Assembly: GCA_030704615.1 (NCBI GenBank)
Contig: CM060731.1
Coordinates: 7,068,001 to 7,132,000 of the forward strand
Direction: 5' to 3'
DNA length: 64,000 nt
Source of the DNA: Takakia lepidozioides
Lineage: Eukaryota; Plantae; Bryophyta
Shown here: one piece after another, positions 1 through 64,000 of the stretch
Layout of the letters: each line of letters opens with the position of its first letter
Numbering within the stretch: the stretch's first letter is position 1
The notes under the pieces: model-generated
Seen by the model: only the letters and a program-made list of their open reading frames with translations
Database searches by the model: none
What the model was told of the DNA's origin: nothing
Translations under genes and position numbers: made by a program

Positions 1-630
1 AGCTCTTCAGCTTCCCCTGAGTTTGAAAGATCCGATGTCAATTGGAAGCACATCAGGCCCACATCCTCGGCCAAGCTTTGCTTTCATAGATAGAATGTCT
101 TCAGTGCTTAGCTAGGGCCCATCGATACCTTCCACTTGTGCTCCTCTTTGGCTGTCCTTCCTCTCTCGCCACCCCCCATCGCCGGCCCTCTCATCTTCTC
201 TCATCTACTCTCTTTCGGTCTTGATACCATGAGCATATTCTTTCTGGATTAAAACCATATAATTTTCATGATATGCCAGTTTATTGGTAGGATCCCTCTC
301 GCTCTGAGAGAGAGGTTATTTTCAGGGGTCTGTTACGTACCTAGTAATGCGTTCACTGTTCGAGAGTTATCCAGCACGACAAATCGTGAGATCAGCCTTA
401 TGGCACCCTTCGGGCACTTAAAGGGTTTAATTTTTTCCCTTCAATAATCTTATCAATAAAAGCACTACCGGGGCCTCGCCCCCTGTTTGCCAAAAAAAAA
501 AGAAAAAAAAAGAAAAAGAAAAAAGCTGGTGACCAAAAAAAGAAGTTAGAAAAGAAAAAGAAAAAATGATGACCAGGTATTGCCATTTTGGTGACCCAAA
601 AAAAGAAAGTTAAAAAAGAAAAAGAAAAAA
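1..630 (+). mobile_element. 3' end of an L1-type LINE (ORF2 C-terminus, 3' UTR, A-rich tail); element continues left of the window
   Basis: WKHIRPTSSAKLCFHR* (43-93) matches WKHIKRGSKSKLIFLR* at the end of the L1 at ~41076-41126. Both 3' UTRs end in AAGGGTTTAATTTTTTCCC...AATAAA...GGGCCTC...CCC followed by poly(A), here from ~492. Confidence 0.75.
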
Positions 631-648
631 AGATGACCAGGTATTGCC
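528..648. repeat. ~62-bp tandem duplication in/after the A-rich tail
   Basis: GGTGACC(A)nGAAGTT...GATGACCAGGTATTGCC occurs twice in tandem. Confidence 0.8.
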
Positions 649-1609
649 TATTTTGTCATAGGGGAGGTGCCATTTGGAGGCCCTCCCCAAGTCTGAGGTG
701 ACTGGTGCCTAGGGCCACGTGACCGGAGCCATGGGGAAGGCCCAGGAATGGTGACGTAAAGAAATTGCCATTATTTTCTGGAAATATGCCACGTCATCGG
801 ATGACACCTCCCTTGGTCAGACGAACTTTCGGTTAAAGAAAACTAATGGCAAGCTCCTTACGTGTGCGAACAAAGAGAGAGTGAGTTGTAGCGAGGGTGA
901 TACAAGGTCTTGGAAGGAAGATGGTGACTGGCTTGCACCGGACTGGATCTCTTCTCACACTGGCGACAATGCATGTGCTGATTGCCTGGGGGGAGGCAAT
1001 GATTGATTCCCAGTCGAAGGTTTTAATTTCGATTGGGAGTTAGGATCAGAGTGACACTGATGCCGAAAGTGGAGGATCACGCATAGGTGGAGCTGCTGGC
1101 TCAATTTCTTCGCTGAACAGTTTTATTCTGTTTGGGTGAGGTTTCTGTCTGTTGTGATCGTCCCCAGTTATGAGTTTAGGATTGGCTGCTTCGTTCCATG
1201 TCAGCGTATTTTATCTAAGGGATTGATCAGTTGGCACAAGATTAAGCCATCTTTGAATCTGTTGCGTTCGATCCCACTGCCATTCTACTAGCATCATGTT
1301 TTTAATTTCCATAATAAATCCCGTACTGGCTGGAGAGCTAGAGTTGGATAAAATGAGCCACGGGTGTGCACATTGAATGCATGAAAGTTCACTGAGTGGA
1401 AAGGAACAGTCAGAGTAAGAACCAACGATTTTTATGAAGTGAGTGATACTTTGTTCTAATATATTGAATCTTTACCTGCTTCCAAGTCAAATAGACATCT
1501 TCCACCCGAACATTGTGTTATCTTAAGCTCATTCTGTCAGTGTTTAAGAAATTCTATGCCAACGGAGAGATCTGTGCATTCATTGTCAGCAACGAGGAGT
1601 TTTTTTTAC

Positions 1610-4600
1610 TTTTGGCAGGGTGGAACAGTACAGTTCTGGCCTGTTGTACTTGCTGACAAAGACACAGGCCAAATTATTGGTTGTAACTTGAAGCATTGAG
1701 TTTCCTCCATACCATCTGGACCTATTCTGTACAGTGCTGTGTTGTATGGCAGTTGGCCAGGGGGAACAAAATGGCTACATAACCACCTTATTCCTGGCCA
1801 TCTGGATAGATCATTCACACTACTGCCTGATTCAACACAGTCAGAAGTATTGGTTATAGAAAGGAATGCCACCTATAACTTTGGCTCTTGTCCATGGTTA
1901 AGAATTTCGGAAATTTAAGCATGGACATGAAAAATTTGTGGAATTCCTCAGGTCCTGCCAGGCTTGTGAACTGCAGGGCCTCAGATCAATCAATGTACAT
2001 CTACCACACACAGTCCCTGGATTTTACGTTATGATCAATTCCCCATGGAGTCCTGCAGAAATTGGTGCTCGTGGAAGCTGAATCTTAGGTGATTCACAGA
2101 ACAGCAAGTATGAGTGAGCCTGTTCACAGCTAGAAGCACATTGATATAGCACACAAAAGTTCTAGGGCTGGCAAAGCATTATTGTGATCCTAGAGTGTTG
2201 TGTGGCTTATACTGAATGTGACGTTCCACAATTCTGTCTCATCTCAAAGGCACACGTTATGACTCCCTGTTGCTCCTCCATGGTGCACAGGCATGTCCAT
2301 TTTCAGAATGAAGAGTGGCATAGCAAAGGTTGCATGCTGGACATCTCTGTGGAAATAGGGGACCATGTAAGTTATGTAATGGTTATGTTCTCACGACTTC
2401 TGCTTAGAGTTTCTTCTCTGTCTCTTCATACCTTACTCTTGCAGTCATACTGGCAGTAATCTGGGTATTAGTAATGTTTAGGCTCTCAACTGTTTATGCA
2501 AGTCTTTAGTTGCTAAAATCACTTCCCACCAGGCCTGGACGCAACCGCTGCAGAGTGGCTCCTATGCTTTCCATGTCCCAATGCACACATTTACTGGAAT
2601 AATTGGAATGGTTTGCATACATGGTCGGAATGAGAAACAGTGTGTGAAAAGCCTATGGAGACGTTTCTTTCTTGTTCAAGGTAATTTACATGGCCATTGT
2701 TATCTATGCCTCCTTGCTAAAGCTCATGTGGACCTATGCAAGCAGTCTCCTCTTTGGAACCATTGTGTCTGAGCACATCGCCCAAAGCCAGGATTTGATA
2801 GTCTAGGGAACACATCCAGACTGAGTGACTGGCCAGGATGGAATGGATATGACTGCAAGAATGGCTCCCATATTCAGGTGTTCTTGCAGTTTTGTAATGC
2901 AGATTTGATAATTCCTTCTCTTCCAGTATCGCATAACACCTGGACATGTTTCGCAAGTAGATATGGGAGTGAAACAGCTTGATGCCAGCGTGGCTGGAGA
3001 ATGCACAAGCCCAGAATATGCAGGTAATGTATTATTTAATGAAGGTTCCTGCTCATTCCTAAAGTTTTTAGTGTACTTGTTTTAAATGCTTTCCTCCATG
3101 AAACGGAACGTATCCTTGGTTGTACTACAATAGGTCAAGTTTATCTGAAAGGTTGGTCTTCAAGCCCTTTTGCTACCTCTTTTTCATGCTCCTGGCCTGC
3201 CATTAACTGTGGTATACATTTTGGTTAGAAAAAAAGACGAGATCAGTTGATAGGGTTCATGAGGTTGAGTGAGCAAATGGTCAAAATGTGGTACTGCAGT
3301 TAAAATGGAAGCTCCTTCTTCAAATACAGTTGACATCATGGACAAGGGCGGAGGCACAGTGCTCCTCACATTGTGGTCCCCTTACCTCCCAGCCAAAAAA
3401 ATGATGGTTTGCCCCTCACAGGCATTGTTGCCTGGAGGAATGTGCTCAATCAGAGGGTCCTCAGGTGAGCACCCTTCTTTTTGGTTGATAGGTAGAGCCT
3501 GGAGATCCTTGAAATCTCGCCAAGCTGGTTCACTGACGTGTCAGGACACAACCATATCTGTGCAATGGTGGGATTGGACAGCCAAAATAAAACATCCAAA
3601 TTACAGACTCAAAAGTTGTTGATAGCGGCCATGGAGTGCCTAAAAAATTTAGGACTACATGTCTAGTAATCTGATGTCATTGTTGTGCAATGCTGGGGCA
3701 ACTTAGGGTCAAAGTGATTTGACTGCTTGCTTTGTACTTTATGCATGCAAGGTTCTTTTAGTAAGCTTTTGGGTGAGCAGCCTGTGGTTGGTCTAAGTAC
3801 ATGCATTGTAAGGTCATCCATATGCATTGTTGCAGATGTGGGTTCCCTTACATGTAAAGCTCTTTGTTGGTTGGGCAATCATGAGGGTTCACCTTTGCAA
3901 ATGATCTATGCAGAGTCTCTTGCTGACCAAGACTTCATGGTCACAGCCAACAGTACAGTCTGGGGTTCGTTTTCTGATAGGGAAGACTTATCTGATGCCT
4001 CTGATGTTCAAGGGCGTACTGGAGGTTCCTGCTGGAAAGTGATTTCATATTCCGTCCATCTGCAAGCATGGCACCTACTCTGTATAATCTTTCTCTTCCC
4101 AATCCTCCAATCTTTTAGACCGATACTGACAAGCTTGGAGGCCATGGGTGGGGATACCAAAGTGACAACATGGTCCTCCATAACCAGCGATGCCCTCAAT
4201 GAAGCCTTGCCCTGGCAACTACGTGGCAGCTGTCCAAGCCCTGGCAGGAGCCTAAGGGGCCATTCTCCCCGATTGAAACGGGGGAGCAGTTTGATTCTTT
4301 CTGGCAAGTCATCTGTCCAGGATGCCTTGGATAGTGCAGACCGCCACCTTAGTGAACTTGTGGACTCCCCAGTGGAAGGTTCCTGTTTTTACTACAATTG
4401 CACTGCTCAATATCCCTCTCTAACTAAGTTGGTTCTGCCATCTGGCAGATGGAGCCGGGACAGTGCAGGTCGCCTCACTCGACATCTGAACCCTCAATGA
4501 GTTTTGTATTAGTGAATGCTGGAGGAGTGCCAATTGGTTCAGCATCTTTGGATGGTGAGGCGTTATGCACAGAGTGGTTCATTTGAATACATTTGCTTTA

Positions 4601-5410
4601 CCTTCCCCTGGTAAGACCTGCAATCTAAGATAAACCACTCACTAGGTATCACATGGTTGCACAGAAAACGTGGTGAAGGATGTGGCTTGAGATGCGGATA
4701 AGTAAAGGTTGACATGGCATAAACACATAAATCCCTTAATCTTAGTTTACCTTTCATATTCTCATGTACATACATGTTCCATTTGAATTGCCTCACATGA
4801 ACAACTGGCATCCTCTGCTGCTTTACACCCACACCCACACATGCAATTCCATAGGTGTACAATTGATCGAAGGGTTTTGTGGCAGTCTCCTCCTACAAGT
4901 GAGTGTGGATGGCAAGGAATATCCCTTACCTCTTCGTTAATGAGGCATGATGGCCCATGGGTATGTATCCAATTTGGTTCAAGGGTATGCGAGGCAGGGT
5001 GAGGAATCTGACCTGTTGATACTTTAAAGTCCCTGATCTGCAGCTTCTGTGACTATCCTGTGAAATAGCCGCCCTCAACCCTAGAGAAGTGTATGACAGC
5101 TGGGTTAGAGGGAGGAGTGAGAGGCTTCTCTCAGGTGTATGAGCAGCAACACACAAATCCGGGGCAAGTTTCCGGCTTCATAAAATACAAAAGGATCTGC
5201 TCCCCCTTGAACCACACAATGTTTGACCAACATATGTCGTGATGGATCCATGAGTTCTCAAGCGCCAGCTATAATACCAGACCTCTGATCAGCTCTGATT
5301 CCGGTGTCTCTATCAATTCTACTCCAACAAAGCTGGTAGATTAATTAGTGAGAGTCACTTCTCAAGTGATAGAGCTTGAGACATGCAATATGAGGAGGGT
5401 GCCTAATCAA
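1610..5410 (+). pseudogene. Heavily degenerate, apparently spliced coding remnant of unknown identity (possibly TE-derived)
   Basis: Codon-like blocks bounded by plausible AG/GT sites with many in-frame stops; a 257-aa open stretch at 3727-4500; no family recognised with confidence. Confidence 0.2.
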
Positions 5411-6037
5411 TTACGCTCTTTCAACAATACACCTTCTTGACTGCTACCATACGGTTTCACAATCTTCCTTCTTCCTTCTTCTTTGTCTGGAAGGACAATG
5501 GTATCCTTCTCCACATTGTGATCCTGAGAGCTCTTGCAGTGGGAATCCTGACTGCAGAAACTCACTCGAGAGGTCCTGCTTCGACTCGCTCCCTCCCTCC
5601 CTCTTCAACCTCCCCCCCCGGCTTGGAAGTTTGAACAGCTTAGGGTTTGTCATTTCGAACGCCAACCGACAGTTGCTGGTTGCCATTAGATCCTGGCGGG
5701 ATCCAATGGTGGTGGCGCTGCCGCCATTACCGCATTATCAAAGACCTCCGGGCGGGGCCAGGCTGGCCCGCCGGGCAGAACGGCGGGTGGCCCAATCACA
5801 GCCCCTGCCACCATGTGCTCCTCACAGACAGACACACTAGATAAAGAGAGGGAAGGAATTCTCGGTGCTCATCTTTCTTCGTGAGGGCGTCTTCGTAAAC
5901 GTCTTCCCGAAGTGTAGATTGGGTTTCCTTCGCCATCCTTGCCACTCATCTGCCTCTTGTTGTAAAGTGCAGGTTGTCAACCTTCTCGCATTGTTCGGTG
6001 GTGTAGGTCTGGAGTGTTTGTTGTGGTGATTCAGTGA

Positions 6038-7781
<1,744 letters not shown>

Positions 7782-8611
7782 GTACTGACAACTACTGGAA
7801 TGAGAATAAAATAATCTGGCATTTCTATACAATCATTCAATTCGAGTTGAATTGAACTGGATTCTGTATTCTTTCAATATCAGTACATCGTGTCCAAAGC
7901 TTGTATGCTGCAAACTAATGTCTCTTGTAACGTTGCTGGCCGAACTTGGAGCTTGACACTAAGCTAACCCTTGCATGGTTAATCTCTGAAGTTCAACTTG
8001 TTAGTCTTTAAAAAAAAACAGTACATCACAATTGTAAATCTGAATCCTTCTGAAATTGCATTGCACTCCGAACCTCGCAACATCTGAACATCACCTTTTC
8101 GTCGAAAAAACCTGGCACCGAAGCTAACATTGACATTGCAAAGTAGAGCAGGCTGTTTGGTCACAATGTCTCTAGACCTTTAGATATACCTGGGGGAAGT
8201 AGATTACTAGATTGTTACCCGAGATATACTTCGGGGAAATAGATTGTGAAGTACGATGGCTTCACTGATAGAACATTCATTCTCCCCCTCCACAAAGGAA
8301 ACTGGAGCATAGCTTCGAGAGTAGCATCCCTCTTTCATTGAAAAACATGAGGAAATGTAACATAACGGCACGGAATACTAGTGTCGCACGCTCATGGATG
8401 AGGTGCAAACCACATGGTTTGGATTTTCCCGATAAGCTAAATATGCGGGGCGGTTACTGTTTAGGTTCTAATAATGCCAACGGGGTTATGCAGAGCATTA
8501 GTGCTGTCGAGAGTGATGAGAGAGGGAGAGAGAAATAAAAGGGGCAGCGAGTCTGGTGTTTGTGAAGTGGTAGTTGAGGAGCGGAGAGGGAGGTGAGGGG
8601 GTGGGGCAGCG

Positions 8612-9850
8612 ATGGCGCAAGCAGCGATGCAGGCAAGGACGCTGGGCCCTGGAACGTTCGCGCTGCAATGGGGGCCTCTCTCCAGGCCTTCGGTGCGGGT
8701 ATCGGTGTCTTTGCAAGCACTGGGGCCTGTATCGTTGCGGAGCAGGCTGGAGTTGTCATGGGAGAGAGAGTCATGGGAGACAGAGGGAGGTAAGCGTGAG
8801 AGATTGGAGGGTTTCCGGAGCAGGCTGGAGTCGGCATGGGAGAGTGAGTCATGGGAGAGAGACGGAGGTAAGCGGGAGAGATTTGGCACATCAGGGGGGT
8901 TAGTGCGGGCGCTGTCCTTCGCAGTCGTTCGAGAGGAGGATGAGGCAGTGGTTGTAGAAGGTGGAGGTGATGGTGGGAATGGAGCGGGTGGATATGGGCG
9001 AGGAGGAGGTGGTGGTGGTGGAGGAGGAGGGGACAATGGGTGGGACCGATCTGACAGCGACGAGGCCCCTGGGGGTGAGGGTGAGGGTGGGGGTGGAGGA
9101 TTGCTTGGTGCATTCTTGCGGGGATGGCGAGCGAGAGTTAGGGCAGACCCGCAATTCTCCTTCAAGGTGCTCATGGAGACGGTGATAGGAGTGGGTGCTT
9201 GTGTGCTGGGAGACATGTCGACAAGGCCGAATTTCGGTCTGAATGAGCTGGATTTTGTCTTCTCCACCATTGTTGTGGGATCGATTCTAAACTTCACATT
9301 GATGTTCATGTTGGCACCCACGTCGGTCGCAGGCTCGGACTTGTCTCGCCTTCCAGGGGTGTTCGCCAGCTGTCCATCGGGGCACATGTTCGAGGCCGGG
9401 GCATACTCTGTCTTGGATCGCGCAGGCACATTTGTTTACAAAGGAGTGCAATTCGCGGCCGTAGGCTTCGCAGCGGGCCTGGTGGGCACTGCACTCTCCA
9501 ATCTCTTGTTAACTGTAAGGAAGAAGGTAGAACCCAACTTTGTGCTTCAGAATAAGCCTCCCCCGACGGTGTTGAATGCAGCGACTTGGGCAGTTCACAT
9601 GGGAGTAAGCAGCAACGCCCGCTACCAGACACTGAACGGTCTGGAATTTGCTTTGGCAAGCGTGTTGCAACCAGCAGCCTTCAAGACCGCAGTGTTTGTC
9701 CTTCGAGGACTTAATAATGTCTGTGGGGGTATGTCGTTTGTGATGTTGGCGCGATTGACAGGATCTCAAAAGTCGACCAAGACTGCTGGACCACTGCCTA
9801 AGGATGGCCCAGAGGAGGATCAACCGCTGCAGGCTGAACCCAGCAGCTAA
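8612..9850 (+). CDS. RETICULATA-related plastid envelope protein (DUF3411, RER2/RER3-like), single ORF
   Basis: Transit-peptide-like N-terminus, Gly-rich linker, then GWRARVRADPQFSFKVLME...RPNFGLNELDFVFST...SSNARYQTLNGLE, typical of RER2/3. Confidence 0.92.
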   Translation: MAQAAMQARTLGPGTFALQWGPLSRPSVRVSVSLQALGPVSLRSRLELSWERESWETEGGKRERLEGFRSRLESAWESESWERDGGKRERFGTSGGLVRALSFAVVREEDEAVVVEGGGDGGNGAGGYGRGGGGGGGGGGDNGWDRSDSDEAPGGEGEGGGGGLLGAFLRGWRARVRADPQFSFKVLMETVIGVGACVLGDMSTRPNFGLNELDFVFSTIVVGSILNFTLMFMLAPTSVAGSDLSRLPGVFASCPSGHMFEAGAYSVLDRAGTFVYKGVQFAAVGFAAGLVGTALSNLLLTVRKKVEPNFVLQNKPPPTVLNAATWAVHMGVSSNARYQTLNGLEFALASVLQPAAFKTAVFVLRGLNNVCGGMSFVMLARLTGSQKSTKTAGPLPKDGPEEDQPLQAEPSS

Positions 9851-11534
9851 TTGCAACAGAGGGAGAGCAGTCCAGCCTCCCATCCTGACTGACTTAGCCT
9901 GAGGACAGTCTTAATCTCTTTCTTTAACAGAGTTTACCATTTGAAATCTCACGGCTTGTAAATCTGCGCTGATGCCTTGTTGTAGCAAGTGCACAGGGCT
10001 CATCTCACAGGCCTGCAGCCTTTGGAGATTGCTCTATTGGGTGTGTTATGACGGATGGCAACCATTGATTCCCTTTGTAGTTGTTTTCCCATTCACTACA
10101 TGGTAGACTATCAGATGTCTTCCAGAACAGAGGGTTACTTACTAGTTTAAACTAGTATCATGAAGGGTAACATGCCCTTAAAGATATTCATTCCGGAATT
10201 TTGGAAGTAAATTTGCGGGTGCTTGCTTTTGCTCAATTCACTCCAGTTCATGTCTTTTTCCTTCTAAGCCCGAAAATGGACAATTGTGCCTCTGGCCCAG
10301 GTCTTTTTCCCCCCTGCACCCTCACCCTACCTTTCAGCAGATCCAAGCCTTCAATGAATTTGCTGTTGCAAGGAGCAGATGTTAACATATGCAAAGGGAC
10401 TTTCCTTATGTCAGACAGTAGTCATTCAGCAACACATACAACACAGACTGTGGGGACTTGCATGCAAGTTGCATCAGCCAAGGGTAAAGATCCATAAACT
10501 TGGAGATAACTAAGCTTTGTTATCCTCACCAAGACTCATCTCTGTGGCTGTAGCAAACTGATGTATCAGGCGGAATCAATCAGATGTTGAGTTCAAATTT
10601 TTGCAGATCTGCAATGGGACAACCAAACAGCCTTATGTTTCAGAAAGGTCAATGCTAGTATCCATCCACCCTTGCTCCCATTGGAGTAAACACCCTGCTA
10701 AGATCCTGCCCACCCAGGTACATCTGCAGTAACCTAAAAATTATCCAATTGGAGACTCTCATTACCATGCAGTGACATGAAACAAATGAAGGATGAAGGA
10801 TGAAGGAACCAAAAAAAAACCTAAGAGAATGCTGATCCTGGCTCACTAATGCAAGGTGCTGGCATATAATGGCTGCCATTTTCCACTGCAATTTTTTTTC
10901 AATGGCATCACATACAGAACTAACAACCACTGCTATGGAAAACAACTCTCAGTGTAAGTCCTGCAGAAAGGCCACAGCATAATAAAAATGATGGTGTCTG
11001 AAAAGCTGAGGCTTGAGGCATTTTGGCATCTTCCCGCGAGTTGACTCACAGAACAAACAGCAGAGAATACCCTTACCTAGTAGGGAATTCTGTGCCCACA
11101 ATTTTCTGTATCCCGACAGGCTCTCATTTGTTAGCTCCCTAGCTAAGTGATGGTTGTGTCTAATGAATTCATACCGATTTGGTCTTATATCCCTTTGAGC
11201 AAAGACAATCATTTTACATTTTTCATGCATCAGGATTGCCGTAGCAGCCCATTGCAAATGAACCCCAGCGCCTTCCCAGAAACACACACATAACAACAAG
11301 TCACCAATTTGACCGGAAGCACACAATATTGGATATTCTTTGTATATATTTCAACATTCAGGTAGAAGCCAGATCTTGTTCAACCGAATGTGGCATGCAG
11401 TTAAGAACGTTAAGAATTTCGTCAGCTGCTTCAGTTGATCTTCATACCACTGCATGAGTGCCTTGCTCTCCAGAAGCATTGCTGTGCCCCTGCCCAACTG
11501 CTGCCGCAGGTTATAACACCTCGCGCAGGTCGCC

Positions 11535-11681
11535 ATGGTGCCTGCTCCCAACCCTAATTCAAGGTTGGAGCCAGATCCGTTTCTGAACGAGCTCACCAAA
11601 TTGTACGAGCGCAAAAAGCAATCGGGCACCGTCTGGGTCACACTCAAGCGATGTATGTCTTCTTTTCCATTCCCCGCTGCT

Positions 11682-11722
<41 letters not shown>

Positions 11723-12339
11723 GTATGTGTGTTGGCTGTGGGACCGCATGGTCAGATTGCTACAGAGCATAACTTCGATTTCAGCACTGTTGCTCCCTCT
11801 ACCTCAATCCGATGTATAACGTCCATAGAGAGATCATGGACCATGCCTCATTTCTATAGCCGAAACTATCCTATACCTTTTTCTGGATGGCTGCTGCAGC
11901 AACGTTACAGCGACAGAAAAAGCGAAAGAGAACGGAGGAGGCCCGGGTGCAGGAGCTTGAACCCTCAGACTATCGCTGTCTGGTTCGTGCCACTGATGGC
12001 AAAAAGAAAATAAGTTGTTTGGTACGCTTGCAACCTCTCTCTGTCTCTTACACTCTTTCTCTTACTCCCTCCCTAAACGTGCAAAAACCTTTCAATCGGC
12101 TCTAGAGTGGTGTTGGAGTGTACTCTTGTAAGAATATGTGGTCGCAGATCATCTAATGTGAAAACTGTGTTGTGACGTCGAAAATTGTGCCTTGTGTGCA
12201 GTTGTCAGCTAAGGATCATCAGCGCTTCCAGATGGCGTATGCCACAGTGTTGAAGGCGCATATAGACTCTCTCAAGAAGAGGGAAAAGAAAGACAGAAAA
12301 GAGAAGAAGACCACTGCAGTTAAAGCTCCAGGATCATGA
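11535..12339 (+). CDS. SRP14: Signal recognition particle 14 kDa subunit; exons 11535-11652, 11900-12021, 12202-12339
   Basis: DPFLNELTKLYE...GTVWVTLKR, YRCLVRATDGKKKISC, RFQMAYATVLKAHIDSLKKREKK. GT-AG introns keep the frame. Confidence 0.93.
11685..11719. repeat. (GA)n microsatellite in SRP14 intron 1
   Basis: Pure GA run. Confidence 0.95.
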
Positions 12340-12802
12340 CCTAGACTCTTATTGTACTTGATATCTTTCACCATGTCTTTGTCACTTTCTTCTGTGAGAA
12401 AGTCATGGACTTTTAATGTCTATACGAAGACTACTTCCAGAGTCACTTGGTCCATCTGTTTCCAAGTCTGTTTTATGCCATTTGTAAATTGCAGAGTATG
12501 ATGTAGATAGAGAGTTTTGCTGGCTAGTCTTCCTGGCTAGCCGATGAAACCATCCCTGTAATCTGCAAGGATGGGAGCACAATCGCTGACTGGAGGAAGG
12601 CAGTCACTGACCATGCCCTTTGGCATTGCCTCTGAGGCATAAGTGAGGGCTTAGGCTCTGTGCAACCCTCCTGGAGCCAGTTTCAGTTACATTGAGGTAA
12701 GAATCCTGTATAGTGATCATCTAGGAAACACAAGTCTGCTTTCATCATTGCTACCATATCAAAGAGTTGACACAGATTGGCCCACAATGCAAAGGGAGAG
12801 AG

Positions 12803-13322
12803 TATGTACTCATGAGAAATTGTTTGCCGTAGCCTTGTGGCCATAGACCCCGCGCCCAGTTTGAGCGGAACAAGAGGTATCAGACACTATCTTTGTAAGG
12901 GCTCACTCCAGTAGTGGAACTTAACCTTGGTATAAACAATTGGTTTGGGCTTTCCTTCGGACAAGCATCAATCTGCTGTGTGTGAGCTGCCCATCAATTA
13001 GACCCCACAGGGCCAGGGCTTTAGGCTCAGCCTCGAGAGTTTGGAAGTTGGTGAACAGAGGTGCAGGGACTACGGTCTTGATGGTCCTGAAGATACCCCT
13101 GACTTTGTATCAGAAACTGGATATCGTCTTCAGGCCGCCCGCACAATGAGCATTGAATTTCCCTTTCCTTCTGCATCTGTTTGTTGTTCAAAGGTACTGA
13201 ATCTAAATTGCAGTCTAGTGGCTTAGGGCAGGTAGGCCTTTGGGATGAACCTGAAGGTCCTCACCCATGTCACAAACTGGAAACAATGTCAGGGAAGTTT
13301 TATGCCTAACTTCGTTCATGCC
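12803..13322 (-). mobile_element. 5'-truncated LINE 3' fragment, copy 1 (RTE-X/L2-like C-terminal CCHC region), bounded by GA repeats
   Basis: Homologous to 13351-13557 and 14294-15117 (shared TTTGCCGTAGCCTTGTGGCCATAGACCCCGCGCCCAGTTTG). Confidence 0.75.
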
Positions 13323-13350
<28 letters not shown>

Positions 13351-13355
<5 letters not shown>

Positions 13356-13555
13356 CTCATAAGACGTTGTTTGCCGTAGCCTTGTGGCCATTGACCCCGT
13401 GCCCAGTTTGAGCGGGAACAAAAGGGACAGAACCTACCTCTGTCAGGGGCTGACGTTGGTTAAGACTTACCTCCATATAAAGAATTAATCCGGGTTTTCC
13501 AGATATCCTCTAGAAATCCCTTCACACAAGCATCAATCTGCTGTGTGTGATTTGC

Positions 13556-13557
<2 letters not shown>
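13351..13557 (-). mobile_element. 5'-truncated LINE 3' fragment, copy 2, between (GA)n tracts 13323-13350 and 13558-13597
   Basis: Same 3' terminus as copies 1 and 3; microsatellite on both sides. Confidence 0.75.
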
Positions 13558-13592
<35 letters not shown>

Positions 13593-14293
13593 GAGATTGC
13601 ATGAAAGTTATGGGCAATTTCATGCCATATAATCTAGGTGTCATAATTCCCTTGTTGGTGAAGACTCACTGAAAACATGAGACTAGTGCATTCAGAGTTA
13701 CATGAGATCAATCAGGAGGTGCAATGGAAACCAAGGGCCAATGCCTGGATACCAGATGCTCCAGTATCATTCTAATCCTTCTCACTAATACATTCCCACT
13801 TCGTTTAGGTTTATGGTATAAAATCTCTGTTTTATGGAGCTCTGGAGACCATAATGGTTGTTCGATAATTGTCCAGTGCTTAAGAAACCACATGTGGCAC
13901 ATATGTACCAGTATCAGGTCATTATCTAAGGAATTGCTGAAGCTCATAGACATGAGTATGAAGGGTTGTAATTGATTGCTTTTGGCTCCCACGTGGAAGA
14001 AAACTACTAGATATCAAAGAGTTCCTCAAGTAGTGCATATGTACATAGTACCGTACATACTCCACTTCATAAAGTGCTCCTGTCATAGTTTTCCATTTTT
14101 AAATAACAGATAATTGTACAAGTGTTCTCCAAGTTGATTCATTGGGAATTTGTTGAATTGTAGCCACTTAACAAATTCCATGGACAGTTGAAATGTGATC
14201 TTTCTTTGTTGGGATCTTGTGTAGCATCAGCAAGATAAGTATACAGGTTGGTTTATGCACAGAGCAGCCACTATGGGTTCGGAAACGCAGAGA

Positions 14294-15117
14294 TTGCACT
14301 CATAAGACTTGGTTTGCTGTAGCCCTGTGGCCATAGACCCTGCGCCCAGTTTGGATGGAAACAGAGGGAGTAGACACTACCTTTGTGAGGGGTTCACTCC
14401 AGTAGTGGGACTGACCTCCATACAAACAATTAGTTCGGGCTTTCCAGATACCCTCTAGAAAGCCCTTCACACAAGCATCAATCTGCTGTGTGTGAAAAGT
14501 TAGACCCCTGTTGGGCCAGGGCCTTAGGCTCAGCCTCGAGATTTTGAAAGTTGGCGTACAGAGGTGTAGGAACCATGTTATTCCTGAAGAGGGTCACTCT
14601 CTGGTGAAAATACCGCGGACAATGTATCAGAAAATGGATTTTGTCTTCAGGTTGCCTGCACATCGGGCAAATACAATCTCCTTTTCCTCTCTGGATCTGT
14701 TTTCAAAGGTAGGCTCTCCGCCTTGAGTTTAAATTTCAGTCTAGTGCTGAGGGTAGGTAGGCCCTTCAGATCATCCTTAAGGTCCTCGCCCATGTATGAC
14801 TTGAAACAAGTTCAGGGAAGTTTTTATGCCTAAGTTCATTCACATTGGACAGTCTTTGGGCATCAGACATGACTTCGGACAACCCCCTTCAGGTCAGCTT
14901 CAGCCAGTTCAATTCTTCTGGACTAGTATTATCAAGATACTTGAAAATCTCTTCTTCCCTTTTCTGTCAAGTCTTAGCCTGTGTAACAGGATGGTCTTGC
15001 TTCCAAAAAGTAGTGTGGATTATCTTAGGGTATCTGGTATTAGGACATGCAATTTCAACTGACCCCACCATCTGACCGTGAATTCATCAGGTCAAGAGCT
15101 TAACAGAGGCCTGAAAT
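14294..15117 (-). mobile_element. 5'-truncated LINE 3' fragment, copy 3
   Basis: Encodes TRLKFKLKAESLPL...CICPMCRQPEDKIHFLIHCPRY, the CCHC finger at the end of non-LTR ORF2. Its 5' junction abuts (GA)n at 15119-15133. Confidence 0.8.
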
Positions 15118-16893
15118 GGAGAGAGAGAGAGAGCACACTGACAATGGAGGTTGAATCAAACCTCAAAAATCCAGACACATGGAACTTGGAATCTTCTGCA
15201 TTCAACTAGTTTTTATCTGTTGAAGGATCTTAACACCTGTTAAATGGTTGCCCTGAATATATGTTGAGATTGTAATGCACCTAAATGAGAGGAATTTATG
15301 TGTGAAGGTTGTAGCTAATGCAGGGTTTATGAGAGGATTTACTGACGAATCAAAATACCAATAGATTAAAACGGTGTGACAACTGCTCTAGCTGGTCAAG
15401 ACAAAGATCCAATGCAATGATCTTCCACTCTCGAAAATGAAGTGAGGATGGCAAGAAAGTGGGTATGGTGTGAAGGGTGGTGTCCTGCCTGTTGCAGTAC
15501 ATTTCTTGTGTTCTCGCTCTGCTTGCCTGCCAGCACTGTAAATGACGGAAAAAATCCTCTCAAATAACTCACAAAATGAAGGTTCTGGTTGAGGCAAGCA
15601 GCCTGAAGTCAATGGATCCCTGTCCTGAAGGAAAGTCGACACAGTTTGCTTACACATCGCGCAGATCTCAAATCTGCAGGACTATGTGGGTCCCCCGGTA
15701 TGGTGAGTGTGGAGGCAGAGATCCTGCAGGCCGTGTTCTATATTACCTCCGCCCTCCAATGCACGAGCTCACGAAGCTGTCACCACTCATCATCATTGCA
15801 GGCTTCGCTATTTCTGTTGTCTCCCCGGAGTCTCTCACATGCTTTCATAATTACCAGCTTTCGAAATGCATCTTTGCGAGCTCCATAAAGTTCATTGGCA
15901 GTTACGGTGCAATCACTAGCGTTTGAGGAAGCAACCAGAGACCAAAATTGAACAAAGGAGAGGGTTTCTCATAAAGGAGTTTGCATGGAGCTTCGAGCAA
16001 CAAGCAAAGTCAAGACTAAACATCGACTGGCTGCAAATTGGAACCTCTTTCTTCATCCTTGTCCCTCGCATTATGGCAGCGAGCTGCGGCTCTCTACCGA
16101 GTTTACAAGGAGACGCAATCGCCAAGGCCATGTCATTTCTTTCCGATGAATTGGCGGGGGGCCTTGTGTCATGCAGCAGATTAACGGGTCATGCTACGGG
16201 TCATGCTGGATCTGAAATGGAGACCCAGCTTGGAAATGCCGGCTCCGAGAGAGTTGCAAGTCATGGCTATGACGACTGCCTACCTCCCAGGGATTTCGAA
16301 GAAAAGTGGAGGCGTGTAAACTCTCTGCTTACTTTTCTGAGTATCTGAATTGTGTGCTTTTGGAGCGATCTGGGTTCAAATTGGCTTTGTCATTCCAGCA
16401 GAAATTGGAGGCGTTTTACTCGAAGAAGTTTACATTATGGTCTTACATTGGAGGTACGTGAACTCCAAGGGTGAGTGCAAACTAGCTGCTAAATGTCTCT
16501 AGGTGGTGTTTGCATGCAGGCGCAACAATGAGCAGAGATCGGCCCTGGCAGGAGTTATGGACAGATCCTTCACTGTGATTGATAAGGTGACCCTAGCTTC
16601 ACTCAGGGCATCTTAGGATTTTTTGGATTGGATTGTTATCTCAATCATTGCGAATTTTAGTATGTATGTCAGAAATCAAGAAAGGACAATTGCTACCAGT
16701 ATTTTCTTGTTAACAGATCATGAAACAGCAGCTTGCTCGATGTTGTTCCCTGTTTTTGAAATCTTTTTGGAGCTTTGGTGCTGTAGACTCGCCTATGTGA
16801 GGCCGAGGTTCAAGTAGCAGCCCTTAGTGGTTTTCACAGAAAAGTCCAAGATCACCAGACTTTACGCATAAGGGCACAAAGGAGGGTCTGTGG

Positions 16894-19485
16894 ATGGAGG
16901 GTTGGTCAGCCCTTCCTTGGCTGAAAGAAGAGGTAGCTGCCAGGATACAAGGCCAAGCACACTCTGGTGAAGTGAGGACACTATGTACGACAGGACAATT
17001 GAAAGAGGTTCTGCACATTTTGGACCAACGAGGCATTGCAGCAGACTCCAATACTTATGTCTGTCTCTTGCGGCAGTGCATCAAAATGAGAAGCCTAGCA
17101 GAGGGAAAACAGGTGCATGCCCACATCATCCATTGTGGATTCAAGCCAAATGCATTGACACTTAATACTCTTGTCAACATGTATGCCAAATGCGGGAGGT
17201 TGGGGGATGCACGTGAAGTGTTTGATAAAATGCCTGAACGAGATATGTTTACTTGGAGTATAATGATAGCAGGATATGCCAAGCATGGGTGTGGTAGGGA
17301 GGCATTTGAGATGTATGAGCAAATGATAAAGGAAGGGGTGACAGCCAACAGTATCACATTTATTTCTGTTCTGAAGGCTTGCGCCAGCCTTGGAGCTCTG
17401 GGAAAGGGCAAAGAGGTCCATGCTGACATCATCAAAGCTGGAATTCCACTGGGTACCAAATTGGAGAATACCCTTGTACACATGTATGCCAAATGTGGGA
17501 GTATAAAGGATGCACGCCAAGTGTTTGACAATATAGCTCAACGGAGTGTGATCTCCTGGAACGCCATTATTGCAGGATATGGTCAGCATGGGTGTGGTAA
17601 GAAGGCTTTGGAAATGTATGACCAAATGACATGGGAAGGAGTGACACCGGACAAGGTCACGTTCATTTGTGTTCTCAATGTGTGTGCCAGCCTGGCAGCC
17701 CTTGGAAAGGGCAAAGAGATCCATTTCGACATTGTCAAATCTGGAATTGTGCCAGATGTCATTCTGGAGACTGCCCTTGCTGACATGTATGCTAAATGTG
17801 GGAGCATGCAGGTTGCACGGCAAGTATTTGACAATATGACTGAACGAAATGTGGTGTCATGGAATGCAATGATCACAGGATATGCTCAGCATGGGTGTGG
17901 TAGGGAGGCCCGTCAACTATTTGAACAAATGCAGCAGGAAGGATTGGAGCTGAATGTAGTCTCATGGAATGTCATGATTGCAGGATATGCTCAGCATGGG
18001 TATGGTAGGGAGGCTTTGGAGATGTATGAGCGAATGACAGAGGAAGGAGTGACACCCAACAAGGTCTCATTCACCTGTATTCTCAATGCGTGTGCCAGCC
18101 TGGTAGCCCTGGAAAAGGGCAAAGAGGTCCATGCTGAGATCATCAAAACTGGAATTCCACCGGATGTCATTCTGCAAAATAGCCTTGTCGATATGTATGC
18201 CAAATGTGGGAGCCTGAAGGATGCATGTCAAGTGTTCAACAGTATGGCTGAAAAAACTGTGGTGTCATGGAATGTGATGATAGCAGGATATGGTCAGCAT
18301 GGGTGTGCTAGGGAGGCTTTGGAGATTTATGAGCAAATGATACAGGGAGGGATGAAGCCCAACAAGGTCACATTCAATTGCATTCTCAATTCTTGCGCTA
18401 GATTGGCAGCCCTAGATAGGGGCATAGAGGTCCATGGTGACATCGCAAAAGCTGGGATTGTTCCAGATATGATTCTAGAGACTACTCTCATCAACATGCT
18501 TGCCAAATGTGGAAACATAAAGGATGCACGCCAAGTGTTTGACCATATGGCTGGTAGAGATGTGGTCTCATGGAATACGATGATCGCAGGATATGCTGAG
18601 CACGGGTGTGGTATGGAGGCCCTGCTACTATTTGAACAGATGCAGCAGGAAGGTTTGAAGCCGAATGGTATCACCTTTATATGTGTCCTCTCGGCTTGTA
18701 GTCATGTGGGCCTAGTTGATGAAGGCTGTCACTACTTTCATTCAATGAGTCAAGATCATGCCCTCAGTCCAATGGTGCAGCATTTTGGCTGCATGGTGGA
18801 CCTTCTTGGTCGTGCTGGGGGATTGGAGGAAGCTGAGAAGTTCATTAACAAAATGCCAGTGGAACCAGATGCTTCGGTGTGGGGGGCCTTGCTGGGTGCC
18901 TGCAAAATCCATGGCAATGTAGAGGTAGCAGAACGTGCGGCAAAATCCATTCTCAAGTGGGATCCAGAAGACACGGGAGTGTATGTGCTGCTATCGAACA
19001 TCTATGCTGCTGCTGGCAGGTGGGATGATACAGCAATGGTGAGAAAAATGATGGAGGACAAAGGTGTCAGAAAGAAGCCAGGGTACAGCTGCATTGAGGT
19101 GGACACACGAGTGCATACGTTTGTTGTAGGCGACAAATTGCATCCACGAATTGATGAAATTCACGCCGAGCTGAAGAGATTGTCTTTGCGGATGAAGAAG
19201 GCAGGTTATGTGCCTGACACACGGTTTGTATTGCATGATGTGGAGGAGGAGCAAAAGGAAATTTCTCTTTGCTACCACAGTGAGAGGCTGGCCATTGCAT
19301 TCGGGCTCATCAGCACGCCCCCTGGGATGCCTATCCGCGTCATCAAAAACCTTCGGGTGTGTGGTGACTGCCACACAACCACCAAGTTCATCTCAAAGAT
19401 TGTTGAACGAGCAGTTGTTGTAAGGGATGCCAACCGCTTTCACCACTTCAAAGACGGGGTTTGTTCTTGTGGGGACTACTGGTGA
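16894..19485 (+). CDS. PLS-class pentatricopeptide repeat protein with E1-E2-DYW cytidine deaminase (organellar C-to-U RNA editing factor); may have short upstream coding exons (~16437-16453, 16520-16586, acceptor ~16838)
   Basis: Repeated P-L-S triplets (MYAKCG, VSWNxMIAGY, VTFxxVL), P2-L2-S2, PG box KKPGYSCIEV, HSERLA, CGDCH, C-terminal DYW. The upstream exons splice in frame. Confidence 0.97.
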   Translation: MEGWSALPWLKEEVAARIQGQAHSGEVRTLCTTGQLKEVLHILDQRGIAADSNTYVCLLRQCIKMRSLAEGKQVHAHIIHCGFKPNALTLNTLVNMYAKCGRLGDAREVFDKMPERDMFTWSIMIAGYAKHGCGREAFEMYEQMIKEGVTANSITFISVLKACASLGALGKGKEVHADIIKAGIPLGTKLENTLVHMYAKCGSIKDARQVFDNIAQRSVISWNAIIAGYGQHGCGKKALEMYDQMTWEGVTPDKVTFICVLNVCASLAALGKGKEIHFDIVKSGIVPDVILETALADMYAKCGSMQVARQVFDNMTERNVVSWNAMITGYAQHGCGREARQLFEQMQQEGLELNVVSWNVMIAGYAQHGYGREALEMYERMTEEGVTPNKVSFTCILNACASLVALEKGKEVHAEIIKTGIPPDVILQNSLVDMYAKCGSLKDACQVFNSMAEKTVVSWNVMIAGYGQHGCAREALEIYEQMIQGGMKPNKVTFNCILNSCARLAALDRGIEVHGDIAKAGIVPDMILETTLINMLAKCGNIKDARQVFDHMAGRDVVSWNTMIAGYAEHGCGMEALLLFEQMQQEGLKPNGITFICVLSACSHVGLVDEGCHYFHSMSQDHALSPMVQHFGCMVDLLGRAGGLEEAEKFINKMPVEPDASVWGALLGACKIHGNVEVAERAAKSILKWDPEDTGVYVLLSNIYAAAGRWDDTAMVRKMMEDKGVRKKPGYSCIEVDTRVHTFVVGDKLHPRIDEIHAELKRLSLRMKKAGYVPDTRFVLHDVEEEQKEISLCYHSERLAIAFGLISTPPGMPIRVIKNLRVCGDCHTTTKFISKIVERAVVVRDANRFHHFKDGVCSCGDYW

Positions 19486-19599
19486 AATCATTATATTTGT
19501 AATCCAATAGTTAAGTTGACAGAACTATTGAGTTGCTGAATGCAGACCCAAAATTTGTGCATCTTCCTGGTCTGTGATTCATCTACGACAAAGTAGCCC

Positions 19600-21530
19600 T
19601 CACAAATGGGATGTTGTCTTGATGTGACTCTTGCATACAAAGGGGCTGTGTGTGATCATGCAGACCCTTACGTACCTGCACCAAGTCAACCGATGGAATG
19701 CCAGAGGCGTTTCTAATCACGCATACCAAGTATTTTTGGGAAACAGACGTACCTCGGATCCCCCATCTGCGGCTCAAGCTGTCGCTTGTCTTACAAAGTC
19801 TCATGACCCGTAGCATATTCTGGATTTCTGGATTAGCAGGGAAGCACTCATTCTCTCCCATAGGTGTTCGTCTTTAATCCTAATGGACTACGCGACCCGT
19901 TTATCCAGCACCGCAAGTTTGCCATCTTTGGAAGGTCTCGCTGTGGATGCAATGTCAGCAGCAGGACAAGTGTCCCCATGTTTGTATTCATGGGACATGG
20001 AGGGACAGATTCTGTGCGCTCAAGATGTTGGATACCCCACTTCTGTAATACAGATTCAAGATCTGTAAATTGTGCCTCATGCCTAGCAACGTGAACAGCA
20101 TGCAGGCTTTCTCGGGCATCATTAAGTGCATGATGTATGCAGGATTCCCCGAAGTCAAGAGATCCTGCACATGTACCAACTCAGATGAGAAAGAGGCAAT
20201 CAAAGTAAATACAGCAAAGTCCACCATGGCAGTGCTGTTAGTAAGTAGCACAACCTCATATCCTAAATATTGCAAATACTGGACATACCAGGTGGGCAAG
20301 GAAGCCACCCCATGTCGAGGTCCTCACGATGCCTCAAAATATCCGTGAACTTCTTGAGTGCTTTATCAATCACGGCTGCACCGTTACTTGGTCCATTACT
20401 TGGTCCACTTCCACACCACAATATCTTAAAAGCAGGAGGATTAAGAATGGCAAGGTCATGGACAGCTCTGCCTTGGACAGAACGCATAAAGCCATGAAGC
20501 CTATGGAGAGTGCGATCAGAATCCTTTTCTGACCATCTAAAAGGGCTGCAACTGTTTCATGCACCTCAATTTGGGCTTCCTCATATGGCGGCATGCCACC
20601 ATATAGAAAGTATCCAAGGTCCAGGAAATTCTCCCCCGCATTTCTAATGACAGCATGACCCTCCTCTGTGTGTAGAAGTTGTTCTTGGAGGTCACCCAAC
20701 AGACTGTTTCTGTATTGAAAGGGGAGTTCTCTTGTCAACATGACACATCCAGATCTGACGCAAGACTGCGGAGTCTTGGGAGATGGAGCGCTTTTCCGAG
20801 TCCCCGCCAGAATGTCCATCAACTTCTGGGCTTCCTCCTTACAATGTGTAAACATATAAGGGAACACCTCTGGGATGTCACCCGCTTTAATAATTTGGTA
20901 TGGAGGGGACCAGCCCCATGTAGCCTCCTGATGCACGCGCCTATCCCATTTTGCCATATTGTCATCCACAAACTGACTTCTACGAGTCTCCAACTCAGAC
21001 TGAGCTGCAACAAGCTTCAGTTAACAATCCAACAATGTTGTAGTATAGTTGTGATGGGCAAGGACATCCATGCACTCCTGCAACTGAGCAGCATGGTCAC
21101 GAGAAACTCCAGGATGTATGGCAAATGCATCCAATATCTTTTGCACAACTGCCTTCTCGTCAGGAGGTGCAACATGTTCCTTGCCCGCCATTGCAAGCCC
21201 ATGCTAAATTAGAGTAATAGTAGTACAGAAATGCATGGAGGCAAAGTACTTAATGACGAATGTAGGGACACAAATCATCAAAAAGGAAATAGAGAACCAA
21301 AAATGCAGGCCATGAAGAAGAGGTATTACCCTTTGTTTAACACACCATTGACCATAGGCATTGCCCATCATGACGCCTGAAAACTCAAAGCTCCCCACAA
21401 GTGCGACAAGACGATCCAAGATATCTCCCAGTGAAGGGAATCCCTCCGGCAACAACTTGAACTTCATTAGATAGCTCAGTCCTGAGGACCTACGGGTTTG
21501 GGAGACACAACAATATCAGAGGTGAGTAGC
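19600..21530 (-). pseudogene. Degenerate coding sequence of unknown family, cut off at its 5' side by the LTR element at 21540
   Basis: Protein-like frames (20370-20993, 20263-20487, 21204-21467) joined by frameshifts, stops and an intron-like AT-rich gap; no family recognised. Confidence 0.35.
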
Positions 21531-21539
21531 AACGAAGCT

Positions 21540-23003
21540 GTTGTCATGGTTTTAGTCATGGTTAACTAGAATTACCTACTTCTAGTTAACTAGGACATTT
21601 TAGATATTTGTATTTATATTTTGTGTGTTGGGACTTGTGAGGTATCAAGCCTCACTTGGGAATGGGGATGGTTTTCCCCTTGTGAGGGTTGAGGAGGGCT
21701 CATCTTCTTGTAGTTGAGCCTCCATAAGCATCTCTCACCTCCATAGCTCTAGGTATTGAGAGGAAGTGTGTTGAGGGCTTTGTAGGGTGGATTCCCTTAG
21801 CAAGGGTGCCATTGGCTTGACTTAGTTTATGTGATTGAGTGGATTCATGAGTGGAGTGTTTTCATTGTGTTCACTTTCATTATCACTACAAGAAGATGAC
21901 CTTCTGCTTGTGAGTGCGGAGTGTAAGGATTAGTTTAACACTTATATTGGTGTACACCAAGGAGTGAGAGAACTAGGAAAAGCTCAAGTATCTCACAAGG
22001 CTTGCAAAGTGTTGCAAGGAAAGGTGCTTGGTGAAGTTGCATGCACCAAGGAATTGGAGAGCTACGAGAATTTAGGTCTTGTATCACAAGGCTTGCAAAG
22101 GTTGCAAGGAAAGGTACTTGTGGTGTTACACCAAGGTGTTGGAGAGCTCAAGAAGGAGCTTGTACCACAAGATTTGCAAGGATTGCAAAAGGGAAATCTT
22201 GTGTGTGTGGAAGCATGGATTTTAGGGATTGATAATCATTTCTATGCATTATAGAGTCAATGGTGTGTGCCATGGCATGTGGAGAGCAACTAAAGGATTG
22301 TTAGTGCTCATTTCACTATCAATCTAGGGTTAAGTAAGTTCAAAGTGTGGAAGAGAAGCCAAGGAGCTGCATAGGCTTGGGCTTGAAGACAACAAGGGCA
22401 AGTATTTGGAGAGCATTAGGAAGTTCAAGAGGTTTGGAGGGGAGAATGTGATGACCAATCAGACCATCATTGTTTCTCTTATGGTGAAGCTGGGTTGATG
22501 ACCAGCAGACCATATGAGTGCTTGCGGTGGATGCAGGTGCGGGTGCAGGTTTACGTTAGAAACCTAGTATTCTAAACCGTAAGCCGCAATAGATTATCTA
22601 CCTGGTGGAAAAGGGAATTAGAGACAGGTTTACAACCGGCGTGGTTGTGAGTCATCACGGATGTGCCACCTGTTGTTGAGGGGAGTGCCGGTACGAGCAC
22701 CACCGATACTAGTGGGTATACAAGACGAGGTGTGCGGTTTAGGCCACCGTCATCTTTAGTGTCTTCTGAGGAAGGTTCAGACTCAGAGTTAGGAGGATTC
22801 TCGCCAAGGGTACAAGCCATTTCCGTGCCATTGTTGTGGGATAGGATGGAGGAAATGGATGAAGCTACCAAGGGGCCACGTCGGTATTCTGGAACTGTGG
22901 GCACCATCGAGCTTGATGATTTTATACATGAGTTTTGATAATTGGTGTGATTTGCAACAGATATGTAATCCACAACTGTTTACGCCTTTTATGGAGTGGA
23001 AGG
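21540..23003 (+). mobile_element. 5' part (LTR/leader + start of gag) of a gypsy-type element of the same family as the DNMT-carrying element at 43983-52767; truncated by the chromovirus insertion
   Basis: gag start GYTRRGVRFRPPS...KGPRRYSGTVGTIELDDFIHEFDNWCDLQQ aligns with 49938-50510(-). Leader 22448-22660 aligns with 50490-50710(-). Three ~80-90-bp tandem units at ~21994-22205. Confidence 0.85.
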
Positions 23004-23588
23004 TGTCAAGGACGAAAACATGACTAAACACAAACAAGAGATCAGACTAGAGGCACAAGACTAGACAAGAAGTCAAGGTCGGCGTGGCCCAATGCATGAT
23101 GAGTAAATAGGAATCAAAACGATCTTTATAACAATGAACAAGAGTACAAGATATTGGAACACGACTTGAATACTGGAATGTTGGAAACTGGACTGGAGTA
23201 CCAGATACTGGAAACTGGGCTAGAGTATTGGGAACTGGAAACAAGAGTAGCTTGAACTGGTGTTGGCGAGACTGAAGAGTGTCCAGTCTCGCCTCCTATA
23301 TATACTGGCTACTAGGAGGTTCCCTAAGAGGCTTCCTCAAAAGAGGTTTCTTGATGGAGAAGTTTCCTTAAACAAAGGAGGTATCTTGATAGAGAAGTTT
23401 CTTCTAAAGGAAGCTTCCTGATTAGTTTCCCAAGTTACTCTCGGTAATTTGGTAAACTCCCGATAACTTGATAACTAATGGTAACTTATGGTAGATCATG
23501 GTAGATCATGGTAACTTTTGGTAACATTATAACTTAGTAACTTCTGGTATTTACTCCTGGTAAGTTCCTCTGGGCTATGTCCCTGACA
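23004..23588 (-). repeat. 3' LTR of the chromovirus with adjacent polypurine tract (23589-23602)
   Basis: Inverted termini TGTCAAGGAC...GTCCCTGACA. AGAGGAGGGGGTGA lies immediately upstream on the minus strand. Confidence 0.9.
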
Positions 23589-26500
23589 TCACCCCCTCCT
23601 CTAGCGCCGAGTTCTTCGAGGAGCGGTAAAATCTTGGACTTGCTTAGAGCTGGAGAAAATCCAAAATCCGGCAAATGGTACTTGTCAAGTATTCGGCTCT
23701 TCGTTCTTGACTCAAATGATTTACAGGTCCCTGCAACCATTGATAGTGTCCAACACCTTGAATTTGGGACCACGCAGTGATTTGAGCATTCTGATTTTCG
23801 AAATTGCCTTCAAACATTATTTCGTTGTCATTTGGGTCAGAAGCCTCAACCTCCAACAGAATTATCAGACTTCGAGTAGGCTTCATTTGCCGTCGTACGG
23901 GGTCCAGACGAGGAAGTACGCGTCGCATTGGTGGCCCATCATCTCGAGAGCGTCGGCGTGATGTTGAAGGTCGTGAGAGTCGGAACTGCTGATCTGGTAG
24001 TTGGGTAAGCTACAGCTCCAATGTATCTGGTTCATGTGACTCCATGCTGCCAATACAAGATGCAAGAGTGCTAGAAGTGTAGCTATATATATATATTGAT
24101 GTGTGATGTTCCTTCCTCCTTAGCGTGTATCAGGTACACTGAATGTTGAGTCTTCACCTTGAAGCTAACTTGGCTGACATCATCGTTGTGACGTCTTATT
24201 GACGAGTAGCTTCGGGCTTAGCTGGATATCGTTGATGAAACTCTTGGACTTTGTCAGATGCATTAGCGAGATTGGATGAAAGTTCCCACATTCGTTCGCT
24301 GATGTCGTAGCATTTCCAATGTACAAAATACTCAAGTCATTTATACTTGATGCGAGAGTCTATGACTTCGTCAACTTCATACGCGTTTTCTGGTTGACGT
24401 CGATTGATGGAGGTGGTACGGAGACTCTCCTTGGAATATTTGATGGATGATACAACTCCAATAATGAAACATGAAAGACTGGATGGATGCGCATACTTCG
24501 TGGGAGTTCAAGCCGAAAACTGACATGATTTATTTGTCGAATAATTTTGAATGGTCTCAGGCCTTGATAATCCAACTTCCTTGATGGTCGCGAGGTTTGT
24601 ATGTCTCGTCAAAGAAACCACACACGATCTCCGACCTTGAACTGAGGTTGGAGTTAACAATGTTGATGTACATACTCCTTGTATTGTTTTTGAGCTTCTG
24701 CGAGGTGGAATGTAAGCTCCTTGTGAATCATAGCAAGATGAGTAGCAACGTTTTCTACAGCAGGGCTTCCAACAGTTTTCATATGGAAAGGGTTTGCTCG
24801 AGGATGATGACCATAATTGGAGAAAAATGAAGTTTGCTTAGTCGAAGAATGTATAGTGTTGTTATAGACAAACTCGGCTAATGGCAGAAGGTCCGTCCAA
24901 TTATCTTGGTGATAATTTATCGTACAACAAAGATATTGCTCCAAAATCTGGATAATGCATTCGGTTTGACCATTAATCTGTGGATGATTAGCTGTAGAGA
25001 GGTTGATCTTAATATCCAATATATGAAATAATCCCCTCCAGAAATTTGATATGAACTGTGGTCCTCGATCAGATACGATGTCCTTCGGGAGTCCATGAAT
25101 ACAGTAGATATTATTGAGGAAGAGTCTTGCAATTTTCTCGCCAGTAACCGTCTTATTACATGGAATGAAATGTGTCATCTTCGTAAAACGATCCACAATA
25201 ACAAGGATTGAGTCGGTGGTCTTGGAAATTGGAAGGTCCGTAACATGTGTCACAAGATTTTACAAATTCTTTCACGAGTTTCCACACTTGCGGCCACCAA
25301 TAGTCCATGGATATCAATTCCATTGTTTTGTTGAAGCCGAAATGTCCTGCAGTCGGAAGATCATGACATGTTTGAAGAATTCGAAATCGTGTAGGTCCTG
25401 GAGATACATAGAGAAGTCCCTTGAAATAAAGTAAGTTATATTTGAATTTGAAGTCGTTTGTAATATGTGGGTTGTTTCGAGGTCGATTTAGTTGACTTCG
25501 TAATGTCGTGGCAAATTGGTCGCTCTTCAGTGCTTCTTGAATCTCCTTTATGATCTCTACATCGTCATAGGTGGTCATGGATAGCATATTCAATTGGGGA
25601 TTTGCTAGTTTCAAGATGATGAATTTATGTTGGTCCAAAGCTGCATCCTCTTCTTTTGGCGCAAGATACGATCGTCGAGAAAGAGTATCTGGTTTTCCTG
25701 GAAGATGTCTGGGATGATAGGTAGTAACAAAATCAAGCTTTGCTAGTGACATACTTCATCTCACTTGACGTCGATTCAAAACACGAGCACTTATAAAATA
25801 CTCGAGGTTTTTGTGGTCGTTATAGACAATGATCTGATGTTTAGCTCCCTCTAATAGATGATGTCATTCTTCAAAAACATCGATAATTACTAGAAGTTCT
25901 TTGTCATGGATTTCATAATTGATCTCCGCAGCGGAAAATTTGCGAGAACGAAAATCAACAGGGTGAAGTCGGCCATCTATACCATATTGAGATAATACCG
26001 CACAAAGTGCAAAATCCGATGCATCTGCTTCCAAAAAGAATGATTTAGATGGGTCTGCATGTACTTGGAGCCGTTGTAAATGCCTGCTTCAGCCTTTCAA
26101 ATATTTGGTCAGCCTTCTCGTCCCATACAAATTTGTCTTTCACTGTTAGTCGTGTCAATGATGCAGCAATTTTGGAATAGTCATTGATGAAGATTCTATA
26201 GAAATTTGCAAATCCTAGAAAACATTGTACATCTCGGACCAATTTAATCCATTCAATGATGGTTTGTATTTTCTTCTGATCCATAAAGACTCCTTCGTCG
26301 GAAATAATATAGCCCAAAAATTTGACTTCAGATTGGTGGAAAAGACATTTTTCCAATTTGGCATATAGTCTTTTTCCCTCAATTTATCAAGGACAAGGCG
26401 TACATGGCGACCATGTTCTTATTCATTATGTGAAAATATCAAAATGTCATCCAAATATATGACTACAAAGTCATCTAAAAATTCTCGAAAGATGTCATTC

Positions 26501-27134
26501 ATCATGTGTTCAAAAATTGCTGGAACATTTGTAAAACCGAAAGGCATAACACTGTATTCAAAATGTCCGTACCTTGTGCGAAAAACAGTCTTCCATTCGT
26601 CTCCTTCTTTTATTCGTACAAGGTTGTAAGCTCATCTCAAGTCGATCTTTGTGAAAAAAATTTGCTCGTCCAAGTTGTTCGAGGAGTCCAAGAATCAGCG
26701 GTAATGGGTAACGATTTTTTATAGTGACTTTGTTGAGCTCGCGATAGCTGCTGCTGCTCAGTCACCCCCCCCCCCCCCCCCCTCCGTCTCACATGCGTAA
26801 CGATCCGTCCTTCGTAGATAGGTGCTCTCGCGGGTGATTTCGAATGTCGAATGAAATTCTTTGACAAATTTTTATCAATGTATTCGCGTAAAGCAACCAG
26901 CTCCGTTTGAGATAAATTATAGATCGGGCCGAATGGTGGTTGAGCTCCTTCTTGCAACTCAATTGCACAATCATAAGGTCGATGTTCTGGCAACATGTCT
27001 GTATTTTTCTTCTCGAAGACATCCTTGAAATCTTAATATTGAGTGGGTAATGTCGAAGTACCTTGGTCTGTTGTGGTTTTGATCGGAGTCGCATAAAGTG
27101 CAAATATCGCGTCTTTTTTCGTAGCTCTCATAAA
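23004..27134 (-). mobile_element. Ty3/gypsy chromovirus (Tcn1-like): 3' LTR, chromodomain, integrase, RNaseH, RT; gag, protease and 5' LTR missing; degenerate
   Basis: [13 protein letters not shown]...PIYNLS (RT start), [16 protein letters not shown], integrase [19 protein letters not shown] and a chromodomain (EYFVHWKCYDISERMWE) at ~24250-24400. Confidence 0.93.
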
Positions 27135-30114
27135 ATGGAGGATATTTCGGATCTCCAGAGATCGATGAGTAAATCTCACCCTCTAGTGGAGCTCAATATG
27201 TCCACAATCCACGACAGTATCGCAGACTTTTCGGAGAAAATGGTGCTTCTTCACTTCCCTGGAAGAAAAGTTGACAGAGATCATGCAAGGGATTGGGCCA
27301 TCTGTCACTTAGGGGGGTCTGGCGACCTTAATCATCATTTCTGCCACTCCAGGGGCCAAGGATTCTTCTCGGTTCTTTTGGATTCAAAGGAAGCTGCAGA
27401 TAGGGCACTTTCTTTTAATCCCCACCTGGCTGGTTTTAATGTTAACATTTTTCCTTAGTCGAGTGCTATGGGCAACAAAAATGGAAAGGTGTGGAGTCCC
27501 AGGATCATTGCCTTGCCATATATCCCGGACCAGTATCTCTTCAGTTTGCCCGAGATAGGGAACTTCTTGGGGGAGTATTTGGGATGTTTGGCGGTGTTCG
27601 ACCCCCAGAACTGTCCGGAAGCCCTGAAGAATAATCTTGCTTGGAGGGGGGCCTCGATTTCATCAAAGGCACATGAGAATGGGTTTCCTAAGATTGTTAT
27701 AATGATGCCTGATGATGCAATCATCCCTGAATTTATTCATCTCCCCATTGATGACAAAGGCAACTTCTTCTCGGTTAAATTATCTGAGGACACTACCTCT
27801 ACGGTCTGCTACTACTGTGGACGTATGGGGCATCTCAAAGCTGTTTGCCCAAAGGCCCAAAAGAAAAGAACTAGGTCCCCGTTGGAGGCAGATCAGCAGC
27901 CTGCCGCCGCCCCTCAAAGGCATTTCTACGATCCGAAGGGGAAGTCCCTTGTCTTCTCCCAGGACACGCACCATGCAAAGAGGGCGGCATCGAATGCAGG
28001 CAAAAGAGACCTGCCAGATTGGGTTCCTCAGGCCTCTAGTCATGCTCAGCCACCAAATCACAAACGGTCAGCCTCGCAAGACCCCATGCTTTTGGAGGCC
28101 ATTGGCAGTGTTTCCTTGGTGTTTAGCAACAGGGATGGACTTGATCCACTGGCAAGAAACATCAGGCAAGATGATCCGAACAACTTCCCCTCCAGGCCCC
28201 CAGCACCCCTTTTGGTAATGATCTAGCACTGCCCAGAAGCTCCCTTCATCTCTCCGCATCCTCCTCAATTGCCTACAATCCAGTCATAGCCAGAATTTGC
28301 ACCAGTCTTCATTCCTTCCCCGCTCTGTCCCTTCCGGGCTCCTCAACCTTATTTTCTCAATCCTACTCCAAAGCTACTTGTGTGACTCCATTGATTTTCC
28401 GTAGATCCCCAGCCCCTACCTTCCTTGCCACGGAGGGCTACGCTGTCAGCTTTGAATCCATCTGGATTTCCAATAGCGATGTTTCTATTTTCATGGCCAA
28501 ATCTCCCATTGACTGTAGTCCAATCCCCACTCTCAGAAACAAGATCAACTCCTTCCTTCATTCAAAGTTTCCTCACTATGTGCTCCCAGCCACTGCTCAG
28601 GTCAGTTGGGGCACCTACATTGAGGACCATCCCGCTCTAGGAGTTAATCTTTCGTCTTCTACCCAAATTCTAGCCCTCTTGGAGGAGAAGGACCTGCTAC
28701 TTACCCAAAAGATGCAGGAATGGAGATGGATCCAGCCTTCCCCGTCTTGCCGGGCCCTCATCAGAGCCAGTGACACTATGCGCAATGGCTTTGCCCTGCT
28801 CTAGGCCCCTATGGAATCGGAAGAGGTGCAAGAGAATGAGGAACTTCAGGGCCAGAGAGTCCAAAGAGTACCAGGGACCTGTCCATGACATTGTTCGAGC
28901 TGATCCGGGGAGCCCCATAGGATATCATCAGCAGCAACAGGCTTGGCCTCAGCCCCCCTACTCCTCACCTAGACCGGATGCGGGTGCAAGGGCTCCGTCA
29001 AACTTGTCACCCCCGGCCGCCACGCTCCTGCCATCACCAACTCCGGCTCCACTGGTCTGCCTCCACAACAACAGATTGCGGCTTTTACGTCTCTGTGTTA
29101 TGACTGCAAATGCAGTCATGGAAGCCATTTACGACTTCCTGACTCTGAAGACGTAAAGCCCTAGTCAGTTGTGACATGGCAGATATGACTCTCCAGGCTG
29201 GCTATGACGTGGCGCCTGAGCAGCTGTGGGGGTAGTCATACACGCTGGCTTTACTGAATGACTGAACGGACAGTTAGTCCATGTCAACGGCTGTGCAAGA
29301 GTGACACGTGCTCGATACAGGAAATGACACGTAGCAAAGTGTTCGTTCTCCATGACTGCGAACTATGACTACAGGTGTGCTAATCCGGTTGCAACATGTG
29401 GCGCGTTGCAATTTTTACACGTGGTCCCTCAGCAGATTAACATGTGTCATGATGGGTGTTTTTTTTGGGTGTATTGCTATTTTTTTACATATTTGTAATT
29501 ATGCCACGTGGTGTAGTACTATTGGAGAGTGAAAATAGATGTAGTCATTATTATGACTATGACAGTACTCATATACATGTCTATTACAACAATAATATAT
29601 AATATATAATACAAAGAGAACAAAGCAGCAAGACATAACTGCAACAAGCTGAGCAAAACCAAGAGATTGTACACCATCTCTATTTACCAATATTTATCAT
29701 TATCATTATCGTACAGATCTAAAAATACATGAAATTGTCACATGTTCTCATGTGAATTAATTGTCTAACTATAACACTTTGAAAAGTGTTCACCCATAAT
29801 CTTCTAACTACTTATGTATTCCATCAATCTGCAACCCATCAAAAACTAAGGCTTGCATGTCTTTAAGAATTATTACAACAAGGACATATGTTTTTTTTCC
29901 AGGTTCTTGCATAAGATGCGCCAACCAACATTGCATTGTGAGATACTCACTCGCTATACTCTCCAAAGCGTCCAGGGAAGGTCACTAAGCAACCTGCCAA
30001 GGCGAAAACAATAGAGAATTATCTAATACCATATATGAAAAACCAGTAACTTCTATCCCATGGACTCGTAAACAAACCAAAGCAAAAAGGTTGGTGTGTG
30101 TTGGCGAAGTTAAC

Positions 30115-31097
30115 CTTGCATAGCCAACGTGGGCTTTCTGGAGTGTATGCCATGCCCAAACAAAGGAGGACACTGCAGCCAATGCAAACATGCTACGCCA
30201 CCTGTTTTATCACCCCAAAGAAAGAATCTGACGTCCATTTCCATACAAGGCAACGTCTCACAGTGGCATCCAATTAACTTTGATTGAATACATGTTCAAT
30301 TTGCGAAACAATGTACCAACCATTTACCCAACACCAATATTGTCTACCTTGCACTCACTCAAAGGACCATTTTGGCCACCACAAATGCCCATTACAGATA
30401 CTATGCCTTCCAACTAACTGGACCAAATGTCATGTGCCTCTATATGACTGGAAGGCCTAAAGCCCTTCACCCTCAAGACAAGAAAGACTAGAATACAGAA
30501 ACAAATCATGTTGCACATGTTCTTTGAATATTTCATCTGTCCACAAACACATCAGTGTCCAATCAGTATCAGGCAGGGTTGCCACTCAGGGGAAGCCCCC
30601 ACAATAAGAGCCATCAGAATGCCCACACAGATGGAAAGTTAGTTCGTTGTTCCCAGTGTACCACGGATCTCTGTAGGAGACACCTGCCATTGCCACCCCA
30701 GTGCTCCCTTTCTCAGCCTTGTGCTCCAATGTCATGGATATGAGGTGCAACAACAAATATCCCAAACAACTTTGCAAGGTACCATAGGGTGTCACATGGT
30801 TCTCTTCATAGTTTACTATGATGTGGTTAACTACTTCAAAAGCTCAGGGATTACTGAGCAGCATTGATCTCAAGCATAAAGTTACTGACTGCATTTGGCT
30901 CTATGATAGAGGTTAAACCATGCAATAAAACCATTTTCTAACACTGCTCTCGTAGACACTAGTGAAAGTTGGGAAGGAGACGAGAACAAAGCCTTACCTC
31001 TGATATGTACAGGGGCACTACGCTAGATGAAATTCCAATACCGATCCCCGCCAAGATCCGTCATATTATCATACTCTCGAAACCACTTGATGTTGCA
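30115..31097 (-). pseudogene. Captured fragment of a plastidic glucose transporter (pGlcT-like MFS sugar transporter): three exons 30998-31097, 30570-30683, 30115-30201 with introns
   Basis: ATSSGFESMII*RILAGIGIGISSSVVPLYISE | VSPTEIRGTLGTTN*LSICVGILMALIVG..PLSGNPAW | WRSMFALAAV...LGMAYTPESPRWLCK. Splice signals are mostly retained; stops and indels are present. Confidence 0.88.
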
Positions 31098-31689
31098 CTG
31101 CGCCAACCAAGCATACCACATTTTCATCCTTTGGTCACAAACCTTGCAAGCAGTTTGCCAGAGGAATTACACATCAACAAATGTCTGTACTCAAATTTTT
31201 CAACGTGGTTGTGAGGAGCAACCTCCACTACAACAATCGAGCGAAGGTAGCCTCTCTTGACCCTAAACCCTAACCTTGTGTCATGACCCATGGAGGATTT
31301 GACTGACCATGAACCCAAGAGGACCTCTTGTGTGTGCTGCTTGTGTCTGTAGTCAGGTAATGTCGGATTGGTCTGTCAGAACCACCACGGTGCAGCTGAA
31401 CGGGTAGAGATTGAAACACGGCCTGCTAAGACCAAGTTGAATCTCCCAAGAACTGCGAGTTCCCAGTCGAAACCTCCTCGGACACATACCCTAGCATTTC
31501 TAGGACGCTTGCTTCAGATGCAAAGGTTGCTCCAACTGCGGGCCTCCCATGCATGTTTGCCCTCCCTCCCGCTCGTTCGTTCTAAGTCCCAACCCTCTCT
31601 CTCTCTCCCTCCCGCTCGCTCTAAGTCTGTTCACTGCTACGTGATGGGCAACTTTTTAAGTTTTTTAACCTTTTTGTATACCCTAAAAG

Positions 31690-31910
31690 TTTTTTTTTTT
31701 AATTTTATTTATTAAATTAAATTCTTAAAGGAAACCACAGGCCCTTGAGGAGGGGGAAAAATTCACCCGCCTTCATTTATGGGCCATAAGACCTACAGGA
31801 CGATCAACGCCCAGACATACCGTCACGAACAATCCCACACACGGGATATGGGCAACGGGTTTGAACCCCAAACCACCAAGGCGACACACTGTGCACTTAC
31901 CAGCCGATGT
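31690..31910 (-). mobile_element. tRNA-derived SINE inside CACTA 1
   Basis: Minus strand has an A-box-like GGCTGGTAAGTGCAC, a B-box GGTTCAAACCC, a tRNA-unrelated body and an AT-rich/poly(A) tail. Confidence 0.7.
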
Positions 31911-34900
31911 GTTTTTTTTTATATCTTTTTGCACTTTGATTTTTTTATTTTTTTATTTTTAATTCATTCTAGTTGTCAGAGTCTCCGTTTTTTCAAAATA
32001 TAAATACTCATATATTATATATATAACCAGAAAAGAATGTGTCGACACGTGCAGTCATGTAGCGATTCATCCATGTGATGATCTGGCAGAATGCATTAGA
32101 GTGAGAGTCATGAAGTCATATGTCTGTCTAGCAATATGCACATGTCATTCCAGTGTAGCCATGACCGTGACTGGTAGTCATATCTGCCATGCCAATATTC
32201 GTGGTCAAACATGTTTGACCTGTGTTGCGCAGAGTCCGGAGCCATGTAGTCGCATATACGCCTTCCCCAGACCTGCATTATGACTTCAAAAGCATTTTAC
32301 GACTGCAAACGGCATTTCTGCCACAAATATGTCATGACTGCACACCCATGGGAGTCATAAAAGCCGCAATCTGTTGTAGTGCTCCCTATCGCCCCCAGTA
32401 CCCGGTGAGTGGCCTCCCTATTGTCATTCCCTTCCTTATTTTCGACCCATCTCCCTTAAACCCCAACAAAGGTAACGTGTTGTACCTCAGAACCAGGTCA
32501 CCCCTGCCATGTGCCTAGAAAATTCTACCCTCAATTTCCTACACTCTATCAGATGGAGACTTTTCGATGTATTTTGGAGTAGGGTCTGGACCTCTTCCCC
32601 TGGCCATACCAGATCCTCTCAAACTTTATTCTTATCTCGGATTTCTTCATGCAACTTTCGGGTAGACCTAGGGTGGTGCGCACATCGTGGATGCCCTACT
32701 CAAAGATTCAACCTCTCCCGGGGGATGACTCATTCTACCAACATAGCCTGAGCACCCTTATCATGGCCATAGAGTTGGACAAGCCAGTAGATGCAGCCCC
32801 ATACAATCACTTCTGGAAGACAACCCTATTGCCTTCTGATAAAAGAACTAAGTTCCATTTCCATTCAGACAGGCCATCATTTGAGTCCTTCCCGCTCAGC
32901 CTGACACACCTACAAGATGCTGGTTAGTTTTTCCTCTTGGAATATAAGGGATTTTGGCTCCGACCACTCAGCCCTCAAGAAAATTAGGCTGAGAGCATGG
33001 CTGGCTCCCCTTATCCCAACTGATGCCATTGTCTTTCTGCAGGAACATAAGCTAGATGATCTCAAAATTAGGAATCTTTCTGATAATCTGTGGCCTCTTG
33101 CTTCCGCTCTCTGAAAGCCTTCATCCGAAGGATCAAGGGGGGGTACAACCATCCTCCTTTCCCCTTCCATTAGGCAATTTTTGGTTAAAGATGAAATTTG
33201 GGAGCTGGGAAGGGTCCAGTTCTGCTCCCTGTTGCTCCCGTCAGACCCGAAACCCGTAGGCCTGGTTAACATTTATGCCCCTAATAATGCAATGGATCGT
33301 TCTGCCCTATGGGAGATGATTAACTTGAACATTTGCAGCCATAAGGAAATCAACAATTGGGTTCTAGGGGGGGACTTCAATAGAAGGGGTTCTGCGACAA
33401 CACCCCTCAACCCGGAGGAAGAGGCAATATGACATTCTCTCCTCCAAACTCACAGCCTGATGAAAATCCTCCCTGACACCCATCTTAATCTAGGCTCCTT
33501 CCCCCACTTCACCTGGTCTAACAACAGGGCACTGGAACACCTCAGTATGGCCCGCCTGGATAGATTTTACCTCTCGTTGGCTTTATCCATCAATGCTACT
33601 AGAAAGCCGCAGGAACCCATTGCCCATGGTTTTGATCACGCCCTCATTGAAGCTTCGCTGTCTTTCCCTAACGCTCATCGTAGAGGTAGGGGTATTTACA
33701 GGCTAAATTCCTCCCTTCTCAATATTCCATCCTTTAAGCAGGCATTAAAGGATAAATGGCATAATTCAGGCAACCATTTAAACTGCCCCATAGAGAGATT
33801 TACCTCTAAGCTGGCGGCTACCTGTAGATGCAGCCAGATCCTTAGTAAAGACATTGCTGCAGCCAGATCCAGGAAGGTTAGAGCCCTTAAAAAATGTCTT
33901 GAGGTGTGCCAAATAAAAATCAAATCTCGCACATGCGATGTCCATACGATTCAGACTTACCTTGAGGTCAGATTCAATCTGGGGATATTTCAGGAACAAC
34001 AACAGGAAAAAATGAGAATGCAAGCAGGGGTCAATTGGTCTGCCAAAGGTGAGAAAATGTCTAAGTATTTCTTTCAGAAAACCAAGCTTAGAAGGGCCAT
34101 GCAAACCATTCCTGAGTTATATATTGACAGTCAGGGCAACAAATCTTCCAAACCAAAGGAGCTCTGTGGGATGGCTTTCAAGCACTTCAGCTCCCTGTTC
34201 CAAGCAGATCCGGTGGGGGTGGACAACATCCAGTTGCTTCACGCATGCCTGCAATCTACCCCCAGTCAGTACAGGGAAGGGGATGACCAACCCTTGTCCA
34301 AAGAACTCACCCCTATGGAGCTGGAGGATGCTCTGGACCATATGAGCAAGGGTAAAACTCCCGGTCTTGACGGTATGCCAATGGAGTTTTACAAGGCCCT
34401 CTGGCCTCGCATCGCTCAAGAGTTTTGTGACATGGCAAATGAAATCCACAGGAAAGGTGCTATGTCAGGTTCCATGTCTCAAGGGGTCATTACTCTCCTT
34501 TTTAAAAAAGGGGATAGGGCAGACATTAATAATTATAGGCCCATAACGCTGCTTAACGTGGCCTATAAAATTATTGCCAAGGCCCTGGCTCTCAGGCTCC
34601 AGCCCCTTCTCCCTTCGTTGATTAGAACAGGTCAAGCCGGTTTTGTAAAAGGGAGGTATATATTGGATAATGTCCTTCTGGCCCAGGAGGCGGATGCATA
34701 CGCCAGGGCATCAAATCAGGCGCTGGCACTCTGGCTGCTTGACTTTGAGAAGGCTTTCGACAAAGTGGGTTGGGACTTTCTTCTGCCGGTTCTGCAACAA
34801 TGTGGGGTGTCACCTTCGTTCTGCAAGTGGGTTATCCTTATCCGCAACAGCTCCAGCAGGGTTATTATTAATGGTCATTTGTCAAAACCCTTTGCACGAT

Positions 34901-36852
34901 TGACACCTTCTGCAAGGTATCAGGTTTCAGGGTGAATTGGTCGAAAACCAAGGCTCTTCTGGTGGGAGATATTTCAAAGTCAGGTCTGGGGGTCTCCCCT
35001 GTATGGGGGGCTAACTTGGGATTGATCTGGCTCAAGGAAGGGGAGTCCACCACCCTCTTGGGCCACGTCTTCGGGATTAATCTCTCTGAAGACCAACGTC
35101 TGGGACCCACTATAGCCAGGCTGAAGGGGCAACTAACTTTCTGGGGCTCTCGGTTCCTCTCCATTTCTGGGAGAGCTCTGGTGGCTAACCAGATCCTTTT
35201 GGCCGGTATTTGGTATTTCGCCTCAACCTGGAGCCCCAGCTCTAAACATATCCACGAAATCAAAAAGTGTATTAGAAACTTTATATGGGGGGTCCAATCG
35301 TTGGACTCTAACAAACGTCCCCAGGTCTCTTGGATTCAAATCATAATGCCCAAGAAAATGGGTGGCCTCGGTGTCTTGGATCCTGAAACCTAGATCAAAG
35401 CCTTGTTGGGAAAATGGCTCCCCAGATTCCTGAGTCCAGAAGCAGGATGGTGGAAACCTATGGTTCCCTCAGTTCACCCCTGAGCTCCACTCAATGGTCT
35501 CCATCTCTAAGATGGATCACTCAAGGTTATCGTCATAAATCCCCTGCCTCCTTTTGGACCTCTATTTGGCTGGCTTGGGGGAAGTGCAGCGTAAAAGAGA
35601 GCCTGCTTCCTTTTGTGAAGTGCTCAGGCAACACCTATTCCTAAACAAGCCAGTCCCATCAGCAGTGGAGAGGAGCCAAGCTACAAGATGGGCAGGGTGG
35701 GATGCAAGGGGGCTCTCATAGGTCTCCCATCTATGGTTCAGTACCCCTGTATCTCTTTCCAGAACTCTAGGCACCCAAAGACTCTCTGCCGGTATTGCCT
35801 CAGTTCTGCAATCAATTCCAGACTCGTGGAGGGACATTCTAAGACAGGGCCCATCCTCTCCGTCTCTTTATCAGTGGGTGACCACACCTGATCACCATTT
35901 TCAGGCCATGTTCATAACGGAAGCCTCGTGTGATAACCTGGTGGGTTTCGCATTCAGGGCCCATCTGTATATAGGTGCTCTCTCGCTGCACTCATCCAAC
36001 TCCATCTCAATCATATACAAACACCCCACCAGCCAGAATCTGCCACTGGAACTCTAAGCTCAAAGATTTTAATCCATCCCTACCATCCAACATGCAGGTT
36101 CTACCATGGTTATGATCAGGAACCTTCATATGGATTGGAGGCCAGTCCATCCAAGATCTGCAAATCGACCCGGCAGAATGGCAATGGGAACCCAAAAAAG
36201 GGACGACAGATGGGGCTTATTCCAATTTAGAGAGGAAAACTGGAAGTGCATATGGGCTCCGATTTGGGCAAAATCAAAACCAGCCAAACTCAGTGCCTTT
36301 CTTTGGCAGATTGCAAGTAGGGTTTTGAAGGTTGGGCAATTTCTAAACTTCCAAGAGGTTCTACTCTGCAGATGCTGCCCCATTGGGGTTATTGAGTCTT
36401 TGGAACACTGCCTTCTTTTCTGTAGAGGGCCGTAAAAAATCTGGCCCTTGGTTTGGTCACTTTACAGGGTTTGGTCAAACACCGCTCAGGACCCCATAGC
36501 CCTCCTGCTAAATTACAACCAAACAACCAAGTCCAAGGTGTCCACATGCCCAGTATTCGAGGCCCTCCGCTTGGCAACACTATGGCAAATCTAGAAGGCT
36601 CGGTGCAGATGGACATTAAACAATGCTTCCTCCTCCTGTACAGAAATCCCTATGATGTTACTATTGCAGCTAAGTTGGCCTGGCAAAAACCATGTCCAGA
36701 AGCAGACAGAAACCTGAACGAAAAGATTCCCTCCTCGCCTACTTCAGAGCATCTTGGGGAAGAGGAGGAATCATTTGTTGCATCATTGATACGGACTCCT
36801 GTACATGGGCAGACTCCATACCTGAACTCTGGAAACACCGATGGGGCACCGT

Positions 36853-39800
36853 CACTACAAGAGATGAGCGTTTTTAGGACTACGGATTTGGCGGAGTCAT
36901 AAAAACGGCACTAGGTACACGACTACAGAGCGCTGAAATGAGTTGCAGTCATAGTTTTATCACTTTATAGTAATGGATATCACTACATGACTCCGAAAAA
37001 TTAGGGAGCATTGGTCAAACATTGTTGACCATGATGACAAGGATGGTTTTATGACTAGTGTGATATGTTTGACTAGACGTGGACGACGTTTCATGGAATC
37101 TTGTGACTCCATGACTGAAGATGGTTTTACAGCTCTATTTATACGACTACATCCCTACACGTGTCATTTTGAAAGCACATACACGAATGTATTCATCCAT
37201 TAGATGAGTTTATCCATCGATGACATGGCATGTAAACTTATGAGTCCCTTACTGCAAATTGTTTCATAACTCTATATATATGACTACATCACTACACATG
37301 TCATTTAAAAGGCATATACATTAATGAATTCATTCAATGGATGGGTTCATCCATCCGCCTATACGGTGTGTCGATTTGATATCTGTTCAATAAATTGGAC
37401 CTGGATGGACGTGGCTTAACAAGGATCGCAAGATATATGAGATTAAAATACGTGGTTGTACAAGGTTAGATCATGTGATGGAAATTATTTTGAATCGTTA
37501 GATTTTACAGGATCTAACGGTCTAGATTGTTTAAGATCTAACGGTTTAAGATTACACCACCAAACTTTACACCGGGCTGGGACTTAGGCTTTTTTGTCTC
37601 CTGCGTTTCACCATCTATTTGATGTTGTGTCATGGAACGCGATGATCGTAGGATATGCAGGGGCGTGGGATGGAGGCTTTGCAGACCTTCCTACTCTTGA
37701 GCAAATGATGCAGGAAGGAGAAGAGGAGGAGGAGAGGAGACGAGAAGAAGATCCCAACATTCTTGTGAGCTCGCCGTTTTTGGGAGAGAGACGAGACGAG
37801 GAGACGCTCGCCGTTCTTGGGAGAGTCAGCTTGGTCTTAGCAGGCCGTGTTTCAATCTCTGCCTGCTCAGCTGCACCGTGGTGGTTCGATCTCACATACC
37901 AATCCAACATTACCTGACTACAGATACAAGCAGCACACACAAGGGGTCATTTTGGGCTGATGGTCGGTCAAATCCTCTATGGGTCATGATACAAGATAAA
38001 GGACAATGTGGTGAGGATACCTTCTTCTTTGACCTATTTCAGCCTGTTTTGCTCTGTTTGGCAGCATGAAAGTATCCAAAAACAGGTAATAGAGATGAGG
38101 AGAAGCTTTGGAATGAACACTTTTCCGACCCCAGTCAATGGCGAGACAATGGAGACAAAAAGGTGAATGCATGTTGGACTACACTAGAGAGAAGTAGATG
38201 CAATTTAGAATTAGAACTACTGTAATAATTAGGGTTGGGGTTTGCTGGAAGAACTTCACGCCGTCAGTATCAGCTGCTAGCAGCAAGTATTCATGATTTG
38301 TACACAGACAGGGGTAGCTAAAGGACCAGGGATAGAGGTCCAGGTTCATCCAAGAGGGTTTTTAAGGTTTCATCCATACTGAATGAAATTTTTGTTATAA
38401 CCATAACTGGATGATTTACAGGCAGATATGCATTTCAATGCATTTTAGGTTTATGCTCCTTTGATTTAAACCTATTGAATGCCCATTTTTCATCCTGGTC
38501 TGATACCATCCATACCGGATGGTGGATGAAATCGCGGGTGGTTTTCCTTTAAGTGTCTCTCTGCCCTAGACACAGCACGATATCGTGCGTGTTTTTTTTT
38601 CTTTGGAAGAGGGCGATGGCGGACGAATGCTCGATGGCGGCTGAATGCCCGAGCAGCAAGATCCGAACGGGTGTGTTCTTGTTTTTTGAACGCGCGATGA
38701 CAGCAGACACTTTCATCTCCCGCGATGGCAAATGACATACTGTTATGTTTGCCTACGTTTTTTTCTCATTGATGAAGCAGCGGCGGTTATGGAGGTGGGG
38801 AAGCGGCCTGTATTACAAGTTACAACTTGTCCTCAACTCTCCTCCCGTTGCATTCTGTTGTGCTCGTTCAAATTCAAATGATGAACACTGCAGCGTCCTA
38901 CTCCACAAAAGATTGAGGTTATTCGTGGTGTCACATCTATGCTTTCTTCTGCTGGTTCTGTGATCTTTGCATGCTTTATGGCTCATACCTGACATGGATA
39001 GCAACTATGAAATCCTGTAATTCACCTCGCGCATCGTCACTAACGCACAAAACATTTTTTGTGTTTGTTTTTGGGACGGGCGCAGGTGAGGGATTTCACT
39101 TGGCATGAACTCTTTGGCTTGCAGATGATCTGGTTACTGCAGGAGGGATAAGATATGCTGCAAGCTGTCGTTGTTGCAATTTTCTGCTTCAAAGCTGCTT
39201 CAAGGGGGATATGCCTTAAACCTTTACTTTGATTTCTGGTTCTTGGTAACCAAATCTATTAAGTCAGGGAAGTAAATGGGCTGGGCCTCCTAGAAATCAG
39301 ACCTTATTGTGAAGGTTCGGGCTGGTTGTGATGACAAGGGTTTGGTGATGCAAGTGTGACATTGGATGCATTTTTCCAGACCTATTTTCTGGTCTTTTGG
39401 AGAGTCAGACAGTGTTGTTTATGCCTCACCAGTTTAGAATGTATTAAGTAAGGCATTGGGTAAGCCTTTTTATGAACACATACATTCTTTCAGGCTCCCC
39501 CATGGAGATTATAACCTGATTACAGACTGGTATTTTTGAGGATCTCTCTAAAACTTGGCAGAGTGACTGGATAAGGCCCTAGGATACATACCATAGCCCT
39601 GCATCTACTTATGGAAGTACAATCAGTTCAGCTTGTGCTTTTAGGAACATACAAGTCCTTTAAAGCTGTAATAGGGAATTGTTTTCATCAAAGCTCTCAC
39701 TCTTAGGCCTGCTGGAATGGTTTTCTCAAAGACCTGTTGAGCTTACAACATACTTGTTTAAGCTATTTGAACCCAAGAATTACCAAGCCAGTATTTTTAA

Positions 39801-39866
39801 AGGGCTTTTTTGATTACGAACTGTATTCTTAAGCTCCCCCCAGAGATTGGGAATGTGACATGGTAA

Positions 39867-39901
<35 letters not shown>

Positions 39902-41034
39902 CTCTGATACATGATACATATATACATGATGTGTGCAGAGGCATGGATAGCTGAAGGAGCAGGGATAGAGTGCATGGGTCCAGATTCATCCAAGAGGGCC
40001 GGATTTCAATCTCCAGATTACATATGATTCCCTGTGGAAGCATAGCTACAAGAAACCTGTATGGATAGATGATCAATTGGTTGGTCTTGAGCTAAAGAGC
40101 ACGACCCCTGCAGGGATGTCTCTCCATCTGTAGATCTTTTAGGAAGTGGAAGGCTAGGCCTAGGGCCCAGCTTTCTTATGACATTGTTAGCTGATTTTCA
40201 GTTCTTCTCCTTAGCTCGGTGCCTTTCTGTTTCCAAGTTATGGCAGTAGTTTCTGGCTGCAGTCTCTTTTCCTGCTAGACTCTTTAGCTCTATGCAGACC
40301 CCCTTCTTTGCTTGCCTTCCTTCTTACTACTCTTTCTTGTCTTGGTACGCGAAGCTGTGTCTTCCTCTTTCAGCCTCTATGGCACTCTATCCAGAGGTTA
40401 TTTTTCCTCTTTGTATCCAAGGACATTTTATGTCCATTACCTATAAAGTTCTAGAGGCCACTGTCCCCCACTGTCCCTCTTTGTTAACAAAAATAAAAAT
40501 AATAAAAAAAGACAACAATGGCTTCCATTCTATTTTCCTAGATACCTAATAAGAATTTAAATCAATTAATAATCTAAATATTATGTATGATTTAATTTAT
40601 TAAGTTAAAATATTTATTAAAAAATCTCTTTAGTCATGAAGTTATATACTCATGACTACATCATGGCAACGTGGCATTATATGATACGATATTCTTTCCC
40701 ATGTGTGGGTCATGTATGTTGTCCATGTGGACACGTGTCACATCCGGAGTGCTACATATGTTTCTCTGACGCCTCTCCAATGGAGTTATACTTTGTAGAC
40801 ATGTAGTCATATAGTTAGTCATATATAAATCATATAGTTGTGACTACATCCTCATTACAGCATGACTCCAGGTGCCACGCACGCAGTCACGGCTATGACT
40901 TGCAAAACGCAGTCCTAAAGACTAGTCGCTATGACAGGGTTTTTTTTCACTGCAGAGTGATATAGTCATGAACGCATATAGGACTGAAAAAATAGTCATA
41001 TGTGCAGTCATAAAAACGCTCATCTGTTGTAGTG
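36853..41034. mobile_element. Non-autonomous Pack-CACTA element 2 (4.2 kb)
   Basis: 24-bp TIRs CACTACAA(G/C)AGATGAGCGTTTTTA, 3-bp TSD CGT (36850-52 and 41035-37), ATGACT/AGTCAT subterminal repeats; L1 ORF2 continues across the site. Confidence 0.96.
37621..37719 (+). pseudogene. Captured single PPR (P-type) motif inside CACTA 2
   Basis: DVVSWNAMIVGYA...MEAL...EQMMQEG, with close nucleotide similarity to the P2 motif at ~18559-18654. Confidence 0.8.
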
Positions 41035-41482
41035 CGTCTTCGGCCTCTCCTGATCTGGACTCGGCAGATGGTAACTGGAAGCACATAAAGAGGGGATCTA
41101 AATCTAAGTTGATCTTCCTCAGATAGACATCTTCAGAGTTTCGCTCCTTGGCCGTTCTAGCCTGTGCTCATACTGTTCGTCGTTCCGTTCGGTTCCCTCT
41201 ACACTAGGGCACCTCTCTCTCATGGAGGTTTTCACTGCTATGAACTAATCCCAGATTAGCTCTCTGCACTATGGGCAAATCTTGCAACCAATAATAGATA
41301 GGTCTACCAGAGCTGCATGAGTAGTTAGGTCTATTTTCTACCCTATTCACTGATCGTTGGAATATCCAACACGGTCCCCGTGTGTTAAGCCTCATGGCAA
41401 TATGTAAGGGTTTAATTTTTTTCCCCTTTTTAATAAATTTTCAGGGCCTCTCATCCCTTTAAAAAATAAAAAATAAAAAAAT

Positions 41483-41689
41483 ACAAATAGCAATTTAGCT
41501 TTTTCTATTTCCCCGCCTCTAAGGGATCCTTAGAGTGAATGTAAATAGTAATTTATCTTTTTTTTATTTTCTTACTCTAAGTAATACTTAGATCGAATGT
41601 AAATAACAAATTAGTTTTTTTCTGTTTTTTCACTCTAGAAAACCCCTAGAGCAGCTCTAAAGGATTCTTAGAGCGAATATAAATAGCAA
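41483..41689. repeat. AT-rich degenerate tandem repeat (AATGTAAATAG...TTTTT...CTAAGGGAT), continuing at 53151-53470 across the inserted retroelements
   Basis: AAATAGCAATTTAGCTTTTTCTATTT at ~41485 and ~53155; repeated TAAGGGATC(A/C)TTAGA units. Confidence 0.7.
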
Positions 41690-44421
41690 GAGAGAGAGAG
41701 AGAGAAGACTCCGGCCAAAGCCGACGTAACTAAGAGCCACTTCGCCTCATGGCTACTGCCCCCTCTCGGGGTCCCTCTCTAAAAGGTGTCCATAGGACAC
41801 TAGGAGCCTAGAGGAGCAAGGTACCGTGGGTACCTGGGGTACCTTGGGTACCCTAGGCACCCCATGAGTCAGAGAAGGGTTAGATTCGAGTTTACGTTTG
41901 TTAGTAATAATAGTTGTGAGGGAGCGGAGGGCTGTCAGGTGTATTGCTTTGAAACATTTATGAATGGAGAGGATAGGGAGTTTAAAGTTAGTGTGTAGTG
42001 CATCGATACTGGCGTTATGAATGCCGCCTCTAGTGCCAGCCGTGATAACCGTCAAAGGACCAGTGACCCAACCCTTATGTCGGAGCGCAAGGATAAGTGG
42101 CGCATATTTTAGCCGTTTGTCTAGCATTGAGTCAGCGGGGTATCGATCATGGCAGTATGTGAACTCAATAAAGTGGATGGTAAGGTTCGGGGTTGGGGCG
42201 GTGGGTGGGGGGGAGTTTATGGGTAAACCATGTACAAGCAAGATGTCCGGGCATAGTCTGGCGGGGCAAGTGCAGGGGGAGGGGGAGCAAGTACAGGGGA
42301 GAAGCCAGTGTGGGACAGTGTGGTCTGCGGGTCGTCCTTGGTAGGTGCCAGCGTTGATTAGCGAGAACCATCTCGTCTTGGCGCGATGTAGGAGGAGTTT
42401 ATGGATGTGCCAGACTGCTTGGTTATGGCGGGTTATACGAAGCCCGTGGATGACCGGGTGTGTGCATTGGCTAAGAAGGTGTGGCCAGGTGTCACGTTCC
42501 TGGTGGGTATGAGAACAGAGGGGACAATGCGGCCAGAAAATGTGTTTACGCTGATGTCCCATATGTTGTGCGTATCGGAATTTAAAGCGTTTGTTTGATT
42601 TGGGCGTCATAGTAGCTAGCTGCTTTGGAGTGCCAAAAGTAGTTTGAGAGTTTGTTATGGAGTACTGCGGATTGTGTCCATTTCTATATGTATATTTTAG
42701 TGTGGTTAGCAGATACCGAGGTTTGCTTATTGGCTTCTCGAGTAAGGGTTTTCAAAAGGTTGCGTATGGGACGAGGTGCAAGGGGGTCGGGTACGGGGTG
42801 TATTAGCCAGAATGGGTGGGTATGTGCTATGTGGATGGGATCATTGGTAGGGTCAATAGGGGGTTCGTCGGCACCTTCCTGGGCAAGAAGGTCGGCAGCC
42901 TCGTTCCCCGGATACCTGTGTGTGCGCGTACTTTGATAAAGTGAATGGTGGGTTGGTTGATGGAGATAGCCAGGTTGGCGATGGCTGTGATGAGATTACG
43001 GTCAGAGTGATAATGGTGAGAAGATGGGCAGGAGAGGTGGTTGCGGATGAGAAAGAGAGGTGAGGCTGTCTGTGAAGATATAATGTGGAGGGGAGAATGA
43101 GGACAATTGGGTGAGCGCTTCAAATATTGCCATTAGTTATGCACGAAGTATGGTAGCAGGACCAGGAAGTCTGTGAGCGGTGCCCTGATTGGTAGCAGCA
43201 TGGTATACTCCATAACATGCATGGGAGCCGGTGAGGGAGCCGTCGGGTGTAGTGGGAGTGGGATGGCGGAAAATTTGGAAAGTATAATTTGGCAATAGGA
43301 TGGGAGGGGCGGTGGGGAGGGAGGGAGCGTTGGGTAAGGGACGGGCGCAGTATCGCCCTTTTCCATGCCTTGCTTAAGTTAATCCTAGTGAGTGGGCCAG
43401 GTGGGGTGAGGACTGGGTGTGTGAGATGGTGGGGGTAGATGGTGGTTTTTAGCTTGTGAGTGCGCTTAAGGAATTGATCCAGTAAGGCAGGGAAGGTGGG
43501 AGGTATGGTGGGAATGCGTGGTGTGGTGGACATGAAGGAGAAGGGTAAGGGTGGGTTCTTTGTAACGAAGGATTGGGGAGGGGCCGGGTGTGGATGTACC
43601 GGAGCTGGTTAGGTTCGATAGCAGCGAGGAGTGAGGAGTGTTACGATTGTAGGTAGGGTTGGGGGAGGGGGTGGGGACTGTTGGGTAGCTTTTGGTGAGT
43701 GAGTAAGAGGATCGTGACGTTTGATGGGAAGAGAGTGTGTGGCCATACGGGCCCATTGGAGGGCCCCATGTGTGAGGGGGCCTGAAGGGGGTGGGCAAGC
43801 AATCCCCTCCCGCCCCCATGCGTGTTGGGTGGCATGTCCGGTGGCTCCGAAGATGCAGTCTCGGGGGTGGGGGCTAGCAAAAGTTGTGATTCCCATCGCG
43901 CATGTAAGCGGACTGGAATAATATGAATGAGTGAGTTCGAAGGTGGTAACAAGCAGAGAGAGGATATCAGGGGGGATGGTAGTGTCGTGCGCATACATAT
44001 CGCTACACAACTACATCGTTGTCCAAAACCACAAAACATGTGCACACCACACACTAGTATACCACTAGTCCACCACTAGTCCAGCCACTAGATCCAAAAC
44101 ACTAGTCCAACCACTAGGCTACAACTAGTCAGTCACTAGGCTGCCACTATGCTGCCTACTATGGCAGTCACTAGTCCACACAATCGCCCCCCTAGCTGGT
44201 GCTTAGGTCCCTCTAAGTTCAGGTAGCCACAAGATGTGATAGTGACCATAGTCCTCCACCACTATCCCTACTACACTCCAACTCGATAGATCAAGAGGCC
44301 GGGTACAAGAGTTGCCCCATCGTTAGTCGCCGTCTTGCAACCTGTGAACTTTGACTCCTATGAGTTTGGCCTCCCATGTCTTGTGAGCTGCCACTAGTCA
44401 TATCCACTGCCACTATCCCAA

Positions 44422-44553
44422 GCAGTGTGGACATAACCAAATCCATCAGGAACCCTCTCAAGAGGTGGTGTCAAGTATCCCATGTGCCAACCTCTGAGCA
44501 CGATCACACACCAGCATAGTGGCGGCACCACGAACATGCCCACATAGCATGCA
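44422..44553 (-). other. PHD finger at the integrase C-terminus (frameshifted)
   Basis: Reconstructs as CMLC-x7-MLVCDRC-xx-GWHMG(Y)LTPPLERVPDG-x-WLCPHC: a C4-H-C3 PHD pattern with one Cys>Tyr change. Confidence 0.85.
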
Positions 44554-44666
44554 ACGCAATCCTGCAGGTACCACTGCAAGGTTGGGATCTATCCTCCAAT
44601 CCACATGTGGAAGATGACATGGCGCACAATTATGCATATGGTCCTTCCATACCATGCCATCTCGAC

Positions 44667-44971
44667 CCTCCAGAATCAACACTCCTGAAGGCAACACCGC
44701 CCTAACCCTTAGAATCACACGTCCTGCTGTTGTGACATCCAGGTCGTAGCGTTGTCTGTTGCAGATACACATAGTCCCCAGTGGTGGGGGAGGAAACGCC
44801 GAACACCTGGCGCCAATATCCCCTCCAGAATCAACACTCCTGAAGGCAACACCTCCCTAACCCTTAGATCACACGTCCTGCTGTGACATCCAAGGTCGTA
44901 GGCGCTGTCTGTTGCAGATACACATAGTCCCAGGGTGGAAACGCCGAACACCTGGCCAATATCCCCCTCCA
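44667..44971. repeat. ~155-bp tandem duplication in the integrase C-terminal region
   Basis: CTCCAGAATCAACACTCCTGAAGGCAACACC...GCCAATATCCCCCTCC occurs twice with small indels. Confidence 0.85.
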
Positions 44972-44989
44972 CGTATAGTGGCATACCTC

Positions 44990-45900
44990 AATGTGTCTCG
45001 GTGTTGGACAATAGCAAGATTCTCATAATAGACGCAGGCAAATCTGGCTTTCGGCCAAAGAGAAGGAAATATGGTGAGAAGGAGGCAAGTGATGCTTGCT
45101 TGCTAAACCTGTAGCCCATAGCTAGCCAAGGTACCTGAAGATCCCAATCTCCTAGGTGTCCTTTTTGCAAGCCATACTTGCGCAAACCCCTCTTCACCGT
45201 CTGCACCACTCTCTCTGCCTCCTCAGGATGATCCCGAGAAGTGGTACAATGGTCTATCAAGGCTTTATCACCAAGCCGAAACTCCCCCAAACTCCTCTCC
45301 CTTGGTCCGTGAGTACCTCAGCTGGAACACCGAATCGGCTAAGCACACGATCCAGGAATGCATACGCAACCCCCTCACTAGCTTTGTTAGGCAATGGAAC
45401 CAACTCAATCCACTTGGAGAAGTGCTCCACCATCACCAACACATATTTGTGGTGACGCATCGTCAGTGGCAAAGGCCCTGCAAAGTCAAGACTCCACCTG
45501 TAGCCCAATCCCATGATGGGTAAATGATGCAATTGTGGTGTAGGGGCGTTGAATGAAGCACGCACCCTGTCACACACCATGTACCTAGCCACGAACTATT
45601 GCACCTCTGTGTGCATACCACGCCACCAATACTGCCCCTGCAGTAAACTATGAGTGCGTCGCACTCCAAAATGCCCAACTCCTCATGGGCATGCCGCACT
45701 AACCGTGCACGCTGTGTTGGGTGAGGCACAATCCTCACCCGACCATCCTCCCACACTCGAAGCAGGTGTATCCCCTCCCACTTGAACCTCTTGGCTCGTT
45801 GTAGGATCCGATCCGTCTCCTTGGTAGTCACACTAGCTGCCGTGTCTCCAGTGCGGAGGTAGTCCAACACAACCGAATCCTCATGTATATCTCTGGCACC
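44990..45900 (-). pseudogene. Gypsy-type integrase (H2C2 + DDE core)
   Basis: AHEELGHFG...YWWRGM...VCDRV, WSLDFAGPLP, EHFSKWIEL, VLTDQG, AERVVQTVKRGL, SPYFLLFGR. Confidence 0.93.
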
Positions 45901-46619
45901 ACCTGACTCATCACTAGCCTCAGGGTCCTCAGACACTCCGTCCACAGTCATCCTGTGTAGGTCGAACCTGACTCCCGAAGCCAAGATACACAAAAAGGCA
46001 GATGCATGCCATCCCGGCACCATCTCCTCGTCCGTCTCACCATGCCACCGAGCTCCAGTGTCATCCGCTGGCTCGTGCATGGATGCGACTCAATCCATCC
46101 GAATCCCTATGACCAAACACGGTCGATGTACAACCTGAACATGTCTCTCGTGCTCCTCCACCGTAGCACGAGAGGCAAAGCAATTCCTGTAAGCCTCAGG
46201 AACCGCCGTATACGTCGTCTCTCTCCTCTGTGACAATAGGTCCAATGTTAGGCTCCCATTGCCCTTCGTAACTGCAACCTTAAGTCCAGCAGACTTAGAA
46301 GTAGAGGACGCATCCGTGGTTGCTATGCCGCAACCCTCTTGAGCCGTACTCCCTGCCTGCTCAGGCAATGACAAGGCCCTCATCCTGCCCCATCATCTCA
46401 TCCTTGAGGACCTCCTCAACCTGAAGAATCCCCAACCTCATCCCTCACAGCCCGCCATTGGCTGCCACCTTTTCCCTCTGAACCTCGAGCACCTCCCACG
46501 TGTGCCATGGATTGTCTACACCCTGTGGTCCTCACCGGCTCGCCCCACCACTGCCTGTACCGTCTCAAGTAGGCAGAGAGACTGTGTCAAGGGAAGTGTA
46601 CTCCGCACTCTGCGTTGCT

Positions 46620-47580
46620 CAAGCCATAGCCAAGCTGATAATCCAGGTCAAGCAATTGATCCATTGCTTGCCCCAACACCTGACAACGTGATGCCTCAGA
46701 AAGAGACGACAACCGCCGTGGTACCAGTGGTAAAAACCCATTGCCTGCTCACGCTCGTCAGCATTAGGCTCCACTAACTGCTGCAACTGAGCATCCCACA
46801 AGAGGCAAGGTCCACTATCCCGGAAAGCATGCGATCCTGGGAAGTTGAGCAGTGTAGGTAATGCTGCTCGTGGTTGACCCACCTTGTTAACCACTGCCAA
46901 AGGCGAACGGTCATCGTGTCTCACACGCCGAGACTGCCTCCCTGTGTCCAGAATGCTATCCACTGTGAGATGTGCTGGCCGCTGCACCCCATCAAATGCA
47001 TGCTTGAGCAGTGCGGGTGGCATCAAGTTAGTCCATCATAGCCGTGGACGATGAGCCCGTGACCCCACTGTAGCTGCATCTAGCAACACTGCTGACCCAA
47101 GCCACGACCGGACTTGATGCACACTGGCCATTACCCTGGCCCGAGAATCGCTCATCAGTGGCACATTCTCCAAGATGTATGCTGGAGATACAGCTTGATG
47201 AAGCTGCAAGTGGCGCAAAACCCGCACCATCTCCCAAAACAGACCCAACCTTGAATCTCGCAATCCATTGCCATGCCCGGCTGATGAATGCCCTTGGCAG
47301 GGCCAACCTGCCACTACCAGATCAATGGAGCCAACCCGCTCCAAATTTTGCGCCCCCAGCAACGAAATGTCTGCTGGCAAGGCCTGCTGATATCCACGAA
47401 CTGCAGACACCGGCAACAACTCAAGGTATTACTGCACCAACTGAGCAACATGGCGAAGTGAAACGCGTCGTGCAGTCTCATCCCTCTCCACATATAGGTA
47501 ACACCGAACTCGTACACTGCCTGTAACACAGCAGCCAATCCGGTGCTGATCCCGCCAAACAAGTCCAGAAGACAAATGTC
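46620..47580 (-). pseudogene. DNMT3-like DNA (cytosine-5)-methyltransferase domain within the retrotransposon pol
   Basis: Motif I LLDLFGGISTG, II YLYVERDETARRV, IV DLVVAGWPCQGHS (PCQ 47294-47302), VI YILENV (47162-47170), VIII LLDAATVGSRAHRPRL(W)WTNL, IX EPNADEREQAMGF, X VLGQAMD. It has a few 1-nt indels and two stops. Confidence 0.93.
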
Positions 47581-47989
47581 TTCATCCGGATACTGCCACA
47601 CAATAGGTGTGGTATCCAATGGTAACAACGGAGGTGGTCCTGGTGCAATCCCCACACTCTCCTCCTCTCCTGATGGTACAAAAGCCTCCACCCAGGCTTG
47701 TTGCACCCGTCGATCAGCAACCCGCTGCAAATCCTTGCTCGTGCCCCACAATGGAGTCTGAGCAACCATGGCAGGCAACTCCACCATACCATACATGTCA
47801 TCCTGCTCTAGAGATCCCAGAGGTGACACATCCTCTGAATGAGCGTTGCCCTCTAGCAACTCTGCAGGCTAAGTCACTGCAGCTGTGAATGCTGCTAGTG
47901 TCGGCATCTTGCCCCGCTGGGCAACTGCAACTCCTCCTATGAACGTCACAGAGAGCTGCACACGCCGGCCCTCCCCTGAGTGCCATCTA

Positions 47990-50510
47990 GGCCTATAAGA
48001 AGCTGACTCCTCCCAAAAATCCAGGGTGAAGCCCATGGGGTACAACACTGCCCCACCAACTAGGACATCGTACGATACCGCGTCTGTCACAATGGCCTTG
48101 GCTTGCATCACTTAGCCATCTATAGGGTGATCCGGCCATAGTCTGATAGCCAACTCACGCCGTGTCATGCCCCGAGCCTGCTCCGATCCTCCCAGAGACG
48201 TCTATATCTGGAAAGGACAAGGCTCCATATCCGCCTCCGTGAGGCCCAAGCCTGCAATAACAGCTCTGCCCAACATCAATGGCTGAGCTCTCGAGTCCAA
48301 CAAGACCCGCAGTGGCCGGTACCTCTTGCCTGCCGGTCCACTCAAACAGAAAATGCCATCCTGGTTGTCTAACATGACAACTCCAGGTGTCACCATGGCG
48401 CGCTCAATGGTTGGCCTAGCTGGCAGCTCCATCAACCTGGCAGCTGCAACTTGCCATGGCACCGCCGTGGCAGTCTTGACCCTCAAATCCGAGGATCCCT
48501 CCGGCACTACACCTCCCACTATCTCCGCAGAAGATGAAGTAACCTCCCCACTCTCACAGAGTGTAGCTGCCAGCCTGAACACCTCAGCTGGTCTTACCCC
48601 CGGCGTCGCAATCATGGTAGCCGAGAACAATGGAGCCTGACACATAGATGTGGCCGCTCCTAGCAGCACACTAACTGTCGTAGCCTTGGCAACATTAGGT
48701 AGTGGTGCTACCCGTGTAGCTCTCCCCAATGGCATAATAACCTCCGCCTCGGTAACAGTCGGGTGAGAACTAGGTGCCATGGATGGCGTCGACACTGTCT
48801 CCGCCAATGTGAATGACTGAGGAAGCCTAGCCTGACGGCTTGCCTCCCCACGTTGTGGATCCAACTCCACCTCTGCACCTTGTGGCTCAGGAACTCGTGC
48901 TGCTCCTCGAGTCATGGTTGCAGCAGACTCCACCTGCACTAGTGGTAGTGCTGCTCCGTACATGAATCCCATGCCTCCCATATCTCCTCCCTCAGGAGCA
49001 GGAGGTGGACCATCCGGCCTTGGAGCCGGTACCACCTGAGCTCTAGCCATGGCAGCAAGCCTCTGCTCTAGCAGCTGAAGCCGGTTGGCCATGCCTTGGT
49101 CAACACCCTGACCTCCGTGTTCTTGGCCATGTTGAGCTTGCCCTTGGCCTACACCCTGTGCCTGGCCACCTCGTCCTCTTTGGGCTGCTCCCCCTCGCCT
49201 CCGGCCACCATTGTTCCCTTGGAACTGGCCTGGGCGCAACTTGGGATGCAAACCATAACACTGGGCCTCTCCATGCTCGTGCTTGCCACAATGCCCACAC
49301 TGCAACTGTGCAGGCTCTGCATGTGCCGGCCCTTTGCCTCCCTCTGGGCAATCCTTCTTGACGTGGGGTCCTCCACATGTCCAACACATCACATCCGCCC
49401 GTTGTTGGCGTGCAAATGAAGGGAGAGACCCCTGCATCTGAGGTCCTCTCTGCCATTCCCTGAGCTTCACCTAAGCCCCCTTGTTGCCTTGAGCACGTTG
49501 AGGTAGTGGTTGGCTAGGAGCACCACTACCCCGTGGTGTCTCCTTAGCAAATCCCACCATGACCACTCGTTCCTCCACCATGTTGAGCTCTATCCGCTCT
49601 GCCAGCAAAAACACATTTGCTAAGGTGGGTTGGGCCGCTTGTAGGAGAGTTGCATCCCGCACCCTTCTCCTCAGCTCCTTGTCCAATATCCCATACCAGA
49701 ATTGGACTGCCTGAGCTTCCGTAACCCCTTGGGTTATATTTATCAAGCGCCTCATGCGAGTGAAAGCCTCCCTCAAGCTCTCAGTAGGCTTCCGTTGGAA
49801 CTCTTGCAAGCTCCGCAACTTCTCTGTCCTCACCCCTTGGTAGTTCCCTCTCAACTCTTCGAAGAACTCCACAACAGGGTTGAAGGCAGGCACGGGTACT
49901 GGTGCTGGTGCGGTAGTGGCTTGGGTGGACGTCGTAGCTACGGTACCACTAGTCCTACTAGTCCCACTGCTGCTTGCTGAAGCTGCTGGTGCAGCGGCAG
50001 GTGTAGCCACTGCCCTCGTGACTCTAGTGCCCCTAGTGATGGAGACATAGTCAGGTGACCAGTACATCCTCCACTCCTCGATCTCATGCCCCCACCTGAA
50101 CTCATGGTAATCATCCATAGGCGGCCCCTCAAGGTGCTGAAACAGCCCCTTCCATGCCATGATAGGCGTAAATAGTTGTGGATTGCGCATTGCTGCAAAT
50201 CACACCAACTATCAAACTCTTGGATAAAATCATCCAACTCGATGGTGCCCATCGCCCCAGAGTACCTTCGTGGCCCCTTGGTAGCTCCATACATCTCCTC
50301 CATTGTGTCCCACAACAATGGCAAGGAAACAACTTGCACCGCCGGTATGAGTCCTCCTGATTCACAATCCGAATCAGAACCTTCCGTAGAAGACACAAGA
50401 GGTGAAGGTGGTCTAAACTGCACACCTCGTCTCATGTATCCACTAGTATTGCTAGTGCTGGAACCGGCACTGTCCCCAGCAACTAGTGGTACCTCCGTGT
50501 TGACACTCAA
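47990..50510 (-). pseudogene. gag, two zinc knuckles and aspartic protease of the DNMT retrotransposon
   Basis: Retrotrans_gag-like FQRKPTESLREAFTRM; CWTCGGPHVKKDC and CGHCGKHEHGEAQC; RVLLDSRAQP...YDVLVGG. In-frame TAG at 49471-49473. Confidence 0.85.
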
Positions 50511-51239
50511 CCAGTCATGAACATGTCCCTAACCCCCTCTCCACAAGGTAACCGGGTAGAGAACCTGTTGCGGCTTATGGTTTGGAATACTAAGTTCATA
50601 ACATAGCCTACACCTGTACCTGCATCCACCGCAAGCAATCCTATGGTTGGCTGGTCATCACCTCCAACCTCACCACAGGAGAAACAATGATGGTCTGGTT
50701 GGTCATCACCCCAGCCTCACCATCGACAACATGCTCTAGGACTGGCCGGTGATCAAATCCGGACCAATCACCTATAAAAACAAGCACACACACAAAACTA
50801 GCATGGCGCACAGTCAAGCATGCAGGTATAGAGGGGATCCAAACACAAGAAATCAGAACGACAACTCCCCCACATAAAAAACAACTCCTCGGTGTTGCTC
50901 CTGCAAGGACACCCCAGCCCAAACCCGGACTGACTTTTGCCTCCACCTACGGAAAGGTCTTGGCCTAATGAGAGGGTGGAAACTATGAGGAAGAGAAGCT
51001 AAAGCAATGCCTAACCCCAGCATGCCCTCATCCCAACATTCTTCCTCTCCTCTCTTCCCTCACTTGCATGACCATGGGAATATCATGAAGATACTCCTCA
51101 AACCGCCCTCCACGAGCTTCAAAATTCGGCCTTGAAGACCACATGCCAGTCCTTAGGCCGTCCACTAGTGCCTCGACGAGTCAGCACAGGCCATCCACAG
51201 GTCAACACGGGCCACCACAGACCAGCATAGGCCCACACA

Positions 51240-51777
51240 GCTCACTGGTCACAGCCGTCACAGCCCCACACAGACCACAGCCTGTCACAGCCCCACAGGC
51301 TGCAGCCCATCACAGCCCATCACAACCCCAAAGGCCACAGGCACATCCTATCACAGCCCTACAAAGGTCACAGGGTCATAGCCCCAAAGGCCACAGCCCG
51401 TCACAGCCCCACAGGCCACATGGCACAGCCTGTCACAGCCCTACACAGGTCACAGGGGTCACAGCCCCAAAGGCCACAACCCCTCACAGCCCGTCACAGC
51501 CCGTCACAACCCCACAGGCCACAGCCCACAGCCCACCATAGCCTGTCACAGCCCGCCACAGCCCATCACAACCCATCACAACCTGTCACAGCTCACCACA
51601 GCCTGTCATAGCCCCACAGGCCACAGGGCACAGCCTGTCACAGCCCCTCATAGCCCGTCACAGCCCCACAACCCACAAGGCACAGCCCCTCACAGCCCGT
51701 CACAGCTCGCCACAGTCTGTCACATCCCGTCACAGCCCCACAGGCCACAGGGCACAGCCTGTCACAGCCCCTCACAT
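51240..51777. repeat. Low-complexity (T)CACAGCCC-type tandem repeats in the 5' leader of the DNMT retrotransposon
   Basis: Dozens of CACAGCCC/GTCACAG/GGCCACAG units. Confidence 0.9.
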
Positions 51778-53657
51778 AAGGGAAGTCAGCCCTTCCCTCT
51801 TCCTTGCTTGCCCTCCAAGCTTGAAGATGGAAGCTTCAATGAGCTGAATACATGCTCCACACATGCAACCTCTTCATACAAGAGGTATCGGCCCCCTATC
51901 TTGGCTCCTTGGCTCCTTGATCTCTCTAAGACAAGACTAGACACTCCACAGCCTTTGCCAAGCTCCTGAAACCCTAAGGCTTACATTTCCAGCCACAAGA
52001 CGCTCCTCTTGTGGTGCAAGAGCTCTTTTTCCAAGCTCTGAAACCCTAGGTGCATATTCCATGGCCTTGCCGCACCTCTTAGCTCCTGTTCCAGCCCTGC
52101 TCTTGCCATGACAAGAGCCCTCTCAATGCTGAAGCTCGAGATTGAAACCCCCTCTCAACATACTCCACAAAGTGCACTGATTTGCCCCAAGCCAAATCAG
52201 CCCTTTCGCTTGGTCTTGCAATCCTTCACACAATGAAAGCTCGCATTCCCAAGTCCAATTCTCAGCTCTGCCACCAAAGCCACTATAACCTGCTCTTGAC
52301 TGGTCCTCTTCCCAATCGTGCTTGCTCATGCATGTACACAATCTGAAACCATCAAGGTGCTCTGGAATTACCTGCAGTATGGTGCTTTCATCTCTGAAGC
52401 TGAAGATCGAATGCCAAGGTCTACCACCTTGTAACCCACATCGCCTCCGCTTCTAACAACCAAGAGCTCCATGGTGCTCCTTGCATAACAACTTGGTTTC
52501 TCTCATTCTCAAGCAAAAACCACAAGTGCTACAACCAACTCGTATCTGGCACTCACAGATATGAGCTCATCTTTCTCGAGTGGGGAATCCACACTACGGC
52601 GCCATAGCTAGGCGCAGTGAGGCTCAACTCGAGAAAGATGAGCCTCCCGCGCTTGCCGTGAAGATAATCACTCCAGGGCCAAAATCTGCCTTGACCCCTG
52701 GATTGACACTTGGGCCAATCCCAAATGTCAATATGTAAAAGCTAGTTATTTCCTAGCTAGTTTCACACTAGTGGTAAAATAATTTGACAGTAGTATGAGC
52801 AAAGGCTTGTGACAGTTTTGTCAGGGAACGGGGTTTTTTGGGAGGAGTGTCTTGGAGGTAGCGGGTAACAAGCCAACTGAGTTCGGTAGCAAAGTCTTGG
52901 CGGGGTGGGTGGATTTGAGTGTCACAGGGGGAGGAAATAGAGTATTTAGCCCATAGCCATGCTAGTCTGTCATTGGGAATGAGGCCAAGAAAACAGCCGT
53001 TGAAGATGTAGATAGTGGACATACGAGGGCCTTGACAGATTGTGGGGGAGGTGTGTAGGATATCCTTATCTGGATTGCATTCAGTAATGTGTATGTGTAC
53101 GTTGGGGGCGGTAAGTGGTTGATGTACGTGACGGGCATCTTTGGGTTGGGATATAAATAGCAATTTAGCTTTTTCTATTTTCCCAATCTAACAAATCCTT
53201 ACATTGGCTCTAAGGATATTAAGGGATCATTAGAATAAATGTAAAAATTATGTTAAGGTTTATCTTCTTCGTCATGGTTGACCGATTTGTTTTCCCACTC
53301 TATGAAATCCCTAGAGCGGCTTAGAACGCTATAAGGGATTCTTACAACGAACGTAAATAAGTTTATTTATTTTATTTGTTTTTTAATTTAAATTTAAGAG
53401 ATCCTTACATTGGGTCTAAGGGATCATTAGAATAAATGTAAAAAATATGTTAGTGTTTTTTTTCTTGGTCATGGTTGACTGTTGAGGCCGTATGGCACCC
53501 GTTGAGATTTAACTGTTCTTCCCCTTCAATATTTCAACTATTAACAATATAGTTGTTTGGCTAAAAGTAATGTGATTTTTTGGCTAAAATATATTAGGGT
53601 TTAGCCAGAACTTGTCGACGTGGCCTTCTGTCTTGCCGAGAAACAAAAACTTGGCAC

Positions 53658-53823
53658 TAGCTGGCATCCTAAAGACTGAAGCTAATTATCAGCGGAAGTG
53701 GATTGCCACCACCACCAATTGAATGTAGGGCAGTCTGGGATTAGCTGGCATCCTAAAGACTAAAGCTAATTATCAGGGGAAGTGGATTGCCACCACCACC
53801 AATTGAATGTAGTGCAGTCTGGC
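53658..53823. repeat. 84-bp tandem duplication
   Basis: TAGCTGGCATCCTAAAGACT...GCAGTCTGG starts at 53658 and 53742. Confidence 0.9.
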
Positions 53824-54299
53824 ATTCCGTGTTAATAGTTTGATAGCAAGTACCAAGGGGCTCTAGAGCTTTTGCCGAATTAAGTGACATTTCATTGATA
53901 AGATTACAATTTTCAGATTTGGTACAATATATGCTCTCAAACTCACGGTCTAGGCGTGTACTAAGACAGATTTAAAATGATAGTGTGTCGGTACAAAATC
54001 TATACTTTCCGTACTGCTGCAGCATAGATGGAGCCAATAGTTTAGACACTTCATTCCTAACAAAAGTGGGGTGATATCAGCCCTCTTTTTCATTGGACAA
54101 CTCCCTACACTCATTGCCATGAATCACTCTTGAACTGCAAGCATATCCAAATTTGACAGTATACATCAAGAGATCAGAATCAAATGTATCTTGAATTTAT
54201 GTCGACTGTGGTGTATACAAGTAACCAGGGTGTGCTAACAGCTCCAGGAGTCTCTAGGACAACATGACCTTACACATGAAAAACTAGATGAGCTTGAGA

Positions 54300-57103
54300 C
54301 TAGAGCAGAGCAGAAAGTCCCTCTGCAACTGAGGTAACTGTTGTGGGAGTGATGGTATTTTCTCCCAAGTAAAGATCCAACAGCGCTTCCGCAACATTAT
54401 TATTGTCGATTGTGTGTAATACTTTGTCCGGCACTGAACCATCAGCAGAGATGGATACCTGCAACCTCAAATGTGTCTGTTAGTACCCCTTAGAAATCCT
54501 TGAAAGATCAGTCCCACACTCACAATCAGATCTAAGAGATTAAAACTTAAACAGATCATCCCTTACATATTCCATGGCAGGGATAATTGTAAGAACTCTT
54601 TAACGTTCGATAATACTTTCATAAAAGGTATGGGTCCTAATAACACATGCACAGACTGGTAACAGCATGCCAGGAGGATGAGGACCTGCACTTTGGAAAA
54701 GCTAGTTTGGCCAGTAGTAGAAAATGGAAGATCCTTTTGGAAAGTTATGTGGCTGGAAAAAGGTCACCAGATCTTCCAATGCCGTCTATTCGGGCTCCTC
54801 ATATTTGTCATCGTACACCAGCTTGTCTCGCACAGACGACTGTAATGAACCTCCATAAGGAGTACCCTTCACACCCTTGATTATGCCAACTTTGATCAGT
54901 TTTTCCACCTCAGCTGCAAGGCACACAATCTTTCAGTTAGTGCACAGTCCACAGAGACTTCCTCGGGGTTCATAGAATGGTATCAGGGTATAAGGAAGAT
55001 TTTGAGCAGAGCTGTTTCATCCCTGACATCCTAGGTGATGGCCCATCAATTAGCATTGGAAGCACTTGTCCAAAACTATCTACAGGGCAAGCACATCCAT
55101 CAATCGATGACCACGCTGGCCCTGCAAGGCCAGGCAGACTTGTGAACGAATTTAGGACCTTAAGCAATTACTTTCACTGGTAATTACAGTGTTGGGATTC
55201 ACAAGCTTTGAACAATGCCAGGATGGTCTCTCTGCTCCGAAGGAGCTTTGAAAGACTGAAAATGGTGTGCAACTTGTGATCAGTTCCCTCAGAGGCTGTG
55301 TAAGCCTGCACAGATCAGTGAGATGCAATCATTTCATAATCTGGATAAAGTATGTCAGGTTTTAAGTGATCACCTTGCTGCACAGCTTTGTGAAAACCAC
55401 TGTCCTCTTCAGCCAGCTCGGTGGCTGCCTTCCCCTTCCATTGCTGCAGATGTTCTCCAACAGTAGGCTCCAGGTAAACTCCAATGGCAGTGAATTTAAT
55501 CTCGATGGTTTCTATGCTCATCTCTGTCAAGCCTGCACAGATGAGTAGTGTATGAGCAGCTGGAAACTCCCCTAATAATGAAACATAATACAAACAGTAC
55601 TTGTTTGGACCAAGAGAAACAACTCTGGTCACAGGGAAAACTATTATTTCCTGTTGGGGGAGATGATCACATTCTGGACATGTTTCTCACAGAAGAGCAC
55701 CTCCAGCATTTCACAGGAAACAAAAAGCCTGCTCGTATGCTTATACTAAGACATCTCACATGTGTAAAGGGACCACTTGAAGGAGCTGGCATTGTGATAA
55801 TGGAGATCTTGCAATCTGACTATGGGTTCGTTCAATGACAAATAATTGCATTTAGGTGACATTTGGTTGAAATTCATCACGTGAGTTCTTACATTTGACA
55901 CTTGAGATTTGGCAGACAGGTAGTGTCAAGAATTAAAAAGGGGTGATCCCAAAACTTATAATAAATAATCAGAGAGTGACCTAGACATGGTCGGAAATAG
56001 GTGTTAAGGGACAGGCATTTTAGGAAGAGTTGAAAGACCAGATCTGACCATTAGGGAGCTCTAGAAACAACAATAAACCCTACTAAAAAGTTCCATAATT
56101 TAAATTAGGCAGGTCATTGCAGAAAGTGTTGTTTGTTGGCCACCTGCCACCACACATGGAGGTATTTTACACTGATGGCGTCTAGCACTGATGTTAGCCC
56201 AGAGTTTCCTTCGACGCACATATTTGTCTTCGAACAGCTTCCATTGTTATATATGGGAGTGGCCAGGGCCCACCAAAGCATCTGACATTTCAACACCCCG
56301 TAGAGGGTGGGGGAGAGGGGACATACCATGACCGATTAAGGTGAGAGTCGTAGACGACGCGGGTGGTGAAATCGTTGTAGGAAAGCTGATACCCTCTACA
56401 TCCAGGCTATCGGAAACCACTGCGTATTCACACAGACACCTCCTCGTGAACATTCCGTAAGACGATCCATGAAGGATTTGAAACATGATCTTCAAGACTT
56501 GAAGCTTTATAGACCCAATGTGGAGTCAGAGTTCCACTTGGACACTAGTTGACACATAACATGTATCATGGAGATTTTCGCAAATGATCAGCGTGTACAA
56601 CTCAGGAGAGGAGGAAAAATATATAGAAGACTTAAGAGAATGTAGGACTCCTGACTACTGGGGACTTCAGAATTCCCCCTGAGGGTCAGAGACACCAAGA
56701 TCATATGAGAAATGGGATTAGATCCGGGTAGGGTATAAAACTTGCAATTTAGAAGGCATCGTACTGTATGCAAGTGTGAGTTGTTCCGTGTTAGAGCAGA
56801 ATACTTACTTGCTGTTCAGACACAGGTATGGATAAATCTTGACCCCGAAGCGTATCACGGTTCCAGAACTGCGCCCCCTCACACTGCAAGGTTGTTGCTT
56901 GAGCTTGTTCTTCAGGAAGCGTGCGGAATCTGGATCATGCCAAAAGCACAACACCGATATTTTCAAAACAGAAGAGAAATCGATTAGGTCAAGACCCAAG
57001 CCTCGAGAGCCCAAATCGAGCAAGTACTAAACGGGCCCATCGTTTCTTCAGTACTCTCTGATCGCCTGGATATTGACAAGATGTGCAGACTGTAGATACC
57101 CAT
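54300..57103 (-). pseudogene. CHIL: Chalcone isomerase-like (type IV CHIL) gene with a premature stop and a frameshift in exon 4; exons ~57103-57100 (uncertain), 56419-56327, 55532-55374, 54913-54686, 54458-54300
   Basis: VEGISFP...LIGHG|LTEMSIETIEIKFTAIGVYLEP...WKGK|...KGTPYGGSLQSSVRDKL..DDKYEEPE*...FPKGSSIFY|...NVAEALLDLYLGE. TAG at 54786-54788 and an extra A near 54706. Confidence 0.85.
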
Positions 57104-59049
57104 GACCGTGAACAAAACAATACACAGATTGCAAACAAACGCAAGCATGGAAATCCATGTCCTTGATCTCCATGGAACTAACTGAAAAAAGGTAGAAGAG
57201 AACAACATATAGAATATATAACGATACTGCTATCTGGTCCTACACCTACCAGTACGTTTTGTTAGTAATGCATCTATAGGATACACTGTTTATCTGCCTC
57301 TCAGAGAGTTCAGAGAGAGAGAGAGACCTTGTCTGGTGCACAAGCAGGAGCTTGTTGTCAAGCAGCTCTAAAAGTATCACAAGGCACACTGGAGTGGTCA
57401 AACTTCGAAATGCTAGGCAGGCTATTGCTTCAAAGCAGACATGCTGGCAATGACATACAGAGCTCTGTAACACTCCCTCCAGGAAAGCTCCTAAGATCGA
57501 CGTGTAGTGCTAAAGTACCAGCTCTTTTCTCTTGAGTATTTGTACCCTTGTCAATCAGGCTATGCTTCTTGGGTCTCGCACCCCCTTTTGGAATCTTTCT
57601 CTCTTCACTTTATAACCCACTTTCACATGAAACCCATAGGTTTCACGGTTGATATACACCCGCAGCAATTTTTTTCCTCTCCACAGGGGTGGGACTTAAT
57701 GAAGAGTGGTGGCTGGAGCATGACCTTGCAAAGCAGTGGGTGTGCTGTCACCACAATACATAGTGCATGTCCGCTTTGTCGGACACCTAAAATGACATAA
57801 AGCAAATTTCACTTCATCATTTTTTTATGAAGATCAGCTACTCACAGCCGCCCATTCTATGCAAAAATACAAGTATGTATTGTGGTCTTAGATGAACATC
57901 CAGTGCCAAGTTGACGTTCATTAAAAGGAATGTCAGATACATCTGAAATGTGAACTCTCTCTCTACTGTCCTCTATGACAACATAATGAGACAAAGCCAG
58001 ACAGCGGACCCACCACTCTGAGTAGGGACAAATCACTCTTAACTTCTCTGACTTTGGAACAGGTAGTCCGGGACCCACTGCAACAAACTTTTCACAAAGC
58101 GAGCAATGGATTCACGAGGATCACATGTGTCGACGTGGAGCCAAACATGTGTGATCACACATTACGACAGGCATCCCCAATCAAGAGTTGAAGGGGTAGG
58201 TGGGGGCATTTATTAGGGAAAGAAGGCACCCCACCCTCACACAAAGCTTATTAACCCCTAATGGACCAGCCCCTTTTTGGTGGACCCACTACAGAACGGA
58301 ACATACCCTCATGGATGAGGGTATATTTCTCCTTTGACAAACATCAACAGGGATGAAGGGTATGAAAGACACTCTACCTACTTCATGGACCTGCTGTAAA
58401 AATTCCAGGTGATTTGACGGTGTCATTAGGAAGATTATCACAAAAATCCAGCCCAAAATTTCTGCTGTACTCCAATTTCAGAGTCAAAAAATGATTTGAC
58501 CAAGCATTTGGCCTTACCAAAATGATTTTCATTCCCACAGGCCACCCAGATTCTGATTAGGTTGCACCTAAAGCATGTTGGCCGAAAATTTCAGAGCCCA
58601 ATTCCAAAATCTCGTAAGGGTTGCTTTGTATGGGAAAAGAGGGGGTAAGAAATACCATACAATTCAGTTGACCCCCAAATCGGCTCCAAGTAGGGTGACC
58701 AAGTTTATAATGGAACCACAATTCCATCGGTCTTATTGTTCCTTGCCTGATTACTCATTACCTTGAAAAAAAATCATCATTCTATCCTATGTAGAAACAA
58801 AGATTCTCAATTCTTCCTTGAATCCTAGCTCAGGCCAACTATCACCTGAGCCAGTTGGCTGGCTGACTACGAGGCTTGACCTGCAAACCCCACTTGCCTA
58901 TTCCTTCCAGCAAGATATGCACTTTGTGCATAAACCTTCGTCTTCAACGAGCCCTAGTGCACCCTCGAAGCTAGCATGAAGCTATTCACCCCAAGAAAGG
59001 CCTGGGGACCATCTGTTTCGTCGTTTCAAACCCACATGCAGTCTACAAT

Positions 59050-60500
59050 CAAATACCATCATGGAGTACAAGGGATAATACAAAACAATAATGTAAAACA
59101 GACATTAGAGAATGTGGACAAGAGGAAAATACATAACATGATGTGGGCTGCATTTGAAGATGTTCAATCACATTCTGGTTTACAATGAAACCCATTATTT
59201 TGTCATTTGTTCTGAAGGTTCCATCACACGCCACTATTCGACAATGTCCATGCTTCACCATCTGTTTTTTCTGCCAGTCAATTTGTATGCCCACCACGAA
59301 TGGAAGGGCCAGTTTTCAGTCATTCGAAGTCCAAGGAGGGTGATTGGACTACTCCTGGTAGTAGAATCATTTAGTGGGTTCGCCTCAACCCACATACGGA
59401 CACTTCATGCATCATTTGAGTGTTTCTTAAATGTTTCTTCATCGCATTTGTTGGCAATATTGCGAATGTCATTAGAAAGAAGGAAGGTGTCACGAGTTAC
59501 CTCCAACCCAACATCCATCATTTCCCTCACCCCCTGTGTGTGTGTTTGCCATCATATTGTTGATGCTTAGTCCTAGATGCAAGTTGCGTAATACCCATAA
59601 TTTCATTCTTCACTGAGGTGGGGAGCTATTGAAACACGCCTAGTTTCATGTGAAGACCCATGGCACAATTGTCCTACTCCATCGACATGTCTCTTCTCAT
59701 AATACACTAGCTCCGCAATTTCAGGGTCCACATAGCATTGCGTCATTACAAACCGACACATGCATACCCTCTTGATGCCTCCCCCCATTTGTTTTTGTGG
59801 TCCTCACTTGTTTAGGCTTCTGCTGTGGAAAAGTGTGACTCTTGGCTTCCTCCCTTTCTTGGGAGTTCGTGTTTCTTGGCATTGATGGTGGAGGTGACTC
59901 GCAAGCTGGCACTGGTCCTATCCTCTAGCCCGTGTGATACCTACGACAACAAACCACCTTCCATTCCTAGCAAAGCAAGGGACTCACAATGCAAAAAAGC
60001 AACGAGGACTACGGTATTACATGGTTGGCACAAACTTATACATTGTCATACTTAAGGCACTGTTTATGCGTGGAGCTAGGAGAGATCCCTGCAAACATCC
60101 TCTTTGGCCATGTATGTGGAACGTGCATGGCGACATTGAAACGGGAAGACTCCCGAGTGATGAAATTCTTCACGCAATTCCATGGAGTGTAACTTAGACT
60201 CAGCATTGTCTTTACTTGGGGGCTTGCCATATGCCATTGGAAACGCGAGTATAACACATTATGGTTGAGTTCGGGGATTGCAGTTGGTTTCGAATTTTCA
60301 ACAAGATGGTCTTCAGTTTTGTCGGCCTCCATAGACATGAAGATAACTCAGGCACCATTGGGTTGCACAGAGGACACATGGGTGATACGCTACGCGGGTG
60401 CACACACCTTGATAGGACAATTTTGGAGACGAGGATGAGAGGGGATGACGATGGATACAACTCGACGATTACCTCGACACAGCATACATCTACATGGAGA
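59050..60500 (-). mobile_element. Degenerate Mutator-like (MULE) transposase remnant; TIRs not resolved
   Basis: CRFV...YYEKRHVDGVGQLCHG, RDTFLLSNDIRNI...H.NDA.SVRMWVE, VGIQIDWQKKQMVKHGH..IVACDGTFRTND (first Asp of the DDE core). Confidence 0.7.
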
Positions 60501-61976
60501 TGCATTCATTTTAAACGCGGTATGGATTAAAAACAATTAAATTTCAAACTCAAATTTGAAATTTGAATATTATGTGTCACCACGTCACCACACGTATTAA
60601 CATGTGTCGAACGTCATGATGGAATGCTGCTGGTTACGTGATCATGTACGACATGGATGCTGGGTGGGCGAACATGTATTACCACACCGTCGAGGGGTGG
60701 GAACAGGGGCGGGTCGCGGTGGTCGCGGTCAGTGCAGGAGCCGCCACGAGGGGTGCGGGGACGGGCGAGGGGGCCACGCAGCCACACCCGCTGAGGGCGC
60801 ATTCAACTGCCGGTTCATTTCTAATGTCTGCCGATGCTTATTAGAAGTGAGTAACATCAGTGTCGTAATGACGCAACTTCTGAATATTACTTCTCATATT
60901 TCCAGCGTCGCATATCTGCACTTGGAATTTGAAGGCCTTTGAACCCTATAATGTCAAAATCTCCCCACATACTATGTTCCCACCACTTGGCGGTCTGTCA
61001 AGTTATGAACCTATGAGGAAAGCCCTCAGTTTACACAGTAGAGTACACCTAGAGATCCTTTGGACGATGGAGTTACACACCTACAAGATGGGACCTGTTG
61101 GAAATAAAAGGAACCTTCAGCTCTCCTCAATAACAGAAAGTCCTGTATTGAATTGAAATGAAAAAAGCACCACCTACCTCCAATCTGTAACATTGGAAGG
61201 TGAACTACCAAATCTAACAAGCCTCCAACAATGGGCTCTCTTGCTTTGGCAAAACACAAAGGGGGGGGGTGAGACATAACTCAGCACAGCACACCAATCA
61301 GAGCCTTGACGCGGTGGGTTCTTTGACCACATTTTCTCCGAGGACTTCAACATGATGCATAGTCTTTCTACAGAAGAGAGCCACCAAGAAGTATTCCCAA
61401 GTACAAACTCAATGAATTTGCAAATTCAATGACATAATTATATGTCGTGCGACTTTATTCACAAATGTGCGGTGTTGCAGCACTTACAAGGAATGGGAGG
61501 TTTGAATCATGAAAGATTCCAGCTGTTGGGAAAATAGCCCCCTCAGAAAAATTTGAACAACTACTTCCCTACAGACATTCTAGACAAGAACCTCAGTAGC
61601 CTAACTGCAAATTATTGAACTAAGGACAAGGGAAAATGCAGCAGCCATGTTCAACACATAACAGATACATTTCCTCTAAATATTGCTGGAGTGTCTTCAA
61701 CTAAACTAAAGAGGTGAGAAGGGGTCAAGGGCAACAAAAAAGTAGCTGCCTTCAACCCACTACATGTCCCTTGTGTCGAACATTGCTCCTTACGAACATA
61801 CCATCTTGGAAGAAGATAGTATACTTATGATAATATACAAGCAACTAGCGAAAGCAACAATTTTGTGTTCCAGAATCAAGCTCAATAAATGCCAGTGGAT
61901 AGCAACCTAACCAGAACGAATGCCTTGTTGGTTGATGTCCGGTACTGTCCAACAACGTCCTGGGCACCTTAGTCAT

Positions 61977-63913
61977 TTATTGATGCTTCACACCGAGTGT
62001 TTGCAACTTCTGGTTACAGAGGATGTAGGGTCGGCCTGAGCTTGAGAATCTGCACATCGCCATAGCCCATAACTCATCAATCACCCAATGACTGCGACAA
62101 AAGATTGATTTAACTAAATTATCAGGTTGACTGAGGCTTCTCCAAATGTGAAGGGTCAAAATCAGCATGTCAAAGCAAATTATTACCCTGCCAGAAAAGT
62201 GAGCTCAAGTTCTAGTTGGCTACATGGCACTTGCTTCACCAACAGCATTTTCCAGTAACAAATATGACCTCAGGAGAGATTTGAGTCTGCAACTAACCTG
62301 GAAGGGACAGAGCTATTAGGGTAAAACTTGCTAATCAGGTCCACGAGCTCCTTCTCAGTAAAGACCCGTTCATAGCATATGTATCGGCCAGATGCATCAG
62401 GCACCTCAAATGCAGAAATGTGAGCTTCGACCACATCCTCCACATGCGCATATGCGAACAAACCACTTTGTGGAAGCTCTTGCACCCCTGCTCACACGGA
62501 CAATTCACCTTTTTTTTCAGTTCATATTCATACACACTATGTCATATAAATGAGGAGGATGAAATCTTGTAAGATATCAAGTTGTCAAGCTTGTCCCACA
62601 AAAATCCACGCTCCCACTTCGGATGGAGAAGAGCTGCAGAGATGAGGGGTAAAATAAACTGAGGAAATGAGCGAAAGAGGAAGCTCACAGACAGAGAGCC
62701 AAGGACGAACCCTTAAGACAAGAGACAACACTTTGCTCAGAAGGAAAGAGACTGACAGTGCTAGCTCAATGGAAACTACCACCATCTTGTACAGCACATG
62801 AACAATTTTTCACATGACATTACAGAAGAACGAATGGATCGAGATGAAGTCTATGCCTGGAAGGTGAAAAGAAACACACCTTTGAGGTAAGTCAGAATAG
62901 ACTGGCTGGTGCTCATGACTTTGGGGCCCAACACAATTGCAGGATTAATAACCACCATATCCAGGCCTCTATCGGTTGCCAAAGACCATGCTGCCTTCTC
63001 AGCCTTGGTTTTTGAAAGAGGGCCCCATAGCTGCATTAGGGACAAGAAGACAACTATGTCAGCACTCACAACCTAGGTAACATCGCAGATAAGCCAATCA
63101 ACAATGTCTAGGAAACTGATATGATGGACTTCAACCAGCCATGGGCTGTGCAAGCCAAGAGCTCCTCTAGCTACGTAGCCTCAAGAATAAGTTCGTCCCA
63201 TGCCAACTGAGCACGCATGAGTTACAGCAATTAAGGGACTAGGCATGCTTGCATACCTTTTTTGATCGACAAAATTCCAAATTGCTCCAACATTTTTCAT
63301 CAATAGACTTTTCCATTTGTCGTTGATTGTCCCAGACCATCGCTGACAGTGATGATGTTAAGATCAGCCGTTTCACGAAGGAGTTCGCACATGCCTCCAC
63401 AACATTCAGAGTTCCTCGCACTTCGATATCCACCATCTCAGACTGCCATAATTAGCAGATAATGGTGTCAGAATGAGAAAAACGCCAAACAAAGTCAGAC
63501 AGCATCCGAATATGAGTTCTGAAGATGCTAAGTCCCAAATGTGAGTCTAAACCTTCCCGTTTCCAGAGGTGAATCCTTGACCTTCAAAGGGGAGGTAAGC
63601 ATTTTAGTTCCACAATGCTATAATGGCAACTCGTAGCCTACAAGAAAAGATTTCAAATGGTAAATCACCCCAGCACTGCGAAAGGCATGATTTGAAATCA
63701 AATGACATTCTTCCTGAAGGAAGAAGAGAGCGGAATAGGTACACAGACAACTCACTGGATAGTTGGAAAGAAGGTCGCTGGGCGATGAGGTATGGAATAC
63801 CCCATCACAGCCCATGACCACTTCGGCCAAGCTCCCGTAGTCGAGAAGGTCGGCATTTGTGAGATTCAACCGCTGCTCAGCACCGGGAAGTGCCATCCAT
63901 GCAGCTGCTTCAT
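61977..63913 (-). CDS. Cinnamoyl-CoA reductase-like SDR (SNL6-type), exons 2-6: 63913-63756, 63442-63257, 63030-62880, 62487-62298, 62049-61977; exon 1 lies beyond the window
   Basis: ADLLDYGSL...GCDGVFH, EVRGTLNVVEACA, VKRLILTSSLSAMVW, DEKCWSNLEFC, LWGPLSKTKAEKAAW, VINPAIVLGP, SGRYIC. GT-AG introns keep the frame. Confidence 0.92.
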
Positions 63914-64000
63914 CTGCACTCCACCCATGGCAGCCTCTTAATCCTGTCCTCCCACTACCTATCTGAACAAAGCAAGTATCATTGCACCAACTCGAATTGT

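Follow-up and report, generated by a model that had tools for sequence, protein, structure and literature searches.

A dead copy of a high-copy Ty3/Gypsy-type retroelement family carrying a DNMT3-like cytosine methyltransferase in Takakia lepidozioides

Several retroelements carry a C5 cytosine methyltransferase of their own. According to the accessible text of the papers cited here, the kind closest to the present locus, Gypsy-DNMT3, was described as KnitGypsy-Dnmt3 of Klebsormidium nitens (de Mendoza et al. 2018, PMC5890265) and later cited as streptophyte (PMC12344493, bioRxiv 10.64898/2026.05.21.726589). SymbioDIRS-Dnmt3 and SymbioLINE-Dnmt (PMC5890265) are likewise retroelement-borne C5 methyltransferases, the former with split direct repeats and with CG methylation observed in yeast. 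EpiLTRs and DAM-LTRs (bioRxiv 10.64898/2026.05.21.726589) are LTR elements that encode DNA methyltransferases of their own together with a chromatin reader. The DNMT of these elements is near DNMT4, a DAM and a chromodomain are present in addition, and the authors deem them distinct from Gypsy-DNMT3. On the host side, the moss enzyme PpDNMT3b (PMC6453930) has a DNMT3-type catalytic domain with the same linear motif order as the element described below, but host DNMT3 enzymes carry DUF3444 and are encoded by ordinary genes, whereas the DNMT described here is an intronless element cargo.

The locus described here lies in a 64,000-nucleotide stretch of Takakia lepidozioides DNA, which we call the window. 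Like KnitGypsy-Dnmt3, as portrayed in the available text, it is a Gypsy element whose polyprotein region includes a DNMT3-like domain that is unpermuted, free of introns and conserved in its catalytic residues; a Ka/Ks of <0.2 is reported for KnitGypsy-Dnmt3 (PMC5890265), and the ratios between subfamilies given below are in the same range. The hosts differ, a land plant being concerned here, and so does the reading frame: a conserved stop parts the DNMT from the reverse transcriptase (RT), while the authors of the 2018 paper place both in one ORF. Such a common ORF is found in the algal relatives but not in the bryophyte copies, in which the frame is shared and the stop lies between. The repeats of KnitGypsy-Dnmt3 have the DIRS-like layout A-coding-B-A-B (figure legends of PMC5890265, Fig. 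4c), which is matched by two loci (L020 and L026) and by joints in sequencing run X1, whereas the window copy and most relatives read A-coding-B. The window family thus works like KnitGypsy-Dnmt3, sharing all compared features except the ORF common to DNMT and RT. Compared with the known Gypsy-DNMT3 elements, the hosts are land plants, the DNMT is followed by a conserved stop, and the split ends are resolved.

An earlier note on this DNA, made from the letters alone, knew of no characterised family of this kind in embryophytes, and the literature agrees as far as it was accessible. Marchantia and Sphagnum are not mentioned in the available text or text supplements of PMC5890265, nor a methyltransferase or PHD finger in the available main text of PMC6317226. 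No account of the land-plant family, the stop between DNMT and RT or the junction was found in a body of literature that included few subscription papers, including the accessible parts of PMC11982613, PMC6317226, PMC6453930, PMC9985172, bioRxiv 363937 and bioRxiv 2021.11.30.470311.

The copy in the window is 8807 bp long, lies on the minus strand and has the form A-coding-B, with A and B denoting its 5' and 3' terminal segments (Table 1). Its limits are marked by the contig depth of the sequencing runs, which rises by at least two orders of magnitude between ~43980 and 52790, and by empty-site contigs of run X1 that join 43977 to 52789. It begins with TGTC, finishes with GACA (TG..CA type) and is flanked by a 4-bp target-site duplication. 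The description as an LTR retrotransposon given in the earlier note is correct for the Ty3/Gypsy-type character of the element but not for its ends, as a blastn self-search of the copy (word 7, E <=1) found no paired LTRs and only one internal 155-bp duplication. The copy is dead and RT-deleted. Its RT leftover consists of ~30 codons of the RT-proximal region fused to the last RNase H residues; hence, of the placement of the DNMT between protease and RT remnants claimed before, the protease motif upstream stands, while the RT side is reduced to this scrap. A 2173-base contig of run X12, guessed to be RNA, aligns to both sides of the RT deletion with ~1.3 kb extra between. Of 15 translated pieces scanned, one matched PF00145, one rve (1.5e-10) and one, weakly, Retrotrans_gag (PF03732, E 0.0019, below the cut-off); PF13650 was weakly matched by the region of the relative P0049 that is homologous to the window protease. 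A truncated relative elsewhere in the window is broken off by other retroelement sequence.

Table 1. Position of the element copy, its parts and a truncated relative in the window.
Feature	Position	Strand	Basis or remark
Whole element	43983..52789	-	X1 depth step, empty-site joint, ends, self-blast
4-bp target-site duplication, 5' side	52790..52793	.	End comparison
4-bp target-site duplication, 3' side	43979..43982	.	End comparison
Start of 5' terminal segment A	52581..52789	-	Loose ends in X1, X6, X12; analogy to loci L005-L025; inner limit approximate, other copies depart from the window copy at 52581
Degenerate 10-bp tandem array, 5' leader	51180..51776	.	Sequence
gag with zinc knuckles at 49386 and 49299; a single frame break, a single stop	49260..50303	-	
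Aspartic protease region, LLDSRAQ at 48303-48283	47950..48303	-	Lower limit approximate
DNMT3-like C5 cytosine methyltransferase, motifs I-X	46620..47580	-	Three frame breaks, two premature stops
Conserved in-frame stop TAG (46325-46323), then CAACCA	46317..46325	-	Likely readthrough signal closing ORF1
Remnant of RT-proximal region	46174..46258	-	Followed by the deletion of RT and most of RNase H
RNase H C-terminal tail	46085..46134	-	
Integrase, zinc-binding part and rve core, broken	44990..45950	-	PF00665, E 1.5e-10
Internal tandem duplication of ~155 bp in integrase tail	44666..44971	.	
PHD-finger remnant	44422..44553	-	tblastn to P0028 PHD region; cysteine pattern; PF00628 in intact relatives
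Polypurine tract AGGGGGG, directly before segment B	44187..44193	-	
3' terminal segment B	43983..44186	-	Last 35 nt 86% like the end of the Sphagnum-type family
Truncated relative: TGTC 5' end, leader, gag start	21542..23003	+	78% over 570 bp

In the six-frame translation, the C5-methyltransferase motifs I-X follow each other in linear order on the minus strand between 47568 and 46659, as had been noticed before, but are scattered across all three frames: LDLFGGISTG (I, 47568-47539), YVERD (II, 47494-47480), AGWPCQG (IV, 47311-47291), ILENV (VI, 47176-47162), AHRPR (VIII, 47056-47042), EREQAMGF (IX, 46756-46733) and LGQAMD (X, 46676-46659). The frame breaks lie near 47516, 46711 and 46657; the two premature stops occupy 47431-47429 and 47038-47036. 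The profile PF00145, which the earlier note had proposed to search after repair of the frameshifts, matches even the unrepaired middle piece of the domain (E 1.7e-13, 51 bits, cut-off 22). Contigs of the runs X1, X6 and X8 differ from the window copy at its three DNMT frame breaks, so that the breaks are not family-wide.

The domain is widely shared. Run X1 placed 94,218 contigs on the window and the tiny run X6 501. The DNMT is as deeply covered as the remainder of the element, which also bears out the expectation that other members carry it; contig depth is no measure of the number of copies, and the source sample may be X1. In X8, from a second organism, a 1735-base contig across the DNMT shows 79 differences from the window. 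Altogether the element or part of it is present in the sequencing data of five studies, and hence it belongs to a high-copy family and is not a one-off capture. A word-seeded protein search returned 37 proteins of 472-2000 aa that are 46-75% identical; the 20 with an organism name comprise 16 from Marchantia polymorpha, two from Calypogeia fissa and two from Sphagnum, and an exhaustive search gave 2218 clusters at E <=0.001 and 81 at 1e-30. Retroelement domains were found in 102 of the 107 homologues of at least 600 aa. The DNMT precedes the RT in 38 of these long homologues (bryophytes, Closterium, Mesostigma) and lies between RNase H and integrase in 64 (Scenedesmus among them), so relatives of the element occur in Marchantia, Calypogeia, Sphagnum, Closterium and Mesostigma, and in reordered form in Scenedesmus. 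Thirty look-ups of names among the homologues gave members from Closterium, Mesostigma and Scenedesmus and none from Klebsormidium. The domain order of the window family is Gag, protease, DNMT, in-frame stop, RT, RNase H, integrase and PHD finger. The Ty3/Gypsy order protease-RT-RNase H-integrase is seen in L021, P0006 and P0049, and the PHD finger follows the integrase in all complete relatives. No tyrosine recombinase was matched, the domains being instead an rve and an H2C2 integrase.

In a FastTree phylogeny of the DNMT (91 rows), the window copy falls within a 23-row clade (support 100) that contains all named bryophyte rows and the metagenome copies, the latter grouping with Sphagnum; in the RT tree the bryophyte-containing clade joins Closterium (91). 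DNMT and RT distances are correlated (Spearman 0.57, 0 of 999 permutations, n=61), which shows long joint descent only loosely because kin share distances. Narrow scans of viral and prokaryotic contigs gave 149 and 20 pattern matches, none of which was confirmed, and phage C5 enzymes match at 25-27% identity. These comparisons would fit a long residence of the family in streptophytes and do not appear to support a recent prokaryotic donor or a recent horizontal acquisition. Of the two origins considered previously, inheritance from streptophyte algae is thus in line with the relatives in Closterium and Mesostigma, while horizontal acquisition, at least a recent one, is not supported.

The kind of enzyme was assessed by profile and fold. 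A profile search against the PDB ranked DNMT3A (64 bits) and DNMT3B (56) before DRM (41), HaeIII (30), HhaI (27) and DNMT2 (19). The predicted structure of the relative P0007 (pLDDT 85.7, pTM 0.86) had only DNMT3A/B/C among the Foldseek matches listed, the best with an E of 2e-18 and a target TM of 0.81. These searches place the domain nearer to DNMT3 than to enzymes of the DRM, DNMT1/CMT, DNMT2 or bacterial types, which upholds the earlier assignment as DNMT3-like; the domain is also intronless, as noted before. The catalytic Cys is present in 88 of 91 aligned rows (the other three being gaps) and the catalytic Glu in all 91, and both are kept in each of 23 DNA copies; Cys (motif IV), Glu (VI) and the Arg of motif VIII are nearly invariant from algae to bryophytes. 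The Pro of motif IV is replaced by Glu in 36 of the 91 rows.

Selection was estimated on 22 of 33 loci plus the window copy, leaving out seven duplicate or short and four algal-type loci; L025 and L026 are possibly one insertion. For the DNMT, comparing the Sphagnum-type family with L021 gave a dN/dS of 0.18 (21 pairs), and comparing it with the window copy gave 0.10 (14 of 21 pairs computable); both ratios are rough because dS is near saturation. The corresponding values were 0.08-0.16 for Gag, 0.16-0.25 for the protease, 0.10-0.17 for the integrase and 0.07 for RT. Inside the Sphagnum-type family the ratios were 0.57 (DNMT), 0.43 (RT) and 0.58 (integrase); the 0.57 is expected for decaying copies. 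The DNMT ratios of 0.10-0.18 between subfamilies are not neutral, neutrality being an outcome that the earlier note had counted against its reading. Taken from sequence comparison, then, the DNMT domain is common to the whole family, DNMT3-like and under purifying selection.

Between DNMT and RT, 23 of 25 loci that span the linker have a stop followed by CAACC; this corresponds to 19 of 20 distinct insertions, and in the exception the linker is interrupted by an insertion. The stop (TAG in 15 cases, TAA in eight) lies 80-94 codons past the DNMT in frame with the RT. The window copy reads TAG CAA CCA at 46325; of four runs, three cover the site, and none of these lists a variant there at a threshold of 5%. 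At the protein level, five entries from Marchantia, Calypogeia and JGI (P0001, P0002, P0004, P0008 and P0013) terminate at approximately the same distance past the DNMT, five Marchantia or Sphagnum gene models omit the stop site, and seven algal-type proteins continue uninterrupted into the RT. A UAG followed by CARYYA is an established signal for readthrough (accessible text of PMC4132726 and PMC3441728); the hexamer is exact in the window copy and L021, while the CAACCC of the Sphagnum-type family is one base off. Tobacco mosaic virus (UAG-CARYYA) and the gag/pol stops of Tca2 and VdLTRE5, as described in the same papers, similarly have an in-frame stop before the polymerase with CAR-YY, but here the stop follows Gag-protease-DNMT and not Gag alone. 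An RNA structure 3' of the stop is at most suggestive: single-sequence z-scores were -2.0, -0.6 and -1.0, the covariation term was 0.06, and the three two-sided changes in the tested helices are single cells in the same alignment from which the structure was drawn.

Because the stop and CAACC are conserved between DNMT and RT, Gag-protease-DNMT is likely ORF1 and Pol its readthrough product. The DNMT, previously taken as part of the polyprotein, is thus in the polyprotein region but in bryophyte copies would close ORF1 before the conserved stop. Most ribosomes would halt after the DNMT and a minority would read through, and an enzyme encoded in ORF1 would be produced at the Gag level; we consider it probable that particles took up the DNMT in amounts similar to those of Gag and greater than those of RT and integrase.

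The ends of the element are split. Eight bryophyte-type loci reach beyond the PHD finger, of which one is interrupted, five finish at the end of segment B, and two (L020 and L026) continue as B1-AT-A2-B2, with A2 repeating the 5' end. Long copies hence read A-coding-PPT-B-NN-A-B (PPT, polypurine tract) and short copies A-coding-B, the short form being that of the window copy and of five of the seven loci whose 3' end is intact. B1 and B2 are direct repeats of ~115-125 bp, ~370 bp apart. The tract AGGGGGG stands directly before B (B1) in the window copy and in six of seven loci searched. A terminal repeat is absent in L019, as in the window copy, while L020 and L026 have split repeats and share the junction palindrome GACA-AT-TGTC; in run X1, contigs of low depth connect the end of the window family with its start through GACA-GC-TGTC and variants. 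Of eight distinct loci with a 5' side, six begin at A and two lack it, and a 4-bp duplication was found in all four copies with both ends (three loci and the window copy). L020 begins with TA, and L019 and L020 end in ACA variants. One locus without A (L018:6461) begins with a second TGTC, located where A ends, and has a perfect 4-bp duplication, and L008/L010 carry an inverted copy of segment B at ~6340-6575, where A would be. When compared with one initiator-tRNA motif, a primer-binding site was not matched in L020 and only at chance level in the window copy, and no self-priming match of >9 nt was found.

In the accessible text of PMC5890265, DIRS/PAT-type split-direct-repeat elements share the A-coding-B-A-B layout with an internal end-to-start junction, but RT, RNase H and integrase of the window family are of Gypsy type and its junction is a CA-NN-TG palindrome; DIRS elements use a tyrosine recombinase, while the window family has a DDE-type integrase and 4-bp target duplications. 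A parallel for the cut itself is offered by HIV-1 and foamy virus integrase (PMC1905944, PMC1180852, as far as accessible), which cut a palindromic junction symmetrically, behind the CA of each strand. HIV-1 integrase cuts its own palindromic LTR-LTR junction in vitro, with four bases between CA and TG and not two (PMC1905944). Retroviral junction cutting is a side activity on circles, while here it is proposed as a regular step with the junction encoded in the element.

As the ends are split around a palindromic GACA-NN-TGTC and most copies are A-coding-B, the arrangement suggests that the integrase cuts the internal junction. Standard plus-strand synthesis from the PPT copies B-NN-A, so that the left end of the cDNA would carry B-NN before A; contrary to this prediction, the inserted copies start at A. 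The integrase would remove B-NN by a staggered cut after each CA, leaving processed ends with 2-base overhangs. A single cut would leave the long form, which can be copied again, whereas an additional cut at the 3' junction would produce the short form, a dead end. That this sequence of PPT synthesis and staggered cutting gives both forms is a tentative reading, to which we assign slightly less than an even chance. The same degree of belief is due to the alternative that the integrase never cuts, the left end being made by another step and the short copies, the window copy included, arising after insertion by recombination between B1 and B2. The two direct repeats would permit such an exchange, the 4-bp duplication would be preserved likewise, and the short forms are explained equally well. 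The prevalence of short over long forms speaks against recombination, as does the position of the PPT before B1 and not before A2: standard plus-strand synthesis would place B-NN at the left end, yet all six distinct loci that keep A begin at it. A further candidate, short forms as assembly collapses, was rejected, since B1 and B2 differ by 6-9% in long copies and the window copy is short too. The readthrough model has its own rival in Pol expression by reinitiation, splicing or a separate transcript, which we regard as somewhat unlikely. Most copies of the Sphagnum-type family have an in-frame ATG two codons past the stop, and gene models join across the stop site; the ATG, however, is missing in L021, L019 and the window family, and stop-CAA-CC is retained across subfamilies with saturated synonymous sites, with the frame preserved through the stop. 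Against readthrough itself stand the eight TAA among 23 stops and the algal relatives, which function without a stop.

Concerning the role of the enzyme, the DNMT likely methylated the new DNA of the element inside the particle. The protease would free the DNMT, which would methylate the cDNA before or at integration, so that new copies arrive pre-marked, and the PHD finger would help to choose the chromatin for insertion; this full course of events we hold to be a little better than even. No scar of self-methylation beyond the host background was detected in CG depletion or in C/T differences among copies. CG depletion of the element is 0.51, with 0.31-0.95 in other sequences of the window, and the C/T differences have a CG/CHG/CWH pattern explicable by host enzymes. 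The missing scar would agree with a domain kept for DNA or RNA binding or for RNA methylation and not as a DNA methyltransferase, and so would the Klebsormidium enzyme, which gave no methylation in yeast, a result its authors deem inconclusive (accessible text of PMC5890265). Such a module is nevertheless quite improbable in view of the near invariance of Cys, Glu and the motif VIII Arg in algae and bryophytes and of a fold and profile that are DNMT3-like and not DNMT2-like. An action on the host side instead of on cDNA, with the DNMT tethered through the integration complex and PHD finger and methylating the insertion site or adjacent chromatin once the copy is in place, or working in trans on the genome, draws on the PHD finger behind the integrase in all complete relatives and on the chlorophyte-type elements (64 of 107 long homologues) whose DNMT adjoins the integrase; in bryophytes, though, the DNMT is in ORF1 with Gag and away from the integrase, so that a particle component fits better than an integrase partner, and we judge the host-side action improbable. 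A one-off capture of a host DNMT3 gene or retrocopy by the window copy, or a chance juxtaposition, is refuted by family-wide depth, shared position and selection and is practically excluded: the DNMT has the depth of the rest of the family in four runs and occupies the same position in Marchantia, Sphagnum-type and Closterium elements, and the DUF3444 of non-flowering-plant host DNMT3 (available text of PMC6453930) is not seen in the element.

Overall, we favour with moderate confidence the reading of the locus as a dead copy of a high-copy Ty3/Gypsy-type family whose DNMT likely methylated new DNA of the element, with a proposed leaky stop and junction cutting. It is unlikely that all parts of the strongest version hold together, namely an ancient green-plant lineage, extending from algae to liverworts and mosses and lacking paired LTRs, that would have combined an integrase-cut CA-NN-TG junction with a leaky stop loading active DNMT at the Gag level for methylation of the cDNA ahead of insertion. 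The question raised in 2018, why a retrotransposon bears an enzyme of host silencing, becomes testable in Marchantia polymorpha: 16 annotated family proteins are known from this species, the annotated ORF1 proteins retain every motif, and mutants in methylation are available. On dose, the conserved stop suggests that the enzyme likely reached the level of the capsid. The split ends, in turn, point towards an integration route so far known as a side activity of retroviral integrases. For genome annotation, Gypsy-DNMT3 elements are missed by finders of LTR pairs. Liverwort and peat-moss genomes list their ORF1 among the host genes, under the name 'DNA methyltransferase', and DNMT counts can be inflated in this way.

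Some relatives have features of their own. L030:1-6803, an algal-type DNMT element with an intact frame of 1997 codons, contains two CAG/CTG sites where ~218 are expected (both strands), without CG depletion; this near-total avoidance of CWG is perhaps a scar of its own methyltransferase or of that of its host. In L030 and L031 the PHD finger is followed by an adenine-methyltransferase-like region (DPWAG...) in the C-terminal 300 residues, which in L031 weakly matches a D12 N6-MTase (E 0.006). Some members may thus carry both C5 and adenine methyltransferases, recalling EpiLTRs but with a DNMT3-like domain. P0368 (Logan, 2112 aa), a polyprotein of Copia type (PF07727), contains a distant C5-methyltransferase-like domain around residues 453-740 (24% identity, E 8e-14), possibly a separate capture by Ty1/Copia.

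In the window, the element sits inside another repeated retroelement (41750-43978 and 52794-53190, minus strand), for which X1 has empty-site contigs. This interrupted retroelement has stretches that, by their motifs, appear RNase H-like and endonuclease-like; its Atlas look-alikes have zf-RVT in 25-42% of members, and a weak PCIF1_WW match (E 0.0009) was found. A decayed, unrelated Gypsy element at 24650-27130 (minus strand) shows no CG depletion (0.95), and a LINE-like element at 33430-36450 (plus strand) a strong one (0.31). Of three host genes, that at 6250-7781 is presumably alpha-tubulin and that at 16828-19485 presumably an intronless PPR protein ending in DYW. At 8597-9850 lies a RETICULATA-related gene, 60-78% identical to its best 120 matches, whose position suggests a bryophyte, perhaps a deep-branching moss or a hornwort: in a midpoint-rooted tree of 46 rows it is placed on the Sphagnum/Ceratodon side, with weak support for its sister rows, and outside vascular plants and liverworts (97/89).
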